NCBI GenBank assembly: GCA_035533295.1 | Contig: DATLUA010000002.1 | Coordinates: 11,323-75,322, forward strand | DNA length: 64,000 nt | Direction of reading: 5' to 3' | DNA from: Elusimicrobiota bacterium | GTDB taxonomy: Bacteria > Elusimicrobiota > Elusimicrobia > UBA1565 > UBA9628 | Shown: in pieces, positions 1 through 64,000 of the stretch | Layout of the letters: the number at the start of each line of letters is the position of its first letter | How positions within the stretch are numbered: the first letter of the stretch is position 1 | Notes under the pieces: model-generated | The model's input: only the letters and a program-made list of their open reading frames with translations | Told to the model about the DNA's origin: nothing | Database searches by the model: none | Position numbers and translations under genes: made by a program

Positions 1-1793
1 AACGCCCGCGAGGCGGAGAGGATCACGAGCAGGCCGGAGGCGGCGCCCGCGATCTCCCAGGCGGGGTTGGAGCCGGCGAACAAGGCGGCATAAGCGCCCG
101 AGGCGGCGAAAAGAAGCGGCCAGAAGACTCCGGCCAGGATTTGGGGCAGCCGGCGGCGCTCAAAGACAGCGAGCCAGGCCAGGGCCAAGAAAAAGGAATA
201 GGCCGCCCCCTCCAGCAGGACCCGCGGATCGACGCGCCAAGCCAGCGCCCCCGCGAGCGAACGGAGCAAAAGCAAAAACGGTGCCGCCAGGGTCGCGGCC
301 GCTGCCCACCCCTGGCTTTCCGCCTCCAGGACAATCAAGGAGAAGCCCAAGACCGCCAGGGCCGCCAGCATCGGCAGGCAGAGCAGGACGCGAATCGCGT
401 CCTCGAAGACGCCGAAAATTTTGGCTTTGAGGCCCGTCATCACGACCGCCGCAGGTAAGGCCATCGCTCCCATCATCACCCGCATCGCGTCCCGACCAAG
501 CCGGGCGCGGATGTCGAGCTCATTTTGAATTTCGCGCGCCCGGGCGTCCCTGGGAGAAAGACCCCGGAGCTCGGACTTCAAGGCATCGTCGCTCAGCCGG
601 GCCAATGTCGGATTTTTTTCCTTCTTGAGCGTCCCGATTTCCTTGGCGGCGGAGGCGAACGAAACGATCTGGGATTTCATGCTTTGGGCACGCATTTTTT
701 GGCGCAGCGTCCGGAACGGAATGGCCAGGAGCAACCCCAAGAAAATGAAGCAGAGCCTGGCTGAGCGCGGCGCCACGGCGTTTCGTTCCAGGAATTTTCG
801 TATCCGATACCAGCCGCCGCTTCTCAGCGGACCCACCGGCCTCGTCTCGCGCCGGGCCTTGAGATCGGCCAGCACCTCCGCCGCCCCGGCGTAGCGGCGC
901 GCCGCGTCGGCCAAGACGCATTGCCCCACGATCGCGGATAAGTCCTCATCCACATTGCCGCCCGTAGCCAGCGACGCCTTCTCCAACGGCCGGCGACCGA
1001 CGATCTCCCGGTAGAGCGCGAGCTTTTCGTCCAGCGTCTTGAGGCTCTCCAAGAACCTCCGGTCTTCCTCGCCGCCGTGCGGCGCCCGACCACTCAAAAC
1101 CGCCCACATCGCCGCCCCCAGGCCGTAAACGTCCCAGCGCACGTCCGGCCGGACCGGCTCGCCTTCCTTGGCGACCGCCGCCTGCTCCGGCGCCATGTAG
1201 AACAAGGTCCCCAGCGCCCCGGCGCTGTCGGTGACGATGCGCGATTGCCCGAAATCCGCCACCCGGATATGACCGCCCTCGTCCAAAAGGATGTTCGCGG
1301 GTTTCAAGTCGCAGTGGATCAGGCCCTTGGAGTGGACGTAGGCCAGGGCTTGGGCAACTTCCTCCATCCACCGTGCGGCCTCACCGACCGGGGCGGGGTT
1401 GGCCGGATCGACGAAGCGTTCGAGCGAACCCGCCGCCAGGAAATCCATCGCGTAGTACGCGGGGTCACCCGTGAGATCGGCGTCCAAAAGCGAGACGATA
1501 TGAGGATGCTTGTCGAGCGTGACGAGCCGCTCGACTTCCCGCTGGAGGAAGAGCCAGTTGACGCCTTTTCTCTGGGTGAAGACCTTGATCGCCACCTGCT
1601 TGCGCGTGCGGATCTGCCACGCCTTCCAGACCTCGGCGAAAGCGCCGCGGCCCAGGGCTTGAGTCAGGATGTAGCCCGCGATCTTGGGCGCGGCCGCGTG
1701 CTGCTCGGCCTCCTTGGGGAGCGAGAGCTCCTTGGAGGCCGCGATCTCCGCTTCGAGCTGGGCTTGGGTTTTCTCCGGCTCGGACTCGCTCAT
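1..1793 (-). CDS. Membrane-anchored eukaryotic-type Ser/Thr protein kinase (non-RD, HCD variant); N-terminal kinase domain plus at least 6 predicted C-terminal TM helices; C-terminus runs off the left window edge
   Basis: Absent from the ORF track because no stop lies in the window. Reverse-strand translation from the ATG at 1793 gives a Gly-loop LGRGAFAEVW, VAIK, AYVHSKGLIHCDLKPANIL, DFG and YMAPEQ, then hydrophobic segments (LLCLPMLAALAVLGF, FFLALAWLAVF and others), with no stop down to position 1. Confidence 0.8.
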   Translation of the reverse strand, partial: MSESEPEKTQAQLEAEIAASKELSLPKEAEQHAAAPKIAGYILTQALGRGAFAEVWKAWQIRTRKQVAIKVFTQRKGVNWLFLQREVERLVTLDKHPHIVSLLDADLTGDPAYYAMDFLAAGSLERFVDPANPAPVGEAARWMEEVAQALAYVHSKGLIHCDLKPANILLDEGGHIRVADFGQSRIVTDSAGALGTLFYMAPEQAAVAKEGEPVRPDVRWDVYGLGAAMWAVLSGRAPHGGEEDRRFLESLKTLDEKLALYREIVGRRPLEKASLATGGNVDEDLSAIVGQCVLADAARRYAGAAEVLADLKARRETRPVGPLRSGGWYRIRKFLERNAVAPRSARLCFIFLGLLLAIPFRTLRQKMRAQSMKSQIVSFASAAKEIGTLKKEKNPTLARLSDDALKSELRGLSPRDARAREIQNELDIRARLGRDAMRVMMGAMALPAAVVMTGLKAKIFGVFEDAIRVLLCLPMLAALAVLGFSLIVLEAESQGWAAAATLAAPFLLLLRSLAGALAWRVDPRVLLEGAAYSFFLALAWLAVFERRRLPQILAGVFWPLLFAASGAYAALFAGSNPAWEIAGAASGLLVILSASRA

Positions 1794-2323
1794 GGATCGA
1801 GCGCCGCAGGGACTAATGCCCTCCCCGGTGACCGCATCAACTGGAAAGAACTCGCGAACCGGCCGAAATCCGAAAAATCATTCGATGGGGAGATCATCTC
1901 GATCGCGTAAAGCGTCCGGCCGATCAGAAAATTCAGATTTCTTGAATACCCGCCTTTAATTTGCACGACGAAATCAACGCCCTGGTAGCCTTCGAAATTC
2001 ACATAATTGGACGTGAGCACCGTCCCCTGTGTCGCCCTCGCGGCGCCGTTGACGCTTCCATTCAGATTGACCCTGGGATTTGAGAAATCCGCTCCGGCGG
2101 GATATGTCGCGCACATCGCCGAGTATGCTCGATGATTCACCGTGACGGAATAAGTCGTCGTCACCAGCGGGCCGAACCTCGTCGGGACCGCGAATCTTTT
2201 TTCGGCGGGATAGCCCGGGAATTGGCTTTGGGCCTTGGCGTCCCCTCTTTCCGCGAATGGGAAAATCAGCTGGAAAGCCTTGGCGAAATCACCGGCGTTA
2301 TAAGCGGCAAAGGCCTCATTCAT
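1790..2323 (-). CDS. Hypothetical protein with N-terminal Sel1-like repeat (AFAAYNAGDFAKAF..AERGDAKAQ) and a beta-rich C-terminal part; its stop overlaps the kinase start (ATGA)
   Basis: 177-aa ORF in the track. Sel1-like motif by eye. The TGA at 1790-1792 overlaps the kinase ATG at 1791-1793. Confidence 0.5.
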   Translation of the reverse strand: MNEAFAAYNAGDFAKAFQLIFPFAERGDAKAQSQFPGYPAEKRFAVPTRFGPLVTTTYSVTVNHRAYSAMCATYPAGADFSNPRVNLNGSVNGAARATQGTVLTSNYVNFEGYQGVDFVVQIKGGYSRNLNFLIGRTLYAIEMISPSNDFSDFGRFASSFQLMRSPGRALVPAALDP

Positions 2324-2337
2324 CGTGGTTCACCTTG

Positions 2338-2649
2338 TCATTTAAAATAATCATTCCCACTCCACGCGGCGTACAGCCGGTCCGATTCGAGATCGCCGCG
2401 CCTTTCGACCATTTCGGTCCAATCCGGCGGAAGCCCGGAAGCACCCAGTCTTGCTCCCTGAATCACTCCCACCACGCAACAGATCGAATCGGAATCGCCT
2501 CCAGTATTGACCGAAGATATCAGACGACCGCGGAGATCGTCCGGGTGGCGCATCACCGAGCAGAGCGCGCAGGCCGGGACTTCGCAGGCCGTCCAGACTA
2601 ACATATTTATCGAGACGCGCCGACATATCGCGAATCTTGTCGCAAAATT
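2338..2649 (-). pseudogene. ADP-ribosylglycohydrolase family, C-terminal fragment only (..GGDSDSICCVVGVIQGA..GLPPDW..)
   Basis: The GGDSD(S/T)..A..GA.YG..G.P..W C-terminal signature of DraG-like hydrolases. An in-frame stop lies 16 codons upstream of the first Met and smpB abuts, so the N-terminal catalytic half (about 200 aa) is missing. Confidence 0.45.
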
Positions 2650-2678
2650 CTACAGTCTAGCGGCGGGGCCAGCCAGCG

Positions 2679-3167
2679 TCAGCCCTTGTAGCTTCCTTTA
2701 AAGCTCTTCTCCGCTTCGCGCGCCGCGGCTTTTTTCTTGAGAGCCTCGCGACGGTCGGGCCCCTTCTTGCCGCGCGCCAAGCCCACCGCCACCTTGGCCC
2801 AGCCGCGTCGGAAGTACACTTCCAGCGGCACCAGCGTCAGTCCCTTGATCTGCAGGCTGCCGGTGATTTTGTCGATTTCCCGGCGGCGCAGCAAGAGCCG
2901 CCGCTTGCGCCTGGGATCGGCGTCCGTGTTTTGAGTCGCGTAGCGGTAGGGAGGAATGTAGAAATTAAAGAGATAGATATCGCCGCCTTCAGCCCGGCCG
3001 AAAGAGCCATCCAAGGACGCCTGCCCGCCGCGCAAAGCCTTGACCTCGGGGCCCTCCAAGCTGATGCCCGCCTCGTAGGTCTCCAGGATTTCGTAGAAAT
3101 GCCGCGCCTTGCGGTAGGTCGAGACCGAAATCTTGTCCGACTCTTTCTCGTCTTTGGAGGGCTTCAT
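2679..3167 (-). CDS. smpB: SsrA-binding protein SmpB
   Basis: MKPSKDEK..STYRKARHFYEILETYEAGISLEGPEVKALR.. is a canonical SmpB. The start was moved to the internal Met at 3167, giving 162 aa. Confidence 0.9.
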   Translation of the reverse strand: MKPSKDEKESDKISVSTYRKARHFYEILETYEAGISLEGPEVKALRGGQASLDGSFGRAEGGDIYLFNFYIPPYRYATQNTDADPRRKRRLLLRRREIDKITGSLQIKGLTLVPLEVYFRRGWAKVAVGLARGKKGPDRREALKKKAAAREAEKSFKGSYKG

Positions 3168-3265
3168 CGTAGCGCCACCAGGGCGCGCAGGCATTATAGC
3201 AAGTCGGGCAAAGCCGGGCCCTTTTTGATAGAATAACACGCCTTCGCGGAAATTCTCGCTTTAAC

Positions 3266-3349
3266 GGGCAGGTGGCGGAATTGGCAGACGCGCACGGCTC
3301 AGGACCGTGTGGCCGCAAGGCCTTGGGGGTTCAAGTCCCCCCTTGCCCA
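3266..3349 (+). tRNA. tRNA-Leu (anticodon CAG), type II long variable arm, CCA not encoded
   Basis: Manual fold: acceptor GGGCAGG/CTTGCCC, anticodon stem CACGG/CCGTG with loop CTCAGGA, variable arm TGGCCGCAAGGCC, T-arm GGGGG-TTCAAGT-CCCCC. Confidence 0.85.
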
Positions 3350-3353
3350 TTTT

Positions 3354-3788
3354 ATGCCGGAAACTCCGCAGTTCTTCAGTTGCCGCATCTACGGCGTGCT
3401 GCGCCGCGGCGGCAGGGTGCTTCTGACCCGCAGCCGCTTCATCGACCGCGAATTCGTCAATTTCCCCGGCGGCGGCATCGAGTTGGGCGAGCCTCCTTTA
3501 AGCGCCTTGAAGCGCGAGTATAAAGAGGAGACCGGGCTTCTGATCCGCCCCCTTAATATCCTCTACGCCAGCGAGGGGCTGCACGTCTCGACCCATCGCC
3601 CCATGCAGATCGTGAGCCTCTATTGGCTGGTGGAGGAAACGGGCGGGACGCTGCGCTCGGGCGGCAACGACGACGACGTCATCGACTTGTTCTGGGCCGA
3701 CGCGGACGCCATACCCACCGACGAGATGTTCCCTTCCGACAAGGAATTCGCCCTACGGCTGAAAAGCCTAACCGCGGCCGGGCTTTAA
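3354..3788 (+). CDS. NUDIX hydrolase
   Basis: Nudix box GGGIELGEPPLSALKREYKEETGL. The start was moved to the ATG at 3354, 5 nt after the tRNA, because the track ORF start overlaps the tRNA. Confidence 0.7.
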   Translation: MPETPQFFSCRIYGVLRRGGRVLLTRSRFIDREFVNFPGGGIELGEPPLSALKREYKEETGLLIRPLNILYASEGLHVSTHRPMQIVSLYWLVEETGGTLRSGGNDDDVIDLFWADADAIPTDEMFPSDKEFALRLKSLTAAGL

Positions 3789-4724
3789 TATCCGGCGCGC
3801 CACGGCCACCGGATCGGAGCGGTGTTCGAGCATGCGCTTCAAGTCATCCCGCGTGACGCGATCCAGCGCCCGCTGGTAAAGCCGGCGGGAAATATACAGG
3901 GACAGCTCTTCTTGATGCTGGACCGAAAGCCGCGCGCGGCCTTCGCCCGAGGACTTCAAATATTCCCAGTGGGACTCCAGGATTTTTCCCAGTTCGGGCA
4001 CGCCCTCTCCGGTCATGGCGGACGCGGCGACGACTGGCGGATCCCACGGCATTTTCTCGCGGCCGCGGCCCAAGGACAGCGCCGATCTCAAATCGCTGAC
4101 CGCCTTGTCCTTGCCGCCCAGGTCGGCCTTATTGACCACGAAAACGTCGCCGATTTCCATGGCCCCGGCCTTCATGGCCTGGATTTCGTCGCCCAGCTGC
4201 GGCGTGGTGACGTAGGCCACGGTGTCGGCGACCTTGGCGATGGTCACCTCGTCCTGGCCCGTGCCCACGGTCTCGACGATGATTTTGGAGAAGCTCGCCG
4301 CCTCCAAGGCATGGATGGCGCCGTAAATAGTCTGCGAGACGCCGCCCACCATGCCGCGCGTGCCCAGGGAGCGCATGAACACGCCCGGGTCCGAGACGTG
4401 CTCCTGAACGCGCAGCCGGTCGCCCAAGAACGCGCCGCCGGTCAGGGGGCTCGTGGGGTCCACGGCCAGGACGCCGACCTTGAGCCCTTGGCCGCGAAAA
4501 TGGGAAATGAGCCGTCCGCAGAGAGTCGATTTGCCGGCGCCCGGCGGGCCGCTCAAGCCTATTTTATGCGCCCGGCCCGATTCAGGGAAAAAGCGTTGCA
4601 GCAAAACGTCGGATTCCGGAGCCTCGTTGATAAGAAGGCTCAAGGCCCGGGCCAAGCTCCGGCGGTTTCCCGCGCGCACCGCGGCCGCGAGCGCCTCGGC
4701 GGAGGATTTACTTCCCGCGCGCAC
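3768..4724 (-). CDS. meaB: Methylmalonyl-CoA mutase-associated GTPase MeaB/ArgK (G3E family)
   Basis: [14 protein letters not shown]-loop, VVNKADL and overall MeaB similarity. The start was set at GTG 4724, 13 nt after the upstream B12-subunit stop; the first ATG would overlap the upstream gene by 118 nt. Confidence 0.8.
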
Positions 4725-5124
4725 GGGGCAAGTTCTCTTGCAGATAGGCGACGATGATGGAAAGCGGCGTTCCCGGGCCGAAAACCTGGTGAACGCCTTT
4801 TTTCTTGAGCGCCGGCACGTCCTCATCCGGTATGATGCCGCCGCCGAAAAGAAGCACGCCCTTCAGGCCTTTTTTCTTGAGCAGCCCGGCCACTTGCGGA
4901 AAAAGCGTCATGTGCGCGCCGGAGAGGAGCGAAAGCCCCACGGCGTCCACGTCCTCCTGCAGCGCGGCCTCCGCGATCATTTCGGGCGTCTGGCGGATGC
5001 CCGTGTAAATCACCTCGAAGCCCGCGTCGCGCAGCGCCCGCACGATGACCTTGGCGCCGCGGTCGTGGCCGTCCAACCCGGGCTTGGCGATCAAGACCCG
5101 ATAGGTTTTTTTCCCCGTCACCAT
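4708..5124 (-). CDS. Methylmalonyl-CoA mutase B12-binding subunit (stand-alone C-terminal cobalamin-binding domain)
   Basis: [37 protein letters not shown] is a classic DxHxxG B12-binding domain. Confidence 0.85.
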
Positions 5125-6203
5125 ACGCCCTCCTCGTTCGCCGCGATTTCGACAAAAGCCTTGGCCACGCGCGGATCGAAGCGCGCGCCCGAGCCCTGCT
5201 TGGCCAGCGCTACGGCGCGGTCGCGCACGCTTTCTCCGTCCGTGCCGCCGCTCATGCGCATCTCTTCGACCGCCTCGACCAGCCCCAGGATGCGGCCGCC
5301 CAGCGAAATGTCCTCGCCTTTCAGGCCCGCCGGGAATCCCCCGCCGTCGAAGCGTTCATGATGTTCCCGGATGGCGGGCAGGGCCCCCGAGAGAATCTTG
5401 ATGCCTTCGAGCATGCGCACCGAAAGCAGCGGATGGCTCTCCTCCGAAACGTTGGTCATCCCCATTTCGCCCAAAAGCCTGATGTTGCGGAAAGCCAAGT
5501 AGCCCACGTCGTGGAGCAGGCCCGCGTAGTAGAGCATCCGGTAGTCGTGCTCCCCGATGTCCAAGGCGCGGCCGATAGCGCAGCACAGCCGGGCCGCGCG
5601 GCCGGGGTGCCCCTGCATCCCGGGTTTGGAGGTCTCGATGAGCGACACCAGCAGCTCTAGGATATGGGAAAAGAAGTTCTTTTGATCCGAAATCATGCGG
5701 GTATTGGTGATGGCCACCGAGGCCAAGCCCGCCAGGCTTTCCAGGAGCTTCGCGTCGGTCTCGGAGTATTTTCCCCGGCGCTTGTTCAAGACCTCGATGA
5801 CGCCGACCAAGTCCCCCTTGAAGAACATAGGCACGCACAAGACCGAGCGCGTCTCGAAGCCCGAGGCCTTGTCGAAGCGGCCCGTGAAGCGCGCGTCGTT
5901 CTTCACGTCGTTGACCATTTCGATTTTTCGGTTCTGGGCCACCCAGCCGGCGATACCCTGGCCCAGGGGCAGCGTCATGGTCCGAATCGCGCGGGCCTTG
6001 TCTCCCGAGGCCACCCGGAAAAAGAGGTTTTTCCCGTCGTCGGTCAGGAGCATGATGGCGCTGGCCTCGGAGTCGAGGAGCTTTTCCGCCTCCGAGCCGA
6101 TTTGCCGCAGCAAGGAATCCAAATCCATGCTGGAATTGAAGCTCCCGGCGATGGAGAAAAGCTCCAGCGCCGTCCGCGTGTCGAGCGAAAGCTCCGCGGC
6201 CAT
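5118..6203 (-). CDS. GAF domain + HD-GYP-type phosphohydrolase (motif variant [11 protein letters not shown], i.e. GFP instead of GYP)
   Basis: N-terminal GAF-like region (..[21 protein letters not shown]..), then H..HD..HHE.FDG.GFP. Confidence 0.75.
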
Positions 6204-6204
6204 G

Positions 6205-7987
6205 CTATTCGACCCCCCCGAGGACTTCCCGCACCGTGGTCAGGCCCATGAGCACCTTGTGGAGGCCGTCCTGCACGATGGGCCGCATGCCTTCCTTGAG
6301 CGCCTGGTGGCGGATGGGGTCGGCCGCGATTTCCTTAAGGCAGAGCGCGCGCAGAGAGTCGGACATCGCCAAAAGCTCGTGCAGGCCGATGCGGCCGCGG
6401 AAGGCCAGCTTCTTGCAGGCCTCGCAGCCTTCGGCCGAGGGCCCGTAAATCTTCGCGTCGGATTTGATCTCCACGCCGTTTTCCGCGAAGACTTGCTTCT
6501 CCTCGGGCGTCGGATCGTGCGGAACCTTGCACTTCTCGCAGAGCTTGCGCGAGAGCCTCTGCGCCATGACGGCCTTCAAGGTGGTCGCCACCATGTAGGC
6601 GGGAATTCCCATCTCCACCAGGCGCGAGATGGCCGAGGGCGCGTCATTGGTGTGGATGGTGGAGAAAACCAAGTGGCCGGTCATGGCCGCCTCCATGGAG
6701 ATGTGCGCGGTCTCGCGGTCGCGGATTTCGCCGACCATGATGACGTCGGGGTCCAGGCGCAAAAACGAGCGCAGCGCGGTCGCGAAGTCGAAGAACTTGT
6801 CCTCGCCGAGCTTCAAGTCCGGATTGACGGGAACCTGGATGATGCCGTCCAAGTTGTATTCGACCGGATTCTCCGCGGTCAGAATTTTGATGTCCGGCCG
6901 GTTGATGTGGTTCAAGGCGGCGTAGAGCGTCGTGGATTTACCGGAGCCCGTCGGGCCGCAGAGCAGGATGAGGCCGAAGTTCTTCTTGCCGCCGATGCCC
7001 TTCAAGAGGCTCAAGAACTTTTCCTGAGTGTCCGGCAAAAAACCCATTTTGCCGATGTCCACCTGCGCGGCCTTGCGGTCCAATATACGCATGACGCAGG
7101 ACTCGCCGTAGACCGCGGGGACGATTTCGACGCGGAACTCGATGGGGTTTCCCTGCGCCAGAATCTGGATGCGCCCCGACTGCGGGATGCGGCGCTCGGT
7201 GATGTTCATCGAGTTGGTCATGATCTTAATCTTGGCCGCGATGGCGTTGCGGTAGCCCCAGGGAACGTTGAAGGGGCCCGGCACCAACTGGCCGTCGACC
7301 CGGTAGCGGACCAGAACCCGGGAGTTGCGCCCCGTGGGATCCTCTAAGGGCTCGATGTGGATGTCGGAGGCCTTCATGGACAGCGCGGTCAGGATGATGG
7401 CGTTGACGAGCTTTTCCACCTCGGGAGCGGAAGCGTCGACTTCCGTGATGTCGGTCTTAACCTGATCCGACAAGACATCGACGCCGGTCGACTGCCCCAA
7501 ATCGTCCTTTTTGGCGACTTCCTCGATGAGCCGGCTCACGGTCGCCGCGCCGCTGCGCCCGTAGACGTTGTCCAAGGCGTCGCTGATGTCCTGGGGCACG
7601 GCCAGCACGCCCTGGACCTGCAGGCCCGTGCGCAGCTCGATGTCCTCGCAGACGAAAAAATCCTTAGGATCGGCCATGGCCACGTAGAGGAGGTTTTCCT
7701 CCTTGGCGAACGGAACGGCCCCGTGGCGCCGGGCCGCGGATTCGGGGATGATCCGCGCGGCCTCAAAATCCATCTCCACCTTGGTCAGGTCCACGGCCTG
7801 GACCTTCCATTCCTCGGACAGCGCCGCCAGCATGTCGTGCTTGGACGCGGCGCCCGCGTCGACGATGGCCTGGATGAAAGGCTTTTTGTCCTTCCTGGCG
7901 GCCTCTTCGGCCTCGCGAATTTTCTCCGCGGGAACCAAGCCCTTGTCCAAGAGAACCTCGGCCGCGGTCCTGCGCCGCGCAAGCCCT

Positions 7988-7998
<11 letters not shown>
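6205..7998 (-). CDS. GspE/PilB-family secretion/pilus-assembly ATPase with N-terminal T2SE_Nter domain
   Basis: LLCGPTGSGKSTTLYAAL Walker A, VGEIRD, HLVFSTIHTNDA and a C-terminal Cys cluster CEKC..CEAC. Confidence 0.85.
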
Positions 7999-9603
<1,605 letters not shown>

Positions 9604-9607
<4 letters not shown>

Positions 9608-9945
9608 TGGCGGAACTCCAATTTTTCCCCTTTGGCGACGGCGCCGGACGAGGCGCCGGCGGCCAGTTCCAGCACGCTGTGGGCGCGAAAAACCCAGGGC
9701 GAGAGGCGCCACGGCTTTAAGTTTTCCAGCACTCGCACGACGCCAAAGTTAGAATCGAGAAACACCGCGTCGATGGCGAATTTCATGAAAAACGTGTGGA
9801 TCATGGGGCAGGGCACAATCCAGAGGCCCTCGGAACGGCCCAAGGAGTTCCGGCCCAGAAGGCCGCGCGAGCGCGTCCGCGGCGTGTCCGCCTGCGAGAC
9901 TTGCGACGCCACCACGGCGTTCCGGCTCACGTTGAACGCGATCAC
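9604..9945 (-). CDS. DUF192 (COG1430) family protein
   Basis: ..RGLLGR..EGL.IVPCPMIHTFFMKFAIDAVFLD..L.PWR..VLELAAG... A probable GTG start at 9945 overlaps the ksgA stop (GTGA); the longer track ORF would overlap ksgA by 120 nt. Confidence 0.6.
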
Positions 9946-10766
9946 GATTTTTCGATGTCCTCCGGCGCGGCTTTGCTTTTTAAAATAGCAAATTTCTCCG
10001 CGAGGAGGGCGTAAGCTTCCGGCGGGATGTCCTGCGCGCGGCACGATGGCGAAAGGCCGCATTCGGATAGCACGCGCGCCGCCATGTTCTTGGGAATTGC
10101 GAAGGCCTGGGCGATGGGCGTCTGCGCCATTTTTCGCCGCTGGCTAAAGGCCGCCTTGGCCATGCGGAAAAACAGCGCCTGCCGCGCGGCATCCAGCATC
10201 GGCTTGGGCCGCCTGACCAGGCGCACCACCGAGGACTGCACCTGGGGCGGCGGCGAAAAAGAGCGCGGCCCCACGTCGAAAAGAATCTCGGCTTGGGCGT
10301 AAAGCCACGCCGACAGAGTCAAAACCCCGTAATCGGCCGTCCCGGGCTTGGCCGCGATGCGCAGCGCGACCTCCTTCTGGAACATCAAAACCGCCTCGTC
10401 CCAAGGCTCCCAGGGCAGGATTTTCTGCAAAATGGGCGACGCGACCGAATAGGGCAGATTGGCCGCGATTCGAAACGGCCCCGCCGAGGCCGGGCCCAGC
10501 TCGGCGAGGTTGAGCTTCAGGAAATCCGCGCGGACGAGGCGGAAATCGGCCCGCCCGGAAAACTCCTCTTCAAGCGCCGCGGCCAGGCGCTCGTCCATTT
10601 CCACCGCCGTGAGCTCGGCGCCGGCGGCCAGGAAAGCGCGCGTAAGCATTCCCCGGCCGGGACCTATTTCCAAAACGCGCCGGCCTTTCCCGATTTGAGC
10701 GCAGGCTGCCATGCGGTCGCGGACCCGCTCGTCCGAAAGGAAATGCTGCCCGAGCCTGGCCGGCAT
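9942..10766 (-). CDS. rsmA: 16S rRNA (adenine1518/1519-N6)-dimethyltransferase RsmA/KsgA
   Basis: GQHFL.D..V..RM......VLEIGPG.G.LT...NLPY motifs. The start was set at the Met at 10766, 7 nt after the murC stop. Confidence 0.85.
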   Translation of the reverse strand: MPARLGQHFLSDERVRDRMAACAQIGKGRRVLEIGPGRGMLTRAFLAAGAELTAVEMDERLAAALEEEFSGRADFRLVRADFLKLNLAELGPASAGPFRIAANLPYSVASPILQKILPWEPWDEAVLMFQKEVALRIAAKPGTADYGVLTLSAWLYAQAEILFDVGPRSFSPPPQVQSSVVRLVRRPKPMLDAARQALFFRMAKAAFSQRRKMAQTPIAQAFAIPKNMAARVLSECGLSPSCRAQDIPPEAYALLAEKFAILKSKAAPEDIEKS

Positions 10767-10773
10767 CAGCGGC

Positions 10774-12195
10774 CTAGGCCGGACCCGGATGGGCCGCGGC
10801 CAGCCGGCGCAGGAGCTCCTCGCCAACGGCGCGCACGTCTCCCGCGCCCAAGGTCAGCACCGTATCGCCGCTTTTGATGCTTTCCAAAACCGGCGCGACG
10901 CCCGGGAAGGCCGCGCAGTCAATCTTGCTGCGGACCAAGGAATCGAGAATCAGCTTCGAGCTGACTCCCGGCAGGGGTTTTTCGCCGGCCGGATAGATGT
11001 CCGTCACGTAAACGAAATCGGCGCCTTTAAACGCCGGGCCGAAATGCCCGGCCAGAAGCTTGGTGCGCGAAAAGCGGTGCGGCTGGAAAATCACCACGAG
11101 CCTTTCCCGGCGGGCGCGGCGGGATTTAGCGCCATTCCGGAGAGCGGCCAGCGTCGCCGCGATTTCGGTCGGATGGTGGCCGTAGTCGTCTACGAACTCG
11201 GCGTCCCCGACCGAGCCGAGGCGATCCAAGCGCCGGCCCACGCCGGAAAATTCCCCCAGCCCCCGGGCCAAATCCCGCGGCTCGAACCCCAAATAAGCGC
11301 CGGCGGCCATGGCCGCTAAGGCATTCAGGACATTATGCCGGCCCGGAACCCTGAGGGACACTTCGGCGGCTTTGCGGCCGCCATGAAGCGCCTCGAATCT
11401 TGAACCGCCTCGAAACAACCGCACATCGCGCGCGCGCCAGCCGGCCTTGCGATCAAAGCCGTAAGTCGAGACCGGCCGCTCGACGCGCGGCACGATAGAA
11501 GCCGCGCCGGCGTCGTCTTGGCAAATCACGGCGCAGCCGTAGAAGGGCAGGCGGTGCAGATAGTCCAGGAACGCCCGCTTCAACTGGTCCATCGATTTGT
11601 GGAAATCGAGATGATCGTCGTCGATGTTGGTCACCACGGCGGCCAGGGGCGATAGGTGCACGAATGAGCCGTCCGATTCGTCCGCCTCCACCACCATATA
11701 GTCTCCCATTCCCATGCCGGCCGCGGGACGGACGTTCTTGAGCCGCCCGCCGACGATCAGGGTCGGGTCGGCTCCGGCCGCCGCCAGCGCCAACGCGGCC
11801 ATGGAGGTGGCGGTGGTCTTGCCGTGGCTTCCCGCGACGGCCAGGGTCTTCTTGAAGCGGCAGAGCTCGGCCAGCATCTGGGCTCGCGGGATGACGGGAA
11901 TGCCCTCCCGGCGCGCGCGGACCAGCTCGGGGTTGTCCGCCGGCACCGCGGTGCTCGCGACCACGACCTGCGCGCCGCGGACGTGCGCGGCCCTATGGCC
12001 CAGCCAAACCTTGATTCCCTCCGCGGCCAGCCGCTTAAAGGCCTCGCCGCGCTTGGCGTCCGAGCCCGACACCTCGTAGCCCAGGCTGTGCAGGACCTCG
12101 GCGATGCCGCTCATGCCCGAGCCGCCGATGCCCACGAAGTGCACGCGCCGGATAAACGGCCGCATCATGTCCTCTAGGCGGGCCTTATCCGCCAT
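10774..12195 (-). CDS. murC: UDP-N-acetylmuramate--L-alanine ligase MurC
   Basis: VHFVGIGGSGMSGIAEVL..GSHGKTTATSM..DDYGHHPTEI. The start was set at the internal Met MADKARLEDMMRPF. Confidence 0.9.
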   Translation of the reverse strand: MADKARLEDMMRPFIRRVHFVGIGGSGMSGIAEVLHSLGYEVSGSDAKRGEAFKRLAAEGIKVWLGHRAAHVRGAQVVVASTAVPADNPELVRARREGIPVIPRAQMLAELCRFKKTLAVAGSHGKTTATSMAALALAAAGADPTLIVGGRLKNVRPAAGMGMGDYMVVEADESDGSFVHLSPLAAVVTNIDDDHLDFHKSMDQLKRAFLDYLHRLPFYGCAVICQDDAGAASIVPRVERPVSTYGFDRKAGWRARDVRLFRGGSRFEALHGGRKAAEVSLRVPGRHNVLNALAAMAAGAYLGFEPRDLARGLGEFSGVGRRLDRLGSVGDAEFVDDYGHHPTEIAATLAALRNGAKSRRARRERLVVIFQPHRFSRTKLLAGHFGPAFKGADFVYVTDIYPAGEKPLPGVSSKLILDSLVRSKIDCAAFPGVAPVLESIKSGDTVLTLGAGDVRAVGEELLRRLAAAHPGPA

Positions 12196-14575
12196 GGCCG
12201 CCTCCACGAGGCGAAGCCTGCACGGCGGCGGGACGCAGGAGCCAATTGAGGCCTTGGCGCGCCTCGCGGTTTTTAGGATCCAACCGAAGAACCCGGCGGT
12301 AGGTTTCCTCGGCGCCTTTTTCATCCCCGGTGATGACATAAGCCACGCCCAAGCCCAAGAGAGCCGATTCGTTCTGGGAATCCAAGGAAACCGCGCGCTT
12401 GAAAGCGTCGAGCGCCCGGCGGCCCTGGCCCAAATCCGCGCGGGCCAGCCCTTCGGCCACCCACCAGTCCGTCTGATCCGGATGGTTGGGCGGTTCGCCT
12501 ATCTGCGGCAGCGTCTCCTGCACCAAGGCCATCCAGCCCACGCCCACAATCCAGAGCCCCATGTCGTTGCCGACCTGCCGCGGCTCGTAGAGCACGTTGG
12601 AGTTGGAAGGATTTTCGCCCGAGCCAGCGCCTCCGCCGCCGGACTGCGCATCGGCGGACCGCGAACCGTCGGAAAGTTCCTGGAGCTTGTTGAAGGTCAG
12701 GTTCATGCCCAGGTGCACGTCGCTTCCATCGGGCGCCTCGGCCACGGTCTTCTGCAAATCCTGCAAAATTCCCGCTATTTGGCGCCGGCGCTCCTCGGGG
12801 CCAGCCGCGCGGATTTGGTAGCTGCGGTTGACGGCCTGGATTCCCTGGGAGGGCCCGTTGACGGCCATCTGCAGCGCGCGCTTCAACTGAGAGGAGCCGA
12901 CTTCCTGGGAAGACGGCTCGACGAGCTGCGGCTTGGGCATGAACACCGCCTGGACCTGCATGATGGCGTCTTGATCCAGGGGAATGCGCTCCAGGTTGCG
13001 CGCGAACACGCTCAAGGGATCATCCGCCGAAAGCTTGGGCATCGCGGCGCCGCCCGCTGACGGAGCCGGGGGCTCGGCGGCCCCGGATGCCGCGCCGGAA
13101 GGCGCGTTGGCGCCCCCGCTCGCGGCGGATTTCCCGGAATAGGCGACGGAAAGCTGCAGGCCCGCGCCGCCTTCCCGCGGCGTCAGGTGGAACGCGCCCG
13201 CGAAAATCTTGCGCGCCTGGGCGAAGCGGCCCTCGAAGAGCAGCACGCGCCCCAAGCGCAGGCGGGCCACCGAATCCCGGTTCTTTAGCTCCAAGGCCTT
13301 CTCAAAGCTCGCGAGAGCCGACTTCAAATCCCCGTCGCTTTCCTGGACCGCGCCCATCTCCAGCCATGCGTCCTCGAACTGCGGATTTAAATCCAGCGAC
13401 TTGCGGAACGCCGCCTCCGCGTCCTGGCTGCGGCCCAGAAGATAATAGAGCGCGCCCAGTTGAAAACGGTAGAGAGGCTCAGTGGGCGCGAGCGCCACCG
13501 CGCGGCGCAAATGTTCGAGCGCGTCGGAAATTTTCCCCAGGCTTTCCTCCAAGGACGCCAAATCCATGAACGAATCCGGGCGGTTCGGGTCGAGCTTGAT
13601 CGCCTTGCGGAACGCGTCGTAGGCTTCCTGATCGCGATCCTCGTAGGCCAGGGAAATGCCCCGAAGGATGTGGAGCTGGGCGCTGTTGGGGTTTAGCTTG
13701 AGGCTGATTTGGTATTCCTTGAGCGATTCATCCACCTCGCCCAGCCAATAATACGCCGCGCCCAGCATCATGTGCGCGTCCGCGTTCTTGGGATCCGCGG
13801 CCACCGCCCGGGAGAACCTCATCGCCGCCGTCGCGTAATGATGGTTTGAAAAATCGTCATAGCCCTGGGAGATATCCTGATTGGACTGCGCCGCCATCAT
13901 CTGATCCCAAACAGTCTGAGGCGGCTGCTCGGTCGGAAGCGCCCGCGACGGCGGCGCGCCCAAGCACAGCAGCACGCCGCCCAAGGCCAGGGCTTGCTTG
14001 ACGCGCGGCAAAATCGCCGCGAGCGCGCGGGCCCGGTGGCTGATGCGGTTTTTTTCCGCCAGGCCCATCTCGGCCAGCGTTTTTTTCTCGTCCGGCGCGT
14101 AGAACACGGGGTCGTAGCCGAAGCCTTCGATGCCACGCGGCTCAATCGTGATTTCACCCTCGAGACGGCCTTCCTCGCAGATGACCGCGCCGTCCGGCCC
14201 GGCCAAGGCCATGACGGTGCGAAAAACCGCGCGCCGAGGCGCCGGAACGCCGCGCAGCTCGGAGAGAAGCTTCTTGATGTTGGCCGCGAAATCGCAACCC
14301 GGCCCCGCGTAGCGCGCCGAATAAACGCCGGGCCGCCCGCCCAAGGCCGCGACCTCCAAGCCCGTGTCGTCGGCCAGGGCCCAGTCCCCGCAAAAACGCG
14401 CGGCCGTTTGCGCCTTCTTGCGCGCGTTGCCTTCGATGGTGGGCTGGTCCTCGTCTATTTCGGGAAAACCGGGGCAATCCTTGGGCAGGGCCAAAGCGAC
14501 GCCCAGCCCCCGCAGGGCTTCCGAAATCTCGCGGACCTTATGGGAATTTCCCGTGGCCAGAAAAAGGCGCCTCAT
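12185..14575 (-). CDS. Fusion protein: RdgB/Ham1 non-canonical purine NTP pyrophosphatase (N-terminal 200 aa) + signal-peptide-like hydrophobic segment + about 560-aa TPR-repeat region
   Basis: N-term LFLATGNSHKVREI..GFGYDPVF..NRISHRARAL is a complete RdgB. There is no stop before ALALGGVLLCLGAPPSRALP, which is followed by many TPR motifs (A..YY.LG..DEA...Y..ALKLNP). Confidence 0.7.
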   Translation of the reverse strand: MRRLFLATGNSHKVREISEALRGLGVALALPKDCPGFPEIDEDQPTIEGNARKKAQTAARFCGDWALADDTGLEVAALGGRPGVYSARYAGPGCDFAANIKKLLSELRGVPAPRRAVFRTVMALAGPDGAVICEEGRLEGEITIEPRGIEGFGYDPVFYAPDEKKTLAEMGLAEKNRISHRARALAAILPRVKQALALGGVLLCLGAPPSRALPTEQPPQTVWDQMMAAQSNQDISQGYDDFSNHHYATAAMRFSRAVAADPKNADAHMMLGAAYYWLGEVDESLKEYQISLKLNPNSAQLHILRGISLAYEDRDQEAYDAFRKAIKLDPNRPDSFMDLASLEESLGKISDALEHLRRAVALAPTEPLYRFQLGALYYLLGRSQDAEAAFRKSLDLNPQFEDAWLEMGAVQESDGDLKSALASFEKALELKNRDSVARLRLGRVLLFEGRFAQARKIFAGAFHLTPREGGAGLQLSVAYSGKSAASGGANAPSGAASGAAEPPAPSAGGAAMPKLSADDPLSVFARNLERIPLDQDAIMQVQAVFMPKPQLVEPSSQEVGSSQLKRALQMAVNGPSQGIQAVNRSYQIRAAGPEERRRQIAGILQDLQKTVAEAPDGSDVHLGMNLTFNKLQELSDGSRSADAQSGGGGAGSGENPSNSNVLYEPRQVGNDMGLWIVGVGWMALVQETLPQIGEPPNHPDQTDWWVAEGLARADLGQGRRALDAFKRAVSLDSQNESALLGLGVAYVITGDEKGAEETYRRVLRLDPKNREARQGLNWLLRPAAVQASPRGGGHGG

Positions 14576-14619
14576 GGATATGATCGAATCGTCGGCGAAA
14601 TTGTATCATTATTGCCGCG

Positions 14620-14928
14620 ATGTCGATGATGACGGCTTTGCGCTGGCGCTGTTGCCTCGCCATTCTGGCTCTGGGGTTGGCCGGGTGCGCGACGACGGGC
14701 GCCCAGGATATCAACCTCTCCGACGCGGCGCTCCAAGCCCGGGTCGAGGAGCGTCTGGCCGCGCGCAAGGACCTGGACCTGCACTTGGTGGACATCGACG
14801 TCGTCTCGCAGGTGGTGACTCTCTCCGGACTCGTCAATTCATGGCAGACCAAACAGGAAGCCGGACGCGTCGCGGCCCGCACGCCGGGCGTCCAGGAAGT
14901 CCTCAACAATCTCCTGATCCAAGAATAG
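14620..14928 (+). CDS. BON (OsmY-like) domain lipoprotein
   Basis: Signal peptide plus lipobox LAGC, then a BON domain (DAALQARVEERLAARKDLDL..VDIDVVSQVVTLSGLVNSWQTKQEAGRVAARTPGVQEV). Confidence 0.7.
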   Translation: MSMMTALRWRCCLAILALGLAGCATTGAQDINLSDAALQARVEERLAARKDLDLHLVDIDVVSQVVTLSGLVNSWQTKQEAGRVAARTPGVQEVLNNLLIQE

Positions 14929-15911
14929 CCCGCCTTCTGGCTTGGTACGACGCGCGCAAGCGTGATTTGCCCTGGCGGCGCAAGGTCGGCCCCTACTCCG
15001 CCTGGATTTCCGAAATCATGCTCCAGCAGACGACCGTCGCGACGGTCGTCCTCAAGTTCGAGCGCTTCCTGGCCCGGTTCCCAAACATTCAAGCGCTGGC
15101 CGCCGCCTCCGAAGAGGACGTGCTGGCCGGCTGGGCGGGCTTGGGCTACTACTCGCGCGCTCGCAACCTCCTGGCCGCCGCGCGCAAAATCACGGGAGAG
15201 ATGGGCGGACGCTTTCCCTCGGACTACGAAGGAATTCTCTCCCTGCCCGGTGTGGGCCGCTACACCGCGGGCGCCATCGGCTCCATCGCCTTCGGGCTGC
15301 GCCGGCCGGTCTTGGACGGCAACGTGATGCGCGTCTTTTCCCGCTGGTTCGCCGTGCAGGACAACCTCAAGGACGCCGCGACCCAGAAAAAACTCTGGGC
15401 CATCGCTGAAAAATTGGTCCCGGCCGCGCGGCCCGGCGATTGGAACCAAGCGCTCATGGAATTGGGCGCGACCGTGTGCCTGCCGGAAAATCCAAAATGC
15501 TTCGAATGCCCCGTTTCCAGTCATTGCCTCGCCTTCTCTCGAAAAATACAGGACCGCCTTCCCGTCGTCGCGGCGCGCCGGGAAGCCGTTTCTCTGCGCT
15601 GGACCTGCCTTTGGATAGAAAAAAACGGGAAAATCATTTTATGGAAAAGATCCCAGGACGAGCGTTTCTTGAAAGGGCTTTGGGGATTTCCCGAGGCGCG
15701 CCACCTGCGCGTCAAGCCCGGCGCGCTTTTAAAGACCACCGCGCATTCCATCACGCACCACCGGATCACGGCCGAACTGCGCCGCGCCTCCGCGCCGAAA
15801 AAGATTCCCGCTCAAGCCGCCTGGATCGCCAAGGAGAAGCTCAGCCGGCTCCTGGTCTCGTCGCTCTGGATTAAACTTCTCGGAAAAAACCGCAGCGCGC
15901 CCCAACTTTAA
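14841..15911 (+). CDS. mutY: A/G-specific adenine DNA glycosylase MutY (HhH-GPD + FeS cluster + C-terminal Nudix-like domain)
   Basis: LLAWYDARKRDLPWR..PYSAWISEIMLQQTTV..LPGVGRYTAGAI..C.ENPKCFECP..C. The start is uncertain: the first in-frame ATG at 14841 overlaps the BON gene by 88 nt, and no ATG/GTG/TTG lies just before LLAWYD. Confidence 0.8.
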   Translation: MADQTGSRTRRGPHAGRPGSPQQSPDPRIARLLAWYDARKRDLPWRRKVGPYSAWISEIMLQQTTVATVVLKFERFLARFPNIQALAAASEEDVLAGWAGLGYYSRARNLLAAARKITGEMGGRFPSDYEGILSLPGVGRYTAGAIGSIAFGLRRPVLDGNVMRVFSRWFAVQDNLKDAATQKKLWAIAEKLVPAARPGDWNQALMELGATVCLPENPKCFECPVSSHCLAFSRKIQDRLPVVAARREAVSLRWTCLWIEKNGKIILWKRSQDERFLKGLWGFPEARHLRVKPGALLKTTAHSITHHRITAELRRASAPKKIPAQAAWIAKEKLSRLLVSSLWIKLLGKNRSAPQL

Positions 15912-15957
15912 ACTTCCGGCGCGTTATGCTACGATGGCGTCTCAACGGAGGAGGGCG

Positions 15958-16500
15958 ATGAGAATGAATTGGTTTTCGGTGCTCGCGGGAACGTTTCTCG
16001 TTTTGCTGGGCTTGGGCATGATTCTGCAGGTCTTCGGCATCCACCTGCCTCTGGTGCGCACGGCCCTGGCCCTGCTCATCATCTACGCAGGCGTGCGCGT
16101 GCTCCTTCCCGGCTCCCGAGGCGTCTGCCGCGGCTGGACGCACAACGGCGCCGGCAGCGCGATCTTCTCCTCATCGAGCGTGGAGCACGCGGGCTCCGCG
16201 CCCGCGGAGTACAACGTGGCATTCGGCAGCCAAAAAATCGACCTGACCAAGGTCGATCTGTCCAAGGGCGACGTGCGCGTCCGCGTCAACGCGGCCTTCG
16301 GCTCGACCGAGGTCAAGCTCGACCCGGCCACGCCGGTCAAAATCGTCTTTAGTTGCGCCTTCGGCGGCGTGAAGTTCCCGGGCGGCAGCGCCGCGGTCAT
16401 CGGGACCAACACCTACAAGAGCGAGAGCTACAAGGAAGGCTCGCCCGCGCTCCTCATCGACGCCGACGCCGCTTTCGGCGAGATCAAGATTACGAACTAA
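15958..16500 (+). CDS. Hypothetical membrane protein with a beta-strand-rich C-terminal domain (VRVRVNAAFGSTEVKLD..IDADAAFGEIKIT, LiaF/DUF2154-like)
   Basis: Two predicted N-terminal TM helices and repeated AAFG.xEVK / AFGGVKF / AFGEIKI beta motifs. The family call is tentative. Confidence 0.45.
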   Translation: MRMNWFSVLAGTFLVLLGLGMILQVFGIHLPLVRTALALLIIYAGVRVLLPGSRGVCRGWTHNGAGSAIFSSSSVEHAGSAPAEYNVAFGSQKIDLTKVDLSKGDVRVRVNAAFGSTEVKLDPATPVKIVFSCAFGGVKFPGGSAAVIGTNTYKSESYKEGSPALLIDADAAFGEIKITN

Positions 16501-16510
16501 GCTTGGCCGC

Positions 16511-17671
16511 TTAGGCCCGGGCCAGCGCCCGCTCGAAGTCCGCGAGCAAATCCTCGACCGCTTCCAAGCCCACCGAAACTCGGACAAGCCCGTCCGCGAT
16601 GCGAAGCTTTCTCCGCTCGGCCGCGGGCATGCCGGAATGCGAGGTGGTCGCGGGCCGCGTGACGAGCGACTCCACGCCCCCAAAGCTCGGCGCCACGACC
16701 GGCAGACGCACGGCGCGCATGAAGCGCTCGGCCTTCTTCAAGCCCCCTTTGAGCTCGAAGCTCAGCAGCCCGCCGAAGCCGTCGAAGAGTTCGCGCGCCC
16801 TTTGGTGCCGCGGGTGGCTGCGCAGCCCCGGGTAATTGACTCCGGCCACTTTAGGATGCCGCTCCAAAAACCGCGCGACTTCAATGGCGCTGGCGTTTTG
16901 GCGGACCATCCTCACTGCCAGCGTCTTGATGCCGCGTTCGAGCAGGAAGCACGCGTGCGGGTCGAGCGAGCCGCCCAGGTGATTGAGCCGATGCGTGGCC
17001 CTCTCGACCCAGGATCTGCGGCCGATGATCGCTCCAGCCACGATATCCGAATGGCCGTTCAAGTATTTGGTGGCGCTGTGCAGCGATAAATCAAAGCCCC
17101 ATTGCGCGGGCCTGAAGTTCATCGGGCTCGCCGAGGTGTTGTCGATGAGCGAGACGATGCCGCGCTCCTTGGCGAAGCGCGCGACGGCTTCCAAGTCCCC
17201 CACCTGCAGCAGCGGATTGGTCATGGTCTCGACGTAGATGGCCTTGGTGTTGCGCTTGATTTTCTTTTTCCACGAGGCCGGTTTGTCCGCATCGATGAAG
17301 TCGCAGGAGACGCCGAAGGACTTCAAATCCCTCGCGATGAACTCGTGCGTGCCGCCGTAAAGGCAGTCCTGCGCGAGCAGGTGATCTCCCGCCGAGAGCA
17401 CGGTCAAAAGCGCGGTGGAGATGGCGGCCATGCCGCTGCCGGCCACCAAGGCGTCCTGCGCGCCCTCCAAGGCCGCGAGCTTGCGGTGCAGGGCCTGGTG
17501 ATTGGGCGTGTTGTTGAGGCGGATGTACTTGAGATCGTGGTAGCTGGTCTCGCCGAAATACTCGTAGATGGAGGACTGGAAGACCGGCATGCTCACCGCG
17601 CCCAAAATCCTGGGGTGGATGTTCCCCGCGTGAATGACCTCGGTCTCCAAACGCCTGGAATTTTTCGCCAT
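16511..17671 (-). CDS. PLP-dependent Cys/Met-metabolism enzyme (cystathionine gamma-synthase / O-acylhomoserine sulfhydrylase / Met gamma-lyase family)
   Basis: MAKNSRRLETEVIHAG.. and the HSATKYLNGHSD lysine motif. The track ORF carries a 117-aa Arg/Gly-rich N-terminal extension judged non-coding, so the start was set at ATG 17671. Confidence 0.85.
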   Translation of the reverse strand: MAKNSRRLETEVIHAGNIHPRILGAVSMPVFQSSIYEYFGETSYHDLKYIRLNNTPNHQALHRKLAALEGAQDALVAGSGMAAISTALLTVLSAGDHLLAQDCLYGGTHEFIARDLKSFGVSCDFIDADKPASWKKKIKRNTKAIYVETMTNPLLQVGDLEAVARFAKERGIVSLIDNTSASPMNFRPAQWGFDLSLHSATKYLNGHSDIVAGAIIGRRSWVERATHRLNHLGGSLDPHACFLLERGIKTLAVRMVRQNASAIEVARFLERHPKVAGVNYPGLRSHPRHQRARELFDGFGGLLSFELKGGLKKAERFMRAVRLPVVAPSFGGVESLVTRPATTSHSGMPAAERRKLRIADGLVRVSVGLEAVEDLLADFERALARA

Positions 17672-18168
17672 GGAATGACTCCTGTGTCCGCTCGTCAAGC
17701 CAGTCTTAGAGGCTGGCGGGGACGGCAGACCCGAAATCAAGATTTCCAGATCCCGCCCTTTGTTCCGCCGCCCGGCAAAATCGATTTTATCCCTTCGTTT
17801 CGGGCAGAGCGCCCCTTCGCCCTGAGTCGGATTGCCAATGGCGAGTGGGTGATTCAGGACCTTTCGGCCCCGCCGCCTGAGGCAGTCAGCCCGGCCGCCA
17901 GCGCACCCGCGCCGCAGGGCAAGGCTCTGGCCCCTCTGATTGACGCCATGCTCTTGGCAGGGAATATGACCATGCGCGGCATCGTCCGCGAGCTCCAACG
18001 CAAGGCGAGTTCCGTCTGCCACGGCCGCGATCTTCGGGCCAACGTTCGCGCCAGAATATACTGGCTAAAAAAGAGAGGCTGTAGCCCGTCGTTGCTTTTA
18101 TCCCTATAAATCCATCGCAAATATACCATGCGGATGATGGCTGGGCCTAGTAATTAACGATTTATGAT

Positions 18169-18197
18169 TTGCAAATCGTGAATCTATGCTGTATACT
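18169..18197 (+). promoter_or_regulatory. Sigma70-like promoter: TTGCAA, 17-nt spacer, TATACT
   Basis: AT-rich divergent intergenic region. The -10 element lies 6 nt upstream of ATG 18204, which suggests a leaderless transcript. Confidence 0.4.
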
Positions 18198-18203
18198 GTG
18201 GGC

Positions 18204-18743
18204 ATGAGACCCCAGCATGGCATCAAGCCGCAGGATGTGCTCATTCTGCTCAAGATCGCGTGTTGGCGAGACCGAGAATGGCGCTCGGTTGATCTTGCCC
18301 ATGAACTTCAGATCTCCCCGGCCGAGGTGAGCATGGCCCTCGAGCGGGCGCGGCGCGTGGGCTTTCTCGACCCCAAAAAGCGCAGCGTGATGAAGGCGCC
18401 ATTTCTGGAGTTTTTGCTCCATGCGGTCAAGTACGTCTTTCCCGCGGAGCCCGGTCCCCTCTGTCGCGGCATTCCCACGGCCCACTCCGCGCCGCCGTTG
18501 GCCAAGCGCATCGTGTCCGAGGAAAGCGATCAATACGTTTGGCCGCATGACGACGGCAAGGTGCGGGGTCAGGCTATCGCGCCGTTGTATGAGACGGCAC
18601 CCGCCGCCGCGCGGCAGGATGAGAAGCTTTATGAGTTCCTATCGCTCATAGACGCTCTCCGCGTCGGCCGCGCCAGGGAGCGAAACATCGCGGCCCAGGA
18701 AATCGAAAATCGGCTTAGCGAGCTCGTCCTTGAGAACAAGTAA
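18204..18743 (+). CDS. Winged-helix DNA-binding protein, possible AbiEi-like antitoxin/regulator
   Basis: N-terminal wHTH-like region (DVLILLKIACWRDREWRSVDLAHELQISPAEVSMALERARRVGFLD). Overlaps the downstream nucleotidyltransferase gene by 14 nt. An alternative start is at 18186. Confidence 0.45.
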   Translation: MRPQHGIKPQDVLILLKIACWRDREWRSVDLAHELQISPAEVSMALERARRVGFLDPKKRSVMKAPFLEFLLHAVKYVFPAEPGPLCRGIPTAHSAPPLAKRIVSEESDQYVWPHDDGKVRGQAIAPLYETAPAAARQDEKLYEFLSLIDALRVGRARERNIAAQEIENRLSELVLENK

Positions 18744-19422
18744 GAACCTGGACATGCTGTCCGTGGTCGCCCGCGGCCTTCAGGACCTCAAGGATCAAGT
18801 GGTCTTCGTCGGCGGTGCCACGGTCGATTTGTACGTCACCGATCCCGGAGGAGAACCGTTGCGCCCCACCGATGACGTGGACTGCGTGATCGGGATCACA
18901 AGCCGCGTCGCTTACCGGACTCTGGAGGAAAAACTCAGAGCCCTGAAATTTTCCCATCCGCTCGATGAGGCTCGGCCACCCATTTGCCGCTGGAAATTCT
19001 CCGGGATCTCCGTGGACGTAATGCCCACCGACGAAGGCGTATTGGGTTTTAGCAACCGCTGGTATCCCGACGGCATCGCGCACGCCGAAAGTCGGGTTCT
19101 GCCGGACGGCCAAACCGTCGCGATTTTCTCTCTTCCCTACTTCCTGGCCTCCAAGATCGAAGCATTCCTGGGGCGGGGCAAAGATGACTTTTACGGTAGT
19201 TCGGATCTGGAGGACATCGTGACGCTGATTGACCGGGCCGAAGACCTTCGCGAGAAGGTTCTGGCCGCGCCGAAGGATGTCCAGAACTATATCGGAGAGA
19301 AGTTCGGCTCTTTCCTGGGCAATGACCTGTTCGTGCAGAGCGTGGCCGGGCATCTCGACGCCGGTGCAGGGCCAGGCCGGGTGGAACGGGTTCTGGGACT
19401 CATGCGCGAGCTCGCAAAATGA
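18730..19422 (+). CDS. Nucleotidyltransferase, AbiEii/DUF1814-like (candidate type IV TA or abortive-infection toxin)
   Basis: VVFVGGATVDLYVTDPGGEPLRPTDDVDCVI matches the GG.A..L....R.T.D.D NTase signature of the AbiEii family. Confidence 0.5.
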   Translation: MRTSKNLDMLSVVARGLQDLKDQVVFVGGATVDLYVTDPGGEPLRPTDDVDCVIGITSRVAYRTLEEKLRALKFSHPLDEARPPICRWKFSGISVDVMPTDEGVLGFSNRWYPDGIAHAESRVLPDGQTVAIFSLPYFLASKIEAFLGRGKDDFYGSSDLEDIVTLIDRAEDLREKVLAAPKDVQNYIGEKFGSFLGNDLFVQSVAGHLDAGAGPGRVERVLGLMRELAK

Positions 19423-19443
19423 TTTCCACCGCTCCCGGTACTT

Positions 19444-19818
19444 TTAACGGGACACCGCCGCCTTGGTCCAGTCGAACACGATGGCCGGGTTGGTCGGATT
19501 GTAGGCCGCGTCGCACATCGAGGCGTTGATGAACGCGGTGTGCTCGTTCTTCGTGATGCCGTAGCCTTCATGCACGTGGCCGAAGATATGGTACTTCGGC
19601 TTGATCCTCTCCACGGCGGCCAGGAGGTCCGCGCAGCCGACGCGCTCTGTCTTTCCGTAGGAGGGGATGTCGTCGCCATGCCCGAGAGGCGGGCCATGAG
19701 TCAGAAGGATAGGGGAGCCGACGTCCGTCATGTCGCCGGCGTGGATGAAGACGTCGCCCTCCGGAATGGGCAGCCGATCGTGCATCGTGTGGGTGTCCGA
19801 GACGCAAACGAACCGCAT
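19444..19818 (-). CDS. Small metallophosphoesterase (calcineurin-like)
   Basis: MRFVCVSDTH.., ..VFIHAGDMT.., ..GHVHE motifs. Confidence 0.65.
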   Translation of the reverse strand: MRFVCVSDTHTMHDRLPIPEGDVFIHAGDMTDVGSPILLTHGPPLGHGDDIPSYGKTERVGCADLLAAVERIKPKYHIFGHVHEGYGITKNEHTAFINASMCDAAYNPTNPAIVFDWTKAAVSR

Positions 19819-19832
19819 AATCTGCCGCCGTT

Positions 19833-21269
19833 CTACCGTCTGTCCTTGATAATGTTCATCTTCCGGAAAAATCCGCTTCTGTGCTTGCGCTCGAACTCCT
19901 CGGGGCTCATGGATTCAAGGAGCCCCAGGTTGTTGCGGGCCACCTCATAATCCGGGTTTAACTTCAAGGCGGCCTTCAGCATGGCCAGGGCCTCCTCGCG
20001 ATTTCCCGACATTACGTAAGCCGTGGCCATGTTGCCCAAGACCCGATACGCCTCCGGGTGGTCCTTGACCATGGGATAGACTTTTTGGAGAAGATCGAGA
20101 GCGGTCTGAGTCTGCCCAGCCTTGAGATGATCCGTGGCCTGGTTGACCAAGCCCATCGCCTGAGACTCCGCTTCCCCTGCGGCCATTGGCGTCACTTGAA
20201 TCTCGTAGCCAACTTCCTGTTGAGGGTTCCCAAGAGCACGGCGCTCCTCTAGAATGGCTTGCCGAGGGCTCTTGCCGCCCAGTTCCTTCTGCGGCGCGGC
20301 AAGCCACTCACGCGTGATCTCACGCGCCTTGGAAGTAAAATCACCGCTTTCCATTTCTTCATTAGTGAGGCGGCCCATGACGAATCGCTGCAGGTCCGCG
20401 AGGAGCGAGCGTTCCTTGGGTCCGGGCTTGGGTGTGTCTTCGGCCAGCGTTAGATTCCACATGGCTTGAAGAAGGGGAGCGACTTCCTTGGCCGCCTCCG
20501 CGGATGGGGCCTTGCCGAGGACGACCTTAGAAAGCGGATGCTCCTTGGCGGCCTTCTTATGGGCCGCGAGGATGTCTTCCTCGATCTGAGCGACAGTGAT
20601 ATCCGCCACGCGCCAGCGTTGCAGGAGCGAAGCGAGCCGCGCGCGGACGCGGTGCAGGCCCTCCTTCTCCCATTCCACCGGAGGGACGAACAATCCAAGG
20701 ACGAACCGGTGGCTGATGGGTTCGTCCTTAAGTGCTTCGCCGCGAGACTGCATGAGACGCTCCATGTGGTAGCCGGCCTCGTCAGGAAGCCGCGCGACAA
20801 AACTTGACAACGCCCAGTGGTCCTGAAAGCGGAAGAGCCGGGCAATCAGGAACTGACCCTCCCTTCCATCCTCCGATCCCTTCGCGTCGAGGACACGACA
20901 GGTTTCCCCGCGCGGGATGGGCGTCAAGTCCAGCCACTCGCCCGCCTTGCGCGCGGTCAGTTTGAATATGCCGAAGCGACTGTCTTCTTTGAAGCCTTGA
21001 TAGGCGGCCGCCTCGGTCTTGTCGAAGCGTCGCTGGTTGGTCTTGATGAATAGATCGAGAGGAGTCAAGCCGCACCGCGTGAGCCGGCGCTCAAGGAGGA
21101 ACCAATCCTTAAACAGCGCGCCGATCAGATCGCGGCCGTCTTTTGGAATACGGCTCGGGCTGATGAAGAACTCCTCCATGGCCTCCGGCTCCTCGACCGC
21201 GACCATGCCCTCGCGTTGAGCCCAGCCCGTGAATTTATTGAAGTACTTATGCGCCTTGGACTGCGTCAT
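19833..21269 (-). CDS. Hypothetical protein with C-terminal TPR repeats
   Basis: 478-aa ORF. The C-terminal 100 aa show TPR-like A..Y..LG / ALKLNPDY motifs; no other recognised domain. Confidence 0.55.
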   Translation of the reverse strand: MTQSKAHKYFNKFTGWAQREGMVAVEEPEAMEEFFISPSRIPKDGRDLIGALFKDWFLLERRLTRCGLTPLDLFIKTNQRRFDKTEAAAYQGFKEDSRFGIFKLTARKAGEWLDLTPIPRGETCRVLDAKGSEDGREGQFLIARLFRFQDHWALSSFVARLPDEAGYHMERLMQSRGEALKDEPISHRFVLGLFVPPVEWEKEGLHRVRARLASLLQRWRVADITVAQIEEDILAAHKKAAKEHPLSKVVLGKAPSAEAAKEVAPLLQAMWNLTLAEDTPKPGPKERSLLADLQRFVMGRLTNEEMESGDFTSKAREITREWLAAPQKELGGKSPRQAILEERRALGNPQQEVGYEIQVTPMAAGEAESQAMGLVNQATDHLKAGQTQTALDLLQKVYPMVKDHPEAYRVLGNMATAYVMSGNREEALAMLKAALKLNPDYEVARNNLGLLESMSPEEFERKHRSGFFRKMNIIKDRR

Positions 21270-21286
21270 GTCCTGCTTCCCATGGC

Positions 21287-22363
21287 CTATGCCTTGCCGC
21301 GTTTTTTTCGCGGACCGGGACGTTTCTTGCGCTCGGTCTCCAGCGCTTTGGCCGATGTCCGGAGATCCTCAAGATACCGGGCCGCGGCAGAGGCCTCCGC
21401 TTCCAGCCGCCGGCGCTCGGCGAAGGCGTCGTATTGCTCGTTGGCCCAGGAAAGCACCTCTTCATGGGTCACTTTGCCGGAATCGGGAAGCACCGGCAGC
21501 TCCGTCTGCTGGAGAAACTGGTCCAGGAACGCGGTCCAGTCCCGCATCTGGATGTCCTGGCGGCGCTGGGCCCGGAACTCGGCCTGATCCAGGAACATGA
21601 CCACGATCCGGTTGAGCGTGTCGATTTCCTTCTCCGTCAGATAGTTCTTCGCCGTCGCCACGTCGCGCTTGAGCACCCGGCTGCCGCTCCAAGATGTCAG
21701 GCCCATGTTGGCTTTGCCGGCGTCGGCTCTCCTGCGGACGATCTCGGCAGCGGTCATGCCGGCCGCCGCGTAGTGCATCTTGTTCTGCATCGCGGCGAAG
21801 AAGGCCTGCGTCTCCTCCTGCCCCTCGACGTAGTCCATGGCCATGGCGAATATCTCCCGGATGCGCTGATAAACGCGGGCTTCGCTGGCCCGTATCTCGC
21901 GGATGCGGACCAGCAGTTCGTCAAAATAGTCGGCCAGCCTATCGTGGCCCTTGAGACGCTCGTCATCCAAGGTGAAGCCCTTGATGAGGTACTCCCGCAG
22001 CCGTTCGGTCGCCCATTGCCGGAACTGCACCCCGCGCGGCGAGCGGACCCGATAGCCGACGGCTAGGATCATGTCCAGGTTATAGAGCTTGATTTGGCGC
22101 CGGACGGCGCGCCCGCCTTCCTGGCGAACTTGTAAGTGTTCCTTACAAGTTGCCGCCTCCGACAGCTCGCCGTCCTTGTAGATTTCTCCGATGTGGATGG
22201 TGACGTTCTGCGGCGTCGTTTGGAACAGCTCCGCCATGAGCGCCTGGGACAGCCAAACCGTGCCGCCCTCCAGCCTGACCTGGATATGGCTCTGCCCATC
22301 CTCGGCCTGGTAGATGATGATTTCCGACTTGGCCGGTTTCTCCGGCGAGTTTTCCGTCATCAT
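21287..22363 (-). CDS. RhuM-family protein (virulence-associated / mobile-element-associated)
   Basis: IIIYQAEDGQSHIQVRLEGGTVWLSQALMAELFQTT..YNLDMILAVGYRVRSPRGVQFRQWATERLREYLIKGF matches the RhuM family closely. The start was set at MMTEN, with ATGA overlap to the upstream stop. Confidence 0.8.
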   Translation of the reverse strand: MMTENSPEKPAKSEIIIYQAEDGQSHIQVRLEGGTVWLSQALMAELFQTTPQNVTIHIGEIYKDGELSEAATCKEHLQVRQEGGRAVRRQIKLYNLDMILAVGYRVRSPRGVQFRQWATERLREYLIKGFTLDDERLKGHDRLADYFDELLVRIREIRASEARVYQRIREIFAMAMDYVEGQEETQAFFAAMQNKMHYAAAGMTAAEIVRRRADAGKANMGLTSWSGSRVLKRDVATAKNYLTEKEIDTLNRIVVMFLDQAEFRAQRRQDIQMRDWTAFLDQFLQQTELPVLPDSGKVTHEEVLSWANEQYDAFAERRRLEAEASAAARYLEDLRTSAKALETERKKRPGPRKKRGKA

Positions 22364-22980
22364 TTTTTGCGGCCAAGGGCCTTGTTGGCCGCGGCCAGAT
22401 CGAAGGCCTTCGGGTCGTAATCCCCGCCGACCCAATCGACCATCTCGTCGTGCTGCTCGTGCTTGGGATCGCGCAGCGCGGCGAGCAAATCCTCGCAGCC
22501 GCCGATGCCGCCGCAGTCCTCCGGGGGGCAAGCCCCTGCGCCGGCCAAACATTCGGGCCCTTTGAATGCGCCCGTGGCCGGCGTGATGGACTCCACCTTG
22601 ATTTCATGGCCCCAGCTGTCGCCCATGTCGTACTCGTAGAAAAACTTCGCGCCAGTTTTGCGCGCAATGTCCCAAAGCACGAACTTCCGCTCGTCCTCGA
22701 CGTCGTCCCAGTCCGGCGTCCGAGGGGCGATGCGCGTCTTGCCGACATGGAACATGTGCAGATGGCAATCGCTCCAGCCCATGGCGTACTGGATGACCCG
22801 ATGGAGGCTGCCCAGGCTCGCGTCTCCCGGCACGAGGACCCGCCGCCAGACCGGCGGCTCCAGGCCGACGAGAGTGATCTTGAGCTGGTAGACCTTGGCC
22901 GCGGCCTGGTCCAGCTCTTTTTTGACCTCATTGGGGACCCAGCCCCTATTCTTAAGTTGGTCAAGAGACTTTGTATTCAT
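22360..22980 (-). CDS. Plasmid pRiA4b ORF-3-like family protein
   Basis: VYQLKITLVGLEPPVWRRVLVPGDASLGSLHRVIQYAMGWSDCHLHMF..YDMGDSWGHEIKVE signature. Confidence 0.7.
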   Translation of the reverse strand: MNTKSLDQLKNRGWVPNEVKKELDQAAAKVYQLKITLVGLEPPVWRRVLVPGDASLGSLHRVIQYAMGWSDCHLHMFHVGKTRIAPRTPDWDDVEDERKFVLWDIARKTGAKFFYEYDMGDSWGHEIKVESITPATGAFKGPECLAGAGACPPEDCGGIGGCEDLLAALRDPKHEQHDEMVDWVGGDYDPKAFDLAAANKALGRKK

Positions 22981-22996
22981 AGGCTGGATTCTCCAC

Positions 22997-23083
22997 CCAA
23001 AAACCGAAACGGCGCGTTTTATCGCACCATTTCGGCTTTTGGAACGCCGGGTTCAACAATTAAGAGCTGGCGGGGCCGAGGGA
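22997..23083. repeat. Direct repeat copy A (about 85% identical to 25425..25515): partial tRNA-Asp 3' end (about 17 nt) plus degenerate terminator hairpin; att-like island boundary
   Basis: 42-nt exact core ccgaaacggcgcgttttatcgcaccatttcggcttttggaac shared with copy B; a tggcggggYcgaSgg tail matches the tRNA-Asp 3' end. Confidence 0.75.
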
Positions 23084-23348
23084 ATCGATTTACCGACGGC
23101 CTAAATCCCGCCCCTGTTCCAGCGCCAGAAAAAGCATATATTTTCCAAGCTTTCGCGCTCAACTGGTCCGTGACGTGGGGCTGCATCATGAACGGGGAGC
23201 GCGTGGTGTTGGAGACTGCCCCTTCGCCGGACCGAAAAACCATGGACTTCGACATCCCGGAGTTCAAATGCCGTCGTGCTATCGAAAGAACGGCGGGAGC
23301 AATACCAATAAGTCTCTGCCCTGACGGGGCGGCGCTCGGAGAATTTCT

Positions 23349-23690
23349 CTAAGCGGCAGCCAGCCGTTGAATGAGCGGCAAGGCCTGTTTGGCTTTGCTT
23401 TCGGCGATGCAGAACGGGACGAACTTCAGACCGAGAGCTTCCGCCATCTTCGCCACGCGATCCATGGACGCGGCCCGTAAGCCGCCGCCTTTAAGATCGC
23501 GGGATATCGCGCTCTTTTGAGTTCCCATGGCCTTCGCGAGGTCGGAGTAACTCCAATGCTTTTTTTCCAAGGCGTTGAGCATCTGGACTTCCAGCTTGAA
23601 GAGCTCGTAGCTCTCCTCATGACGCTTGCGGTAGGCGGGGTCCTCCATTTTCCGCGCCAAGAGCCCCTTGGCTTTCCCTTTAGTTTTCAT
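23349..23690 (-). CDS. XRE-type HTH antitoxin (HigA-like)
   Basis: ..WSYSDLAKAMGTQKSAISRDLKGGG..ASMDRVAKMAEALGLKF HTH. Lies downstream of the toxin gene and overlaps it by 11 nt. Confidence 0.6.
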   Translation of the reverse strand: MKTKGKAKGLLARKMEDPAYRKRHEESYELFKLEVQMLNALEKKHWSYSDLAKAMGTQKSAISRDLKGGGLRAASMDRVAKMAEALGLKFVPFCIAESKAKQALPLIQRLAAA

Positions 23691-24102
23691 AGTAGGTTCC
23701 CTCCTGGACGCGCTTCAAATAGTCGTGCCTATAACGCACCGCGACTTTCAAATGCTCCAAATCGGCCTTGGTCATCTGTTGAGAATGCTTGTGATAGGCG
23801 TTGGTGATGATCACCTTGGCCCCGGCCGTCGTGAAGTTGAAAAATCTCTCGTCCCGCGGCTTCAGCGCATAAATCTTGTTGGGGCGGTCCTCGATCCGGT
23901 AAAGCGTTTTCGGAAGCAAGGAGCCCGGCTTCGTTTCGCACAAGTATTGGATCATGTCGTCGAACCGGTCCTGGTCCATTTCGGCCAATCCAGCGTAATA
24001 TTCCCGAGCCGGCATTTTGCTCTCTATCGTGTAGAACCACTCCGCCGTCAAATAACGCCCCGGATGGATCAGGACGTCATCGTAGTCGGGATATTTGGCC
24101 AT
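23680..24102 (-). CDS. HigB/Gp49-like RelE-superfamily toxin (COG4679-like)
   Basis: ..LYRIEDRPNKIYALKPRDERFFNFTTAGAKVIITNAYHKHSQQMTKADLEHLKVA resembles the ..LLhgF.KKtqkTP..EI..A C-terminal signature. The start was set at MAKYPDYDD. Confidence 0.55.
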   Translation of the reverse strand: MAKYPDYDDVLIHPGRYLTAEWFYTIESKMPAREYYAGLAEMDQDRFDDMIQYLCETKPGSLLPKTLYRIEDRPNKIYALKPRDERFFNFTTAGAKVIITNAYHKHSQQMTKADLEHLKVAVRYRHDYLKRVQEGTYYEN

Positions 24103-24270
24103 TTCCGCTACTCGTAAGTTAACATATAAGTGAACGACTGTCAAGAGCCAACCGTTGCCCCAGAAAATCAACCTTGTCCACGACGTCCAGGGGCGGCGAA
24201 AGGCTAGGAAGGCCGCCGGTCGCGTTTTTGATGGGCGTACTTGGGATGAGAGGCCCCAGTTGGATTCGGC

Positions 24271-24951
24271 CTAACCATTCAAATCCAAGGCAGGTTTTAA
24301 GTTCCCCACCCGGAGATCGTTTAGAGCGCCCATGCGTTGTTTATGATCCTCCGCACTGAGAAAATCTTCTCTTAGAAGTAGGCGCAGAAAGTCTTCTACA
24401 GGGGTATCGTTCTTCCTGTTGTTGCATTGGCGGCAGGCCGCCACGACGTTTTTATAGCTGTTATTGCCTTCGGGTCTTGAAACTACATGTTCGATGACGT
24501 AGTTTTGAGGATTCAGCTTCCTAAGACAGTAGAAGCACTGATCATTTTCACGACTCAAAATAGCCTGACGATTTTGCGGGAGAAAAAAATCTATTTCCTC
24601 CAATACCGGTGGATTGCTTGCCGGCGATTTCGCCAGGATAACACCAGGTATTTCTGCGGGCAGCTTTAATCGAATTTTTCTTCCTTCGCGGGTTGAATCC
24701 AGAATTTCTATACAGCCCTTGGATTGCAGGGATTGCAGTTTTTCATAAGCAGTACTCTCAGACATTGGCTTGCCCTTTTCGCCAATTCCGCATGCCATAC
24801 GTTTTCTGGCCGATTTGAATCCGATTACAACTTCATCCAGACCAATCAGGCAGCTATGACGAAATATGTACAGATAAATTGCCTGCTCATAGGTGTCGAG
24901 CCTGGGGGCCAGAAAATCCTGAAACTCCTCAAGTATCTTTTTCAGTTCCAT
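24271..24951 (-). CDS. HNH endonuclease
   Basis: CFYCLRKL..NYVIEHVVSRPEGNNSYKNVVAACRQCNNRKNDTP HNH motif. It sits in markedly lower-GC DNA. Confidence 0.75.
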   Translation of the reverse strand: MELKKILEEFQDFLAPRLDTYEQAIYLYIFRHSCLIGLDEVVIGFKSARKRMACGIGEKGKPMSESTAYEKLQSLQSKGCIEILDSTREGRKIRLKLPAEIPGVILAKSPASNPPVLEEIDFFLPQNRQAILSRENDQCFYCLRKLNPQNYVIEHVVSRPEGNNSYKNVVAACRQCNNRKNDTPVEDFLRLLLREDFLSAEDHKQRMGALNDLRVGNLKPALDLNG

Positions 24952-25072
24952 CCGTTAATGATAACATTTTATAAAACTTCCCTTAGAAGGTCGAACGCTC
25001 GACGGATCGCTTCTTAATTCCGCTTGATGTCTTGCCTGAGAGAAGGTAATTCCTCTATAAAGGAGGTGAAAC

Positions 25073-25366
25073 ATGGGCACGCGAAAAATTGCGATCAGCC
25101 TCGATATTCCTATCTGTTGGAATCTGATCGCCAACGGCGAGAGGATCATCGAGCAAGCGGGACCGGACTCGGTCGACGTCGAGGTTCGCGAAGGTTCCAT
25201 CGACGGCGAGTCATGGCTTCAAGCGCTGTCGCGGCTATTGGATGAAGCGGAGGCGGAACTACGTCGCGTCGGGCGTCGCAGGCGTCGAGCAGTAGCAGAT
25301 TTCGATTCCCGTCGTTCACTCAACCGACGGCATCAAAAAACCACCGTGAAGCGAACAGGGCAGTAG
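25073..25366 (+). CDS. Hypothetical small protein (97 aa)
   Basis: Strong RBS AAGGAGGTG 5 nt upstream of the ATG (aaggaggtgaaacATG). No recognisable domain. Confidence 0.4.
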   Translation: MGTRKIAISLDIPICWNLIANGERIIEQAGPDSVDVEVREGSIDGESWLQALSRLLDEAEAELRRVGRRRRRAVADFDSRRSLNRRHQKTTVKRTGQ

Positions 25367-25424
25367 AGTAGACGAAAAACTGGGTTCGAATCGACATGCG
25401 CCGCGAAAATCACCGTCGTAGATG

Positions 25425-25515
25425 CCAAAAAAGCCGAAACGGCGCGTTTTATCGCACCATTTCGGCTTTTGGAACAACGGATTAAACTTATAAGAGCTGG
25501 CGGGGTCGACGGGAT
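25425..25515. repeat. Direct repeat copy B: tRNA-Asp 3' end plus its rho-independent terminator (AAAAGCCGAAA..TTTCGGCTTTTTT read on the minus strand)
   Basis: See copy A. On the minus strand the hairpin is followed by a T-run immediately downstream of the tRNA. Confidence 0.75.
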
Positions 25516-25575
25516 TTGAACCCGCGATCTCTGCCTTGACAGGGCAGCGTGTTAGGCCAGCTACACCACGACCCC
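25498..25575 (-). tRNA. tRNA-Asp (anticodon GTC), CCA encoded
   Basis: Reverse complement GGGGTCGTGGTGTAGCTGGCCTAACACGCTGCCCTGTCAAGGCAGAGATCGCGGGTTCAAATCCCGTCGACCCCGCCA folds with anticodon loop CTGTCAA. Confidence 0.85.
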
Positions 25576-25620
25576 AAAATTCGGGAAGCGCGCTATTCTA
25601 ACATTTTTCCTTTTTGATTG

Positions 25621-27144
25621 TCAGCGCGCGCCAGCCCCGCCCGGCGCCGCGAGGTATATTTTTCCATCCGGCTCCCGCACCAGAATCGGGGCGTAGAGCC
25701 CCAGGAGTTTTCGGTTCCACCAAGCGCCGGTTTTCCTCTTTTCGGCGGGCGACGAGAACCAGTAGCGCCAGACGACGGCGCGCACCGCGATCGGCGGCCC
25801 ATCCGCGAACGGATTGGCCTTAAAAAGATACAGCACGTCTTCATCCTGCTCCAGCAAGGCCTTTTCCACGCGCAGGACCCACGAGTATTGGCGCCAGCTT
25901 CCCAGCGAGGCAAACCACAAGTTCCAATCGAAGCGCGGCTGATAAGGAGCGTAAAGCCCCGGCGGTGTATTCACGTTCTGCGGCTTGTAGCGGAAGGGGT
26001 AGGGAGTCCAAGTCTTGCCGTCGCGCGCGCCTTGGAACTCGATTTCGTAGCGGGCCGTGGTCATCACCGCGAAAAGCCCGTAAGAATTGGCCACGCGCAG
26101 CGGCCCCAAGGCCTCGGCGGGCACAAGCGCCCAGGAGGGCAGGCGCGGAGCCAAAAGAGGAAACAAGACCAGCGTCGCGTAGAAAATCCAGGCCTGGGCA
26201 AAGCGCTTCAAGACCATCCCGGAACGCGCGTTCCATCCCGGCTCCGCCGCCGACTCGCCCGTCTTGGCCGCGCGCCACCCCAAGGACTTGAAGAACTGGT
26301 CATCCAAAAGCAGCACGCTCAACGAAAGCAGCATATAATTAAGGAAGGTGTAGTTGGCCGTCAGAAGGATGCCGACCTGGAACGCCGCCGTGACAAAAAA
26401 GCAGGCCAGCCGCAAGGGTCGGCCCAGAAAGGCGGCCCACACGAATACGTTTTCCATGATCAGCGTGGCCAGCGCCGTCCCTTCGTGAAAGCGGCGCGGC
26501 AGATACTGCTGGGCGTAATAGCCGATCCACGTGGGCAGCGGGCCGTTCTCGTAGTAATGCTCCATCGCGGTCAGGCGCCGCCACTGCGGATCGCCGGAGG
26601 CGAGCTTGGCCACGCCGGACTCGAAGTAAATGCGGAACCACTCCCACACGAGCAGAAACCGGCCGACCCCGTCGGGCGGATCGTTTTCCCCCAAGCCGGG
26701 CAGGAATCCCGCCGGAGCGAAAAGGAAGGACAGCAGACCCGCCTCCAGAAGCATGCCGTCCGATTGATAGGAGGAAAAATCGCCCGCGGCCGTGGCCAGC
26801 GACATATACATAACCTCGCAGACCAGCAGCATGGCCCTGGGCCAGACGTTCAAAAAAAGCAGCAGCGAAGCGGCAAGCCCGCAGCCGACCAGCACGGTCA
26901 AGGCCGCGTTGCCGCTGCCGATCCAAAGCAGGGACGGAACCTCCCAAATCCCGCGCCAGCCCGCATGCGATGCGGCCACGGCGCGCAGAAGCTCCTGCGC
27001 CGGCAGAATGCCGCGCGGACCCATCAAGCCCCGGACTTGAAACGCCCAAGAATAGAACGCCGAGAAGAAAATCGCCCCCATCGCCCGCATAAATATCCAC
27101 CGGGCGCAAAAATACGTGGCTTGGCCGCTCTTATCTTTTGACAT
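25621..27144 (-). CDS. Lipase maturation factor (LMF1-like) family polytopic membrane protein
   Basis: ..NTPPGLYAPYQPRFDWNLWFASLGSWRQYSWV..FKANPFADGPP..WRYWFSSPAEKRKTGAWWNRK matches the LMF1 C-terminal signature. Multiple N-terminal TM helices. Confidence 0.7.
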   Translation of the reverse strand: MSKDKSGQATYFCARWIFMRAMGAIFFSAFYSWAFQVRGLMGPRGILPAQELLRAVAASHAGWRGIWEVPSLLWIGSGNAALTVLVGCGLAASLLLFLNVWPRAMLLVCEVMYMSLATAAGDFSSYQSDGMLLEAGLLSFLFAPAGFLPGLGENDPPDGVGRFLLVWEWFRIYFESGVAKLASGDPQWRRLTAMEHYYENGPLPTWIGYYAQQYLPRRFHEGTALATLIMENVFVWAAFLGRPLRLACFFVTAAFQVGILLTANYTFLNYMLLSLSVLLLDDQFFKSLGWRAAKTGESAAEPGWNARSGMVLKRFAQAWIFYATLVLFPLLAPRLPSWALVPAEALGPLRVANSYGLFAVMTTARYEIEFQGARDGKTWTPYPFRYKPQNVNTPPGLYAPYQPRFDWNLWFASLGSWRQYSWVLRVEKALLEQDEDVLYLFKANPFADGPPIAVRAVVWRYWFSSPAEKRKTGAWWNRKLLGLYAPILVREPDGKIYLAAPGGAGAR

Positions 27145-27194
27145 CCTCGGGGTAAAATATATGCAATAAATCACGCTCGGCCAAGAGCGCCACC

Positions 27195-28346
27195 ATGCAC
27201 CTCCTAATCTCCGCCCTTTTCATCTGGACGCTCTTCCTGATTGCCGCTCTTTGGGCCTGCGTGGCGGCGACCTGGGCCTATTTCCGCCTCTCGCCCACGC
27301 CCCCGCTGGAAGCGGAGTTGCTGCCCATGACCGTCATCAAGCCCGTGCGCGGATTGGACGACGCCATGCTTCCCGGCTTGGAAGCTCTCGTGCGCGCTGA
27401 CCCGGACGGCCATCTGCAAATCCTCATCGCGATGGAAAGCGCCGAGGACCCCGCCTACGCCGCGTGCCGGAAGTTCGCCGCTGATTACCCGAAGCGGGAC
27501 ATCGGCATCATCATCTCCGGCCCGGCCCGAGGGCGCATGGGAAAAATCCACAACATGATTTCGGCCTTGCCCCGCGCCAAGCATCCTCGGATCATTTTCT
27601 CCGACGCCGACACCATCGCTCTGCCGGAAGTCCTGGCGGAGACAAGTTGCGCGTTCGGCCGGGGCTTCGACGCGATTTATGCGATCCCCTGCCACTTAAA
27701 GACGGACAACCTGAGCGGCTACCTGATGCAAATCGCCTTCGGGCACGGCTTTAGCGTAGCCGTGGCCCTGGGCTACCACCTTAAACGCTTTCACTTCTAC
27801 GCCGGAGCCTGGATGGCCTACACCAAGGACCTGATCGGCAAAATCGGCGGACTCGAACCCTTCGCCCACGTCATCGCGGACGACTACGCCTTGGGCGCCG
27901 CGGCGTCCAAGGCCGGCAGCCGCAAATATCTTTTGCATACGCGCATCGGCGTGCTGGAAAGCGACCGCACGCTCAAGGAATCCCTGCGCCACCTAGCCAA
28001 GTGGTCCGCCATCATCCGCAGCTGCCTGCCCGGCGTCTACGCGCTCTTGCCTCTCTTTGACGGCATGCTGGCCGCCGCCGCGGTCTTGGCGCTCGATATT
28101 TTTTCAAAACGCCCGACGGCGCCGGCGCTGTGTCTCCTCGCCGCAACGGCGGGCTCGCGGGCCCTGGCCGGCGTCATCCAGGATATTGCCCTACGCGAGA
28201 GCCTCATGCCCTGGCATGCCTACGCCGGCCTGCCCCTGGCCGATTTTCTCAACATCTTCCTTTGGCCGTTCGGATTTCGCTCCAAAATTTTGTGGCGCGG
28301 CACGCGCTACCGGCTGTCCTCGGGCGGCAAGGCTGAGGTGCTTTAA
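27195..28346 (+). CDS. GT2-superfamily membrane glycosyltransferase (ceramide-glucosyltransferase-like, GT21-like)
   Basis: N-terminal TM segment, FSDADTIALP (DxD) and ILWRGTRYRL (QxxRW-like). The assignment is moderate. Confidence 0.6.
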   Translation: MHLLISALFIWTLFLIAALWACVAATWAYFRLSPTPPLEAELLPMTVIKPVRGLDDAMLPGLEALVRADPDGHLQILIAMESAEDPAYAACRKFAADYPKRDIGIIISGPARGRMGKIHNMISALPRAKHPRIIFSDADTIALPEVLAETSCAFGRGFDAIYAIPCHLKTDNLSGYLMQIAFGHGFSVAVALGYHLKRFHFYAGAWMAYTKDLIGKIGGLEPFAHVIADDYALGAAASKAGSRKYLLHTRIGVLESDRTLKESLRHLAKWSAIIRSCLPGVYALLPLFDGMLAAAAVLALDIFSKRPTAPALCLLAATAGSRALAGVIQDIALRESLMPWHAYAGLPLADFLNIFLWPFGFRSKILWRGTRYRLSSGGKAEVL

Positions 28347-28379
28347 TTTATAATCTAACCTTGAGAGGAGGTGTTTGAA

Positions 28380-29105
28380 ATGAAATTATCCAGCTTCGTC
28401 ACGGCCGTTTTCCTGAGTGCGCTCACGATCCCGGCCGCTCAAGCGCAGATGCCGACGCCGTCCCTGCCTAAGGATCTCCAGTATGCGCATTCCATCGAGT
28501 TTTCGGCCATCCAGTCCGAGATTTACCGGATGGCGTGGCCCATCGTGCGGGCGGCGGCTAAAAAGCAGAAAGGCAAGTGGGCCGTGATTCTGGACATCGA
28601 CCAGACGGTCCTGGACAACGCCGCGTTCCAGAAGATGTTGGGCGGCCGCCCTTTTTCCGAGGCGGTTTGGAAGGAGTGGACCAAGCGCGCCGACGCCGCG
28701 GCCATCCCCGGCGCCCGGGCGTTTCTCGACAGGGTCCGCGCCCTGCCGCGCGGCGAAATCGCGTTCATCACCGACCGAGGCGACGACGAGGCCGCGGCGA
28801 CGCTTGCGGATTTGCGCGCGCAGGGGCTTTTCAAGAAAGGCGACGTGCTCCTGACCAAGAAGGACAAGGACGACAACAAGGGCGTGCGCCGCGAGTGCGT
28901 GAAAAGGGCGCTCGACCCGCGCTGCAAGGCGCAGGAGCCCCGGACCGTCATCGCGCTTTTCGGCGACAGCGCGCGCGACTTCGAGGAGTTCCACGGCCTG
29001 GGCATGGAAACCACCGGCCGCCAAGACATCCTGCATCTGGCTGGAATCAAATATTTCGTGCTGCCTAATCCCATGTACGGCCAATGGGAAAACGGCTACA
29101 AGTGA
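28380..29105 (+). CDS. Secreted class C-like acid phosphatase (HAD superfamily, e(P4) 5'-nucleotidase family)
   Basis: Signal peptide MKLSSFVTAVFLSALTIPAAQA, then AVILDIDQTVLDN (the DDDD HAD motif I). RBS GAGGAGGTG. Confidence 0.75.
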   Translation: MKLSSFVTAVFLSALTIPAAQAQMPTPSLPKDLQYAHSIEFSAIQSEIYRMAWPIVRAAAKKQKGKWAVILDIDQTVLDNAAFQKMLGGRPFSEAVWKEWTKRADAAAIPGARAFLDRVRALPRGEIAFITDRGDDEAAATLADLRAQGLFKKGDVLLTKKDKDDNKGVRRECVKRALDPRCKAQEPRTVIALFGDSARDFEEFHGLGMETTGRQDILHLAGIKYFVLPNPMYGQWENGYK

Positions 29106-29815
29106 GCCCGGCGCGGGTCCAGATACACGCCGGAGGACCTTTGAGCCCCGCGGCCAAGGCGGCGCTCGGGGCGTTTTTCGGCGAACGGCGCAAGGTCGCC
29201 TTCCTGACCGCGGCAAACCTCCAGGACGAGGACGCCTATTTCGAGCGCGTGCGCCGGGCGCTTGAGCCCGCGGCGCCCGAAGGCGCGGGGCTTTCTCTCA
29301 TCCACCTGCGCTGGAACAGCCGCCCCTTGGAAACTCTCGCCCAAGCCGAGGCTTTATTCGTAGGCGGCGGCAACACCTTCGCGCTTTTGCAGAGGCTGCA
29401 ATCCTCCGGCCTCTTGGACGCCGTCGGGGAAAAAGTCCGCTCCGGCATGCCCTACGCAGGCTCCAGCGCCGGCTCGAACGTCGCCGGACCGAACATCCTG
29501 ACCACCAACGATTGGAACGTCGTAGGTTTGGCCCGCTTCGACGCTCTGGAGCTTGTCCCCTTCAACATCAATCCCCACTACAAGGAAGCCGATCCGGCCA
29601 TGGCCCAATTCAGCGAAACCCGCGACGACCGCATCGCGGAGTATCACGCGGTCCGGAAAAATCCGGTGCTGGGCATCGAAGAAGGCTCCTGGGTCCAGGT
29701 CGAGAACGGCCGGGCGACGCTCGAAGGCCAATCCCGCGCCAAGCTCTTTCGCCGCGGAGCGCCGTCGCAGTGGCTTAAAGCCGGCGAGGACCTGCCCCTG
29801 GCGCCTTGGCCTTAG
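29084..29815 (+). CDS. pepE: Dipeptidase E (peptidase S51, alpha-aspartyl dipeptidase)
   Basis: ..FVGGGNTFALLQRL..YAGSSAGSNVAGPNI.. The start is either ATG 29084 or GTG 29102, which overlaps the phosphatase stop (GTGA). Confidence 0.8.
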   Translation: MGKRLQVSPARVQIHAGGPLSPAAKAALGAFFGERRKVAFLTAANLQDEDAYFERVRRALEPAAPEGAGLSLIHLRWNSRPLETLAQAEALFVGGGNTFALLQRLQSSGLLDAVGEKVRSGMPYAGSSAGSNVAGPNILTTNDWNVVGLARFDALELVPFNINPHYKEADPAMAQFSETRDDRIAEYHAVRKNPVLGIEEGSWVQVENGRATLEGQSRAKLFRRGAPSQWLKAGEDLPLAPWP

Positions 29816-29842
29816 CCCGAAGCGAAATGGTAATATGGCTCC

Positions 29843-31042
29843 ATGAATTTTGATCTCGACGCCGAGCACGTGGAGCTCCAGCGCCGCGCCAAAGAGTTCT
29901 GCCAAAAGGAAATCGCCCCCAAAGCCCAGGCCAACGATGCCAAGGAGACGTTCCACTGGGACACGGTCCCCGCTCTGCGCCGCATGGGCTATTTCGGAAT
30001 CACGTTCCCTAAAAAATACGGCGGCCAGGAGCTCGATGAGCTTTCGCTGTGCCTCATCCTCGAAGAACTGGGCGCGGCCGACGCCGCCGCGGCGCTCACC
30101 ATCGAGTCGCACAACGGCCTGTGCACCAACCATATCTACCTTAATGGTAACGAGGAACAGAAAAACAAGTATCTGCCTTTATTGACTTCGGGCGAGATGC
30201 TGGGCGGCTGGGCGCTGACCGAGCCCGGCTCGGGCTCGGACGCGGGCGCGGCCAAAACCAAGGCGATCTTCGACGGCGAGCAGTGGATTTTAAACGGCTC
30301 CAAGACCTTCACCACCCAGGGCTCGGTCGCGGGCGTCTACGTGGTCTTCGCCCAGACCGGCGACCCCGACGCGGGCAAAAAAGAGCTGACCGCCTTTCTC
30401 ATCGACAAAGGCACTCCGGGATTCACCGTCGGAAAAATTGAGCACAAGATGGGCATTCGCTCCTCGGACACGGCCCAGCTTCACCTGCACGACGTCAAGC
30501 TCGACCCCGACCGCATGATCGGGCCCAAGGGCAAGGCCTTCGGCGCGGCGCTGCGGATTTTGGACGGCGGCCGGGTCGCCATCTCCGGCATCTCGGTGGG
30601 CATCGCGCGCGCGGCGCTGGACGAAGGCGTCCGCTGGGTCGCCGCCCGGAAGAGCGACTACGGCATTGTCCCCGAGAACCCGGGACTCACGTTCGCGCAG
30701 CGCACGCTCGCGCAAATCGCGGCCGAGGTGGACGCGGCCAGGCTCCTGACCCACCGCGCCGCGTGCCTGATGGACGCGGGCCGGCCCTTTTCCAAGGAAG
30801 CCTCCATGGCCAAGCTCATCGCGGGAGACCTCGCCATGCGCGCGCCCACGGAAATCCTGGACGTCATCGGCCCCGAGGGCGCGTCCCTGGACTGCCCGGT
30901 CCAGCGCGCCTTTCGAGACGCCAAGCTCTACCAGATCGGCGAAGGTTCGAGCCAAATCCAGCAATTGGTCATCAGCCGCATGCTGCTGGCCGACAAGCCG
31001 CAAGCCGCGGACAAGAAAAAAGCCGCCGCGCACGCTTCATGA
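29843..31042 (+). CDS. Acyl-CoA dehydrogenase
   Basis: Full-length ACAD similarity (..[15 protein letters not shown].., ..[17 protein letters not shown]..). Confidence 0.9.
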
Positions 31043-33882
31043 GCGAGAGCGTCAAGGCCGAAGCCTCGCCTTATTCCGCGACGCTCAACCTTCCGCAAAC
31101 CGAGTTCCCAATGCGCGGGGACCTGCCCAAGCGCGAGCCGGAAATTCTCAGACGCTGGGCCGGGCTCTACGCCAAAATGCAGGAGCGGCAAGAGGGCCGC
31201 CCATCCTTCGTCCTGCACGACGGCCCGCCTTACGCCAACGGCCGCATTCATATCGGCCACGCCCTGAACAAAATCTTGAAGGACATGTCGGTCAAGTCCC
31301 GCGCGCTTATGGGTTTTTCAACGCCCTACGTGCCCGGCTGGGACTGCCGGGGGCTCCCCATCGAAACCGCGCTCTTGAAAGAAATGAAGACATCCAAGCG
31401 CGGCATCAAGGACGTGCCCGCCTTCCGCAGGGCCGCCGCCGAGTTCGCCGAGAAATTCATCACGATTCAAAAAGAGGAGTTCGAGCGCCTGGGCGTTTTG
31501 GGCGATTGGGAACACCCCTACAAGACGATGGCCCGCGGCTACGAGGCCAAAATCTTGGAGGCTTTCCGCCGGCTGCTGCTCAATGGCTACATCTACCGGG
31601 GCTTGAAGCCTGTTTACTGGTGCATCACCTGCGAGACCGCGCTGGCCGAGGCCGAGATCGAGTACAAAGACAAGACCTCGCCGTCGGTCTACGTGGCGCT
31701 TCCCATCAAAGAAGGCCCGAAAGAACTCCGCGACAAGGACGTGCTCGTCTGGACGACGACTCCCTGGACGCTGCCCGCCAACATGGCCGTCGCTTTTAAT
31801 CCCGACGAAGATTACCGCCTTGTCACCGTGGAAGGGCCGGATATTCCCGGTGGGAAAAGGGACATTTTGTTGGCCGGCAAACGCCTCGCCGCGGTTGAGC
31901 AGGAACTGAAATTAACAAAATACAGCCAGGGCCGCAGCTACAGCGGCGCCGAACTCGTCAGCGCACAACTGGCCTGTGAAACCCCTTTCGGCGAAAGGCG
32001 CTCTGTCGCCGTGGCAGCAAACTACGTCACCATGGAAGACGGCACCGGAATCGTACACACGGCCCCCGGACACGGCGCGGATGACTTCCAGACCGGGCAG
32101 AAATACGGTTTGGAGACGCTTTGCCCCGTGGACGGCGCGGGACGATTCACCGATGAAGCCCCGGAATTTTTGCGCGGCGTGAGGGTTTTTCCCGAGGGCA
32201 ACGACGCCGTCATCGCCGATTTGAAGGAACGCGGCCTACTGCTGGCCCAGAAAAACATCCAGCACAGCTACCCGCACTGCTGGCGGTGCAAGAACCCCGT
32301 CATTTTCCGGGCCACGGAGCAGTGGTTCCTGAATTTGGAAGGCCCGGCCCAATCAGGCTCCTTGCGCGGGAAGCTCCTGGCCGCGATAGAAGCCGTTTCC
32401 TGGATTCCCGAGGCCGGCAAAGCCCGCATTGCCAGCATGGTGGAGAACCGTCCGGATTGGTGCTTGTCGCGCCAGCGCATTTGGGGCACGCCGATTCCGA
32501 TTCTTCACTGCGCCAATCCCACGTGCGCCCAGCCGATTAAGGAAGAAACTGTCTTCATCGCCATTGAGGGCAAGGTCGCCAAGGACGGCGACGGCTTCTG
32601 GTTCGAGAACCCGGGCGCGGAAGTCTCCGCCGAAACCTGGAGCTTTCTGCCGCGAAACCTGCGCTGCCCCGCCTGCGGCCATGAGAGCTTTCGCCGCGAG
32701 ACCGACATCTTGGACGTCTGGATGGACTCGGGCGCCTCGTGGCTGGCCGTGCTGGGAGCCGGCGCGGAAAATCCGCCGGACGTTCCGGCCGCGGACCTCT
32801 ACCTGGAAGGCTCGGACCAGCACCGCGGCTGGTTCCAAAGCTCGCTGGTGCTTTCCACAGCCCTGGCCGGCCGCGCGCCCTACAAAACGGTCTTGACCCA
32901 CGGCTTCGTTTTGGACGAGCGCGGCCGGGCCATGCACAAATCCGCGGGCAACGTCGTCTCCCCTCAAGACGTGATCGGCAAGATGGGCGCGGACGTGCTG
33001 CGGCTCTGGGTCGCCCTGGCGGATTACAACGACGACGTGCGCATCTCGGACAAGCTTCTGGAAGTGCCGGCCGAGGCTTACCGCAAGTTCCGCAACACCG
33101 TGCGCTACCTTCTAGGCAACACTTTCGATTTTGACCCGAAACAAAATTCCATCCCGCCCGAAAAACTGCCGGAGCTTGAGCGCTATATCCTGGAGCTCCT
33201 GGCCGCGCTTCAAAAGGACGTCATGGAAGACTACGGAGCGTTCCGCTTCCGGACCGCGGCCAGGCGCTTCATTGATTTTTGCGCGTCCGACCTCTCTTCC
33301 TTCTACCTCGACATCGTCAAGGACAAGCTCTACACCTTTCCTAAAAACGATCCGGCTCGCCGCGCGGCGCAGACTGTGATGGCCGAAATCCTGGAGCGCC
33401 TTCTGCTTTTGGCCGCGCCCATCCTGTCGTTTACCGCCGAGGAAGCCTGGCAGATGGGGCCGCGCCGATGGAGCCGACGCGAAAGCGCCTTCCTCGCGGA
33501 TTTACCTAAACATGGGATGCGACCGGACGGCGGCGGCAAGGACTTGGCCGCGAAGTGGAGCCACATCCGCCGCATCCGGGCAGTCGCGCAAAAAGCCCTG
33601 GAAGAAGCGCGCGCGGCCAGGAAAATCGGCAGTTCGCTCCAGGCGGCGGTGACGCTTTCAGGCGAGGGCGCGGCGCTTCTGGACGAGGACGGTTGGAGCG
33701 AGGCGCTTTTGGTCTCGCGCGTGCGGCGGGAAACCGGGCCCGGCGAAGTCAAAGCCGCGGTCTTGCCGATCGCCGGTCCCAAGTGCGCCCGCTGCTGGCG
33801 CTACCCCGAGGACGTGGGCGCCGATTCCCGGCATCCCGATTTGTGCGGCCGATGCGCCAAGCACCTCAGTCTCCAAGCCTAA
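31039..33882 (+). CDS. ileS: Isoleucyl-tRNA synthetase
   Basis: [13 protein letters not shown] (HIGH), KMSKS-region equivalents, and a C-terminal Zn-finger C..C...C..C. The start was set at MSESVK (ATGA overlap with the ACAD stop); the track ORF start at 30763 lies inside the ACAD gene. Confidence 0.95.
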
Positions 33883-34364
33883 GCCTTGCCTCCCGCGCCG
33901 CCGTCATCGCGGCGCTTTTCGGGATTGATCGCCTAAGCAAACTTTGGGCCGTCAAGTGCCTCAAACCCACGGCCGTCATCCAGGTCTTTTCTTTTTTTCG
34001 CTTCGTCTATGTCGAGAACACCGGCATGGCTTTCGGATTGGGCCGCCACCGCAATGAGCTTTTCCTGGTCCTCTCCACGGCGCTGCTGCTTGTCCTCCTC
34101 TATCTGCAGAAACTCTGGGCGAAGAAAAATCTCTGGATTCAGCTCGGACTCCTATTGATCATCGTCGGGGCCTTGGGCAATATTTGCGACCGGGTTTTAT
34201 ACGGGCACGTGGTGGACTTTCTGGATTTGCGCATCCTCTCGTTCGATGTCTTCAACGTGTTCAACGTCGCGGATTCTTGCGTGAGCGTCGGCGCGGTCTG
34301 CCTGGGGCTCGGAATTTTAAAGGACGACGCGGAAGAGAAGCGCGGCGGGAAGCCCGTCAGTTAG
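33852..34364 (+). CDS. lspA: Lipoprotein signal peptidase II
   Basis: ..[33 protein letters not shown].. Its ATG lies 31 nt inside the ileS 3' end, in a different frame. Confidence 0.85.
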
Positions 34365-34897
34365 CTGGACGGATGCTCCATCTTCCAAACGTGGTTTCCA
34401 AATAAATAGCCCCCTCCCGCCGCGAACAAAAGACCCAGAAATCCGAAGCCAAAAACCGACATGGCCACATAACCGGCATATGCGCCGGTAAGAACGCCGT
34501 TGCGGTTAGCCCTTTTGTCGCCCCCTCCCGTCTTCGGGGCCGCGACGCCGACTTCTTCGTGCGGAGCCGGGACGGACAGATTATCAGAGGACCCGCCCTG
34601 CCCAACGGCCTCATGCAGATCATACGATTGAGCCCTTTGGTTGATTTCGCCCTGGGATTTCGCGTCTCCACTCTGCGCCGCCTTATTCGGAACATCGACG
34701 ACCGCAGGAACCGAGTTCCGACATGGGCCGCCCGTATCCAAGGGACTTAAATCGCCGCAGGCACCGGCCTCCTGCAGCGTGGTCTGCGCCTTGCCGCCTT
34801 TATCTTGGATGGTCCCCTGGGACTGAGACTGCGGCCAAGCAACGGCGCAGGTCAAAACGAACGCCACCACGGCCGCTCCCAGTCTTATTCCTTTCAT
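34361..34897 (-). CDS. Hypothetical secreted/membrane protein (signal peptide plus C-terminal TM anchor)
   Basis: MKGIRLGAAVVAFVLTCAVAWPQ signal, a Gly/Ser/Ala-rich middle, and a C-terminal AGYVAMSVFGFGFLGLLFAAGGGYLFG helix. Confidence 0.45.
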   Translation of the reverse strand: MKGIRLGAAVVAFVLTCAVAWPQSQSQGTIQDKGGKAQTTLQEAGACGDLSPLDTGGPCRNSVPAVVDVPNKAAQSGDAKSQGEINQRAQSYDLHEAVGQGGSSDNLSVPAPHEEVGVAAPKTGGGDKRANRNGVLTGAYAGYVAMSVFGFGFLGLLFAAGGGYLFGNHVWKMEHPSS

Positions 34898-34969
34898 AAA
34901 TACAAGCCTCACCTTCAGAATAAAGGAAGAACTTGACCCTGTCAAGGGCCTACCAAAGTAAAAATTCGG

Positions 34970-36379
34970 TTAAAAACCGCGGCTTGCCCGTCGCAAAAGG
35001 CCGACAAGCTCAACGTGGGAGGTTTGGGGAAACAAGTCCACCGGCTGGACTCGTTCGAGCTTGTAGCCCGCGCGCGAAAGCAGCCCCGCGTCCCGCGCGA
35101 AGGTGGCTGGATTGCAGGAAACGTAGACCACGCGCTCGAAGGACCGGTGCGTTAGGGCGCGCAGCGCGCCGGGCAAGAGCCCTTGCCTCGGCGGGTCGAC
35201 CACCGCGGCGCAGGCTCCGGAGAGTTCGGCGGAAAGCTGGCGCAGGATTGATTCCACCCGTCCGGCCAGAAACCGGGCATTTTTGATTCCGTTCCTGCGC
35301 GCGTTGGCCCCGGCGTCTTGGACCGCCTCCGCATTCTCCTCGACGCCGATGATTTTATCCGCCGCGTCGGACAGCCACGCGGTGAGCGTGCCCACGCCGC
35401 AATAAAGGTCGAGAACTCGGTCGAACCTGGGAGCGCCCTCCGCCAGCGCCGAACGGGCGGCGGCGTAGAGGATTTCCGCGGCGGGAGTGTTCACCTGTAG
35501 GAAGGCTCCCGGCGAGGCCGAGAACAAAAACTTCCCGACTCGCTCCTCGATGCGTGGAACGCCCCAAAGCCGCGTCCAGCGCGGCCCCAGGACCACCGAG
35601 GTTTTCTCCGGCTGCACGTTGAGGTAAATCGAAGCCAGCTCCGGCGTCCCGGCGCGCATCTCTTCGACGAAGCGATCCCCATCCGGGAATTCGGCCGACC
35701 GTACGGCCAAGGCAATCAACGCCTGCCCCTGGGTATTGGTGCGCGCGAAGAAGTGCCTAAGCCATCCCCCGCCGCTTTTTTCATCGTAAACCTTCCAGTT
35801 GAAGCGGCGCGCCAACGCCTTGGCCTTTAACGCCAGGCGCACCGCCAAGTCCGGCTGGACCGGGCAGGCGGAAAAATCCGCAATCTGGTGGCTCTGCGGA
35901 GCGTAGAATCCCGCGATAATTTCGTTTTTTCCATTAATGCCGAAAGGAATCTGGACCTTATTGCGGTAGCCCCATATATAAGGAGAGGCCAGCGTCGGGA
36001 GCACCTCGGCGCCCGTAATCTTGCCGATGCGGCGCAGACAGTCCTCCACGATGCCCCGCTTATATTCCAGCTGCGCCGGATAGCTCAAATGCTGCCAATC
36101 GCAGCCGCCGCAAAAAAGGCCAGAGGAACCCGGGCGAAAATGGAGGGGGCACGCCGGATCGACCCGGTCCGGACCGGGCGCCACGACGCGCAGGATTTTA
36201 GCGCGGGCATAGGTTCCCTTGGTCGAGACGATTTCGGCTTCGATTTCATCGCCAGGAGCGCCGTAGGGAACAAAGACCACGCGCGCGGAATCTTGCGCCC
36301 GGGCGATGGCCTCTCCCTCGGGCGCCAAGCGCTCGACCTTGAGCCTCAAGACCTGACGTTCTCCGGACACGGCCTTCAT
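34970..36379 (-). CDS. rlmD: 23S rRNA (uracil-C5)-methyltransferase RlmD/RumA (TRAM + 4Fe-4S + SAM MTase)
   Basis: TRAM N-terminus, a Cys cluster C..C..C, VLDLYCGVGTLT SAM motif, and VVYVSCNPATFARD. The start was set at MKAVSGERQ; the 114-aa upstream extension was judged non-coding. Confidence 0.85.
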   Translation of the reverse strand: MKAVSGERQVLRLKVERLAPEGEAIARAQDSARVVFVPYGAPGDEIEAEIVSTKGTYARAKILRVVAPGPDRVDPACPLHFRPGSSGLFCGGCDWQHLSYPAQLEYKRGIVEDCLRRIGKITGAEVLPTLASPYIWGYRNKVQIPFGINGKNEIIAGFYAPQSHQIADFSACPVQPDLAVRLALKAKALARRFNWKVYDEKSGGGWLRHFFARTNTQGQALIALAVRSAEFPDGDRFVEEMRAGTPELASIYLNVQPEKTSVVLGPRWTRLWGVPRIEERVGKFLFSASPGAFLQVNTPAAEILYAAARSALAEGAPRFDRVLDLYCGVGTLTAWLSDAADKIIGVEENAEAVQDAGANARRNGIKNARFLAGRVESILRQLSAELSGACAAVVDPPRQGLLPGALRALTHRSFERVVYVSCNPATFARDAGLLSRAGYKLERVQPVDLFPQTSHVELVGLLRRASRGF

Positions 36380-36406
36380 CCTACAATTTTGTAAAATGGA
36401 CGCTCC

Positions 36407-37258
36407 ATGAAAATGCGCCCGGCGCTCCTCGCCGCAGCCGCGCTCGCGGCCGGGGCCTGCGTTCCCTACCCGCAGAGCGGCCCGGACGAATCCGGCGCCG
36501 GAAGCGCGCCCGCCGTCACCCAGGGCTCCTTCGGGCCGCTCGACGCGGGCGCCAGCCGAGTCGACAGCCTGCATTTCTCCGTGCATGCTTACGGCGATCA
36601 AGCCGCCAACCAAATCTCGGCCGCGGCCGAGACCGATTACAACAACATCATGATGGACACCAACCTTTACTCCTTCATGCCCCAGACCGGGCTCTATCAG
36701 ATTTATGTCTATGCCGACCAAGCCGAGTACCTAAAGAAGACGGGCCAGCCGGGCTGGTCCGGGGGCATGGCTTACGGCAACTCCATCTACACCTACATGA
36801 GCCAGCAGCTTTACCCCATCTTGGCCCATGAAATGACCCACGTCATTTTCTACGAGTACATGCGCTACCCCGGCGGTGAAATAAATTCTCAGCACCGCTG
36901 GGTCAACGAGGGGTTGGCCGTTTATGAGGAAGAAAAAGCGGCCTCCGGCGGACAGGGTTTGGTGGACATCTTCCCGAGCGTGCGGCCCACCATGGTCCAA
37001 AGCCCCATCCCGATGGATCAGATGATCAGCCTGGCCCCGGCGACCGAAGAGGCCCATACGGTCAGCGTTTGGTACTGCGAGGCCGAAAGCCTGGTCCAAT
37101 TCATGATCGAGCACGGCGGACGCATGGGCTTCTCGCAGTTCCTGGCCGCCCTGCAAAAGGGCCAAACTCTCGATCAAGCGGTCGCCGCGGGATTTCCCGG
37201 CACCTGGAGCAACCTGGCTTCTCTCTACAGCGCATGGAAGACATCCCTTTTGCAGTAA
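36407..37258 (+). CDS. Putative Zn-metallopeptidase lipoprotein (HExxH)
   Basis: Signal peptide with AAGAC lipobox-like Cys, then ILAHEMTHVIFYE...WVNEGLAVYEE (HExxH plus a downstream Glu). Confidence 0.55.
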   Translation: MKMRPALLAAAALAAGACVPYPQSGPDESGAGSAPAVTQGSFGPLDAGASRVDSLHFSVHAYGDQAANQISAAAETDYNNIMMDTNLYSFMPQTGLYQIYVYADQAEYLKKTGQPGWSGGMAYGNSIYTYMSQQLYPILAHEMTHVIFYEYMRYPGGEINSQHRWVNEGLAVYEEEKAASGGQGLVDIFPSVRPTMVQSPIPMDQMISLAPATEEAHTVSVWYCEAESLVQFMIEHGGRMGFSQFLAALQKGQTLDQAVAAGFPGTWSNLASLYSAWKTSLLQ

Positions 37259-39180
37259 ACGCCGCGAACCGGGTCCCTCTAATCCAGATCGCGGCGGGAA
37301 TCCTCCTGGCCACGCCCATCCTGGCTCAAAACGCCCTGGGGTTTTCCCCCTACACCGGCTTGGCCTTGTCCTTCCTGCTGGTCTTAGCCGGCGGCTGGAG
37401 TTTTCACAAAAGCGCGGCTAGGAATTTTATTTGGAAAGGGCTTGGCGCCGACGCGCTCATCTCGTTTTCTTCTTGGACGGCTTTTGTCTCCATCGCGGCC
37501 GCCGTCTTGTTCCCGCGCATCCTGCCCGCCGCGACGCGAACCTCCGGCGCGGACATTCTCTGCTCGCTCATAGTTATCTCCTCTCTCGGGCGCCGTATCG
37601 CCGACCGCATGGACGCGCGCGGCGGGCGCGCCCTGGACAGGCTGCTCCGGCTCGCGCCCAAGACCGGAAGAATACTTAATTCCTCCGGAGAAAAAACGGT
37701 CCCCATCGAGGAGATCGCGGCCGGAGCTATCGCGCATGTCCGTCCAGGGGAGCAAATTCCCGCCGACGGCGTCGTCGCCTCGGGTTCATCCCTGGTTGAC
37801 GAAGCGCTCATACACGCCACCCCCCAACCGATCGAAAAAGCCGAAGGAGCCGCCGTGACGGCCGGAGCCCTGAACAAATCCAACTCGCTCTGGCTGCGCG
37901 CCAAAAAACCGGGCGACGAATCCGAGTTGCGCCGAATCGTGGGCCAATCATCCGCCAAAAGAAATTCAGGTTCGCGTTTCTTTGGCTTCGCCGATAACGC
38001 CGCGGCGCTAAGCCTGCCCCTCGTGCTTATCGCTTCGCTGACCATGGCCGTGATTTGGGCCATTGACGGCCCCAAGTCGCGCCCCCTGTGGGCTAGCGCC
38101 GTTCTTTTCTCCGTCCTATCTGCGGCCTGCCCCTGCGCGCTCGCGCTGTCCGAGCCTCTTGCCGCCCTCTGCGGATGGCGGCAAGCCCGCAGAAAAGGCG
38201 TCAACTTCCGCCGTTTAGGCGCGCTCTCCGGAATGAACCGCATTGACGTCGTCTTGGTCGGCAAGACCGGAGTCTTGACCCGCGGGAAACCGAGCGTGGT
38301 CAAGGTCGTAGGAGCCAACCCCGGAACGGAGAAAAAATCCCTCGCCGCCGCTCTTTCCATCGCGGAGCGCTCGCCCCACCCACTGTCTGAAGCCGTCGCG
38401 GCGTACGCCCGAGAGGCCGGCGCGCGGCCTCTTCCGGTCGAATCGTTCGAGATGGATCAGGGCCGGGGCGCCACCGCCAGAATCGGCGGACGGACCGCGC
38501 GGCTGGGCAGCCTGTCCTGGCTCAAGGCCAGCGGCGTCGCCGTCCCGACCGCCGCCATCGGAGGAGCCGTTTCCGCCGTGGGCTTCGCCTGGGACAAAGA
38601 CTCTCTTCTTGTCTTTATCCTGGAGGACCAATTTCGGAACGGCGCCGCCCAAGCCGTCGCGCGGCTTAAAAGAATGGGAATCGAAACCGTGCTGGCGTGC
38701 GGGGATCGCAACGAAAGCGCTTACCGGGCGGCCGAAAAGACCGGCATCGCCCGCGTCTTTCCCGAGACCCTGCCCGAGGAAAAAATGCGCCTCGTCGAAA
38801 GGCTCCAGGCCGAGGGAAAACGCGTGGCCCTGCTGGGGCGAAAATTCTCGGATGCCGAGGCCCTCTGCCGGGCGGATTTTTCCCTTTCAGCCAAGCCCGG
38901 TTCCTCTGTCGCCCAGGAAATCGCGGATGTCGTGCTTGAGGACGGCGACATCTCCCGCGTCGCGCGGACTTTCGAAATGGGCGACGCTATCCGCCGGGCA
39001 GCTCGAAAAAACGTCCTTTGGGCGCTGGGAATAAACGCGCTCCTTCTTCCGGCGGCGGCGGGCGCCCTCTATCCTCGCTTTGGAGTCCTCATCCCCGAAT
39101 CCCTCGCGGCCGGGGTCATTCTCGCGCAAATCCTGGCGCAATGGATCAACTCAAGCAGAATCGTGAAGGAGGCGGCATGA
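37234..39180 (+). CDS. Degenerate P1B-type (heavy-metal) P-type ATPase homolog: CPC and HP motifs retained; TGES, DKTGT (now GKTGV) and GDGIND (now GRKFSD) lost
   Basis: Alignment by eye to CopA/ZntA: SAACPCALALS, ..IDVVLVGKTGVLTRGKPSV.. (CopA has IDTVVFDKTGTLTEGKPEV), ..ERSPHPLSEAV.., ..VALLGRKFSDAEAL.. (CopA has VAMVGDGINDAPAL). No N-terminal HMA domain. Confidence 0.7.
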   Translation: MEDIPFAVNAANRVPLIQIAAGILLATPILAQNALGFSPYTGLALSFLLVLAGGWSFHKSAARNFIWKGLGADALISFSSWTAFVSIAAAVLFPRILPAATRTSGADILCSLIVISSLGRRIADRMDARGGRALDRLLRLAPKTGRILNSSGEKTVPIEEIAAGAIAHVRPGEQIPADGVVASGSSLVDEALIHATPQPIEKAEGAAVTAGALNKSNSLWLRAKKPGDESELRRIVGQSSAKRNSGSRFFGFADNAAALSLPLVLIASLTMAVIWAIDGPKSRPLWASAVLFSVLSAACPCALALSEPLAALCGWRQARRKGVNFRRLGALSGMNRIDVVLVGKTGVLTRGKPSVVKVVGANPGTEKKSLAAALSIAERSPHPLSEAVAAYAREAGARPLPVESFEMDQGRGATARIGGRTARLGSLSWLKASGVAVPTAAIGGAVSAVGFAWDKDSLLVFILEDQFRNGAAQAVARLKRMGIETVLACGDRNESAYRAAEKTGIARVFPETLPEEKMRLVERLQAEGKRVALLGRKFSDAEALCRADFSLSAKPGSSVAQEIADVVLEDGDISRVARTFEMGDAIRRAARKNVLWALGINALLLPAAAGALYPRFGVLIPESLAAGVILAQILAQWINSSRIVKEAA

Positions 39181-39608
39181 AAAAAAAATCAAAAACCAAG
39201 GGGGCGTTCTACGGGTACGCTCCCGAACTCGCCTTTTCCGGCAGGTCCGAGCGCCTGCCTCCGCTGGAAACCTGGCCGAACCAATACCGGGGCTATGAAA
39301 TCAAGATCGAATGCCCGGAGTTTACCTCCATCTGCCCCAAGACCAAGCTTCCCGATTTCGGCGCGCTGACGTTGCGCTATCTTCCAAATAGGGAATGCGT
39401 GGAGCTAAAATCCTTCAAGTACTACCTGCTCGGCTACCGGAACCTGGGGATTTTCTACGAGAACGCGGTCAACCGCATCTTGGACGACGTCGTCAAGGCC
39501 GTCAAGCCCGTTTGGGCGGAACTGGAAGGCAAATTCTCCACCCGCGGCGGCATGCACTCCACGATTACCGCCCGGCACCCGCGGCGCGACGGAGAAGCCG
39601 GAAGCTAA
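39177..39608 (+). CDS. queF: NADPH-dependent 7-cyano-7-deazaguanine reductase QueF (type I)
   Basis: ..FTSICPKT..ELKSFKYYLLGYRN.. QueF motifs. RBS AAGGAGG; the ATG overlaps the ATPase stop (ATGA). Confidence 0.85.
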   Translation: MKKKSKTKGAFYGYAPELAFSGRSERLPPLETWPNQYRGYEIKIECPEFTSICPKTKLPDFGALTLRYLPNRECVELKSFKYYLLGYRNLGIFYENAVNRILDDVVKAVKPVWAELEGKFSTRGGMHSTITARHPRRDGEAGS

Positions 39609-39624
39609 ACCAGGCGGCGGGTTT

Positions 39625-40683
39625 TTAGGCCGGTTCGTCGATAAGCTCGCGCAACGCGCGCCCGACGTCCGCCTTTTGCGGCACGGTGACGTACTCAAGA
39701 ACGGGCGAGAGTCCGACGCCCGGAGTCGCCTTGCCGCACAAAAGCCTGGGCCGGACCTTCAGGTCGTAGAAAAGCTCGTCCACGGTCCGGCGGAACAGGT
39801 GCTCGCCGAAATTGGTGATCTCCGTCTCCTCGTTCAGAAAAAGAACGCGCCCGGTCTTCTTGATGGACGCCTTGATAAGTTCCCAATCGTAGGGCACCAG
39901 CGAACGCATGTCCACGACCTCGACGTCGCCGGTTCCGGCCGCGGCAAACGCTTTGGCCACATCCAGGGCGACCGGAGCCAAGCGGCCGTGGGTCACGACC
40001 GTGGCGTCCTTCCCGGCTTTGGAAATCTTGGCCTGGCCGATGGGAACGGCGTATTCCTTGACGTCCGGCCAGCGCGGCTTCCACTGGGCGCGGTCGCCGA
40101 TGGGCGCGTCGATCATCGCGCGCAGCTCCTTTTCGTTCGCAGGCTCGCCCGGGATGAGCTCTTCTCCCTTCACGCGCAAGAGCGCCTTGGGCTTCAGGAA
40201 AAGAACCGGGTTGTCGTCTTTGATGGCGGAAATCATGAGCCCGTAGGCGTCGAGCGGGTTCGAGGGGCAGACCACCTTCATGCCGTGGAGCTTGGTGGCG
40301 ATGGAATCAAAGGAATGTGAATGGTAGATGGAGCCGTGGATGCCCGAACCGGTCGGCGTCATGACCACCATCGGGGTCTTGTAGCGCCCGCCGGAAGTCC
40401 AGGTCGCGTTGGCCGCGAGCTTGAGCAAATCGATGACGTTAAAAATATAATCGACGAACTGGATTTCGGCCACGGGGCGAAACCCGGCCCAAGCCAAGCC
40501 CATGGCCGCGCCCACGATGCCGCGCTCGTCCAGCGGCGAGTTCCACGCGGTGCGCAAACCCTGCGTCGCGGTAAAAACCCCGCCCAACGGCGGGCCCACG
40601 TCCTCGCCAAAAATCTCCCGCACGCCCAGGTTTTCCTCGCCGTAGTGGAGAGCCAGGCGAATGGCTTGGACCATGTTCGCCAT
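39625..40683 (-). CDS. 2-oxoacid dehydrogenase E1 component beta subunit (transketolase-like)
   Basis: ..VREIFGEDVG..GGVF..T.GL....ERGIVGAAMGLA..GFRPVAEIQF.. The start was set at MANMVQAIRLAL. Confidence 0.9.
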   Translation of the reverse strand: MANMVQAIRLALHYGEENLGVREIFGEDVGPPLGGVFTATQGLRTAWNSPLDERGIVGAAMGLAWAGFRPVAEIQFVDYIFNVIDLLKLAANATWTSGGRYKTPMVVMTPTGSGIHGSIYHSHSFDSIATKLHGMKVVCPSNPLDAYGLMISAIKDDNPVLFLKPKALLRVKGEELIPGEPANEKELRAMIDAPIGDRAQWKPRWPDVKEYAVPIGQAKISKAGKDATVVTHGRLAPVALDVAKAFAAAGTGDVEVVDMRSLVPYDWELIKASIKKTGRVLFLNEETEITNFGEHLFRRTVDELFYDLKVRPRLLCGKATPGVGLSPVLEYVTVPQKADVGRALRELIDEPA

Positions 40684-41717
40684 CAGCTGCCTCCCTTGGT
40701 AGGATAGGACGGCGGCAGGGGCTCCGCGTAGACTCCTTCCCAAATGGATTCCGGCGAGGGGTAGGGCTCCTTCTTGACCTGCTGATGGGCGTCGTCGACT
40801 TCGGCCAAGGCCTGGGACCAGACCTTCTCCAAATCTTCCTTCTTCGCCAAGCCCTGGGCCGTGAGCTTCTCCTCGAAAAGGGCGATGCAGTCCGGCTCGT
40901 TCACGCGGTTGGCGCCCGAAGCCGAGGAATGGCCGTAAAGCCGGCTGCAGACGGCCTCCAAAAGATAGGGCTTTCTTTCCTTGCGGCAGTAGGCCAGCGC
41001 TTCCTTAATGGAGGCGTAGGACTCGGCGACGTCGTTGCCGTCGATGGTCTTGGCCGCCATGCTGAAAACCTTGCCCCAATCGGAAATCTTTTTCTCGCCG
41101 TGCTGGGTCTGCTCCGGCACGGAGATGGCGTAGTGATTATTGACCACGATGATGAGGATGGGCAGCGGTAGAATCGGACGATTGGCCCACACCAGGCAGG
41201 AGTGGAAGTCCCCCTCCGCCGTGCCGCCGTCCCCCCCGGTGACGATGGTGACGGCGTCCCCGGGCGTCCGGGCATTGGCGATGGCCGTGCCGATGGCCGA
41301 GGAATACTGGGTCTCGATGGTCGAAGTCACGGGCACGACGTTCCACTCCGGAACGCAGTAGTGGTTGACGAAATTGCGCCCCTTGGTATATGGATCCGTC
41401 GCCACCGTGCGCATCTGCCGGATGCCGTCGATGGTCGTGGCGCCCATGGCCAGGAGCGTGGCGCTGTTGCGGTAATGGAGATTGAGGTAATCGTAGCGCG
41501 GCCCTTGGCCTTTCTTGACCTGGAGTCCCAAGCTGACGTTGAACGCCTCTTCTCCAGGACCGCCGATCCAGAAATAGCCCTCGCCGGTGCGCCCCATCTT
41601 GATGCAGCGCTCCTCCAAAATCCGGGCGCGGACCATGAGGGTATGGATTTTGAGCAAAAGAGCCTTATCCATCGTGCCGAAAGGGCCGCCGGAGACGGCC
41701 ACGGTTGGCTGGGCCAT
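40683..41717 (-). CDS. 2-oxoacid dehydrogenase E1 component alpha subunit (TPP-dependent; pyruvate/acetoin/branched-chain type)
   Basis: ..GGDGGTAEGDFHSCLVWA.. TPP-binding motif and overall E1-alpha similarity. Confidence 0.9.
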   Translation of the reverse strand: MAQPTVAVSGGPFGTMDKALLLKIHTLMVRARILEERCIKMGRTGEGYFWIGGPGEEAFNVSLGLQVKKGQGPRYDYLNLHYRNSATLLAMGATTIDGIRQMRTVATDPYTKGRNFVNHYCVPEWNVVPVTSTIETQYSSAIGTAIANARTPGDAVTIVTGGDGGTAEGDFHSCLVWANRPILPLPILIIVVNNHYAISVPEQTQHGEKKISDWGKVFSMAAKTIDGNDVAESYASIKEALAYCRKERKPYLLEAVCSRLYGHSSASGANRVNEPDCIALFEEKLTAQGLAKKEDLEKVWSQALAEVDDAHQQVKKEPYPSPESIWEGVYAEPLPPSYPTKGGS

Positions 41718-41764
41718 AAATTTAGGATAGCAAAAAATTGCGGAGACTTAAATTCGAGCCCGCT

Positions 41765-42205
41765 CTAGGGCTGAACGGCGGGCGCCGGGCCGCGCGTCAT
41801 GCGCCAAGACGAGGAAGCGCCGTCATTGCCGTTGAAAGTCCCCTGGCAGGGGCCCGCGGAAGCGCACTGCCCGCTGCCGCTGCCTCCGCCGCACGAGTTC
41901 CCGGCCGGCGCCGCCTCGGAAAAGGAAACTGACCCGTCGGAACCGACGGTCCCCTTGGCGTCGGCGGCATCGAAGGTTCCATCGTTCGCGACGGTGACCG
42001 GAAGATTAAAAGGTCCCCATTGCGCGGAGCATCCCGGAACGGCCGGAGTGGAGCCGGGTTGAGCCGTGAAATTCCAGGTCCCCGTGTAGGGATTTTTCTC
42101 GTTGAAGGAAAGCCCTTTAAACCCGACGCCTGAAAGGCTTTGGCAGCCCGCGAGCCCGGCCGCGACGCACAGGCAAACCGCCGCTTTAGAGCGATTTCCC
42201 GTCAT
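41765..42205 (-). CDS. Small Cys/Gly-rich lipoprotein
   Basis: MTGNRSKAAVCLCVAAGLAGC lipobox, then a Cys-rich secreted region. The start was set at the internal Met directly after the permease stop. Confidence 0.45.
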   Translation of the reverse strand: MTGNRSKAAVCLCVAAGLAGCQSLSGVGFKGLSFNEKNPYTGTWNFTAQPGSTPAVPGCSAQWGPFNLPVTVANDGTFDAADAKGTVGSDGSVSFSEAAPAGNSCGGGSGSGQCASAGPCQGTFNGNDGASSSWRMTRGPAPAVQP

Positions 42206-42951
42206 GCCGCCGTGCCGGCGCCCGCGAGCCAGGCGGAGAAGGCCAGAATCGCCGCGGAGAAGCCGGCCAGAATGATGAGGCACGAGGACAGCGAAGCGAA
42301 CGCCGCGCCGCCGCCGGCGCGCATTGGGGAAAGAGCCTCCTGCAGGCCCACAACGGCGTATGTCACGGGGTTGATGCGCATCACCCAGCGCAGCCAGACG
42401 GGCGCCGTAGACGCCGGGAACAAGGCGCCGGAGAGCATCCAGAGAGGAATGAGGAACAAGTTCATCACCGCATGAAAGCCCTGGGTCGACTCCATGCTCC
42501 AGGCGATGCAAAAGCCGATGCCGGTCAGGCCCAAGGCGCACAGGGCCAGCACCAGAACGGCCCATACATAGTCCGCGAGCCCGGCCGGGAACCCCACGGC
42601 GCGGGCAAAAACCAGGAAAAAGAGGCCCTCGACGAAGCCGACCGTGGCCGCGCCCAAAACCTTGCCCATCACGACGGCTAGGCGCGGCGCCGGCGAGACC
42701 AGCACCGACTGAAGGAAGCCTTCCTTCCTGTCATCGATGATGGAAATGGTGGCGAAGACCGCGGTAAAAAGAACGATGAGCACGAGAGTTCCGGAAAAAT
42801 AATACTGCAGGACCTTCGGACCCAGGCCGGAGCCGATGAGAAACCAAAAGAGCACGGGCGGCGCGATGGCGCCGATGACGCGCGCCCGGTCCCGGAAAAA
42901 GCGCTTCATTTCCCGCTCCCACAGGCTGGCCACGGCCAAGGCAAAATTCAT
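42202..42951 (-). CDS. ABC-2 type transporter permease
   Basis: Six predicted TM helices; ABC-2 family-like (..RINPVTYAVVGLQEAL..). Confidence 0.7.
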   Translation of the reverse strand: MNFALAVASLWEREMKRFFRDRARVIGAIAPPVLFWFLIGSGLGPKVLQYYFSGTLVLIVLFTAVFATISIIDDRKEGFLQSVLVSPAPRLAVVMGKVLGAATVGFVEGLFFLVFARAVGFPAGLADYVWAVLVLALCALGLTGIGFCIAWSMESTQGFHAVMNLFLIPLWMLSGALFPASTAPVWLRWVMRINPVTYAVVGLQEALSPMRAGGGAAFASLSSCLIILAGFSAAILAFSAWLAGAGTAA

Positions 42952-43907
42952 CGGGCCTCCTCTTCCTTGACCCAGAAGCGGTGGCCGGTGCGGTGCATGA
43001 ACACGTCCTCCAAGGTCGGCTTCGACAAACTCACGGAGCGAATGAGGCCCGGGAAGGCTTCCACGATTTGAGGGATGAAGGAGTGTCCGTTTTCGCGTTC
43101 AAGCCGCAGGACTCCGTCCACCTGCGCCGGAGTAACGCCGAAGCGCTCCTTGATGCGCGCGCCCAAGGCGGCCGGATCCTCGGCTCCGATGGCGATGACG
43201 TCTCCGCCGATTTCGGCCTTCAAGGCGCCGGGAGTTCCCTGCGCGGCCAAGCGGCCCTCATCGAGCAGAATTAGGCGCGAGCAGTTTTCCGCCTCGTCCA
43301 TGTAGTGGGTCGTCAGCAAAATCGTCGAACTCCGCGCCGCACGCAAATCTTTCAGGTGTTCCCACAAATCGCGCCGCGCGCCCGGGTCAAGGCCGGTGGA
43401 CGGCTCATCTAGAAGAATGAGATCAGGCCGGTGCAGAAGGCTCTTGGCCAACTCCACGCGCCTTTTTTGACCGCCGGACAAGGCGCCCGCGTAATCATCG
43501 GCGCGAGAAGCCAAACCGTAGCGCTCGAGCCCCTCGGACACGCGCTTGGAGAGCTCCGCGCCGTGGACGCCGTAGAGGCGGCCCTGCTGCTCCATGTTTT
43601 CCCGCACGGTCAGTTTGGCGTCAAGACTGGGACTCTGGAAGACCACGCCCAGGCGGCGGCGGACGGCGCTCGCCTCTTTGAGCACGTCCAGCCCAAAGAC
43701 TTCCGCCGCTCCGGAAGCCGGCCTCAAGGCGGTCGATAAAATCTTAAAGAGCGTGCTCTTGCCGCCGCCGTTGGGTCCCAAGACTCCAAAAATTTCGCCC
43801 GCCGCGACATCAAAGGAGACGTTCTTCAAAGCCTCACGCGCCGGAGATTTTTTGCGCGCGGGATAGGCGTGGCCGACGGCTTTAAGCGCGACCGCCGGAG
43901 CCGTCAT
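42948..43907 (-). CDS. ABC transporter ATP-binding protein
   Basis: GVLGPNGGGKSTL Walker A, LSGGQKRRVELAKSL signature, ILLDEPSTGLD Walker B. The start was set at MTAPAVALK (ATGA overlap with the upstream stop). Confidence 0.85.
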   Translation of the reverse strand: MTAPAVALKAVGHAYPARKKSPAREALKNVSFDVAAGEIFGVLGPNGGGKSTLFKILSTALRPASGAAEVFGLDVLKEASAVRRRLGVVFQSPSLDAKLTVRENMEQQGRLYGVHGAELSKRVSEGLERYGLASRADDYAGALSGGQKRRVELAKSLLHRPDLILLDEPSTGLDPGARRDLWEHLKDLRAARSSTILLTTHYMDEAENCSRLILLDEGRLAAQGTPGALKAEIGGDVIAIGAEDPAALGARIKERFGVTPAQVDGVLRLERENGHSFIPQIVEAFPGLIRSVSLSKPTLEDVFMHRTGHRFWVKEEEAR

Positions 43908-44473
43908 TTGGCCGCCCTCCACAAAGTCTCGGTTTTGCCCGACTGATGATTGGCCCAGCGCGCCGCGGTAAAAAGATAGTCCGAAAGCCGGTTCAAGTAA
44001 ACGACGACCTCGGTGGGAACGGCTTCGGCCGCAGCCAAGGCCACCGCCGCGCGCTCGGCCCTGCGGCAGACGGCCCGAGACCAATGCAGGCCCGCGCCCG
44101 CTTTGCCGCCGCCGGGGAGGATAAAGTTGGACAGAGGCTCCAAGCCCGCGGTCATCGAATCGATGGCGGCTTCCATGCGTTTGATCGCTTCAGGTTCCAG
44201 CGGCGGCGTCCGGGAAGAAGAGCTTTTCTTGATGTCCGGCGGGGAAGCGAGGATGGCGCCGATGACGAAGAGTTCCTGCTGGATTTTGCGCAGTTCGCCG
44301 CGCAGGTCGCGCAGGTTTTCCTGCGGCTCGATTTCCGCCAGGACCGCGCCCAACGCGCAGTTGAGCTCGTCCACGTCGCCGTAGGCCGCTACGCGCCGGT
44401 CGTTCTTGGGCACCCTTGCGCCGCCCCAAAGCCCGGTTTCGCCCTTGTCTCCGGTCCTTGTGTAAATCTTCAC
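43904..44473 (-). CDS. ATP:cob(I)alamin adenosyltransferase, PduO-type
   Basis: MKIYTRTGDKGETGL.. is a canonical PduO/MMAB N-terminus. Confidence 0.85.
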   Translation of the reverse strand: MKIYTRTGDKGETGLWGGARVPKNDRRVAAYGDVDELNCALGAVLAEIEPQENLRDLRGELRKIQQELFVIGAILASPPDIKKSSSSRTPPLEPEAIKRMEAAIDSMTAGLEPLSNFILPGGGKAGAGLHWSRAVCRRAERAAVALAAAEAVPTEVVVYLNRLSDYLFTAARWANHQSGKTETLWRAAK

Positions 44474-44524
44474 TAAAATAATTTTGGCAAATTAAGAAGG
44501 GCCTGAAAAGACCCCGGAGGATTT

Positions 44525-46372
44525 TTATTCCCGGCCCAGATGCCGCGCCAGGAATTTCTCGCAGGCTTCGTAGAACTTAAGGCGGTTCTCGGGCCGGGCA
44601 AAACCGTGTCCCTCATCGGGAAAGAGCAGATACTCCACCTCCTTGCCCCTGGCGCGCAGCGCGCCGACGATGGCTTCCGATTCCGCGGCCTTGACCCGCG
44701 GATCGTTGGCGCCCTGCGCGATGAGCATGGGCGCCTGGATTTTATCGGCGAAAAAAAGCGGCGAGCGCGACTCCAGGAATTCCGGCTCCGTTTCCAGGCT
44801 GCCCACCCGCAGATCGAAAACGCGACGCAAGGGCTCCCAATAGGGAGGAACGGACTTAATGAGCGTCGCCAGGTTGGAAGGGCCTACGATGTCCACCGCG
44901 CAGCGATAGAGATTGGGCGTGAACGCGGCGCCGCACAAGGCCGCGTAGCCGCCGTAGGAAGCGCCGTAAATCGCGACACGGTTTTTATCCGCTATCCCTT
45001 CACGAATGGCCCAGAACACCGCGTCGGTCAAGTCGTCCTGCATGCGCGCGCCCCACTCCCGGTCGCCCGCGTGGAGAAAGCGCTTGCCGAAGCCCGCGGA
45101 GCCTCGGAAGTTGACCTGCAGGACAGCGTAGCCCTGGTTAGCGAGCCATTGGATTTCTGGGTGCAATCCCCAGGAATCGCGCGCCCAGGGCCCGCCGTGA
45201 ACATGAAGGACGAGCGGAAGCTTGTGGGGCTCCGCGCCCACCGGGACCGTAAGATAAGCCGTCAGCTTCAAGCCGTCCCGCGCCGCAATTTCCACAGGTC
45301 GCATGGGTGACAAAGCGTAGGATTCCAACGCCGGCCGCGTGCTGAAAAGAAAGGCCGTCGCACGCGTTGCGCGGTCGTATCGGTAATAGGACGCCGGGCG
45401 GCGATCGCTGATGCAGGAGACAATCCAGAGTTGATCCGCGTCATCCCGAGAAGCGAGATGAACGTCTCCTTCAAGCGCCTTGGCCAGAGCCTCGAAATCG
45501 GAGCCGACGTCACCGCCGATGGGCCGCCAAACGAGGCGCTCTTTTTCAAAGGCGCAGGCCTGAACGTTGAATTTGATGGGATGCACGAGAATCCCGGCGA
45601 CGTCCGCTCCCGCGCAGGAGGCCAGAAGCTGCCTCGACTTCCCGTCCAGGCTCATCTCCCACAATTGCGTGGCGTCCGAATCGAGGCTCGATTCCACGTA
45701 GAGCGCGTCGTTGGAGGGCGCAAAGCCGTGCGCGCCGACGGCTTCGTCCGGCCCCCACGATAAGAACGTGCGCCAAGGAGTCCCCGCGCCGTCCTTGACG
45801 CGCAACTCCCCGCCGCCGTCCGGCTTCATGGCGCGGGCGCAGCGCAGGTCAAAGCGGATGTCCGGCAGCCAGCCGATGATATCGCCCGGGTTCTGCTCGA
45901 CAAGGTCCATGGCGCCGGAAGCCACGTTGAGCCTGTAGGCATCGTGAACGCGCGCGTCGCGGCGATTAAGGCCGATGAGCGCGTCCTGGGGAAAATCAGG
46001 GTGGGTGCCGATAATCTGCGCTTGGACGCCGATAAAAGGCGTCAAGTCGGCGCCCATGCCGCCCTGCCAATCCGCGCGGTAGAGATGCCAGTTCTCGTCC
46101 CCGTCCTTGTCCTGGACGTAAAGGAGAGTCCGGCTGTCCCCGCTCCAAAAATAGCTGCGGATTCCGCGGCCGCGATCGCGCGTCACGGGCTTGGCGGCCC
46201 CCTCAAGAGGCCCCGCCCAAATATTCAAGACGCCCTCGTCCTCGGCTAAAAAGGCCAGCTTGGTCCCGTCCGGGGAAATTCGCGGCGAGGCTTTCTCGGG
46301 ATTGCCGAAAATAAGCTCGCGGGGAATCCGGCGGGGTTGTGACGGCTTCGCTAACTCCGGCGTCCGGCTCAT
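44525..46372 (-). CDS. S9 family serine peptidase (prolyl oligopeptidase / acylaminoacyl peptidase-like) with N-terminal beta-propeller
   Basis: ..VHGGPWARDSWG.., ..AIYGASYGGYAAL.. (GxSxGG), and a C-terminal ..DPRV..H catalytic region. Confidence 0.85.
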   Translation of the reverse strand: MSRTPELAKPSQPRRIPRELIFGNPEKASPRISPDGTKLAFLAEDEGVLNIWAGPLEGAAKPVTRDRGRGIRSYFWSGDSRTLLYVQDKDGDENWHLYRADWQGGMGADLTPFIGVQAQIIGTHPDFPQDALIGLNRRDARVHDAYRLNVASGAMDLVEQNPGDIIGWLPDIRFDLRCARAMKPDGGGELRVKDGAGTPWRTFLSWGPDEAVGAHGFAPSNDALYVESSLDSDATQLWEMSLDGKSRQLLASCAGADVAGILVHPIKFNVQACAFEKERLVWRPIGGDVGSDFEALAKALEGDVHLASRDDADQLWIVSCISDRRPASYYRYDRATRATAFLFSTRPALESYALSPMRPVEIAARDGLKLTAYLTVPVGAEPHKLPLVLHVHGGPWARDSWGLHPEIQWLANQGYAVLQVNFRGSAGFGKRFLHAGDREWGARMQDDLTDAVFWAIREGIADKNRVAIYGASYGGYAALCGAAFTPNLYRCAVDIVGPSNLATLIKSVPPYWEPLRRVFDLRVGSLETEPEFLESRSPLFFADKIQAPMLIAQGANDPRVKAAESEAIVGALRARGKEVEYLLFPDEGHGFARPENRLKFYEACEKFLARHLGRE

Positions 46373-46434
46373 TTGCCCTTTTCGGCCGCAACTGATAAAA
46401 TACGCTTCGCCGGACGCTGAAGCCTGGATTTCGT

Positions 46435-46511
46435 GGCGCGTTCGTCTAGCGGCCTAGGACATCGCCCTCTCAAGGCGGAGATCACGGGTTCAAATCCCGT
46501 ACGCGCCACCA
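46435..46511 (+). tRNA. tRNA-Glu (anticodon CTC), CCA encoded
   Basis: GGCGCGTTCGTCTAGCGGCCTAGGACATCGCCCTCTCAAGGCGGAGATCACGGGTTCAAATCCCGTACGCGCCACCA. The anticodon loop CTCTCAA has T33 and C34-T35-C36. Confidence 0.75.
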
Positions 46512-46525
46512 GTTTTTCCTCCACG

Positions 46526-49500
46526 CTAAGGATAGCGCCGCCGCCGGCGGGAAGCCGCGGCTTGGTACTGCAGGTGGAACTTCACCGCCTCCAGCGCGGC
46601 CTTGTTGATGAAGGGCCTTGGGTCCGTGAGCATCTTTTCGATTTTGGAGATGGGCCGGCCATTCTCATCGGTCTCGTTCTCCGCCAGGTAGCCCCGGATG
46701 CGGCCCGAGCGCGCCGCCATCTTGGCCCAGGCCTGCGCCGCCTCGTGCTGGGCGAGTTCGCCGTAGCCGGAAGAAACGCCGTCGAGAATCCGGAACACCA
46801 TGGCTTCGTCCTCCACCGCCGAGGACGCGGATACCGCGGACAGGACCATGACCAATTTGGCGACGTTCAAACTCCCGCTGACGGCCAAATAGTGGCCCAA
46901 ATGGCGGCGCAAGTCAGCTTCGGATCCCTCGAAAATGCGCCGGGTCGCCAAGAGTTTTTCCAAGGCCTGTCCCGCCGCGACGCCAAAAAACATGTGCTGC
47001 TCGACAGAGGAAAACCCGTCAATCATGTCTCGCATTTTTTTCGCGGCGGCTTCCGCGTCCCGATCGGAGCTCAAGTCTGCGGCGGCATAGAGCGCGAGCG
47101 CCTCGTCACGCTTCACCTCATGAGAGGAGTCGGCAGGCGGGGCCCCCCATGCGCCCCGCCCGCGCCATGATTGATAAAGTTCCTCCAAGCGTTTCGGAGC
47201 GACGCGCTGCAAATAGCGGTAGAGGACTTTCGCCCGCTCGGCCTGGGCGATGCCGGTGCTGATGGAGTAGCCGGCGCCGGTGACGCCGACCCAATCCTGC
47301 ATCAGCATTTCCTTGAATTCGGGCCCTCCCCAGCGCGCGGCCGCGAGAAAAAGCGCTTCTTTCTCCGTCGTCCGGTTTTGGCGCGCCGCTTGGTAACGGC
47401 GCATGAGCTCGGCTTGCTCCTCCCGCGTCTCGGGCTTCAAAAGCGCGGCCAGGGATTCCGCCAAGGCCAGCCTGAGCGGATTGTAATTATCCCCGCCGAT
47501 GCTGCTGTCTTCGGCTCGCCTGATGGCCTCGGTAACCAACCGCGCGTCTTCGGCCCCTGCGCCCGAACGGGCCAAAATGCCGGCCGCGGCGGCGGCCTCG
47601 GGGTAATACCGGTAAAGCGCGGCCATCTTATCGGAGGAAAGGATTTCCCTGGCCCACTCAACATCGTTTGGCGCGGCGGCGGCCAATGTTTCCGCCGCGG
47701 CGTAGCGCACGCCGGGGCTGCGGGTGTCCTCCTGCGCCAGAAGTCTTATGAGAAACTCCTTAAGTCCGCCCCTATCGTCATTGCTGGCGGGAAAATAAGA
47801 ACCCTTCGGCGTCGAGACCGCCCGAGTCTGGGGCGAGGATGCAGGAGCCTCGGCCGCGGCCGGTTGGCTCTTGAGCAGGATCAAGACCTCGGGAGAAACC
47901 CGCACCTCGGTTCCAGGTTCCGCGGCCAGCTCCAGGGCGAACTGGGCGGCCGCCCGCTCATCGGGGAACGCCACGCCATGATAATGGGGGCCGTCTTTTT
48001 CGCGCACCCAATAGTCCGGCCGGCGGCCGAAGCGCGCGACGATGCGATCGTAATTCTCCGAGGATCCCGTCTGCTCTCCGAAATTAAACAGCACGATTTC
48101 CGCCCTGTCGGCGGGATTCCAAGCCGAATCATGCGGGACGAAGACGGCGATTTTATCCGTGCCGCGCCGCAGGCTGCGCATCAATCCGGGATGGATCAGA
48201 ACCTTGGAAACGCCTTCCGCGCGAATCAGCGCCAGCACGGCGCGCACGGCGGCGCCTGTATCCGGCGCCGAGCCCTTAAGAGTGAACCGCGGGCTGACAT
48301 TGGACGTTTCGCGCATGAAAATGGAGAGGCCGGCGCGGCGCGCCAAATCTTCCACCTCCCTCTTTTTTGAAGCATCATCGCTCAAAACCAAAATAGTGTT
48401 CTCCGCCGTTATATCCGCGGATTCAGAAATCTTTCCCGCGTTCTCAGGGAAAAGAACGGATGGCGCGTCATGGGCATCGGCGGGAGCCGGGAGCGCCGGA
48501 ATCCCGTTGTCCGAACTGGGATTGACGACTCGGGCGTAGACCTCCGGGTGCACGGCCACGGCTGAAATCGCGGCGGAAGCGGCCAGGGCCAGCGCCAAAC
48601 GCGCCGCGTCCCGCGCGCCCGCCAAGGTCGCGAAAGCCTGGTAGGAGGACGGCGCGCCGTGGCGCATCGTCATCACGGGCACGCCGCCAAATCCCGCGGC
48701 CCCAAGCGCCGCGTTCAAGGCCGCGCGCGCGTCGGCGGCGGAAGCGGCGGAGACGAACACGCGGCCTGCGGAAGCCCGCGGGTGGAGAACCGTGTCGAAG
48801 GCCGCCACCTTGGATGCCGGAGAAGACGCCCCGGCGCCGGGCTGCGCCTGCGGCTCCGAAGCATGGCCCTCTTGAGCGGACGTCGAAAAAGAGGAGCCTT
48901 CCGTTCCGGCGTCTGAGTTATCAGCCGCAGGCGGCTCGCTGGACGGCCCGTTTCCAGGAACCTCGATCCAAATGGCAGCTTCTTTTCCCTCGACGAATCG
49001 CGGCAAAACGCCCGTTTCGGGCGAAGGCGCGTTCGGGTCGATGCCGGCTCGCGCTCCGGCCTCATAAAAAATCCGTCCGCCGCCGGCCCTGAAATTATGG
49101 CCCACCACGGTCTGGGGGGCGAAGGCGGCTTTAAGCCGCCGAACGGCCTCCGGAGAAAGAACCCGCGCCGGCGCCCGGATCCGGATCAGGATGCGCCCGG
49201 AACCCATCCGCCAATTCACGTCGATGCTCCGCCCCTCTTCAATTAAGGACTTAATGATAAGAATCGTTTCGCGGTAGGCTTGAGCCGCGGCCAAGCGCTG
49301 GAAGCGCGGCAAGCCGGAACGTCCGGAGTCCTCCCCGTAGGACTGCAGAGCCGCCGTTTCGCTCTCCGAATTCCCGTTGACTATTTCGACGGTCTTCCCG
49401 GGGCCGTTCCACCCAAAGGGAAAATTCTCCGGCATGGGCAGGACCGCGTCCGGGACTTCGTCCTGCGCCGCTTGGGCGGGAGGCTCCTGCGGGTCGCGCA

Positions 49501-51007
49501 CGCGCTCCGCGATCACGTCCGCCAGAGACTTGGCGACTCGGATGTAGGCGATTTCCTTTTGGCGCAGGAGCGCGATGGTTTTTTCCGCGGCCGCCTCAAG
49601 GGAGGAGAATAAATCCGGCGTGGCGACGCGCTCGCTTTGGATAACCGCCGGTTTCCCGATGCCGAAACGTTCCAGAAACGACCGGATGGAATCGGCCGAT
49701 AACGGATCGGCGAAATGGATGTTGACGCTTTTTTCTTCCGTCACGGCGGGGCGAACTCTCAAGCGGCGCAAGAGTTCTTCGGAAAGAGGCATCGGCTCCG
49801 ATGGAGCTAAATCAAGGCGCCGCTCGATGAGCGGCCTCAAGGCGGCGGGAACCTCCAAGCGGGTCAGATGGGGATCGTCAAGCAATTCCAGCGCCCTCTT
49901 GATGGCCGCCTCCCGGTTCGACATGAAAAAATACAGGCGCGGCTCATTGACGTTTTTGCCCCCCCAGCGAGCGAGGTCCTCCTGGGTGCTGAATTGCGCG
50001 TCCAGGCGGTTGCCGGAAAGTTCTTCCTTGACCGCGAGCCGATCCGCCATCAAGATCGGCGGCACGGCCTCGGCCGCCGCGCCCTCATCCGCCGCCGGTG
50101 TTTTTGAAACGGGCGCCTTGGGAAAGGACGGCACGACATCCGGATGAACCGCCACGGAGGAGATAATGTCCAGCCCCGCCAAAGCCACGGCCGCTTTGGC
50201 GGCCTCTTCGGCGTTCTTGAAGTCGATAAACGCCCCGCCGGAACGCAGGTAGGCCGGCGCCGCCGGCAGATTAAGCTTAAGAAGGGCGGCGCCGAGGGCT
50301 TCGCGATCCGCGCCATAAACCCGCAGCCGCCCGGGCAGGCTCTTGGGAGGCGTCAAAGAATCCGCGAGCCTTATTTTGGGCGGCACCGCGCCGATGGAAA
50401 TCGCCTCCGCCAAGGACATTCGAGTTCCCCATGCCGCGGCGGCTTGGCCGATTCCGATTCTAATCCGGTCTTCTTTATGTTGCGCAAGCCTTCTCTCCAG
50501 CGCCGCTATTTTTTCACGTTGCGGCGCGCTCAGCAAAGCTTCGTACAGCTTGAGCCGGCTTAAGGACTTTTCCAGGCCGGCCGCGTTTGCTTTCGCGATT
50601 TTCTCCGGCTCCGAAGCCAATATCCTATCCGCGCTGCGGCGTTCTTGCGCGGCTTTTCGCGTCAACGCTTCCAAAGCGTTCCGGCGGGCGCCCTCGGCCT
50701 CCGGCGCGCTCCCCTCCGCCTTGAGGACCGGGGCCACGGCTTGAGCCAGTTGCGGCGAGAGGCCCCCCGCGCACGAAAGCCCTTCCAAGAGATCACCCGC
50801 GTCCATGCCGTTGAACATCATGCCTTGGCTTTGGGAAATGATTTCAGGAGAAATCAGGGCCGGAACGGCCCCTTCGGCGGAAGAACCTTCCACGGGAGCG
50901 ACTTCCGCGGCCAAGGCGGCGTAAACGCCGGCGCCCGGCGACGCCAGCACGAGGCCCGCGCTCAAAAACAGCGAGAGAGCCCGGATTGCCCGGCTATCTC
51001 GATTCAT
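46526..51007 (-). CDS. Giant secreted Ala-rich protein (1493 aa), no recognised catalytic domain; N-terminal signal region similar to (apparently paralogous with) the upstream giant gene; internal repeated ..AVHP(D/E)V.. modules
   Basis: Intact 4.5-kb ORF starting MNRDSRAIRALSLFLSAGLVLASPGAGVYAALAAE. Overlaps the upstream giant ORF by 14 nt. Confidence 0.65.
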   Translation of the reverse strand: MNRDSRAIRALSLFLSAGLVLASPGAGVYAALAAEVAPVEGSSAEGAVPALISPEIISQSQGMMFNGMDAGDLLEGLSCAGGLSPQLAQAVAPVLKAEGSAPEAEGARRNALEALTRKAAQERRSADRILASEPEKIAKANAAGLEKSLSRLKLYEALLSAPQREKIAALERRLAQHKEDRIRIGIGQAAAAWGTRMSLAEAISIGAVPPKIRLADSLTPPKSLPGRLRVYGADREALGAALLKLNLPAAPAYLRSGGAFIDFKNAEEAAKAAVALAGLDIISSVAVHPDVVPSFPKAPVSKTPAADEGAAAEAVPPILMADRLAVKEELSGNRLDAQFSTQEDLARWGGKNVNEPRLYFFMSNREAAIKRALELLDDPHLTRLEVPAALRPLIERRLDLAPSEPMPLSEELLRRLRVRPAVTEEKSVNIHFADPLSADSIRSFLERFGIGKPAVIQSERVATPDLFSSLEAAAEKTIALLRQKEIAYIRVAKSLADVIAERVRDPQEPPAQAAQDEVPDAVLPMPENFPFGWNGPGKTVEIVNGNSESETAALQSYGEDSGRSGLPRFQRLAAAQAYRETILIIKSLIEEGRSIDVNWRMGSGRILIRIRAPARVLSPEAVRRLKAAFAPQTVVGHNFRAGGGRIFYEAGARAGIDPNAPSPETGVLPRFVEGKEAAIWIEVPGNGPSSEPPAADNSDAGTEGSSFSTSAQEGHASEPQAQPGAGASSPASKVAAFDTVLHPRASAGRVFVSAASAADARAALNAALGAAGFGGVPVMTMRHGAPSSYQAFATLAGARDAARLALALAASAAISAVAVHPEVYARVVNPSSDNGIPALPAPADAHDAPSVLFPENAGKISESADITAENTILVLSDDASKKREVEDLARRAGLSIFMRETSNVSPRFTLKGSAPDTGAAVRAVLALIRAEGVSKVLIHPGLMRSLRRGTDKIAVFVPHDSAWNPADRAEIVLFNFGEQTGSSENYDRIVARFGRRPDYWVREKDGPHYHGVAFPDERAAAQFALELAAEPGTEVRVSPEVLILLKSQPAAAEAPASSPQTRAVSTPKGSYFPASNDDRGGLKEFLIRLLAQEDTRSPGVRYAAAETLAAAAPNDVEWAREILSSDKMAALYRYYPEAAAAAGILARSGAGAEDARLVTEAIRRAEDSSIGGDNYNPLRLALAESLAALLKPETREEQAELMRRYQAARQNRTTEKEALFLAAARWGGPEFKEMLMQDWVGVTGAGYSISTGIAQAERAKVLYRYLQRVAPKRLEELYQSWRGRGAWGAPPADSSHEVKRDEALALYAAADLSSDRDAEAAAKKMRDMIDGFSSVEQHMFFGVAAGQALEKLLATRRIFEGSEADLRRHLGHYLAVSGSLNVAKLVMVLSAVSASSAVEDEAMVFRILDGVSSGYGELAQHEAAQAWAKMAARSGRIRGYLAENETDENGRPISKIEKMLTDPRPFINKAALEAVKFHLQYQAAASRRRRRYP

Positions 51008-54000
51008 GCGCCGCGGGATTGGGGATCTCGATCCAATAATCGGTTCCGGAAGCGCCCGTCGAATAACCGAGGCGCGCGCCGGGAATGGATGAGAGAACGC
51101 GGTAGAGCTCGAAGAAGAGGCGGCTCGAGCTGTCCTGCTTCAAGATATTGCCGCCCTCCGCGCGATCCAGAGACTCCTGGGCGCTGGCTGGAACGCGGCC
51201 GGTGAAGTGCGCGCGCAGAAACGCCGCTTCCGATTCGCTCAAGGAGCCGTTTGCGTGAATCGCGACCGCGGCCGATTGCGGATCAATCCGATAGCGGACT
51301 TGGAGCGCGCTATTCCGGCCGCCGGCGGCTTGGCGAAGGAACACCTTGAGCCATCCTTCATAGGACTCTATTTCTGAGGGCACGGACCGCAGCAGGGCGT
51401 CTTGGACGCTTTCGGGGTAATGCTCGCGTTCGAGCGCCTCCTTGATTTGCCGCGCGGCGCCCAAGCGAAATTCCTTGGCGGTTTCCTGATCGCCTTGGAG
51501 GATTACCGGATCTTGCGCGCTCATATTTGGCGCTTGGTTCTGCGCCAGCAAAGAATCCGCCTGCGGTTGCGTCGGGACGGCGAGCGCCGCGGCGGCCGTT
51601 TCGCTCTTTTCTTCGGAAGCCGCCGGAGGAGCCGCAGGCGCCGCCTCATCCGCCGCGGGATGGCTCTTGATTTCATCCAGTATCCACCGATCCAGAATTT
51701 CCCGGGTCAGGCCCATCTCGGCGTCTTCCTCGACCGCCTGTTCCACGAGAGTCACCAAACGATCGAATATTTCGCGGCTCATCGCCTCGGCGGGAGGATT
51801 CTTGACCGCAGGCTTCACGGGCAAGGGCTCCACAGCCACGTTGATTTTGCCTTTTTGGACGCTTAAGCGGATGAGCTTGGGCCCGGGCTGGGCTCCGCCT
51901 TTCGCGGCCGATTCCAGGATTTCGCGGGAAATGGGCGACTCCACCAGATTCTTGATGGCGTTGCGCAGCGGCCGCGCGCCTTTGTCCACGCTGTAGCCTT
52001 CGTGGACGAGAAGCTTGACCACCTCGGGAGTCCACTCCAATTCATTGCCCCTCTGGCCTACTTTGCGGCGAACCTTCTGCAATTCCAGCGGCGCGATTTT
52101 TTCCATCATCGCCATGGTCATGGGGTTAAAAACGATGGGATCGTACTGCAGGCGCCCGCGGAACTCGGGCGGGAACATCCCGGTCATGGCCTCGTTGGTC
52201 GCGGCGACGGCCTTCTCCCGGATTTCGCGCGCCATCCGGACGCCGAACTCGGAAAGCTGGGCCTCCACATCGGCGCGCCGGGACGCGTCTGCTTCCGACG
52301 CGTCCCACTGCGCCTTCAGCACCGCGTAGGCTTTTTCATAGGGCCCTAAATCAAGGCTCATCATGCCCACGTTGGAGCTCATGAGCACGATGGTGTTCTT
52401 GAAGCTCACGGTCCGCCCGTGGCCGTCGGTCAGGCGGCCGTCGGCCAAGACCTGCAGCAGGATAAGCCACGCCGCCGGGTTGGCCTTCTCGATTTCGTCG
52501 AACAAAACCACGCTGTAGGGATGCTTGCGGACCGCTTCGGTCAGAGTCCCGCCCTGTTCGAAGCCCACGTAGCCCGGAGGCGCGCCCGTCATCTTGGCGA
52601 CCTCGTGCGGCTGCATGTACTCGGACATGTCCAGACGAATCATGGCGTTCTCGCTGCCGAAAAGAAAATCCGCGAGCTTCTTGGCGAAATAGGTCTTGCC
52701 CGTGCCGGTGGGACCGGTCAGCAAAAAGACGCCGATGGGCTCGTCCTCGGAGTCGTGCATGCCGGACTTGCTGCGGCGCACGGCGTCCGAAATCACGTGG
52801 ACCGCCTCTTCCTGGCCCACCACGATTTTATTCAAGGACTGCTCCATCTCGACGTACTTGTGCATGTCCTCGCGGCCCAACGTCAGCTGGTTGGTCGCGA
52901 CGCCGGTCTCTTCGACGATTTTTTCGTTGACCTGCTGTTCGTCGACGTTGGGGATGCCATCGGTTGGAATGGCTTGACGTTGGCGATAGAGCGTCACCAA
53001 ATCTTCGACCAGCCTTGCCGCGGCATTCTCCAAATCAATGACGCTGGGCACTTCGTCTGCGTCTTCCTCGGCGGCGGCGCCGGATTCGGCCTGGAACAGC
53101 TTGGCCTTTTCTTCCTCCAGGCGCTTAAACGCATATTCCAGTTCGCTCATCTTGTCCTGGATGGCCAAGGAAAGGCGATCGCGGCGGCTCTGGAAATCGG
53201 CGACCCGCAGCGCCTCGATGAGATAATGGAAGGCCCGTCCTGGTAAAAAAATCTCGCTATCTACATGAGAGTTCTCAGCCGCGGCCTTGAGCGCGGACGG
53301 TTCAATTTTTACTCCGTAGCGCCGCTCATAATACGCCCGCGATTCCTGCAGCGCGCGCAGGGACTGCGTCTCGTCATATTCCGGCACCTCGACGGCTTTC
53401 AAGCGGCGCTTGATGGCTTCGTCGGGCCGAATGTACTTGTCGTACTCCTCTCTGGTGGTGCCGCCCACGATGACGACATCGCCGCGCTCCAAGGGTTTTT
53501 TAAGCAGATTCTTGATCCGGGTGCCGTACTGCGTATCCTGGAAAAAAGTATGCACCTCGTCGATGACCAGGACCACCTTGGCCCCACGGCCGCGCTGCAA
53601 GGCGTTGAATTTCGCCAGGATGCGGAGCAGATTGGAAAGAATCGCCGTGGAATTGTCCTGTGCCACGCGGTCCAGGATTTGGTTTGGATCCAGAGATAAG
53701 AAATAGCGATCGTCCAACGTAGAGAGGCGAAAGGTGCCGCCCTCGCCTTCCTGCTGCCGCGAGATCCCGACCGCCTGAATCATCTTCCGGAGAACCGCGG
53801 TCTTGCCCACGCCCGCCTTGCCCACCAGCACCACGCCGTTGGCGTCGCCGGACGGCGAGGCGATGACGGGAACCATCTTGTTCATCTCCTCGAGCCTTCC
53901 GATGACGGGAGTCTCGTCGGGAACAATCTCTTCGAGCACGCGCTGGCCGAACATGGCCGTCAGAAATTTCTTGTCTTCGCGAGAGAGATCCACCGCCGGG

Positions 54001-56285
54001 TCTTCGGCGGCCTCAAGAAAAGGTTTTAGCGGCGGGCGCGCGGAGGCGGCGGCCGGAGCCGAAGAATCCTCGATGGAGCCGAGAAGGAGCCCCAGCGGCG
54101 ACGCGGCAGCCAAGACCGCGTGCGCGCCCAGAAGATGCGGCAGCGCCAAGCCGCCCAGCGCCGCCACGGCGATGAGGCCCAGCACCGTTCCGGCCTTCTT
54201 GGCGGCTTGCTCGCCCTGGGAACCGCCAGTCCGGGCGTCCTGGCCTTTGCGCTTTTCCGTGCGCCAGCGCGACCAAATGTCGCGGCCATCCCAGCGCTGT
54301 TCCATCCAGCGGCGCAGTTCCGCCAGCCTGGCCCGGCCGTCCTGGCTTTCGAAAAGTTTTTGGCGGATGCTTTGGACGTCATCGTCAGGCAGCCCGCGCG
54401 AGTCCGCGTGCAGGGCCTCGGCGGCGCGGCCGATGAACGCATCCTGGAAGCGGTTCCATTTCTCATCGTTGGAAAGCGAATCGAAGCCCTCGGAGCCAAT
54501 AACCTCATCCATCAAGTCGCCGTCCAGGACCTCGGCCATGATGTTCTCGAAGCGCTCGCTGTCGACCTCCGAGCGCAACTCGCCCTTTTCCGCCAAGTCC
54601 GACGCCCAGCGCGCCCAGCCGCCCAGGACGCCGCGCAGGGACTTGACCGCCTCCTCGTTCTGGACCTTCTCGTAGATGCAGTAGTACGCTTGGCTGCAGG
54701 CCAAGGCGATGCCGACCACCGGCAGGCCCAGCCAGAAATAACCGGCCAGGGAAGCGGCCGAAAACGCCGCGAAGCCGAGCCCCCAAGTCAGGCGCTGGAC
54801 GCGGCGCGGAGAAAAGCCGTGGCGGGAAAGCCACGCCAGCGGATTCGCCGGACCTTCGTAGAGCCGCCGGAAAATGCCCTGATAAGCTCCGCTGGGCAGT
54901 TCCGGATTACGCGTCCACGCGAAACGGTAGGCGCGGGTCGGCCACCAACGGATGCCGATCTTGAATCCGTCCGCGTGCGGCAGCGGCGCCAAAAGATTGA
55001 AGGCAGCCAAGGCCAGGTTGACCACGGCCGCGGCCTCGAGCGCGGAGGCCGCCAAGCCTCCGGCGGCGATAACGCCAGTCGAGACCAACGCTAAGCGAAC
55101 ACCCCAGGCCAGCGCCGCCGTGGCGGCGTTCGCCGCGGGCCCGGCTAAGGCGACCTTGGCCGCGTCCCGCTTGGGATCGGCCAGCTTGTTGTAATCGACC
55201 GGGATAGGCTTGGCCCAGCCCAGCAGCAGCGGAACGTGAAGGAAAGTGGAGCTTGCGACAAGGCTCAAGAAAGGCAGCAGGACGGTGCCCCAAGGATCGA
55301 TGTGCTTGAAAGGGTTCAAGCTTCCCTGGCCGAAGCGGCGGGCCGTATCGTCTCCCAAGCGGCGAGCCATGTATAAATGGCCCGTCTCATGGAGAAGAAT
55401 GCCGGACATCAGCGCCGCGCCGTAAAGGACGGCGCCGAGGCTCAGGGCCGCGCCGTGGGTCAGGAAGAGCGCCGCGGCGCCGCCGACCACGGCGGCCGCG
55501 CTCAAAAGCCGGCGCCAGCGGCCTGGGCCATTGATGGAAATTTTTCGCGCCAAACTTCCAAAGGCCGCACGCCGCGGCGCCGGAATCTCCGTATCGCGCT
55601 GGACACCGGAAGCGCCCGCGGACTCAAGAAGCCCGGACGGAAGGCCTCGCGCCGCGTCGGCGCCGGTTTCAACGCCCGCCGGGGCCGCTTTGCCCCAAAG
55701 CCGGCGCGCTTGGGCCACCAAGCCCTGCGCCTGCCTCGCCTTCATGCCGGCCAAACTCTTTTGGGCGGTGCCCAATTTTTCCAGACTCGGGGCGTTCAAG
55801 AAATCCCGGTAGGCGTTCGCCTGAGCGACGGCTCGCTCGAAACTGGAAGTGTCGTCAGTCTGTTTTGCTTGCAGCGCCAGCGCGGGCAGAGCCTCGGCCT
55901 GCGCGCGGGCACGCGCGGCGATCTTAGCCAGTTGCGCCACGGCGGCCGGGGCCTGCTCCCGGGAAGTCCCTGCGGCTTGAACGCCGCGCAGGATGTCCGC
56001 CTCTTCCGGGGTCAGCGACGGCGCGCGCTCAAGGCCGGAAAGCAGCTCGGGAATATTGACGCCGCCAATATTTTCAGAGAACGCGCCCTGGGGCAGAACG
56101 GCGTTGCCCAGCGAAGAAATAGGCGGAAGAGAAAGATTCGCGGGAGCCTCGGCTCCGGTCTCGGGGGCTTCAAAGCCCGCGGCCAGGACGCCGTAGCAGC
56201 CCAGGCCGGGAGACACCAAAACGAGCGAGGATGAAAGCCCCAGGGCCAGAATCTTGACCGCCAGGCGGCGCGACGCAATCTCCAT
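50994..56285 (-). CDS. Giant multidomain protein (about 1760 aa): signal peptide + Ala-rich N-terminal region + YwhC-like M50 (site-2-protease family, COG1994) membrane metalloprotease domain + ClpA/ClpB-like double AAA+ ATPase (D1+D2) + about 380-aa C-terminal extension
   Basis: LLHETGHLYMARRLGDDTARRFGQGSLNPFKHIDPWGTVLLPFLSL..LLGWAKPIPVD (M50/YwhC signature). D1: VLVGKAGVGKT..VVLVIDEVHTF. D2: VGQEEAV..LLTGPTGTGKT..RLDMSEYM..GAPPGYVGFEQGGTLTEAV..VVLFDEIEKA..LQVLADGRLTDGHGRTVSFKNT. The start was set at the Met at 56285 (MEIASRRLAVKIL..). Confidence 0.75.
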   Translation of the reverse strand: MEIASRRLAVKILALGLSSSLVLVSPGLGCYGVLAAGFEAPETGAEAPANLSLPPISSLGNAVLPQGAFSENIGGVNIPELLSGLERAPSLTPEEADILRGVQAAGTSREQAPAAVAQLAKIAARARAQAEALPALALQAKQTDDTSSFERAVAQANAYRDFLNAPSLEKLGTAQKSLAGMKARQAQGLVAQARRLWGKAAPAGVETGADAARGLPSGLLESAGASGVQRDTEIPAPRRAAFGSLARKISINGPGRWRRLLSAAAVVGGAAALFLTHGAALSLGAVLYGAALMSGILLHETGHLYMARRLGDDTARRFGQGSLNPFKHIDPWGTVLLPFLSLVASSTFLHVPLLLGWAKPIPVDYNKLADPKRDAAKVALAGPAANAATAALAWGVRLALVSTGVIAAGGLAASALEAAAVVNLALAAFNLLAPLPHADGFKIGIRWWPTRAYRFAWTRNPELPSGAYQGIFRRLYEGPANPLAWLSRHGFSPRRVQRLTWGLGFAAFSAASLAGYFWLGLPVVGIALACSQAYYCIYEKVQNEEAVKSLRGVLGGWARWASDLAEKGELRSEVDSERFENIMAEVLDGDLMDEVIGSEGFDSLSNDEKWNRFQDAFIGRAAEALHADSRGLPDDDVQSIRQKLFESQDGRARLAELRRWMEQRWDGRDIWSRWRTEKRKGQDARTGGSQGEQAAKKAGTVLGLIAVAALGGLALPHLLGAHAVLAAASPLGLLLGSIEDSSAPAAASARPPLKPFLEAAEDPAVDLSREDKKFLTAMFGQRVLEEIVPDETPVIGRLEEMNKMVPVIASPSGDANGVVLVGKAGVGKTAVLRKMIQAVGISRQQEGEGGTFRLSTLDDRYFLSLDPNQILDRVAQDNSTAILSNLLRILAKFNALQRGRGAKVVLVIDEVHTFFQDTQYGTRIKNLLKKPLERGDVVIVGGTTREEYDKYIRPDEAIKRRLKAVEVPEYDETQSLRALQESRAYYERRYGVKIEPSALKAAAENSHVDSEIFLPGRAFHYLIEALRVADFQSRRDRLSLAIQDKMSELEYAFKRLEEEKAKLFQAESGAAAEEDADEVPSVIDLENAAARLVEDLVTLYRQRQAIPTDGIPNVDEQQVNEKIVEETGVATNQLTLGREDMHKYVEMEQSLNKIVVGQEEAVHVISDAVRRSKSGMHDSEDEPIGVFLLTGPTGTGKTYFAKKLADFLFGSENAMIRLDMSEYMQPHEVAKMTGAPPGYVGFEQGGTLTEAVRKHPYSVVLFDEIEKANPAAWLILLQVLADGRLTDGHGRTVSFKNTIVLMSSNVGMMSLDLGPYEKAYAVLKAQWDASEADASRRADVEAQLSEFGVRMAREIREKAVAATNEAMTGMFPPEFRGRLQYDPIVFNPMTMAMMEKIAPLELQKVRRKVGQRGNELEWTPEVVKLLVHEGYSVDKGARPLRNAIKNLVESPISREILESAAKGGAQPGPKLIRLSVQKGKINVAVEPLPVKPAVKNPPAEAMSREIFDRLVTLVEQAVEEDAEMGLTREILDRWILDEIKSHPAADEAAPAAPPAASEEKSETAAAALAVPTQPQADSLLAQNQAPNMSAQDPVILQGDQETAKEFRLGAARQIKEALEREHYPESVQDALLRSVPSEIESYEGWLKVFLRQAAGGRNSALQVRYRIDPQSAAVAIHANGSLSESEAAFLRAHFTGRVPASAQESLDRAEGGNILKQDSSSRLFFELYRVLSSIPGARLGYSTGASGTDYWIEIPNPAAHESR

Positions 56286-56320
56286 GTAACCGGTATCCTT
56301 GTCTAGTCCAAAATATAACG

Positions 56321-56342
56321 CGGACGCGCGACGGCGCGTCCG
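56321..56342. promoter_or_regulatory. Perfect palindrome CGGACGCGC-GACG-GCGCGTCCG (9-bp arms) 36 nt upstream of the giant operon start; candidate operator
   Basis: Seen directly. It lies in an AT-richer 170-nt intergenic region, with a TATATA-like element upstream and an AAGGATA RBS downstream on the minus strand. Confidence 0.45.
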
Positions 56343-56491
56343 AACCAACGTTATTCTGATATATAGAAGCTTCCTTAAGTAGGGTCGATGGTTCCAGCCC
56401 AAGGCCGGCAATGGGCCTAAGGTTCGGTGGGACTTAAGACCTACGTGAAGATGGGTTTACGACGGCTGCGAAGGGTCCGCAGACGCGGTGA

Positions 56492-56854
56492 TTAGAGACG
56501 GCCGATTTTCCCTGTGACGACCGTGCAGGTCTTGGTGTAGAGGCCCAGCAGATAGGCCCGGACTTTGACGTCGGCCTTCACGTCGTAGAGAACGTCGCTG
56601 GCGTCGCCCTTGAGCGCCGAAGAGACCGCGCCCGCGTAGCCGCCGTCCCCCCAGCTCACGAGAAACAGCACGCTTCGATTGCAGGATTGGCCGGAGACGA
56701 TGGTATCCGTCGGGCTGGCCTTGACGTCGCTGGGCGAGGCGGAGCGGTAGGAATACGGCTCCTCGATGCCCGTATAAAGGATGCCGCAACCGCCAAGGAA
56801 GGCGGCGGCCAAGGCCAGCGTCGCCGCCTTCCCCGCGATTGCTCGGACTGACAA
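56492..56854 (-). CDS. Small lipoprotein (TRL-like?)
   Basis: Signal peptide with LGGC lipobox. C-terminal ..AYLLGLYTKTCTVVTGKIG. Confidence 0.45.
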   Translation of the reverse strand: MSVRAIAGKAATLALAAAFLGGCGILYTGIEEPYSYRSASPSDVKASPTDTIVSGQSCNRSVLFLVSWGDGGYAGAVSSALKGDASDVLYDVKADVKVRAYLLGLYTKTCTVVTGKIGRL

Positions 56855-56858
56855 GGAA

Positions 56859-57131
56859 TCAGCTCAGGTGCTTGCTGACCAGCTTGGTCATCTCGAACAT
56901 ATTAACGGTCGACCGGCCGCCGAAAACGGCCTTCAGGTTCTCGTCCGCGTTGATGTTGCGCTTGTTCTTGGCGTCTTGAAGCTTGTGCTTTTTGATGTAC
57001 TCCCAGAGCTTCTTGACCACCTGGGTCCTCGGCAGCGGCTTGGTGCCGACGATTTTGGCCAAAGTGGGGCTAATCGTGAGTTCTTTCATGAATGCGGCGT
57101 TGGCGGCTCTAGGCATTTTGCTCTTCTCCAT
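56859..57131 (-). CDS. SWIB/MDM2 domain protein
   Basis: ..LAKIVGTKPLPRTQVVKKLWEYIKKHKLQDAKNKRNINADENLKAVFGG..VNMFEMTKLVSKHL is the canonical SWIB fold sequence. Confidence 0.8.
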   Translation of the reverse strand: MEKSKMPRAANAAFMKELTISPTLAKIVGTKPLPRTQVVKKLWEYIKKHKLQDAKNKRNINADENLKAVFGGRSTVNMFEMTKLVSKHLS

Positions 57132-57160
57132 TGATGACGAAAGTCCGTGCCGGGCCTCGC

Positions 57161-57688
57161 TTAAAGGCGGCCCAAGCCGGTTGAACGGCTCCCATTGTGT
57201 ATGTTTTTACCGGTCGAGGTCAAGAGACAGGCGCGGCGCTTGGCGTAGCGGATGGCTTCAAGTCCGGTGCGGCGCACCTCGGTTCGCACATGGGACTTTT
57301 TCAAATCCGCCGGACCGTGCCAGCGCATGCCCTCGTGCTCTCGAACGGAAAAAACGGGCTTGCCGTCCAGGGCGCGGCAAAAATAGACCAAATCGACGTG
57401 GTCCGCGTGGCCGGGAATGTGCTCCAGTTGGACATGGTTGGGAATATGCAGGTAGCGGACCTCGGGTTCGGGAGGATTGGGAGCCACCCGAGGCGAAAGA
57501 ATTTCCACCTCCAGGCCGGTCTCTTCTAGGATTTCGCGCCGCAGCGCCTCATCGGGCGTCTCATTCTCCTCGATGTGGCCTCCGGGCGGCAGCCACATGC
57601 GCAGCTTTTTATGGAACAGCAGCAAGGTCTTGCCGCCGCGGACCACGTAGCCCGTGGCCACGAAATGCTTGGGTTTCGCGTTCTTCAT
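57161..57688 (-). CDS. NUDIX hydrolase
   Basis: GGHIEENETPDEALRREILEETGL Nudix box. Confidence 0.8.
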   Translation of the reverse strand: MKNAKPKHFVATGYVVRGGKTLLLFHKKLRMWLPPGGHIEENETPDEALRREILEETGLEVEILSPRVAPNPPEPEVRYLHIPNHVQLEHIPGHADHVDLVYFCRALDGKPVFSVREHEGMRWHGPADLKKSHVRTEVRRTGLEAIRYAKRRACLLTSTGKNIHNGSRSTGLGRL

Positions 57689-58527
57689 GAAGTCATGGCC
57701 TTTTTTTCAAGCCCGAGGGCAAAATCAGAAGCGGCCGCCGCGAACTCCCGCGGCGTGTCCAGGGGAACATGGTGGAAGGATTCGGGAATCTCCAACCCTC
57801 GGGCGCCCGGCACGGCCTTGACCGCCCCCTCGAAGTCCTGCCTTTCCATGACCGTGCTGAATTCCCCGCGGATAATGAAGCAGGGCATGCCCAACTGCGG
57901 GAAAATCGGCCACGCGCTCTCATAGAGGAACGTGAAAATCCGCCAATCCGTCTTCCAGGTAAAGCCTCTCTCCGTCTGGCGCACGCACGACTCGGCCAAG
58001 GCGCGGAACCGCGCGGCATCCATGCGGTTTCCCGGCGGCTGGAGATGGAAGCGCCCGATGATTTCCTCGCGTTCCTTATAAAAGGGCTGGCGCGGCTTGA
58101 ACCTGGCCAAAAAACTTTTTTTCTTGGGGTTGGGCTGCCGGTATTCCGGCATGAAGTCGGCGGCGATGAGGCCCAGGAGCCTTTGCGGGCGCTTAATCGC
58201 GTAATCCAACGACATCCGCGCCCCGAAAGAATGCCCGCAAAGAAAAAACTTGTCCCATCCCAGCGCCACGCGGGCTTGCTCGATATCCTCGACAAATCCC
58301 TCGCCGGAGTAATTGCCGTCCGCGTGCCAAGCGCTGTCCCCGTGGCCGCCCAAATCCAGCGCCGCCGGCGCGAAGTCTCGGGAGAGCAGCGGCGCGACGT
58401 AATCCCACCAGTGGGAGTTGCCGGCCATGCCGTGCACCATCAGAAGCGGCCGCTTTCCCTCGGAGGGCCAAACCCGGAGATGAAGCGCGCCGTCGGCCGT
58501 CCGAAGCGACCGCGCCTCTTTCATCAA
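57685..58527 (-). CDS. Alpha/beta-fold hydrolase
   Basis: ..LLMVHGMAGNSHWW.., ..FFLCGHSFGARM.. (GxSxG), and a C-terminal His. Confidence 0.8.
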   Translation of the reverse strand: MMKEARSLRTADGALHLRVWPSEGKRPLLMVHGMAGNSHWWDYVAPLLSRDFAPAALDLGGHGDSAWHADGNYSGEGFVEDIEQARVALGWDKFFLCGHSFGARMSLDYAIKRPQRLLGLIAADFMPEYRQPNPKKKSFLARFKPRQPFYKEREEIIGRFHLQPPGNRMDAARFRALAESCVRQTERGFTWKTDWRIFTFLYESAWPIFPQLGMPCFIIRGEFSTVMERQDFEGAVKAVPGARGLEIPESFHHVPLDTPREFAAAASDFALGLEKKAMTS

Positions 58528-59450
58528 GACGTCCTAGGCGCGGCGGCCGCCGCGGCATCCGGCCACACGGCGTTCTTGAATCTCCGGTGCACCCAAAGCC
58601 ATTGGCTGGGCTCGCGGCGAATCCAGTTCTCGGCCATGGAAACCAAAAATTGGGTCGCTTGGTCCGGGTCGCGCGCGGCTTCGCCCAATTCCAACTCGGG
58701 CCCAAGCACGACATGAACGATGCCGTCGGGCGTGCGGCGCTGGAACGATGGAATGATGGCCGCGCCCGTGCGCTGGGCCAAGCTTCCCACCGCGGCCAAC
58801 GTATGAACCTTGGCCCCAAAAAACACCGCCCACGTTCCCATCGGCGGAGGCGCGTACTGATCCATGATGAAGGCCACGCTCTCGTTGGCGCGCAGCGCGC
58901 GCAGGATGCCGGGCAGCGTGCGCGGTTGATAAAGGGCGCGAACTCCGGCGGAGAGCCGCGTTTTTTCCATCTTGCGGTGCAGCCATTCAGGCCTCAAATG
59001 CCGCGTGATAATGGTCACGGGCACCCCGCTCATGGCCGCGGCGCTGGCCGCGAACTCCCAGTTGGCCAGATGCGCGGAGACAAAAAGGACGCCCTTGCCC
59101 TTCCGCGCGGCCCGCTTCCAGTGCTCCAAGCCTTCGAACCGGGCGACGCGCGCGGCGTAGCGGCGATAATGCCCGGGAATGGGCGAGAACATATGCAGCA
59201 TCTCGAGGGCCAGGATGCCGTAATGCTCGAAATTTTCCCGCAGAAGTTTTTTTTGCCGCTCCGGCGCCAGCTCCGGAAGGCAGCGCCGGATATTGTCCTC
59301 CGCAACGCGGCGTCGGGCAAGCATCACATGGGTCGCCAAGCGGCCCAGCGCGCGGCCCAGGGGCAATTCCAGGCTCCGGGGCAAAAGGCTGACGGCCGAG
59401 CCGAAGGCGAAGAGTATTCCGCGCAGGAAAGCGGAGAGAAGAGGGTTCAA
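58524..59450 (-). CDS. Lipid A biosynthesis late acyltransferase (LpxL/HtrB, LPLAT family)
   Basis: N-terminal TM anchor; ..LFVSAHLANWEF.. (HX4D-like region). Family similarity is moderate. Confidence 0.7.
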   Translation of the reverse strand: MNPLLSAFLRGILFAFGSAVSLLPRSLELPLGRALGRLATHVMLARRRVAEDNIRRCLPELAPERQKKLLRENFEHYGILALEMLHMFSPIPGHYRRYAARVARFEGLEHWKRAARKGKGVLFVSAHLANWEFAASAAAMSGVPVTIITRHLRPEWLHRKMEKTRLSAGVRALYQPRTLPGILRALRANESVAFIMDQYAPPPMGTWAVFFGAKVHTLAAVGSLAQRTGAAIIPSFQRRTPDGIVHVVLGPELELGEAARDPDQATQFLVSMAENWIRREPSQWLWVHRRFKNAVWPDAAAAAAPRTS

Positions 59451-59463
59451 TCCGCGAAGACCG

Positions 59464-59967
59464 CTAAGGTTTCAAAACGACGATTTGACCGACGGGGCCG
59501 TTGGAAACGCCCGAATAGGCGGCGTAAATCGGGAAGAGGCTTTCCTTGGACGGCGCGACGAAATCCACCGTGATTTGGCCGACGGCGACGGGAAGCCAAA
59601 CGTGGATGCCGTGGGTCGGCTTGCCGTCGGCTAGAGCGTCGAGACCGTCCACGTCGAAACTGGCCCCATCATCCTGACCAGCGAGGACCGGGTTGGAAAG
59701 ATTCAGGCGGACATGCCGGCCCTCGTACACCGCGATGCGCAGGCCGGAAAACGGCGGGTTCGGATCGGGAAGCAGATGCCAGCGGTCATTGCGCCACACC
59801 AGATTGAAAGTCACGTCTTGCGGGGCGGCGGCCAAACGGGACGCCGCGGGCTTAAGGGCTTGGCTCAACTGCGCGAAAGTTTGGGAAAGCGTCGGGACGG
59901 GGCCGGCCTGCGCCACGGCCGCCGCGGACGCGATGACGATGGAAACGACGAACGCTTTTTTCATCAA
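59464..59967 (-). CDS. Hypothetical secreted protein
   Basis: Signal peptide MMKKAFVVSIVIASAAAVAQA. No recognised domain. Confidence 0.45.
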   Translation of the reverse strand: MMKKAFVVSIVIASAAAVAQAGPVPTLSQTFAQLSQALKPAASRLAAAPQDVTFNLVWRNDRWHLLPDPNPPFSGLRIAVYEGRHVRLNLSNPVLAGQDDGASFDVDGLDALADGKPTHGIHVWLPVAVGQITVDFVAPSKESLFPIYAAYSGVSNGPVGQIVVLKP

Positions 59968-60055
59968 TACCCCCCAACGGAACTGCCTTTAATAGTAAAA
60001 AACTGCGGGACCTCCTGTCAAACCGCAGGCCCGACTCGGAACGCCGCAGCTTGCG

Positions 60056-60084
60056 CTTGACGCGAAGGGGCGAAGTTGATATCA
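60056..60084 (+). promoter_or_regulatory. Candidate sigma70 promoter of the infC-rpmI-rplT operon (TTGACG, 17-nt spacer, TATCAT)
   Basis: Sequence motif only. Confidence 0.35.
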
Positions 60085-60122
60085 TCAGCCTCGGCCATCC
60101 GGAGACATCGTCGGCGGGCCGT

Positions 60123-60689
60123 ATTTTAAAACGGAAGAGGAAAGCCATCAACAACCACAACAACAGGTTCGGCGGCAGGCCCACCGAAACCGTCCGAATC
60201 AACAACAGAATTTCAGCGGCCATGGTCCGGCTCATCGATTCGGACGGCACCCAAATCGGAATTCGGCCCATCAGCGAAGCTTTGGCGCTGGCTCGAACCC
60301 GCGGGATGGACTTGATCGAAATCGCGCCGCAGGCCAACCCGCCCGTCTGCAAGGTTTTAGACTATTCCAAATACCGCTATGAGCAGGATAAAAAAGAGCG
60401 CGAGTCCCACAAGAACCAGAAGTCGGGATTCCTCAAGGAAGTGCGCATCAAGCCCCACATCGGGCAGCACGACCTTGACGTCAAAATCAGACAGATGACG
60501 GAATTTTTGACGGATCGGGACAAGGTCCGCATCACCGTGGTTTTTCGCGGGCGCGAGATGGCCCATCAGGACTTGGGCATGAAGCTGCTCAAGTCCATCC
60601 AGGAGCGCTTGGCCGAACTCGCGTCGGTGGAGCAGGCGCCGCTGACCGACCGCAACCGCTTGTCCATGACTTTAATGCCCAAACGCTAG
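60123..60689 (+). CDS. infC: Translation initiation factor IF-3 (non-AUG start: AUU at 60123 or AUC at 60147)
   Basis: ..VRLIDSDGTQIGI..GMDLIEIAPQANPPVCKVLDYSKYRYE..ITVVFRGREMAHQ.. There is no ATG between the upstream stop and the conserved core. IF3 genes typically start with AUU. A purine-rich GGAAGAGGAAAG lies before AUC 60147. Confidence 0.8.
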   Translation: MLKRKRKAINNHNNRFGGRPTETVRINNRISAAMVRLIDSDGTQIGIRPISEALALARTRGMDLIEIAPQANPPVCKVLDYSKYRYEQDKKERESHKNQKSGFLKEVRIKPHIGQHDLDVKIRQMTEFLTDRDKVRITVVFRGREMAHQDLGMKLLKSIQERLAELASVEQAPLTDRNRLSMTLMPKR

Positions 60690-60706
60690 GATTCGGGGAG
60701 AATTAC

Positions 60707-60904
60707 ATGCCGAAAATAAAATCGCACAGCGGCGCCAAAAAGCGCTTTTCCAAGTCGGCCTCCGGCAAATGGCGGCACTATAGGCCCGGCCGGCGCCACC
60801 TCATCGCCCCCATGAAGAACGATCGGAGGCGCGCTCTCAATCAAAAAAACGAGTTGACCAGGACCGAGGGACGGACGATGTCCCGGTTCCTGCCCTACGC
60901 ATAA
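60707..60904 (+). CDS. rpmI: 50S ribosomal protein L35
   Basis: MPKIKSHSGAKKRF.. is canonical. Confidence 0.9.
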   Translation: MPKIKSHSGAKKRFSKSASGKWRHYRPGRRHLIAPMKNDRRRALNQKNELTRTEGRTMSRFLPYA

Positions 60905-60907
60905 GCC

Positions 60908-61258
60908 ATGAGAATAAAATCCGGAGTCACCACCCGCCGCCACAAGAAGAAGAAGTTCAAGCTCGCCAAGGGCTTTTATTCGGACAAGAGCCGCAAATGG
61001 CGCCAGGTCAAGCAGGCCGTCGAGCGCTCGCTGGCGGTCGCCTACGTGGGACGCAAGGACCGCAAGGGCGATTTCCGCTCTCTGTGGATCACCCGCATCA
61101 ACGCCGCCTGCCGCGAGCACGGCGTCACCTACGGGCGCTTCATCTCTGGCTTGAAGAAAGCCGGCGTGACCTTGAACCGCAAGATGCTTTCCGAGATGGC
61201 CATCAGGGACGGCGCCTCGTTCAAGAAGCTGGTGTCCTTGGCGTCCGGCGGCGCGTAA
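60908..61258 (+). CDS. rplT: 50S ribosomal protein L20
   Basis: MRIKSGVTTRRHKKKKFKLAKGFY.. is canonical. Confidence 0.9.
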   Translation: MRIKSGVTTRRHKKKKFKLAKGFYSDKSRKWRQVKQAVERSLAVAYVGRKDRKGDFRSLWITRINAACREHGVTYGRFISGLKKAGVTLNRKMLSEMAIRDGASFKKLVSLASGGA

Positions 61259-61272
61259 AGCCCGCGCCCGTC

Positions 61273-61329
61273 GTTCCGGCGCAAGCCGGAATCCATATGA
61301 CTGGGCCCCGGCTTACGGATTGCCGGGGC
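61273..61329 (+). promoter_or_regulatory. Two consecutive stem-loops (TTCCGGC-GCAA-GCCGGAA and GGCCCCGGC..GCCGGGGC) between rplT and pheS; possible terminator/attenuator
   Basis: Perfect 7-bp and 8-bp inverted repeats. A T-rich stretch (gttttagagtagtttttt) follows about 15 nt later. Confidence 0.35.
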
Positions 61330-61363
61330 GACGCGAGGAAAGGGTTTTAGAGTAGTTTTTTCC

Positions 61364-62419
61364 ATGCCCGAAACCGACCGCAAACAATGGGAATCCCAGT
61401 TGGAGGCCGTGCGCGCGGCTTTCGCGGCGACGGCAGCGCAGACAGCGGCCGATCTCAAAGCCCTCGATGACATCCGCGTGCGGTTCTTGGGCCGTAAAGG
61501 CGGGCTGACCGAACTTCTTAAGCTCCTTAAAGATTTCCCTATCGCGGAAAAACGTGAGCTGGGCCCCAAGGCCCAGGAAACCAAGGAAAGCTTCGAGGCC
61601 GTCATCGCGCGCCGCCAAATGGAGCTCGAGGAAAACCTTCTGCAATCCAAATTGTCGGGCCAGCGCATCGACGTCAGCCTGCCTTCCTACCGCGAGCCGC
61701 GCGGTCGCCTGCACCCGCTGACTTTAGTCATGGATGAGATGACGCGCATCCTCACACTGATGGGATTCTCCCTGGCGCAAGGCCCTCACGTGGAAACGGA
61801 GCACCACAACTTCGAGGCGCTCAATATCCCCAAGCATCACCCGGCGCGGGACATGCTTGACACCTTTTACCTCAAAGGCGCTCCCGGCGTCCTGCGCACC
61901 CACACATCTCCGGTGCAAATCCGTGTCATGGAAAAACAAAAACCTCCTCTGCGCATCATCTGTCCCGGGCGCGTCTTCCGCCACGAGGAAGTGGACGCCT
62001 CCCACTCCTCCGTGTTCCATCAAATCGAAGGACTGGCCGTGGACAAGGGCGTTTCCTTCGCCGACCTGAAGGGCACTCTCGATTTCTTCTTAAAGGAACT
62101 CTTCGGCCAGAAGACTCAGACCCGCTACCGCCCTTCCTATTTTCCGTTCACCGAGCCCTCGACCGAGGTCGACGTCCGGTGCCTATTCTGCTCAGGCGCC
62201 GGCTGCCCGGCCTGCAAAAGATCGGGCTGGATGGAAATTTTAGGCGCCGGCGTCGTGAACCCCAACGTGCTCAAGGCCGTGGGCCTGGATCCCGCGCAAT
62301 GGTCGGGATTTGCCTTCGGCGTGGGCGTCGAGCGCGTGGCCATGCTGCGCCTGGGCGTCAACGACATGCGGCTTTTCTACGAGAACGACCAGCGCTTTCT
62401 CGTTCAATTCGACGGCTGA
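61364..62419 (+). CDS. pheS: Phenylalanyl-tRNA synthetase alpha subunit
   Basis: ..HHPARDMLDTFY.., ..RTHTSPVQIR.., ..FPFTEPS.. motifs. Confidence 0.95.
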   Translation: MPETDRKQWESQLEAVRAAFAATAAQTAADLKALDDIRVRFLGRKGGLTELLKLLKDFPIAEKRELGPKAQETKESFEAVIARRQMELEENLLQSKLSGQRIDVSLPSYREPRGRLHPLTLVMDEMTRILTLMGFSLAQGPHVETEHHNFEALNIPKHHPARDMLDTFYLKGAPGVLRTHTSPVQIRVMEKQKPPLRIICPGRVFRHEEVDASHSSVFHQIEGLAVDKGVSFADLKGTLDFFLKELFGQKTQTRYRPSYFPFTEPSTEVDVRCLFCSGAGCPACKRSGWMEILGAGVVNPNVLKAVGLDPAQWSGFAFGVGVERVAMLRLGVNDMRLFYENDQRFLVQFDG

Positions 62420-62425
62420 AACAAG

Positions 62426-64000
62426 ATGAAAATTTCTCTTGAGTGGCTCAAGGAGCACCTGCCGTCCTTAAACCTCGGCGCGGAGGAGTTGGCCAAGGCG
62501 CTGCTGAACCTGGGCCTGGAGGTGTCCTCCATACAGCGCCGCGGCGCGGCCTTTTCGGGCGTCGCGGCCGCGAAAATTCTCTCGGTCGGCAAGCACCCCA
62601 ACGCGGACAGGCTTTCGGTCTGCTCGGTGGAGTCCGGCGGAGAGGTTTTCCCCGTGGTCTGCGGCGCTAAGAACATCGCGGCCGGGCAAATCGTCCCTTT
62701 GGCCCGGCCCGGGGCCACTCTTCCGGGCGGGCGGACCTTGGCCAAGACCGTCATCCGCGGCGTGGAATCCCAGGGCATGCTCTGCTCCGCGGCGGAATTG
62801 GGCCTGGGTTCGGATCACGGCGGCATCCTTATCCTAAAACCCGATACTCCGAGCGGCGCGGATCTAAGCTCCCTGCTAGCCAAGCCGGACTTGGTCCTGG
62901 AAGTCGAAGTCACGCCCAACCGGCCGGATTGCCTCTCGCACCTGGGGCTGGCCCGGGAACTCTCGGCGGCGCTGTCCCTACCGCTGCGAATTCGTCAGCT
63001 GGCGCCCCTTCTTGAGGCCGTGGCTCCGCTTAAAATCAGCGTGGCGGACGCGGGTGCCTGCCCGCTCTACACCGGCAAGGTTTTTTCCGGCCTGGACATC
63101 AGGCCCAGCCCCGGATGGCTCTGCGCCAGGTTGGAAGCCGTGGGGCTGCGGCCCATCAACGCCCTGGTGGACATCACCAACTACGTCTTGATGGACGTCG
63201 GGCAGCCCCTGCACGCCTTCGACTACGACAAAATCGCGGGCGGCGAAATCGCGGTGCGCTTCGCCAAAAAGGGCGAGAGCATCGCGGCCTTGGACGGAAA
63301 AACCTACGAGCTCGCGCCGGAATGCCTGGTCGTCGCCGACGCCCAAAGGCCCGCGGCCATAGCCGGAATCATGGGCGGAATGGAGAGCTCCATCACGGAC
63401 ACGACCAAGCGGGCGCTGCTGGAAAGCGCGTGCTTTTCCCCGGTCGCGGTCCGGCGCGGCTCGCAACTCCTGCGCCTGCGCTCGGACTCCTCATACCGTT
63501 TCGAGCGCGGGACCGACCCGGCGGCGGCGCCCGCGGCTGCGGCCCTGGCGGAGACTCTGCTCCGCGAGCTGTGCGGAAAATCAGTCCGAGCGGACGCTTC
63601 GGCGAGCGCGGGCAAGACTCCTTCCGCGGCCGAGCCCATTTCGGTCTCGGCCGCGCGCATCAACCAAATCCTCGGCTCGGATTTCGCCCCGACGGAAATT
63701 TCCCAGGCTTTGAACCGCATTTCGGCGCGGCCGGACTCATCCGCGAGCGGCATCACCTTTTACCCCCCAAGCTACCGGCGGGACTTGGCCACGGAATGGG
63801 ACTTGGCGGAAGAGACCGCCAGGCTGCTTGGCTACGACCGCATCCCGGCGCGGGAACCCGTCTCGCGCCCGGCTTTGTCCCGCGTGGAGGCGGGGCACGC
63901 GGCTTTGGTCCGCTGCCGCGCGCGCCTGAGCGCGGCGGGACTCTTGGAAGCCTTCAACCACGATTTTGTCTCGGAGAAAGTTCTCGCCGCTTCCCGGCAA
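62426..64000 (+). CDS. pheT: Phenylalanyl-tRNA synthetase beta subunit, N-terminal part (continues past the window end)
   Basis: Not in the ORF track because no stop lies in the window. MKISLEWLKEHLP.., then a tRNA-binding domain (..AAKILSVGKHPNADRLSVC..) and a B3/4 region (..PINALVDITNYVLMDVGQPLHAFD..). Confidence 0.9.
   Translation, partial: MKISLEWLKEHLPSLNLGAEELAKALLNLGLEVSSIQRRGAAFSGVAAAKILSVGKHPNADRLSVCSVESGGEVFPVVCGAKNIAAGQIVPLARPGATLPGGRTLAKTVIRGVESQGMLCSAAELGLGSDHGGILILKPDTPSGADLSSLLAKPDLVLEVEVTPNRPDCLSHLGLARELSAALSLPLRIRQLAPLLEAVAPLKISVADAGACPLYTGKVFSGLDIRPSPGWLCARLEAVGLRPINALVDITNYVLMDVGQPLHAFDYDKIAGGEIAVRFAKKGESIAALDGKTYELAPECLVVADAQRPAAIAGIMGGMESSITDTTKRALLESACFSPVAVRRGSQLLRLRSDSSYRFERGTDPAAAPAAAALAETLLRELCGKSVRADASASAGKTPSAAEPISVSAARINQILGSDFAPTEISQALNRISARPDSSASGITFYPPSYRRDLATEWDLAEETARLLGYDRIPAREPVSRPALSRVEAGHAALVRCRARLSAAGLLEAFNHDFVSEKVLAASRQ

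Follow-up and report, generated by a model that had tools for sequence, protein, structure and literature searches.

A 2.4-kb islet at an Elusimicrobiota tRNA-Asp gene as the inner unit of a tandem island and likely member of an integrase-less family

What kind of element leaves an AT-rich islet of 2.4 kb beside a tRNA-Asp gene, framed by copies of that gene's 3' end and devoid of an integrase? A first-pass annotation of the window (the whole 64,000-nucleotide stretch of DNA analysed here; features in Table 1) had seen in it the attL/attR signature of a single tRNA-targeting element that had decayed to its cargo. We find that the repeats do mark an insertion at the 3' end of tRNA-Asp; the islet is, however, not a lone decayed element, and its left repeat is probably not the native end of the gene. 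The islet (unit A, ~23068-25497) is the inner, tRNA-proximal unit of a 7.8-kb tandem island, because a further relic of the tRNA end, the third and an older one, lies at 17714, has a homologous arm and delimits a unit B (~17714-23067). We consider it moderately probable that units A and B are tandem members of a family of tRNA-Asp islets in which the ends are conserved, the cargo is exchangeable, an integrase is lacking and a recombinase acts in trans; so far, this family is confined to Elusimicrobiota metagenome genomes.

The target gene is intact and encodes its CCA, and its leader is identical to that of the closest relative, locus L085. The repeated core consists of the last 11-18 nt of tRNA-Asp, the 3' end of which is the integration target. 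A GC and k-mer profile bore out the AT-richness noted earlier between the repeat copies: only in 23001-25750 do 1-kb windows fall more than 2 sd below the mean GC of the window (0.475-0.555 vs 0.625 ± 0.031), and the tetranucleotide deviation across the 64 kb peaks in the same segment (z up to 5.1). This low-GC segment is foreign DNA inserted at the end of the tRNA-Asp gene. Its GC is uneven, with 0.455 in the HNH gene, 0.525 in HigB, 0.57 in HigA and 0.578 in P3. Comparison with known plasmids and phages gave matches to the tRNA alone.

Table 1. Coordinates of the island's features and borders, in positions of the window
Feature	Position	Strand	Basis or remark
Cys_Met_Meta_PP gene, first core gene outside the island	16511-17671	-	Pfam gene table of identical contigs
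Distal end module of unit B: tRNA-end relic #3 (TGGCGGGGACG...), arm x, P1 relic	17714-18109	+	ungapped comparison with #2
Unit B cargo overall	18186-22980		Pfam and PADLOC
PDC-M21A	18186-18743	+	PADLOC E 8e-48
PDC-M21B	18754-19422	+	PADLOC E 7e-60
PDC-S10 phosphoesterase, truncated	19444-19818	-	PADLOC E 1.5e-42, C-terminal half of profile only
TPR protein	19833-21269	-	Pfam/PADLOC annotation of unit B cargo
RhuM/PDC-S05	21287-22363	-	PADLOC E 2e-139
PRiA4_ORF3	22360-22980	-	Pfam/PADLOC annotation of unit B cargo
Left copy (#2): hairpin, spacer, 18-nt tRNA 3' fragment	22999-23085		repeat comparison
Distal end module of unit A: arm x (23086-23130) and P2-type relic	23086-23352	+	comparisons with P3, L102 and L101
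HigA-like HTH (XRE) antitoxin, 113 aa, cargo	23349-23690	-	PF01381, 30.9 bits
HigB-like toxin, RelE fold, 140 aa, cargo	23680-24102	-	AF2 model and Foldseek
Intergenic gap upstream of higB, 168 nt	24103-24270		ORFs of 20-61 aa only
HNH endonuclease, 226 aa, cargo	24271-24951	-	PF01844, PF14279; lowest GC of the islet, 0.455
P upstream region with AGGAGG ribosome-binding site	25009-25072	+	L099/L102 homology blocks begin at ~25009-25010
P3, conserved small protein, 97 aa	25073-25366	+	homolog P0122, 61% identical
Right, tRNA-proximal copy (#1)	25429-25515		hairpin 25429-25472, spacer 25473-25497, last 18 nt of tRNA
tRNA-Asp(GTC)	25498-25575	-	ARAGORN and Rfam RF00005, 67.8 bits
Promoter-like site for tRNA-Asp, CTGACA-18-TAGAAT with extended TG	25595-25624	-	consensus scan, 10/12 matches

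The 87-nt direct repeat exists as described, except that its left copy begins at 22999, 2 nt away from the 22997 first given, and that its tRNA part measures 18 nt (25498-25515) instead of about 17. The two copies agree at 76 of 87 positions (87%); they are the only two in the window, where shuffled sequences would be expected to yield none. Each joins the last 18 nt of tRNA-Asp to a spacer and a strong terminator hairpin, and the tRNA fragment of the left copy (#2, at 23068-23085) lies on the same strand as tRNA-Asp and is identical to it in 15/18 positions. The exact 42-nt core (23004-23045 = 25434-25475) sits in the hairpin, outside the tRNA. Folded in the tRNA sense, the hairpin reaches -32.6 kcal/mol in the right copy (#1) and -39 kcal/mol in the left one (z about -5.5 to -5.9), with a stem of 18-21 bp followed by a U run, in agreement with the terminator previously placed after tRNA-Asp; a simple terminator scan did not list it. 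Since the U run 3' of the stem is matched by an A run on the opposite side, the hairpin is predicted to be able to terminate transcription in both directions. Its structure is kept across five sequences with two compensatory pairs, and among 103 fetched loci its pattern is restricted to sites where a P gene and tRNA-Asp converge upon it. A Xer/dif-like recombination site was considered for the hairpin and rejected, as the far ends of unit B and of locus L101 have no hairpin and as its variation is compensatory, which is the behavior expected of a terminator.

In the account first proposed, a tRNA-targeting element of 2.4 kb would have entered in a single event and been stripped afterwards of its integrase and all further mobility genes, with the native tRNA end and its terminator displaced to form the left repeat. 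Correctly oriented direct repeats, the compositional outlier between them and the missing integrase all agree with this account, but the native locus of the closest relative does not, for it has no such terminator: L085 is 89.5% identical in nucleotide sequence over 6.3 kb, its homology stops 3 nt past tRNA-Asp, and its tRNA-Asp locus contains no hairpin, no P gene and no island. Furthermore, copy #2 is identical to the tRNA-Asp region of locus L087 at 84/87 positions (25/25 in the spacer), as compared to only 79/87 for copy #1, and it combines this L087-type spacer with a non-native acceptor-strand variant, CGGCCCC; copy #1 has CGACCCC, and the relic at 17714 (#3) has CGTCCCC, near the native CGACCCC. 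Because of the terminator-less L085 locus, the CGGCCCC variant and the L087-identical spacer, copy #2 is probably not a displaced native tRNA end with its terminator; a better reading is that unit B had brought it as its tRNA-proximal arm and that the integration of unit A displaced it. With a further relic and a second unit farther out, and with other members of 3.5-6.5 kb that are integrase-less yet keep both end modules, a single element decayed in place is very unlikely. We also tried to read the left copy as a decayed full-length tRNA, and rejected this because similarity stops at 18 nt and neither Rfam nor ARAGORN returns a match. Upstream of P3, visual inspection and a MAFFT alignment suggested a fourth att-like site, which was discarded as insignificant (score 7 vs 7.4 ± 1.2).

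The core of relic #3, which marks the outer end of unit B, occupies 17714-17724 on the same strand as tRNA-Asp. Its module matches that of #2 at 90 of 179 ungapped positions (background 47 ± 6; next best 76), the match to #2 being its best non-self match among ~128,000 positions. The relic also agrees at 19/23 positions with the tRNA end and first 12 flanking nt of L085; past these 12 nt its flank (the Cys_Met gene) is unlike that of L085 (aspartokinase). The distance from TGG to the Asn codon of the NGE motif amounts to 123 nt in #2, in #3 and in L101. Unit B has a host-like GC of 0.60-0.63, and its cargo includes candidate phage-defence genes as judged by PADLOC profile matches, with the PDC-S10 gene being called truncated because its match spans only the C-terminal half of the profile.

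The cargo genes that had been called in unit A are all there. The HNH gene exceeds the Pfam cut-offs of both PF01844 (30.1 bits, cut-off 21.4) and PF14279 (29.4 bits, cut-off 27.5) and also matches PHROG HNH families; PDB matches of its protein are limited to the HNH domain. In the HigB/HigA-like module, the partner is an HTH_3 protein by Pfam and the toxin is recognized by its predicted fold: it scores below the Pfam Gp49/HigB (PF05973) cut-off (15.7 bits vs 23.9, E 0.016), has no match in NCBIfam and gives nothing significant in a profile search against PDB sequences, and fold comparison alone succeeded, the AF2 model (pLDDT 90.4) being placed by Foldseek closest to S. pneumoniae HigB (6af4, E 6e-7, TM 0.64-0.79) and also onto M. 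tuberculosis HigB1 (7awk, E 7e-4). The toxin gene comes first and is overlapped by higA over 11 nt. There are 139 homologs of the toxin, of ~140 aa, and each of the three that were looked up has a downstream partner gene, which Pfam identifies as HTH in one case. The two genes thus form a predicted HigBA-type toxin-antitoxin pair, which recurs as toxin and partner in L092 and L094-L098 and behaves as a self-contained cassette in unrelated contexts, once adjoining a DDE transposase. An integrase fragment had been suspected in the gap of 24.1-24.3 kb; an ORF and Pfam scan of 24103-24270 found only the short ORFs listed in Table 1 and no integrase match. On the plus strand, 24155-24271 holds a possible 23-aa relic of the C-terminus of DUF5131 (phage Gp37/Gp68; Pfam E 0.12).

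The small ORF with its ribosome-binding site is likewise real and encodes the conserved protein P3, whose mismatches with its homolog P0122 are distributed 25/17/47 over the three codon positions. To judge from the extent of sequence homology, its upstream region is part of the proximal end module. P3 points toward tRNA-Asp, the hairpin being the terminator common to the two convergent genes, and its former coding tail extends to 25421 in another frame. The P family is rare (25 cluster representatives), and the order P, hairpin and inverted tRNA-Asp is found at all five other loci with visible downstream DNA (L087, L099, L100, L101 and L102, of which L100 shows only the start of the hairpin); at L088 the gene that precedes P is a core AdoHcyase gene, and the interval between the two shows no significant tRNA relic. 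At the far end of unit A, the P2 relic is a degenerate paralogous version of the N-terminal part of P; an NGER motif occurs at 23191, the Smith-Waterman score of the relic against P3 is 56 vs a background of 23.5 ± 4, and the P-family profile gives E values of 1.7 for P1 and 0.14 for P2 that are weak by themselves. A split integrase of the SSV type, running across the att site, was rejected because the P3-hairpin-P2 frame is broken by stops at 25364 and 25419. The predicted structure of P3 (pLDDT 55.8) was too poor for a fold search. Viral contigs contain no P homolog, and their sole match to the hairpin pattern is a chance half-site.

The same architecture recurs, with unrelated cargo and no integrase, in two other Elusimicrobiota genomes (L101 and L102), and in its full form it is seen in these three genomes only. 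At the far end the relatives have the tRNA-end core, the arm and a P2-type relic (in L102 no tRNA-end relic is detectable, though the P2-type relic is present), and at the tRNA end the P gene, the hairpin and tRNA-Asp; between them lie restriction-modification genes with ImmA/XRE, or an AAA ATPase with an HTH_17 protein. The two best ungapped matches of the L101 module in the window are precisely #2 (85/152, z 8.5) and #3 (73/152, z 6.3), and positions 6522-6668 of L102, which border a different cargo slot, are 76-82% identical in nucleotide sequence to the P2-type relic of unit A. Could all this have arisen without any site-specific event, a local duplication or illegitimate recombination producing the partial copy and foreign DNA (HNH and toxin-antitoxin cassettes, for example) landing independently in between? 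That the perfect 42-nt core falls within the hairpin instead of the tRNA, and that the HigBA pair is independently mobile, would suit such a course of events; however, it leaves unexplained why the far-end module of L101 has the identical 123-nt spacing next to unrelated cargo and why colinearity with L085 breaks 3 nt past the tRNA 3' end, and we regard it as extremely improbable.

A second alternative takes the architecture as ancient. One integration at tRNA-Asp would have become fixed in this clade, leaving P, the hairpin and the P2-type relic as landmarks, and cargo would have been exchanged by homologous recombination and local indels, with the conserved ends and the tRNA serving as homology arms and no dedicated recombinase at work today. 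This is consistent with the syntenic right flank of L102, where the P-hairpin-tRNA block adjoins the same right-flank genes as in the window, and with the better conservation of the end modules relative to their neighbours between the two (tRNA block 91%, P2-type relic 76-82%, core genes ~65-75%), as well as with the lack of an integrase in all four units and the self-contained nature of the HigBA cassette. On the other hand, in the closest relative tRNA-Asp is clean and all of the landmarks are missing; the two tandem far-end modules each start from the tRNA core and keep equal spacing, as repeated site-specific integration predicts; and the closer match of copy #2 than of copy #1 to the L087 region suggests that an end module was imported recently. 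We hold this second alternative to be unlikely.

Several further observations concern the population and its neighbours. All contigs with identical proteins carry the full island, and neither an excised circle nor an empty site was seen among them; this counts against the scheme that we favour, as do the missing tRNA-end relic of L102, the P gene of L088, the flank of #3 that departs from that of L085, the weak profile scores of P1 and P2 and the restriction of the full architecture to three genomes. A scan of genome contigs with the LMF1-like flank protein returned only loci of the Acidobacteriota type, at 52-59% identity and with no tRNA-Asp synteny, and gave no empty site. The U5-G68 wobble in the L099 tRNA was rejected as evidence of recombination, being equally an ordinary intermediate of compensatory change. 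Given the right-flank genes shared by the window and L102, the P-hairpin-tRNA block could be an old, vertically inherited landmark and not part of a mobile unit.

The statement that the islet has no integrase holds for 12 kb around it: gene tables for 12360-37090 of the window and direct ORF scans gave no integrase or recombinase Pfam match, no recombinase for units A and B was identified among the Pfam-annotated genes of that interval, and the cargo of L101 and L102 shows no Pfam-detectable integrase either. Relics of conjugation, relaxase or integrase genes are absent from the window, L101 and L102, a result still compatible with old decay. Since all four units, in three genomes, are integrase-less and keep the same two end modules, recent loss of an integrase is doubtful, and so is the earlier notion of an element decayed to its cargo; the absence has the look of a trait shared by the family, or of a very ancient condition.

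In the scheme that we favour, that of a family of integrase-less islets, site-specific recombination would have placed both units at the very 3' end of tRNA-Asp, with the recombinase being supplied in trans by a helper element or by the host. In the far-end module, the last ~11 nt of the tRNA (TGGCGGGGNCG) are followed by an arm whose length is conserved and by a degenerate small ORF of the P2 type. The tRNA-end module, made of the P gene, the bidirectional terminator hairpin and the spacer, would rebuild the tRNA 3' end and give tRNA-Asp and P one common terminator. Between the ends would lie exchangeable cargo, HigBA and HNH in unit A and the PADLOC defence candidates in unit B. Unit B would have arrived first and unit A, the younger and tRNA-proximal one, later, and the 87-nt repeat would exist because unit A integrated beside the tRNA-proximal arm that unit B had brought; the acceptor-strand variants of #1, #2 and #3 fit this order of events. 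In such a scheme P may act as an accessory DNA-binding factor. Because P-family sequences are the only coding sequences conserved across the islets, one could go further and see in P the element's own mobility factor, a directionality or integrase-recruiting protein, so that P, the hairpin and the tRNA-end core would hijack a host or helper recombinase and define a new class of integrase-less, tRNA-targeting hitchhiker shuttling defence cargo, an extension that strikes us as a long shot.

It is usually by its integrase that an island at a tRNA gene is detected and assigned to a class. The four units described here come from three uncultured Elusimicrobiota genomes, have no integrase, and bring with them toxin-antitoxin and nuclease genes, restriction-modification genes and candidate defence genes. 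Should these units be mobile, they would represent a compact family of hitchhikers missed by integrase-based island finders and offer a handle on the movement of defence genes in a phylum with almost no genetics; if they are not, the locus remains a well-defined hotspot of accessory genes with clear boundaries. The proximal module is also an example of an element that provides a tRNA gene with its terminator.

Among known systems, the HigBA modules share with the pair in unit A the order of toxin gene and overlapping HTH-XRE antitoxin gene, and the predicted toxin fold superposes on solved HigB structures, whereas the toxin family found here is missed by the Pfam Gp49/HigB cut-off and has an extra C-terminal helix. 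IMEX elements such as the CTX phage and the gonococcal genetic island have no integrase of their own and exploit host Xer recombinases. The units described here similarly encode no integrase and, as we propose, would depend on a recombinase encoded elsewhere; their target, however, is the 3' end of tRNA-Asp and not dif, and the hairpin, with its roughly 11-6-11 layout, is absent from the far ends of unit B and L101. CIMEs are defined as decay products of ICEs and IMEs (Pavlovic et al. 2004; Bellanger et al. 2011; PMC5704250). Like them, our units have att-like flanks, tRNA-core repeats flanking each, lack integration and transfer genes, and stand in tandem at a tRNA 3' end, where mobility would rely on the recombinase of another element; unlike them, they show no conjugation or integrase traces in any of four units, and they belong to the phylum Elusimicrobiota. 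Conserved small-ORF end modules, common to our units, are not a known trait of CIMEs.

A close parallel in layout is offered by the tRNA-gene islands of Islander, each of which is required to contain an integrase gene (Hudson, Lau and Williams 2015, PMC4383910). As in those islands, an intact tRNA gene is rebuilt by the island, displaced 3' tRNA fragments lie in the same orientation at the far ends (23068-23085; 17714-17724), tandem arrays form at one tRNA gene, and composition is atypical, in our case for unit A, unit B being host-like. The island is also absent from a close relative, L085, the flank of which differs past 12 nt from the left flank in the window. Unlike those islands, the units contain no integrase gene, their common core is limited to the last 11-18 nt of the tRNA, and they add a terminator hairpin and a small convergent gene beside it.

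A repeat search returned one long direct repeat (87 nt, 87% identity), the right copy of which includes the end of the tRNA-Asp gene, itself called by ARAGORN and by Rfam (67.8 bits) where the first-pass annotation had placed it. Base by base, 76/87 positions are identical and the 42-nt exact core described earlier is retained (23004-23045 = 25434-25475); the repeat had been placed 2 nt off, and its tRNA part is 18 nt, not about 17. No third occurrence of either the tRNA-end or the hairpin part was found in the window at up to 3 mismatches, and shuffled sequences had none. The hairpin, earlier read as the tRNA terminator, indeed has a stem of 18-21 bp and a U run, with folding energies in the tRNA sense of -32.6 kcal/mol for the right and -39 kcal/mol for the left copy (z about -5.5 to -5.9). 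Since an A run stands opposite the U run, the hairpin is predicted to be able to terminate also the convergent small ORF, P3. Its variation among loci consists of compensatory changes, and its sequence pattern is confined to these tRNA-Asp/P sites among 103 fetched loci.

Features of the tandem island and of its tRNA-Asp end
Feature	Position	Strand	Remarks
tRNA-Asp(gtc)	25498-25575	-	
Right repeat copy	25429-25515		
Right copy, tRNA part	25498-25515		last 18 nt of tRNA-Asp
Right copy, spacer			25 nt, between tRNA-Asp end and hairpin
Right copy, hairpin	25429-25472		
P3	25073-25366	+	AGGAGG ribosome-binding site; 61%-identical homolog
HNH endonuclease	24271-24951	-	PF01844 and PF14279 above cut-off
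HigB-like toxin, 140 aa	23680-24102	-	predicted fold
HTH_3 protein	23349-23690	-	11-nt overlap with toxin gene
Left repeat copy (relic #2)	22999-23085		
Unit B cargo			relic #3 to left repeat: phage-defence candidates PDC-M21A and PDC-M21B, truncated PDC-S10 phosphoesterase, TPR protein, RhuM (PDC-S05), PRiA4_ORF3 protein

The islet between the copies (unit A) is AT-richer, as first described: only within 23001-25750 do 1-kb windows fall below the window mean GC by over 2 sd, and tetranucleotide deviation peaks there (z up to 5.1). Its main genes, an HNH endonuclease and a HigB/HigA-like pair, were correctly recognized and all three lie on the minus strand. Solved-structure matches of the endonuclease are limited to the HNH domain. 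The toxin has no family match above threshold (Gp49 reaches just E 0.016) and 139 homologs of equal length, many from Elusimicrobiota; an AlphaFold model from 34 of these (pLDDT 90.4) superposes on HigB of S. pneumoniae (6af4; E 6e-7, TM 0.64-0.79) and on HigB1 of M. tuberculosis. In 3/3 other contexts looked up, a partner gene (113-134 aa) comes after the toxin homolog, the partner being HTH_3 by Pfam, faintly and only in three fetched loci (L094-L096). Because toxin and partner recur in unrelated contexts (polysaccharide loci, one of which also adjoins a DDE transposase, or other settings), they constitute a self-contained HigBA-type cassette.

As first reported, no integrase is present, and gene tables with precomputed Pfam, taken from identical contigs of two ENA samples, list no integrase, recombinase or transposase over 12360-37090; additional ORFs around the remaining two tRNA genes, scanned directly, yielded only housekeeping families. 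The suggested search for an integrase fragment at 24.1-24.3 kb found none, as the 168-nt gap 24103-24270 contains just ORFs of 20-61 aa with no integrase similarity. A 39-aa ORF at 24155-24271 (+), ending ...VFDGRTWDERP..., has a weak match to the final 23 positions of DUF5131, a phage Gp37/Gp68 family (E 0.12), and may be the remnant of an earlier phage-type gene.

P3, noted earlier as a small RBS-preceded ORF, is a real gene; mismatches to its 61%-identical homolog fall 25/17/47 by codon position, mostly at the third. It corresponds to a hypothetical protein of an Elusimicrobiota MAG in NCBI, its family is a rare one, with 25 cluster representatives in a set of 1.84 billion proteins, and its structure model is poor (pLDDT 56). 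Just past its stop, at 25350-25421 (+), another frame reads SRVDEKLGSNRHAPRKSPS up to a stop right before the hairpin; this peptide is the in-frame C-terminus of the family members P0249, P0246 and, more loosely, P0243. Being in frame there and out of frame here, it makes P3 appear to have lost about 20 residues by frameshift, or else the stretch is conserved as DNA for some other reason. In 4/4 other loci with visible downstream DNA (L099, L100, L101 and L102), P likewise converges on tRNA-Asp via a hairpin, of which L100 shows only the start before its contig stops and which in L102 is short and different.

Traced from a weak seed at 17712-17721, a further relic of the tRNA end (relic #3, TGGCGGGGACGGC… at 17714) is found 42 nt away from the start codon of a core gene, Cys_Met_Meta_PP. 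A TGG-anchored ungapped alignment of 17706-17884 with 23060-23238 gives 90/179 identities against a background of 47 +/- 6, while no other of about 128,000 positions exceeds 76; the homology comprises the tRNA-end core and then about 150 nt on the island side (including the arm), with none on the hairpin side. Relics #2 and #3 encode, in the same reading frame, the peptide I-x-NGE-(R/W)-V, whose Asn codon follows TGG at 123 nt. These peptides, P2 in unit A and P1 in the outer unit B, score 56 (P2-P3, vs 23.5 +/- 4) and 69 (P1-P2, vs 27 +/- 5) by Smith-Waterman; their paralogy with the P3 N-terminus is probable, not proven, because the P-family profile gives just E 0.14 for P2 and 1.7 for P1. 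Relic #3 and the unit B cargo thus delimit an accessory region of about 17714-25497 (7.8 kb) made of two units, each opening with tRNA core, arm and P2-type relic. The tRNA-targeting insertion proposed at first stands insofar as the repeats fit insertion at the tRNA-Asp 3' end, but the islet is only one of two units.

Within unit B, the 124-aa metallophosphoesterase ORF at 19444-19818 (-) covers only the C-terminal half of the PADLOC profile PDC-S10 (positions 139-218 of 223) and looks truncated. The RhuM start and PRiA4_ORF3 stop overlap by 4 nt (22360-22363) and just 19 nt separate the PRiA4_ORF3 start codon from the left copy of the hairpin, which puts both genes directly downstream of the displaced left terminator on the tRNA strand.

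An empty tRNA-Asp site was looked for, as had been suggested. In the population itself there is none among contigs encoding identical proteins: every contig with identical flank or islet proteins has the same arrangement (99.97-100% identity), and Logan contigs break within the 42-nt core. In the closest relative, L085 (LMF1 91% aa), colinearity with the window extends over 31710-25495 (89.5% nt) and ends 3 nt beyond the tRNA, where 84 nt and an aspartokinase gene follow, with neither hairpin nor P. Over the end of the L085 tRNA and the 12 flank nt next to it, relic #3 agrees at 19/23 (score 15 vs 7.5 +/- 1.2), which fits relic #3 being the displaced native tRNA end; beyond 12 nt the left flank of the island does not match that of L085. 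L087, the sole match of a metagenome scan, carries tRNA-Asp and hairpin in another chromosomal context, its contig stopping where P would be; its tRNA-Asp/spacer/hairpin agrees with the left copy at 84/87 (spacer 25/25), and with the right copy at just 79/87.

The full architecture is seen in just three genomes. In L101, which has a P of only about 40% identity, CTGGCGGGGACGGCGAGG is found at a distance of 6 kb from P, after a different hairpin and a 114-aa gene, with the NGE Asn codon exactly 123 nt after TGG as in the window relics; aligned ungapped to the whole window, this module finds relic #2 (85/152, z 8.5) and relic #3 (73/152, z 6.3) as its two best matches. Its cargo (small ORFs, DUF2188, XRE + ImmA, two N6/N4 methyltransferases, a PLD-type nuclease) contains no integrase, nor does that of L102 (ORF6N fragment, HTH_17 protein, AAA ATPase, IS fragment, FMN reductase), which lies between P and a P2-type relic 3.4 kb away, 76-82% identical to 23161-23283 and with no detectable tRNA-end relic. 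On its right flank L102 shares synteny with the window, including GT21, acid phosphatase, acyl-CoA dehydrogenase and IleRS. This common context, together with the lack of integrases in all units, favours the main rival explanation, that the end modules have long been landmarks of the chromosome and homologous recombination replaces the cargo. Against it stand the site in L085, which is clean, the presence of the far-end module twice in tandem, and the fact that copy #2 is almost identical to L087.

Around the site, an LMF1-like gene at 25621-27090 (-), between tRNA-Asp and GT21, is present in the window and L085 and missing in L102, where GT21 directly adjoins tRNA-Asp; one relative reaches 91% identity and the best of its other homologs just 52-62%, the named ones mostly from Acidobacteriota, and the gene may have been acquired horizontally on the 5' side of tRNA-Asp. 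An ORF6N-domain gene on that side in L099 (1001-1510) and the ORF6N fragment abutting the P2-type relic in L102 (6625-6900) hint at further mobile-element traffic. L102 1-4902 corresponds to window 43574-46515 and 56511-58449, the same genes at different places: an ABC transporter, Cob adenosyltransferase, peptidase S9, tRNA-Glu and then the block matching 56.5-58.4 kb lie 5-10 kb left of the L102 islet and 18-33 kb right of tRNA-Asp in the window, so that the tRNA-Asp/P locus coincides with a rearrangement breakpoint between both genomes. Two very large adjoining ORFs (1493 and 1805 aa) occupy 46526-56411 (-) beside tRNA-Glu.

Taken together, the observations are consistent with site-specific insertions that took place one after another at the very 3' end of tRNA-Asp. 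Their shared core is TGGCGGGGNCG, made up of the final 11 nt of the tRNA with CCA among them. First, unit B would have entered, displacing the native end to become relic #3 (CGTCCCC vs native CGACCCC) and bringing an L087-type end with spacer and hairpin. Second, unit A would have inserted beside the tRNA, pushing the unit B end outward as the left repeat with CGGCCCC and supplying the current end (CGACCCC), spacer, hairpin and P3; the recombinase would presumably have been provided in trans. This would explain the 69 nt by which the repeat exceeds the tRNA, the left copy's greater likeness to another organism than to its neighbour, and the contrast between unit A as a compositional outlier and a host-like unit B.

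Known plasmids and phages show no similarity beyond the tRNA, and the conserved small-ORF end modules have no known counterpart. Islander requires an integrase of a tRNA island; in all else the structure agrees with the Islander definition (PMC4383910). It also corresponds, descriptively, to a CIME in tandem accretion (PMC5704250), but nothing points to descent from an ICE or IME.

What the first reader, a model, noticed from the sequence alone, without database searches (positions are those of the whole stretch)
37234..39180. Catalytically dead P1B-type ATPase homolog (DKTGT becomes GKTGV) translationally coupled to queF
The ORF is intact for about 650 aa and aligns with CopA/ZntA-type pumps through the CPC transmembrane metal site and the HP motif. 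The phosphorylated Asp is replaced (VLVGKTGVLTRGKP), the A-domain TGES is gone (LIHATPQPI) and GDGIND is GRKFSD. It also lacks an N-terminal HMA domain. A protein that keeps the fold but cannot form the E-P intermediate points to a non-pumping role such as a metal sensor, channel or scaffold, or to a very recent pseudogenisation. Its stop overlaps the queF start (ATGA), which indicates co-expression.
Basis: partly seen in the sequence, partly recalled or inferred. Interest (0 to 1): 0.6.

Follow-up and report, generated by a model that had tools for sequence, protein, structure and literature searches.

The report
Conserved dead copper-pump homolog in Elusimicrobia
An intact, well-conserved relative of bacterial copper pumps has lost every residue needed to burn ATP, yet is kept under purifying selection in a lineage of uncultured Elusimicrobiota, always next to the same secreted metallopeptidase gene, so it is a pseudoenzyme and not a broken gene.

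Summary
Window 37234-39180(+) encodes an intact 648-aa P1B-type ATPase homolog. It scores 363.9 bits on TIGR01525 and E=1e-83 to LpCopA, and the AF2 model has pLDDT 86 and TM 0.83 to 3RFU. DKTGT is GKTGV, TGE is ATP, GDGxND is GRKFSD and SEHP is SPHP. The TM5/TM6 Cu+ ligands and the HMA domain are gone, while CPC and HP remain.

It is not a recent pseudogene or an assembly error. Five orthologs from independent Elusimicrobiota assemblies (94-51% identity) carry the same dead motifs, with dN/dS of 0.15-0.21 in both headpiece and membrane domains. A wider HMA-less degenerate family also exists, and NJ bootstraps suggest the nucleophile Asp was lost at least twice within it. This family nests inside an Elusimicrobial clade of HMA-bearing, motif-intact Cu+ pumps at the same locus.

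A Peptidase_MA_2 lipoprotein gene lies immediately upstream in 18/18 loci of this clade and 0/77 other P1B loci. queF lies downstream in 16/18 and also follows an intact ortholog, so the queF coupling is real but inherited synteny.

Best reading: a non-pumping pseudo-ATPase, probably a membrane partner of the peptidase. That role is inferred and untested.

The parts
36407..37258 (+). Peptidase_MA_2 lipoprotein gene. It has a signal peptide with an invariant Cys18 and an intact HEMTH...WVNEGLAVYEE gluzincin site. It overlaps the ATPase start by 25 nt.
   Evidence: Pfam PF13485 scores 37.7 bits against a cutoff of 32.4. Alignment A4 shows invariant C18, H141, E142, H145 and E168. A homolog lies immediately upstream of the ATPase in 18/18 loci of this Elusimicrobial clade and in 0/77 other P1B loci.
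37234..39180 (+). 648-aa catalytically dead P1B-type ATPase homolog (pseudo-ATPase). It has 8 TM helices plus A, P and N domains and no HMA domain.
   Evidence: AF2 model pLDDT 86, pTM 0.82. Foldseek TM 0.83 to LpCopA 3RFU. dN/dS 0.15-0.21.
37813..37824 (+). A-domain position of TGE(P/S), here HATP. The dephosphorylation Glu is replaced by Thr196.
   Evidence: phmmer alignment to 3RFU. Motif tables. Coordinates verified.
38128..38136 (+). TM4 CPC motif, retained.
   Evidence: It is CPY in P0004 and CPW/APW/CPP in the more distant degenerate relatives.
38260..38274 (+). Phosphorylation motif DKTGT, here GKTGV. The nucleophile Asp is replaced by Gly343 (codon GGC).
38371..38382 (+). N-domain SEHP motif, here SPHP. 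His-Pro is kept and the adenine-binding Glu is lost. The downstream GxG (GRG, 38461-38469) is kept.
38698..38706 (+). P-domain TGD, here CGD. The Asp is retained.
38836..38853 (+). Hinge motif GDGxND, here GRKFSD. The Mg2+-ligand Asp and the Asn are lost and the last Asp is kept.
39031..39036 (+). TM5 Cu+-site YN, here IN. The Tyr is lost.
39118..39132 (+). TM6 Cu+-site MxxSS, here ILAQI. The Met and both Ser are lost.
39177..39608 (+). queF (unimodular preQ0 reductase). Its ATG overlaps the ATPase TGA (ATGA at 39177-39180) and an AAGGAGG Shine-Dalgarno sequence lies inside the ATPase 3' end. The catalytic Cys (SICPKT) and the QueF motif (ELKSFKYY) are present.
   Evidence: TIGR03139 scores 138.8 bits against a cutoff of 86.9. 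Sequence. queF lies downstream of the ATPase in 16/18 clade loci.

Best explanation
The gene encodes a pseudoenzyme. It is a full-length membrane protein with the P1B (CopA-type) ATPase fold that descends from an HMA-bearing Cu+ exporter at the same chromosomal locus.

It can no longer run the Post-Albers cycle, for these reasons:
- There is no Asp to phosphorylate (G343).
- There is no Mg2+-ligand Asp or Asn in the hinge (GRKFSD).
- There is no A-domain Glu to dephosphorylate (HATP).
- The N-domain Glu is missing.
- The TM5/TM6 Cu+ ligands and the N-terminal metal-binding domain are gone.

It is nevertheless kept intact and under purifying selection in all domains throughout a lineage of uncultured Elusimicrobiota.

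It is made from the same operon as an extracytoplasmic MA-clan (HExxH) metallopeptidase lipoprotein, and its start overlaps that gene. The peptidase was already paired with the active ancestral pump.

The most likely present role is non-catalytic: a membrane partner (anchor, docking platform or allosteric regulator) of that lipoprotein. It may still bind nucleotide through the retained HP/GxG pocket and the P-domain Lys/Asp residues.

Shown here: homology, fold, loss of every catalytic motif, conservation, selection, stepwise decay and synteny. Inferred: absence of ATPase and pump activity (from established P-type ATPase/HAD chemistry) and the partnership with the peptidase (from invariant gene pairing only).
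For: Homology and fold:
- TIGR01525 scores 363.9 bits, above the 346.25 cutoff.
- LpCopA matches at E=1.4e-83.
- The AF2 model has pLDDT 86 and pTM 0.82.
- Foldseek gives TM 0.83 to 3RFU and 0.79 to 4BBJ.

Dead motifs are placed identically by phmmer, MAFFT and hmmalign and their coordinates were verified.

The same substitutions occur in orthologs P0001-P0005 (94, 84, 71, 69 and 51% identity), which come from independent JGI, ENA, NCBI and Logan assemblies.

Purifying selection:
- dN/dS is 0.15-0.21 at dS 0.2-1.2.
- Bootstrap 95% CIs span 0.11-0.25 over three pairs, and the headpiece and membrane parts give similar values.
- Every domain has omega at or below 0.4.
- One motif-intact sister pair gives omega 0.196.

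Wider family:
- HMA-less degenerate relatives of about 650 aa (P0015, P0122-P0126) were found by searching 1.8 billion cluster representatives with a profile.
- All of them lack the TGE Glu and the hinge Asp/Asn.
- The other 139 newly retrieved hits among the best 150 keep the Asp nucleophile, a (T/S/R)GE motif and the hinge Asp, apart from P0121, a sister-clade member with GEGFND.

Phylogeny (NJ):
- The HMA-less forms are monophyletic at 99% bootstrap.
- They group with the HMA-bearing GEGFND clade at 100%.
- The Asp-less forms are never monophyletic (0%), so the nucleophile was lost at least twice after the cycle had already been disabled.

Synteny:
- The Peptidase_MA_2 gene lies immediately upstream in 18/18 clade loci. 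In most it overlaps the ATPase start by 4-28 nt, and in the P0015 lineage there is a 7-nt gap.
- It is present in 0/77 P1B loci from other phyla.
- The peptidase active site and lipobox Cys are invariant.
Against: No biochemical or expression data exist, so loss of activity is inferred from motif chemistry.

The partnership with the peptidase rests on gene order alone. P1B pumps expose very little to the periplasm, which limits the possible contact surface.

The CPC motif and very strong M5-M6 conservation among the closest relatives (omega 0.02-0.05) could instead point to a residual metal-related function.

dN/dS is 1.5-2 times higher than for the flanking peptidase and queF genes, so constraint is somewhat relaxed.

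The phylogeny is neighbour-joining on long branches, so long-branch attraction could inflate the monophyly of the degenerate forms.

I could not check whether these genomes carry a second, functional CopA.
Confidence: 0.6

Rival explanations
1. The protein has a residual metal-handling role without ATP. It would act as a passive Cu+/metal channel, exchanger, sink or sensor, using the retained TM4 CPC site.
For: CPC is retained in the window protein and in four of its five close orthologs, and the TM5 Asn is kept. M5-M6 is the most constrained segment among the closest relatives, with omega 0.02-0.05. The ancestor was a Cu+ pump with the CPC/YN/MxxSS signature.
Against: The TM5 Tyr, the TM6 Met and Ser, and the HMA domain are all lost. 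CPC itself is not conserved family-wide: it is CPY in P0004 and CPW/APW/CPP in P0015 and P0122-P0126. Compared with real pumps, the ion-binding helices M3-M4 and M5-M6 lost the most conservation (0.54 to 0.35 and 0.64 to 0.36), while the headpiece lost little. A pure channel or sensor would not need conserved A, P and N domains, yet headpiece omega is 0.14-0.19.
Confidence: 0.17
2. The gene is decaying and has no function of its own. It would be a recently or slowly pseudogenising copA, or an ORF kept open only so that ribosomes reach queF by translational coupling.
For: All catalytic motifs are lost. omega is 1.5-2 times higher than in the neighbouring genes. The stem branch is long. The ATGA overlap with queF is conserved.
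Against: There are no frameshifts or stops in any of about 12 lineages spanning 31-94% identity. omega is 0.15-0.21, with upper CI bounds at or below 0.25, in both headpiece and membrane. Coupling alone would preserve the reading frame but not the amino-acid sequence. queF has its own strong Shine-Dalgarno sequence. The one intact sister pair measured has a similar omega.
Confidence: 0.05
3. The protein is still an ATP-driven pump that uses non-canonical chemistry, for example another nucleophile or partner-supplied residues.
For: The N-domain His-Pro and GxG, the P-domain Lys344, Asp491 (of TGD), Lys517 and Asp540 are invariant across the degenerate family.
Against: In the HAD/P-type superfamily the motif-I Asp is the obligatory nucleophile (established knowledge). 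Here the Asp, the hinge Mg2+ ligand, the hinge Asn, the A-domain Glu and the N-domain Glu are all missing at once. The replacement of the Asp differs between lineages (Gly or Asn), which is not what conserved alternative chemistry would look like.
Confidence: 0.03
4. The finding is an artefact, caused by sequencing or assembly error or by misalignment of the motifs.
For: None found.
Against: The same substitutions appear in independent assemblies from four sources. The several alignment runs (phmmer, MAFFT, hmmalign) agree on motif placement.
Confidence: 0.01

Closest known systems
P1B-1 Cu+-exporting P-type ATPases (CopA; LpCopA 3RFU/4BBJ, AfCopA 7R0G/3J09; TIGR01525, TIGR01511)
   Same: It shares the 8-helix membrane domain with the MA/MB helices and the A, P and N domains. 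It keeps the TM4 CPC, the N-domain HP and GxG, and the P-domain Lys, the Asp of TGD and the last hinge Asp. Matches are E=1e-83 and TM 0.83. Its nearest intact relatives, at the same locus, carry the full Cu+ signature.
   Different: It has no phosphorylatable Asp, no TGE Glu, no GDGxND Asp or Asn, no SEHP Glu, no TM5 Tyr, no TM6 Met or Ser, and no HMA domain. It scores far below the CopA equivalog cutoffs: NF007952 gives 294.8 bits against 1316, and TIGR01511 gives 295.6 against 397.
HMA-bearing Elusimicrobial orthologs at the same locus (P0006-P0014, P0121, P0127, P0128)
   Same: They are orthologous by synteny, with the Peptidase_MA_2 gene upstream and usually queF downstream. They are 40-42% identical and share clade-specific features such as the GEGFND-type hinge, which is still visible as GEGFAD in P0005.
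   Different: They keep HMA (CxxC), TGES, DKTGT (DKTGV in P0121), SEHP, YN and MxxSS, so they look like working Cu+ pumps. The window protein has lost all of these.
P4-ATPase modules of alveolate guanylate cyclases (P4GC-beta of haemosporidians, Cryptosporidium P4GC)
   Same: This is a precedent for a P-type ATPase module that keeps its predicted fold and is retained although the DKTGT Asp and the A-domain Glu are altered. [quoted passage not shown]
   Different: Those proteins are eukaryotic, belong to subfamily P4 (lipid flippases), and are fused to a cyclase in one polypeptide. Here the protein is a stand-alone bacterial P1B homolog, and the candidate partner is encoded by a separate gene.
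FtsEX-type 'non-transporting transporters' that control periplasmic hydrolases (analogy from my own knowledge, not tested here)
   Same: This is the logic I propose: a transporter fold that moves no substrate but works with an extracytoplasmic hydrolase encoded next to it.
   Different: FtsE is a catalytically active ABC ATPase from an unrelated superfamily. No interaction has been shown for the present pair.

Membership tests
P1B-type heavy-metal P-type ATPase (TIGR01525 / TC 3.A.3.5) | Sequence homology above the curated family threshold | tested here: met
   TIGR01525 scores 363.9 bits against a cutoff of 346.25. Pfam E1-E2_ATPase gives 2.4e-30 and Hydrolase gives 1.8e-19.
P1B-type heavy-metal P-type ATPase (TIGR01525 / TC 3.A.3.5) | Fold: MA/MB plus six core TM helices, with A, P and N domains | tested here: met
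   AF2 model pLDDT 86 and pTM 0.82. Foldseek TM 0.83 to 3RFU over 656 aligned columns.
P1B-type heavy-metal P-type ATPase (TIGR01525 / TC 3.A.3.5) | DKTGT motif with the phosphorylated Asp | tested here: not met
   The motif is GKTGV, with Gly343 aligned to LpCopA Asp426.
P1B-type heavy-metal P-type ATPase (TIGR01525 / TC 3.A.3.5) | A-domain TGE(S/P) dephosphorylation loop | tested here: not met
   HATP occupies the position of TGEP.
P1B-type heavy-metal P-type ATPase (TIGR01525 / TC 3.A.3.5) | GDGxND hinge (Mg2+ ligand) | tested here: not met
   The hinge is GRKFSD and only the last Asp is kept.
P1B-type heavy-metal P-type ATPase (TIGR01525 / TC 3.A.3.5) | CPx motif in TM4 | tested here: met
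   CPC at residues 299-301.
P1B-type heavy-metal P-type ATPase (TIGR01525 / TC 3.A.3.5) | N-domain HP dipeptide and GxG | tested here: met
   The motif is SPHP, with H382 and P383, followed by GRG at 410-412. The preceding Glu is lost.
P1B-type heavy-metal P-type ATPase (TIGR01525 / TC 3.A.3.5) | ATP-dependent metal transport with an aspartyl-phosphate intermediate | not testable with these tools
   This needs a phosphoenzyme, ATPase or transport assay. It is predicted to be absent from motif chemistry.
P1B-1 (Cu+/Ag+) subgroup | TM5 YN(x4)P and TM6 MxxSS metal ligands | tested here: not met
   The residues are IN and ILAQI. The TM5 Asn and Pro are kept, while the Tyr, Met and both Ser are lost.
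P1B-1 (Cu+/Ag+) subgroup | N-terminal HMA (CxxC) metal-binding domain (usual, not obligatory) | tested here: not met
   There is no PF00403 hit. The protein starts about 90 residues later than its HMA-bearing orthologs.
Pseudoenzyme (operational definition) | Clear homolog of an enzyme family that lacks essential catalytic residues | tested here: met
Pseudoenzyme (operational definition) | Retained by purifying selection across species, i.e. not a pseudogene | tested here: met
   omega is 0.15-0.21, with bootstrap 95% CIs spanning 0.11-0.25. ORFs are intact in about 12 lineages.
Pseudoenzyme (operational definition) | Experimentally shown to lack catalytic activity while having a biological role | not testable with these tools
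   No cultured host and no biochemical data.
QueF, unimodular type (TIGR03139), for the downstream gene | HMM score above the cutoff, catalytic Cys, and the QueF motif E(S/L)K(S/A)hK(L/Y)(Y/F/W) | tested here: met
   138.8 bits against a cutoff of 86.9. SICPKT and ELKSFKYY are present in the translation.
Peptidase_MA_2 (PF13485), for the upstream gene | HMM score above the gathering threshold, plus HExxH and a downstream Glu (gluzincin) | tested here: met
   37.7 bits against 32.4. HEMTH and NEGLAVYEE are invariant in 7 orthologs. There are only weak hits to the M1 aminopeptidase core in the PDB, at E around 0.1.

The most novel reading that the evidence does not exclude
This would be the first recognised family of bacterial P-type-ATPase pseudoenzymes. 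In an Elusimicrobiota lineage, a Cu+ pump that was already paired with an extracytoplasmic MA-clan metallopeptidase lipoprotein was converted stepwise. First the metal-binding domain, the dephosphorylation Glu and the TM5/6 ligands were lost. Then the nucleophile Asp was lost independently in at least two sub-lineages. The result is a non-catalytic membrane protein that now acts as the peptidase's receptor or allosteric regulator, possibly sensing nucleotide without hydrolysing it.
Probability: 0.3. Interest if true: 0.7.

Novelty: new variant of a known kind. Interest (0 to 1): 0.6.

Why it matters
P-type ATPases are defined by their aspartyl-phosphate. Full-length members that lack it and are still conserved are hardly documented. 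The one precedent my searches turned up is the ATPase module of alveolate guanylate cyclases. Six full-text searches returned no bacterial example.

This family offers a natural series at one syntenic locus: intact pump, then partly degenerate forms that still keep the Asp, then Asp-less forms. That makes it possible to ask which parts of the fold are kept for a non-pumping job.

The family also flags a systematic annotation error. Public records call these proteins 'heavy metal translocating P-type ATPase' or 'Cu+-exporting ATPase'. This would inflate predicted copper resistance in Elusimicrobiota MAGs.

Finally, the invariant pairing of the P1B ATPase gene with a Peptidase_MA_2 lipoprotein gene, seen for active and dead forms alike, is an unexplained association worth testing in its own right.

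Tried and rejected
- **Recent pseudogene or sequencing error.** Rejected by ortholog motifs and dN/dS.
- **A functional link specific to queF.** queF also follows a motif-intact ortholog (L005) and is missing from two motif-intact loci (L012, L095). No preQ1 riboswitch or any other Rfam family occurs in 34000-42000; the only hit is a chance IRES match at E=0.76.
- **Promoter and terminator scan of 36200-39800.** It found no sigma-70-like site, and terminator-like sites were not above shuffled expectation. Nothing separates pep, atp and queF, but the scan is uninformative for this phylum.
- **Possible relic of the HMA linker.** The tblastn alignment of P0008 begins 48 nt upstream of the ATG, at 37186. 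I judged this to be chance extension, because that stretch is the conserved 3' end of the peptidase gene in another frame.
- **The 318-aa antisense ORF at 37404-38360(-) and other overlapping ORFs.** These are GC-rich shadow ORFs in a window of 62.6% GC.
- **A second P1B gene in the window.** None was found by tblastn.
- **Literature.** Searches for bacterial P-type ATPase pseudoenzymes and for P1B ATPases in Elusimicrobia returned nothing relevant.
- **GTDB scan.** It added only three species representatives of the dead clade; the other 77 loci were ordinary pumps.
- **First tree attempt.** The Biopython bootstrap timed out and was redone with a faster distance routine.


Full report
**1. The observation**

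Window 37234-39180(+) is an uninterrupted ORF of 648 codons. Its ATG lies 25 nt inside the 3' end of the preceding gene, whose stop is TAA at 37256-37258. Its TGA overlaps the ATG of the next gene as ATGA at 39177-39180, with AAGGAGG just upstream.

Pfam finds E1-E2_ATPase and the HAD Hydrolase domain but no HMA domain. NCBIfam places the protein in TIGR01525, the heavy-metal P-type ATPases, at 363.9 bits against a cutoff of 346.25. The CopA and ZntA equivalog models score far below their cutoffs.

The best solved relative is Legionella CopA (3RFU), at E=1.4e-83 and aligned over residues 39-643. In that alignment, in the alignment to the CopA of 7R0G, in two MAFFT alignments and in an hmmalign run, the motifs fall in the same places:

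| Canonical motif | In the window protein | Note |
|---|---|---|
| TGEP | HATP | dephosphorylation Glu lost |
| CPC | CPC | kept |
| DKTGT | GKTGV | Gly343 replaces LpCopA Asp426 |
| SEHP | SPHP | HP kept, Glu lost |
| TGD | CGD | Asp kept |
| GDGVND | GRKFSD | only the last Asp kept |
| TM5 YN | IN | Tyr lost |
| TM6 MALSS | ILAQI | Met and both Ser lost |

**2. The fold is intact**

An AlphaFold2 model built on a 63-sequence alignment has mean pLDDT 86 and pTM 0.82. It shows eight TM helices and recognisable A, P and N domains. Foldseek against the PDB returns LpCopA first (TM 0.83 to 3RFU, 0.79 to the E2P form 4BBJ), followed by ATP7B, ZntA, CadA and KdpB.

**3. It is neither an error nor a recent pseudogene**

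A search of 5.8 billion protein clusters returned five full-length orthologs of 648-654 aa. They are 94, 84, 71, 69 and 51% identical and come from JGI, ENA, NCBI and Logan assemblies labelled Elusimicrobia or Elusimicrobiota. All five carry the dead motifs:
- Phosphorylation motif: GKTGV, GKTSV or GKRGA.
- A-domain loop: IHAA, IHNS or LFGR in place of TGE.
- Hinge: GxKFSD or GEGFAD.

Nei-Gojobori dN/dS for the ATPase is 0.15-0.21 at dS 0.22-1.24. Codon-bootstrap 95% CIs are 0.144-0.247, 0.115-0.186 and 0.106-0.223 for three pairs. The cytoplasmic headpiece (0.14-0.19) and the membrane part (0.16-0.21) are equally constrained, and every domain has omega at or below 0.4. The flanking peptidase (0.06-0.11) and queF (0.06-0.15) genes are somewhat more constrained. 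A pair of motif-intact sister-clade pumps gives 0.196, so the dead protein is not obviously more relaxed than that one working-looking pair.

**4. Where it came from**

The next-best hits (P0006-P0014, about 42% identity, about 738 aa) carry the following:
- an HMA domain with GMHCASC;
- TGES, DKTGT and SEHP;
- the complete Cu+ signature CPC/YN/MALSS;
- an unusual GEGFND hinge.

They sit at the same locus as the window gene. The order is ileS-lspA, one or two unannotated genes and a TrmA-like methyltransferase gene (all on the opposite strand), then Peptidase_MA_2, the ATPase and queF.

A profile search of 1.84 billion cluster representatives found further HMA-less proteins of about 650 aa (P0122-P0126), in addition to P0015, which came from the first search. 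Their motifs are degenerate to different degrees:

| Protein | Phosphorylation motif | A-domain loop | TM4 |
|---|---|---|---|
| P0122 | GKTGV | TGRV | CPW |
| P0015 | NKTGF | TGSD | CPW |
| P0123 | DKKGI | TGSS | APW |
| P0124 | DKTGV | TGSG | CPW |
| P0125 | DKTGV | TGVS | CPW |
| P0126 | DKTGV | NDRT | CPP |

All of these lack the A-domain Glu, the hinge Asp/Asn and the TM5/6 ligands. The other 139 newly retrieved hits among the best 150 keep the Asp nucleophile, a (T/S/R)GE motif and the hinge Asp, apart from P0121, a sister-clade member with GEGFND.

NJ bootstraps give this picture (300 replicates for the split frequencies; tree):
- The HMA-less forms are monophyletic at 99%.
- They group with the GEGFND HMA-bearing clade at 100%.
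- The window clade has 100% support.
- P0015 plus P0122 group at 96%.
- A clade containing all Asp-less forms is never recovered (0%).

The simplest history has two stages. First, a single event or period removed the HMA domain and disabled dephosphorylation and metal coordination. Second, the now useless nucleophile was lost independently at least twice. P0005 still has GEGFAD, a trace of the ancestral GEGFND hinge.

There are two caveats. NJ on long branches is vulnerable to long-branch attraction. Also, DKTGV by itself need not be inactivating, because HAD motif I is DxDx(T/V) (my own knowledge).

**5. Distribution**

A scan of one genome per GTDB species found the window clade in only three species representatives, all Elusimicrobiota MAGs. 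The other 77 confirmed loci were ordinary P1B pumps from other phyla. Every named member of the degenerate family is from Elusimicrobia or Elusimicrobiota. They are annotated as 'heavy metal translocating P-type ATPase', 'Cu+-exporting ATPase', 'HAD-IC family P-type ATPase' or 'hypothetical protein'.

**6. Genomic partners**

HMMs built from the neighbouring genes were run over all 95 fetched loci.
- The Peptidase_MA_2 homolog lies immediately upstream of the ATPase in 18/18 loci of the Elusimicrobial clade, whether the ATPase is dead, intermediate or canonical. This includes L095, whose other neighbours are different.
- It is present in 0/77 other P1B loci.
- queF lies downstream in 16/18 loci. 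It is absent from L012 and L095, both of which have intact pumps.

The peptidase stop and the ATPase start overlap by 4-28 nt in most lineages, and there is a 7-nt gap in the P0015 lineage.

The peptidase is a predicted lipoprotein. Its Cys18 follows a hydrophobic signal peptide, and it has an invariant HExxH plus NEGLAVYEE gluzincin site. It has only faint similarity to M1 aminopeptidase cores in the PDB.

The deep and specific association is with the peptidase.

**7. What is conserved and what is not**

Across the degenerate family, mean pairwise identity drops most, relative to canonical pumps, in M3-M4 (0.54 to 0.35) and M5-M6 (0.64 to 0.36). It drops less in A (0.50 to 0.39), P1 (0.53 to 0.42) and P2 (0.50 to 0.44), and not at all in N (0.30 to 0.35).

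Invariant residues in all 12 HMA-less sequences include Lys344 (of DKTGT), Thr349, His382, Gly412, Asp465, Asp491 (of TGD), Lys517, Asp540 and Asp548. A good part of the nucleotide/phosphate pocket therefore survives, while the nucleophile and the Mg2+ ligand do not.

This pattern argues against a role centred on the ion pathway (channel or metal sensor). It favours a role that needs the whole architecture, including the cytoplasmic headpiece. Within the window's closest relatives M5-M6 is very constrained (omega 0.02-0.05), so a lineage-specific membrane function is not excluded.

**8. Mechanism**

Shown:
- The protein keeps the P1B fold.
- It lacks every residue required for phosphoryl transfer, Mg2+ binding and dephosphorylation, and most Cu+ ligands.
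- It is under purifying selection.
- It descends from a Cu+ pump at the same locus.
- It is always encoded with, and translationally linked to, an extracytoplasmic metallopeptidase lipoprotein.

Inferred from established P-type ATPase/HAD chemistry: it cannot form E-P and cannot pump.

Inferred from gene pairing only: it now serves as a non-catalytic membrane partner (anchor, dock or regulator) of the peptidase, possibly still binding nucleotide.

I give about 0.85-0.9 to 'conserved non-pumping pseudoenzyme' and about 0.4 to the specific partner role. The overall figure for the combined statement is 0.6.

Rivals:
- Residual metal-binding, channel or sensor role: 0.17.
- Functionless decay, or an ORF kept only for coupling: 0.05.
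- Non-canonical catalysis: 0.03.
- Artefact: 0.01.

**9. Comparison with what is known**

By homology and fold the protein belongs to the P1B family. By the family's defining catalytic features (DKTGT Asp, TGE, GDGxND) it fails membership as an ATPase. It is best filed as a P1B-ATPase-derived pseudoenzyme.

The one precedent my searches turned up for conserved P-type modules with altered Asp and Glu is the P4-ATPase module of alveolate guanylate cyclases (PMC13466520). Six full-text searches returned no bacterial or P1B example. The library does not cover many subscription-journal papers, so a prior mention, for example in surveys of uncharacterised P-type families, cannot be excluded.

**10. 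Verdict**

The finding is real and more than a curiosity of one genome. It is a conserved, phylum-restricted, mis-annotated family that records the stepwise conversion of a pump into a pseudoenzyme.

The function remains unknown in the strict sense. The invariant peptidase partner gives a concrete, testable hypothesis.

Novelty: a new variant of a known kind. Interest: 0.6.

Noticed in passing
window 50994-56411 (-) and 46526-51007 (-): A 1805-aa ORF combines three modules: a Peptidase_M50 (site-2 protease) domain at residues 333-485, a STAND/AAA_16-AAA_22 NTPase at 836-960, and a ClpB-like AAA_2 plus D2-small module at 1225-1505. It overlaps by 14 nt a downstream 1493-aa ORF that has no Pfam hit at all. 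This is an unusual giant gene pair.
   Followed up: no
L005, L012 and L095, plus proteins P0006-P0014 and P0121: The motif-intact HMA-bearing Elusimicrobial orthologs have a GEGFND hinge in place of the near-universal GDGxND, and P0121 has DKTGV. P0127 and P0128 have GDGFND. Whether the Glu variant is fully active is unknown. It may be the first step of the decay series.
   Followed up: partly
window 36407-37258 (+) and its orthologs in L001-L015 and L093-L095: A Peptidase_MA_2 lipoprotein gene with an intact HExxH...E site is invariably encoded immediately upstream of the P1B ATPase gene, usually overlapping its start, in this Elusimicrobial clade. This holds for apparently active Cu+ pumps as well as dead ones. 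It is absent from 77 P1B loci of other phyla. I know of no described link between a metallopeptidase and a Cu+ pump.
   Followed up: partly
window 37186-37233 (+): The tblastn alignment of the HMA-bearing ortholog P0008 starts 48 nt upstream of the ATPase ATG, in the ATPase frame, and aligns to the end of the HMA domain and its linker. It is probably chance extension, because this stretch is the conserved 3' end of the peptidase gene in another frame.
   Followed up: partly
L005 8620-10266, L012 7208-8905, L006 8426-9835: In the HMA-bearing clade and the P0015 lineage, an unannotated 470-565-aa ORF with no Pfam hit follows queF. In L012, which lacks queF, it follows the ATPase directly. It is absent from the window clade, where a convergent E1 dehydrogenase pair follows instead. 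I did not check whether the three ORFs are homologous.
   Followed up: no
public records for P0003, P0005, P0123, P0125, P0126 and P0269: Members of the degenerate family are annotated in NCBI and JGI as 'heavy metal translocating P-type ATPase', 'Cu+-exporting ATPase' or 'HAD-IC family P-type ATPase'. This is a systematic over-annotation of copper-efflux capacity in Elusimicrobiota MAGs.
   Followed up: yes
window 37404-38360 (-): A 318-aa antisense ORF lies inside the ATPase gene, and several others of 60-145 aa occur on both strands. These are shadow ORFs typical of a window with 62.6% GC. I made no homology search for them.
   Followed up: no

Follow-up and report, generated by a model that had tools for sequence, protein, structure and literature searches.

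We propose that the 1493-residue target protein described here, encoded in a 64,000-nucleotide stretch of Elusimicrobiota DNA (the whole of which we call the window), supplies in trans the non-catalytic half of a membrane machine specific to Elusimicrobiota, in which a site-2-protease-type M50 intramembrane metalloprotease is joined to a ClpB/ClpA-like double AAA+ ring. We regard this as reasonably probable, and favour, by a narrow margin over export, an action of the target on the cytoplasmic side. In 27 of 49 related loci (46 of the 49 labelled Elusimicrobia) a single ORF holds the HEAT-like C-terminal domain of the target together with the M50 domain and both AAA+ modules, and is matched by both the C-terminal-domain profile A2 and the M50-specific profile A4. 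Division into two overlapping genes is confined to the small clade of the window, which points to the target being the remainder of the enzyme, encoded in trans. No published description of such a machine was found in the literature.

Modules of the target protein

The ORF is intact and, as the preliminary description of a long Ala-rich protein had it, rich in alanine, which makes up 17.7% of the residues; the product is identical to the NCBI hypothetical protein VNK24_00555 (Elusimicrobiota MAG). Breakage by frameshifts, raised there as a concern, is not seen, and the ORF is also unbroken in four other assemblies (L001, L002, L003 and L005). The dN/dS of the whole target is 0.22-0.30, with 0.12-0.20 in the C-terminal domain, its most conserved part, and 0.4 to more than 1 in the linkers; purifying selection, as read from these sequences, is acting on all target modules.

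Five kinds of part make up the protein: an N-leader, an N-module, six copies of a repeat (R), one X module and the HEAT-like domain (Table 1). Searches of Pfam, NCBIfam, PADLOC and PDB sequences with the target gave zero matches, and no part of it reached the curated Pfam thresholds, in agreement with the earlier view that it belongs to no recognisable family. The accompanying statement that it lacks a Walker motif needs qualifying: there is no conserved Walker A or B, but the string GWNGPGKT (residues 532-539) does fit GxxGxGK[ST]. We take this string as chance because it is missing from the orthologue P0003, and a P-loop NTPase was rejected, no AAA or NTPase profile matching the protein.

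Table 1. Features of the target gene and its partner, in window positions
Feature	Residues	Position	Strand	Remarks
Target gene	1493 aa	46526..51007	minus	ATG start; stop TAG 46526-46528
N-leader	1-35	50903..51007	minus	basic n-region, ~13-aa hydrophobic stretch, then S-P-G and V-Y-A/A-L-A
N-module	36-215	50363..50902	minus	paralogous to giant gene aa 40-214; BLASTP and jackhmmer/HMM matches
R1	222-300	50108..50344	minus	ferredoxin/ACT-like repeat; family HMM 1e-12
R2	328-402	49802..50026	minus	divergent R copy; family HMM 0.04
R3	424-506	49490..49738	minus	family HMM 5.5e-4, near full length
X module	538-690	48938..49396	minus	RsbW/SpoIIAB-like GHKL fold, without ATP-binding motifs
R4	744-830	48518..48778	minus	family HMM 8e-20
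R5	866-952	48152..48412	minus	family HMM 1.8e-7; missing from orthologue P0003 (alignment)
R6	962-1048	47864..48124	minus	family HMM 1.5e-15; missing from orthologue P0003 (alignment)
C-terminal HEAT-like domain (~420 aa)	1076-1493	46529..47782	minus	basic tail RRRRRYP at end
Partner (giant) gene	1763 aa	50994..56285	minus	ATG at 56285; Pfam and NCBIfam, profile alignment to RseP and mjS2P
14-nt overlap (giant's stop, target's start)		50994..51007	minus	ATGAATCGAGATAG; also L001 (10001-10014) and L002 (1503-1516)

The N-leader (MNRDSRAIRA-LSLFLSAGLVLA-SPGAGVYA/ALAAE) has the sequence features of a Sec signal peptide: a basic n-region, a hydrophobic h-region within the customary 10-15 residues and small residues at -3/-1. 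Aligned with 22 diverged family members, its S-P-G is 80-90% conserved and its A-x-A positions ~80%. A likeness between the first 40 residues of the target and those of the adjacent giant had been noted as a possible duplicated module; it is real and survives alignment statistics, reaching well beyond 40 residues to some 200 (31% identity over 198 aa, BLASTP E=7e-10), and the N-module of the target is closest to the N-modules of giants from its own clade.

Two duplicated segments of about 60 residues, also noted earlier, fall in R1 and R4. Their relationship is significant, both by local alignment (score 85, z=9.2, reached by 0 of 300 shuffles) and by hhalign (probability 93.6%, E=2.1e-7, 72 columns), but the repeating unit is 70-85 residues long and is present in six copies instead of two; the divergent R2 is joined to the family through R3 (hhalign E=1e-4) and through its own P0003 copy (family HMM 0.003). 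Across the related loci there are ~119 R instances in 45 ORFs, in arrays of 1-11 copies, with a signature that ends in V-x-V-H-P-E/D-V. R has the b-a-b-b-a-b fold of the ACT domain and differs from known ACT and ferredoxin-like regulatory domains in lacking a sequence match to any Pfam family: Pfam ACT matched 0 of 54 R copies, with only scattered noise from SPOR (0.0026) and RRM_occluded (0.0049). Membership of the ACT family by sequence profile or ligand-binding loop was rejected, as was SPOR (PF05036), which matched one of the 54 copies at E=0.0026 and whose structure was absent among the fold matches listed. We give R a fold class only, because BMC, CutA and RRM folds score nearly as well.

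The X module, homologous to the C-terminal X of the giant, has in an AF2 model of moderate confidence (pLDDT 66.6) the Bergerat a/b fold of GHKL/HATPase_c proteins of the RsbW-SpoIIAB subgroup. It differs from the anti-sigma-type GHKL serine kinases RsbW, SpoIIAB and SiaB: no match was found among Pfam and PDB sequences, HATPase_c included, and the conserved columns of the X profiles A6 and A8 hold no N box (with its conserved Asn), G1 box (DxGxG) or G2 box. X is thus probably a pseudo-kinase that serves in binding and not in catalysis; neither a STAS nor a sigma partner was identified for it. The C-terminal domain is the only part of the target for which distant homologues were found among 1.84 billion representatives. 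HEAT_2 matches four of eight C-terminal-domain members (best 4.1e-6) and HEAT three of the eight; the domain of the target itself is matched by HEAT alone, at 0.043, below the cut-off.

The partner gene and the two-gene arrangement

The giant gene upstream encodes, in order, an N-leader, an N-module, an M50 domain, a post-M50 domain, a TM hairpin, AAA+ D1, AAA+ D2 with a ClpB D2-small domain, and X (residues 1610-1763). Its protease is recognised as Peptidase M50/S2P (PF02163, 5.2e-8), with an HExxH motif in a TM helix at residue 299 (HETGH) and, in a later TM helix, an LDG-type motif of the form NxxPxxxxDG (NLLAPLPHADG), and its profile aligns with RseP, aq_1964 and mjS2P. The motor is of the Hsp100/Clp double-ring kind (AAA_2 2.8e-51; ClpB_D2-small 7.3e-16); its scores fall far under the equivalog cut-offs for ClpB, ClpA and ClpV (395.9 vs 1232 bits), and it is therefore an orthologue of none of these.

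At every orthologous locus the target gene follows the M50-AAA+ gene, with the 14-nt overlap preserved. The suggestion of a dedicated partner co-occurring with the M50-AAA+ gene is thus upheld: the two always adjoin, and elsewhere the C-terminal domain is fused to the AAA+ part. Most other Elusimicrobia have one polypeptide of 2300-3400 residues with N-leader, M50, AAA+ D1-D2, X, R (0-11 copies) and HEAT-like C-terminal domain; P0010 (2961 aa) and P0013, for example, are single chains with AAA+, X and R parts as well as the C-terminal domain. In the clade of the window the first gene carries N-leader, N-module, M50, AAA+ and X, and the second a further N-leader and N-module, then R1-3, X, R4-6 and the HEAT-like domain. 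This split clade is nested within the fused type-B clade in an NJ tree, and locus L032 is a second two-gene form, again with an N-leader on both genes. The split probably arose by tandem duplication and complementary loss, with L032 as an independent second example.

Membrane side and the role of the leader

We suggest that the 14-nt overlap couples translation of the two halves and that the duplicated N-leader and N-module address both polypeptides alike, so that the detached arm could dock beside, or co-assemble with, the protease-motor subunit. Since the sequence searches gave no enzymatic signature, the arm's own modules (R, X and HEAT-like) would be protein-binding parts (in client recruitment, regulation or scaffolding) and not enzymes. 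The leader would serve as a tether to the membrane or to M50, not as an export signal, leaving the target to act on the AAA+ side.

The protein had been described as secreted. We regard this as doubtful: the leader is Sec-like, with an A-x-A, but the homologous modules lie on the AAA+ side in all fused relatives, none of which has a hydrophobic segment behind AAA+. The M50 topology, too, suggests that the N-module finishes in the cytoplasm: ahead of the TM1-turn-TM2(HExxH) hairpin, which resembles that of SpoIVFB/mjS2P (PMC11486902), come a conserved Trp and a cluster of basic residues. The strongly basic loops are all on the AAA+ side, and in L032b the AAA+ part stands directly behind the M50 hairpin.

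The chief alternative, which we think possible but unlikely, is that the leader genuinely acts as a Sec signal peptide, or else as a signal anchor, that the two N-modules pair in the periplasm, and that the 1450-residue R/X/HEAT arm is extracytoplasmic, anchored to the M50-AAA+ protein by way of that protein's periplasmic N-terminus. Its canonical n-h-c layout (basic n-region, 13-15-aa h-region, helix breaker, conserved A-x-A) and its resemblance to other signal peptides within the window agree with this, as do the acidic stretch behind it (net charge -3 and -4 in residues 26-75), which favours export, and, across the family, a Pro/Ala/Leu-rich stretch like a periplasmic linker. In L054 and L055 every free-standing R or R-Cterm protein has a signal-peptide-like N-terminus, so that these modules may exist outside the cytoplasm too. 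TM1 is marginally hydrophobic (+2.4 to +3.8 on a crude biological scale), and the closest small M50 relative, P0005, has one TM before HExxH, so that TM1 could be a non-spanning add-on; in that case the N-module would lie in the periplasm, and the entire target with it. Export would, however, put into the periplasm modules whose place in 27 fused relatives is the cytoplasm, deprive the split giant of a C-terminal domain that is universal otherwise, and force the conserved Trp and basic cluster outside the membrane; L032b and the charge distribution rule out an inverted M50, and an extracytoplasmic location would be unusual for a GHKL anti-sigma-like fold. On balance a cytoplasmic tether is only slightly better supported than export.

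An extension that we hold to be rather doubtful would see in the leader no generic export signal but an address tag, used in a kind of regulated intramembrane proteolysis that is driven by ATP and peculiar to the phylum: all polypeptides of the system (protease-motor, split arm and stand-alone R/HEAT paralogues) would insert their leaders at or into the M50 cleft, M50 would cut them as SpoIVFB cuts Pro-sigmaK, the Hsp100 rings would extract or remodel the chain, and the RsbW-/ACT-/HEAT-like arm would hold a regulator (e.g. a sigma factor) until its release. If this is true, the natural split in the window would offer the machine already divided into two components, in which its mechanism could be dissected.

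The preliminary description had left open whether the target is a partner or a substrate; we favour a partner, in the form of a subunit, because the same modules are part of the enzyme itself in other species. That the target is instead a client, whose Pro-sigmaK-like leader inserts into the M50 cleft and is cleaved in it, perhaps assisted by AAA+, so that the protein is released or destroyed, seems to us quite improbable. N-in hydrophobic segments with helix breakers are cut by S2P enzymes, such a leader is on every separate polypeptide of the system, and its S-P-G and small residues are kept even in lineages where the remaining N-module is no longer alignable; against this, the modules are permanently attached to the enzyme in most species, the giant itself bears the same leader, and cleavage would also fit the subunit model, as an extra regulatory step. 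An artefactual origin, by frameshift or mis-assembly of a fused gene or by pseudogene decay, is effectively refuted: some related loci are visibly broken (frameshifts in L048 and L019, one in-frame TGA in L017), but five independent assemblies agree in the split, the start codon, the 14-nt overlap and the duplicated N-module, nothing in fused proteins corresponds in position to the first ~215 residues of the second gene, and the dN/dS is low, as given above.

Comparison with known systems

To our knowledge, the peptidase that works with the motor is soluble and self-compartmentalised in all characterised AAA+ proteases. Fusion of the motor to an intramembrane S2P enzyme, conserved across a whole phylum and accompanied by three or four unrecognised domain families, would be a new way of achieving proteolysis of membrane proteins or in signalling. 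The target reveals which parts of the machine are detachable, that the N-leader stays with the detached part in every case, and that the motor has its invariant partner in the HEAT-like domain. The new families (R, X, the C-terminal domain and the N-module) could also provide annotation for several hundred kilobases of 'hypothetical' Elusimicrobia sequence, and the pairing of a textbook signal peptide with a cytoplasmic architecture poses a concrete, testable question of membrane-protein topology.

As a whole the system recalls FtsH: both unite a membrane anchor, an AAA+ unfoldase and a zinc metalloprotease in a single polypeptide, which in the system described here presumably forms a hexamer. 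In FtsH a soluble M41 chamber lies C-terminal to a single ring, whereas here an intramembrane S2P/M50 domain precedes an Hsp100-type motor with two rings; nothing in FtsH matches the R/X/HEAT arm. Up to 11 R modules can stand between the membrane domain and D1 in relatives, and tight coaxial coupling is therefore not conserved.

In common with SpoIVFB the system has an M50 core (TM1-turn-TM2(HExxH) hairpin, re-entrant loop, LDG helix) with a cytoplasmic domain behind it; in common with the SpoIVFB/Pro-sigmaK pair, it has a large soluble protein whose hydrophobic N-terminal segment may be where docking or cleavage takes place. The system differs in having no CBS domain and in bearing the leader on the protease itself as well; cleavage is here only conjectured, and the sequence similarity extends to generic M50 motifs only. 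The proposed role, that of a non-enzymatic associate of a double-ring AAA+ motor which chooses its clients, is closest to that of the Hsp100 adaptors and cofactors (ClpS, MecA, p97 cofactors); these have no homology to the target, which derives from the motor's own tail and bears a membrane-directed leader.

Gene structure, modules and selection

The preliminary description had claimed a 1493-aa ORF, and its length is borne out, the start codon being ATG; the encoded protein (the target) is Ala-rich as reported, Ala making up 17.7% of its residues. An NCBI 'hypothetical protein' from an Elusimicrobiota MAG has the identical sequence (all sequences behind this analysis are MAG-derived), and besides this entry only 2 full-length relatives were found among 5.8 billion clusters. 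Against 3 orthologues its dN/dS is 0.22-0.30, with the minimum in the C-terminal domain (0.12-0.20) and the maximum in the Ala/Pro-rich linkers. Together with the alignment statistics given below, the identical MAG protein and these ratios uphold the earlier observation and show that the ORF is a functional gene.

Features of the target, its giant neighbour and the flanking genes
Feature	Position	Strand	Remarks
Target gene	window 46526-51007	-	1493 aa
N-leader	target aa 1-35		signal-peptide look
N-module	target aa 36-215		paralogue of giant aa 40-214
R modules (R1-R6)	R1, target aa 222-300; R4, target aa 744-830		six in target, 70-85 aa each; family HMM and hhalign
X module	target aa 538-690		one copy
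C-terminal domain	target aa 1076-1493		most conserved part
Giant gene	window 50994-56285	-	ATG 56285, 1763 aa; N-leader, N-module, M50/S2P, soluble domain, hairpin, AAA+ x 2, X
tRNA-Glu(CTC)	window 46435-46511	+	convergent, 15 nt past target stop codon
S9 prolyl-oligopeptidase gene	window 44525-46372	-	beyond tRNA-Glu from target

The stop codon of the adjacent giant gene and the start codon of the target gene overlap by 14 nt (ATGAATCGAGATAG), and no Shine-Dalgarno-like sequence is evident, which suggests that the two are translationally coupled. Between the target and the S9 gene lies the convergent tRNA-Glu gene, so the S9 gene is not in the target's operon. The mechanical ORF of the giant begins at TTG 56411 (window 56285-56411, minus strand); the family-wide N-leader alignment supports ATG 56285 (MEIASRR...) as the true start. 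The giant carries an N-leader and N-module of the same kind as the target's, followed by an M50/S2P domain (HETGH; NLLAPLPHADG), a soluble domain of ~160 aa, another hydrophobic hairpin and two AAA+ modules (D1 and D2) with ClpB D2-small; an X module closes its C-terminus. The N-terminal likeness between the two proteins runs far beyond the 40 residues originally claimed (31% identity over 198 aa, E=7e-10).

The duplicated segments quoted earlier fall in R1 and R4, and their alignment is significant: the local alignment scores 85 (z=9.2), a score reached by 0/300 shuffles, and profile-profile comparison gives a probability of 93.6% (E=2.1e-7, 72 columns). Self-comparison of the target by plain BLASTP gave no off-diagonal match, so module-wise alignment and profiles were needed to see the repeats. 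An iterative search from an R4 seed gathered ~119 instances of R in 45 ORFs of related loci, and the resulting HMM matched the target at R1 (1e-12), R3 (5.5e-4), R4 (8e-20), R5 (1.8e-7), R6 (1.5e-15) and R2 (0.04), the last being tied to the family via R3 (hhalign E=1e-4) and via the copy in P0003, the target orthologue (0.003). The AF2 model of R4 is b-a-b-b-a-b (pLDDT 85.5, pTM 0.76; 18-row MSA). R modules had no match in Pfam or PDB sequence searches; SPOR and the subtilisin propeptide (I9), both ideas from the sequence pattern, were without profile support, the fold matches being to generic ferredoxin/ACT-like folds.

The X module was joined to the giant's C-terminal domain by a jackhmmer search seeded with the homologous protein P0013 (2.5e-24 for the target, 4.5e-25 for the giant), which also found multiple copies in P0010, P0012 and P0013. 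Its AF2 model is of moderate confidence (pLDDT 66.6), and the MSAs behind our AF2 models were shallow (18 and 10 rows). X does not match HATPase profiles, and no ATP-binding boxes are kept in alignments of the family; we read it as a putative pseudo-kinase binding module of RsbW/SpoIIAB-like fold. The C-terminal domain is the only part of the target with distant homologues (among 1.84 billion representatives); its members match HEAT_2 (4/8) and HEAT (3/8), all below cut-offs, and P0012 stood alone among the matches listed in a homologue search with its alignment. For the whole target, Pfam, NCBIfam, PADLOC and PDB sequence searches were blank, in keeping with the earlier statement that no protease motif or known repeat class could be recognised in it. 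It had also been said to have no Walker motif, and the Walker-A-like string that it does carry, GWNGPGKT just ahead of X (aa 532-539; window 49391-49414, minus strand), is not conserved: it occurs in P0002, and P0003 has unrelated sequence there, so that it is probably fortuitous.

Fused and two-gene forms

We scanned one genome per species with a family-specific stretch of the giant, and this returned 49 loci, 46 of them titled Elusimicrobia or Elusimicrobiota and 3 titled only 'bacterium'. At 27 of the 49, the C-terminal-domain and M50-specific profiles fall on one stop-free ORF, encoding a fused protein of 2288-3365 aa; P0010 (2961 aa) and P0013 have the same fusion. Two layouts recur: type A (17 loci) runs N-leader, M50, R x 1-11, D1, D2, X, C-terminal domain; and type B (7 proteins) runs N-leader, M50, D1, D2, X, a mix of X and R, C-terminal domain. 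Proteins P0006 and P0008 (~1180 aa), found via the giant's M50 similarity, combine M50 with a subtilisin-type Peptidase_S8 domain, a further unusual M50 fusion.

The clade with the two-gene arrangement of the window comprises only the window, L005, L001/L006 and L002/L003, and in an NJ tree it is nested within type B, so the two-gene form is derived. The first ~215 aa of the target duplicate the N-terminus of the giant, and are nearest to the N-modules of the giants of their own clade. Because the second gene thus starts with a copy of the N-terminus of the first, we infer that the split arose by tandem duplication and then complementary deletions, and not by simple fission. The family has no accessory gene conserved in its neighbourhood: synteny of the S9 peptidase and other flanking genes is confined to the window clade, and the remaining neighbour clusters are housekeeping synteny or shadow ORFs. 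The fused relatives, the duplicated N-terminus and this lack of a conserved accessory gene point to the target being the trans-encoded half of a self-contained machine. The suggestion of a dedicated partner has, with the fused relatives, the gene overlap and the shared modules, support as good as genomics allows.

Locus L032 holds a second, independent two-gene form. Its first gene (8585-10702) keeps N-leader, N-module and M50; its second, L032b (10839-19217), has its own N-leader and N-module, R x 4, D1, D2, X and the C-terminal domain, and in it the TM1-TM2-like hairpin is degenerate and HExxH is lost (..FMLGEVGGG). This looks like duplication followed by complementary degeneration. At L017 (CBDIQC010000001.1, a 3.1-Mb contig), a single in-frame TGA (13790-13792) interrupts an otherwise continuous frame between the M50-AAA+-X part and the R/C-terminal part; a sequencing error, read-through and a recently formed pseudogene are all possible explanations. 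The same genome also has a second, frameshifted copy (L019).

The membrane side of the target

When the protein was first called secreted, its signal-peptide-like leader was rightly recognised; the exported location does not stand so well, and we consider a tether on the cytoplasmic side to be slightly the better bet. Under either reading the N-modules of target and giant are in the same compartment, as a docking or address module requires. None of the fused proteins has a hydrophobic segment after the AAA+ modules, and type A has its R modules after the final membrane hairpin and ahead of D1; together these observations place R, X and the C-terminal domain on the ATP side. What fixes the orientation of the M50 domain is a profile alignment with RseP and mjS2P in which HExxH, the re-entrant loop and the LDG helix all correspond. 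Ahead of HExxH the family has a second hydrophobic helix (TM1) and a tight turn, the same arrangement as precedes HExxH in the six-TM core of SpoIVFB/mjS2P (PMC11486902). TM1 is in turn preceded by an invariant Trp and by 5-7 clustered basic residues, and every other strongly basic loop is also on the AAA+ side. These hydrophobicity and charge analyses used simple custom scripts; on either hydrophobicity scale, the N-module offered no candidate for a second membrane crossing in the window clade. In type-A N-modules (e.g. L044, L030, L028, L046), G-P-R-W-V-[KE] is repeated 2-3 times in a basic half, the last copy (..PLWVKVVAPL..) forming the start of TM1, at which point GPGRWRRLL stands in the giant of the window; the motif may act at the membrane interface or in binding.

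That the target is instead an exported partner seems to us possible, if rather doubtful. The N-leader is a textbook n-h-c signal peptide, in which S-P-G and A-x-A are 80-90% conserved even in lineages where the remainder of the N-module is unalignable; the 50 residues past it are acidic, and the post-leader region is Pro/Ala/Leu-rich, akin to periplasmic linkers. Stand-alone R or R-Cterm paralogues (L054, L055) also have signal-peptide-like starts: L055 (CAZMIB010000039.1, 2-9021) consists of five tandem genes with 4-nt overlaps (R-Cterm, R-Cterm, R x 4, R x 3, R x 3), each with such an N-terminus and a Pro/Ala/Leu-rich stretch, in a MAG that also has a complete fused giant (L011). Moreover, the cytoplasmic placement needs TM1, which is only marginally hydrophobic, to span the membrane. 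Against this, export of the target would leave the split giant without the family's universal C-terminal domain. An inverted M50 domain, which would reconcile an exported N-module with the rest, fails on L032b, where AAA+ directly follows the TM2-like helix, and would put the basic loops all outside.

Cys content was tried as a compartment marker and is uninformative, because the whole family, AAA+ rings included, is almost Cys-free. There is 1 Cys among the 1493 aa of the target and there are 3 among the 1763 aa of the giant (window 46526-56285, minus strand), against an average of 1.14% in 18 other window ORFs. Most homologues (loci L007-L053) lack Cys both in the ~687-aa AAA+ region and in their R arrays, which reach 1272 aa, and most C-terminal tails contain 0-1 (4 in L011); the exceptions that are conserved form a C-x5-C pair where the M50 domain ends (..LACSQAYYCIYEK..).

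A proposed mechanism and its nearest precedents

To the shared modules, the fusion in relatives, the gene overlap, the purifying selection and the fold classes established here, we add a proposed mechanism. Coupling would match the amounts of the target and giant products, and the duplicated N-leader and N-module would deliver the target arm to the subunit that carries protease and motor. Proteins or ligands could then be bound by the ACT-like R modules, the RsbW-like pseudo-kinase X and the HEAT-like part, and such binding might recruit the clients of the AAA+/M50 core or regulate them. ClpA and ClpB thread substrates from D1 to D2; if this also occurs here, M50 would be at the entry and the X/HEAT arm at the exit, a layout that would be suited to pulling out membrane segments once they are cleaved. 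The R arrays between membrane and D1 vary, which speaks against rigid coupling.

A full-text literature search turned up neither an M50-AAA+ fusion nor the R, X and C-terminal modules, and at the sequence level the target belongs to none of the FtsH, SpoIVFB, RsbW/SpoIIAB or ACT families. We rate the machine as a membrane AAA+ protease with an accessory arm, made of undescribed domain families. Functionally, the system as a whole comes closest to FtsH, and among M50 enzymes SpoIVFB with Pro-sigmaK is the nearest precedent for docking through a hydrophobic segment at the N-terminus; ACT is the closest fold for R, and RsbW/SpoIIAB that for X, which departs from it at the ATP motifs.
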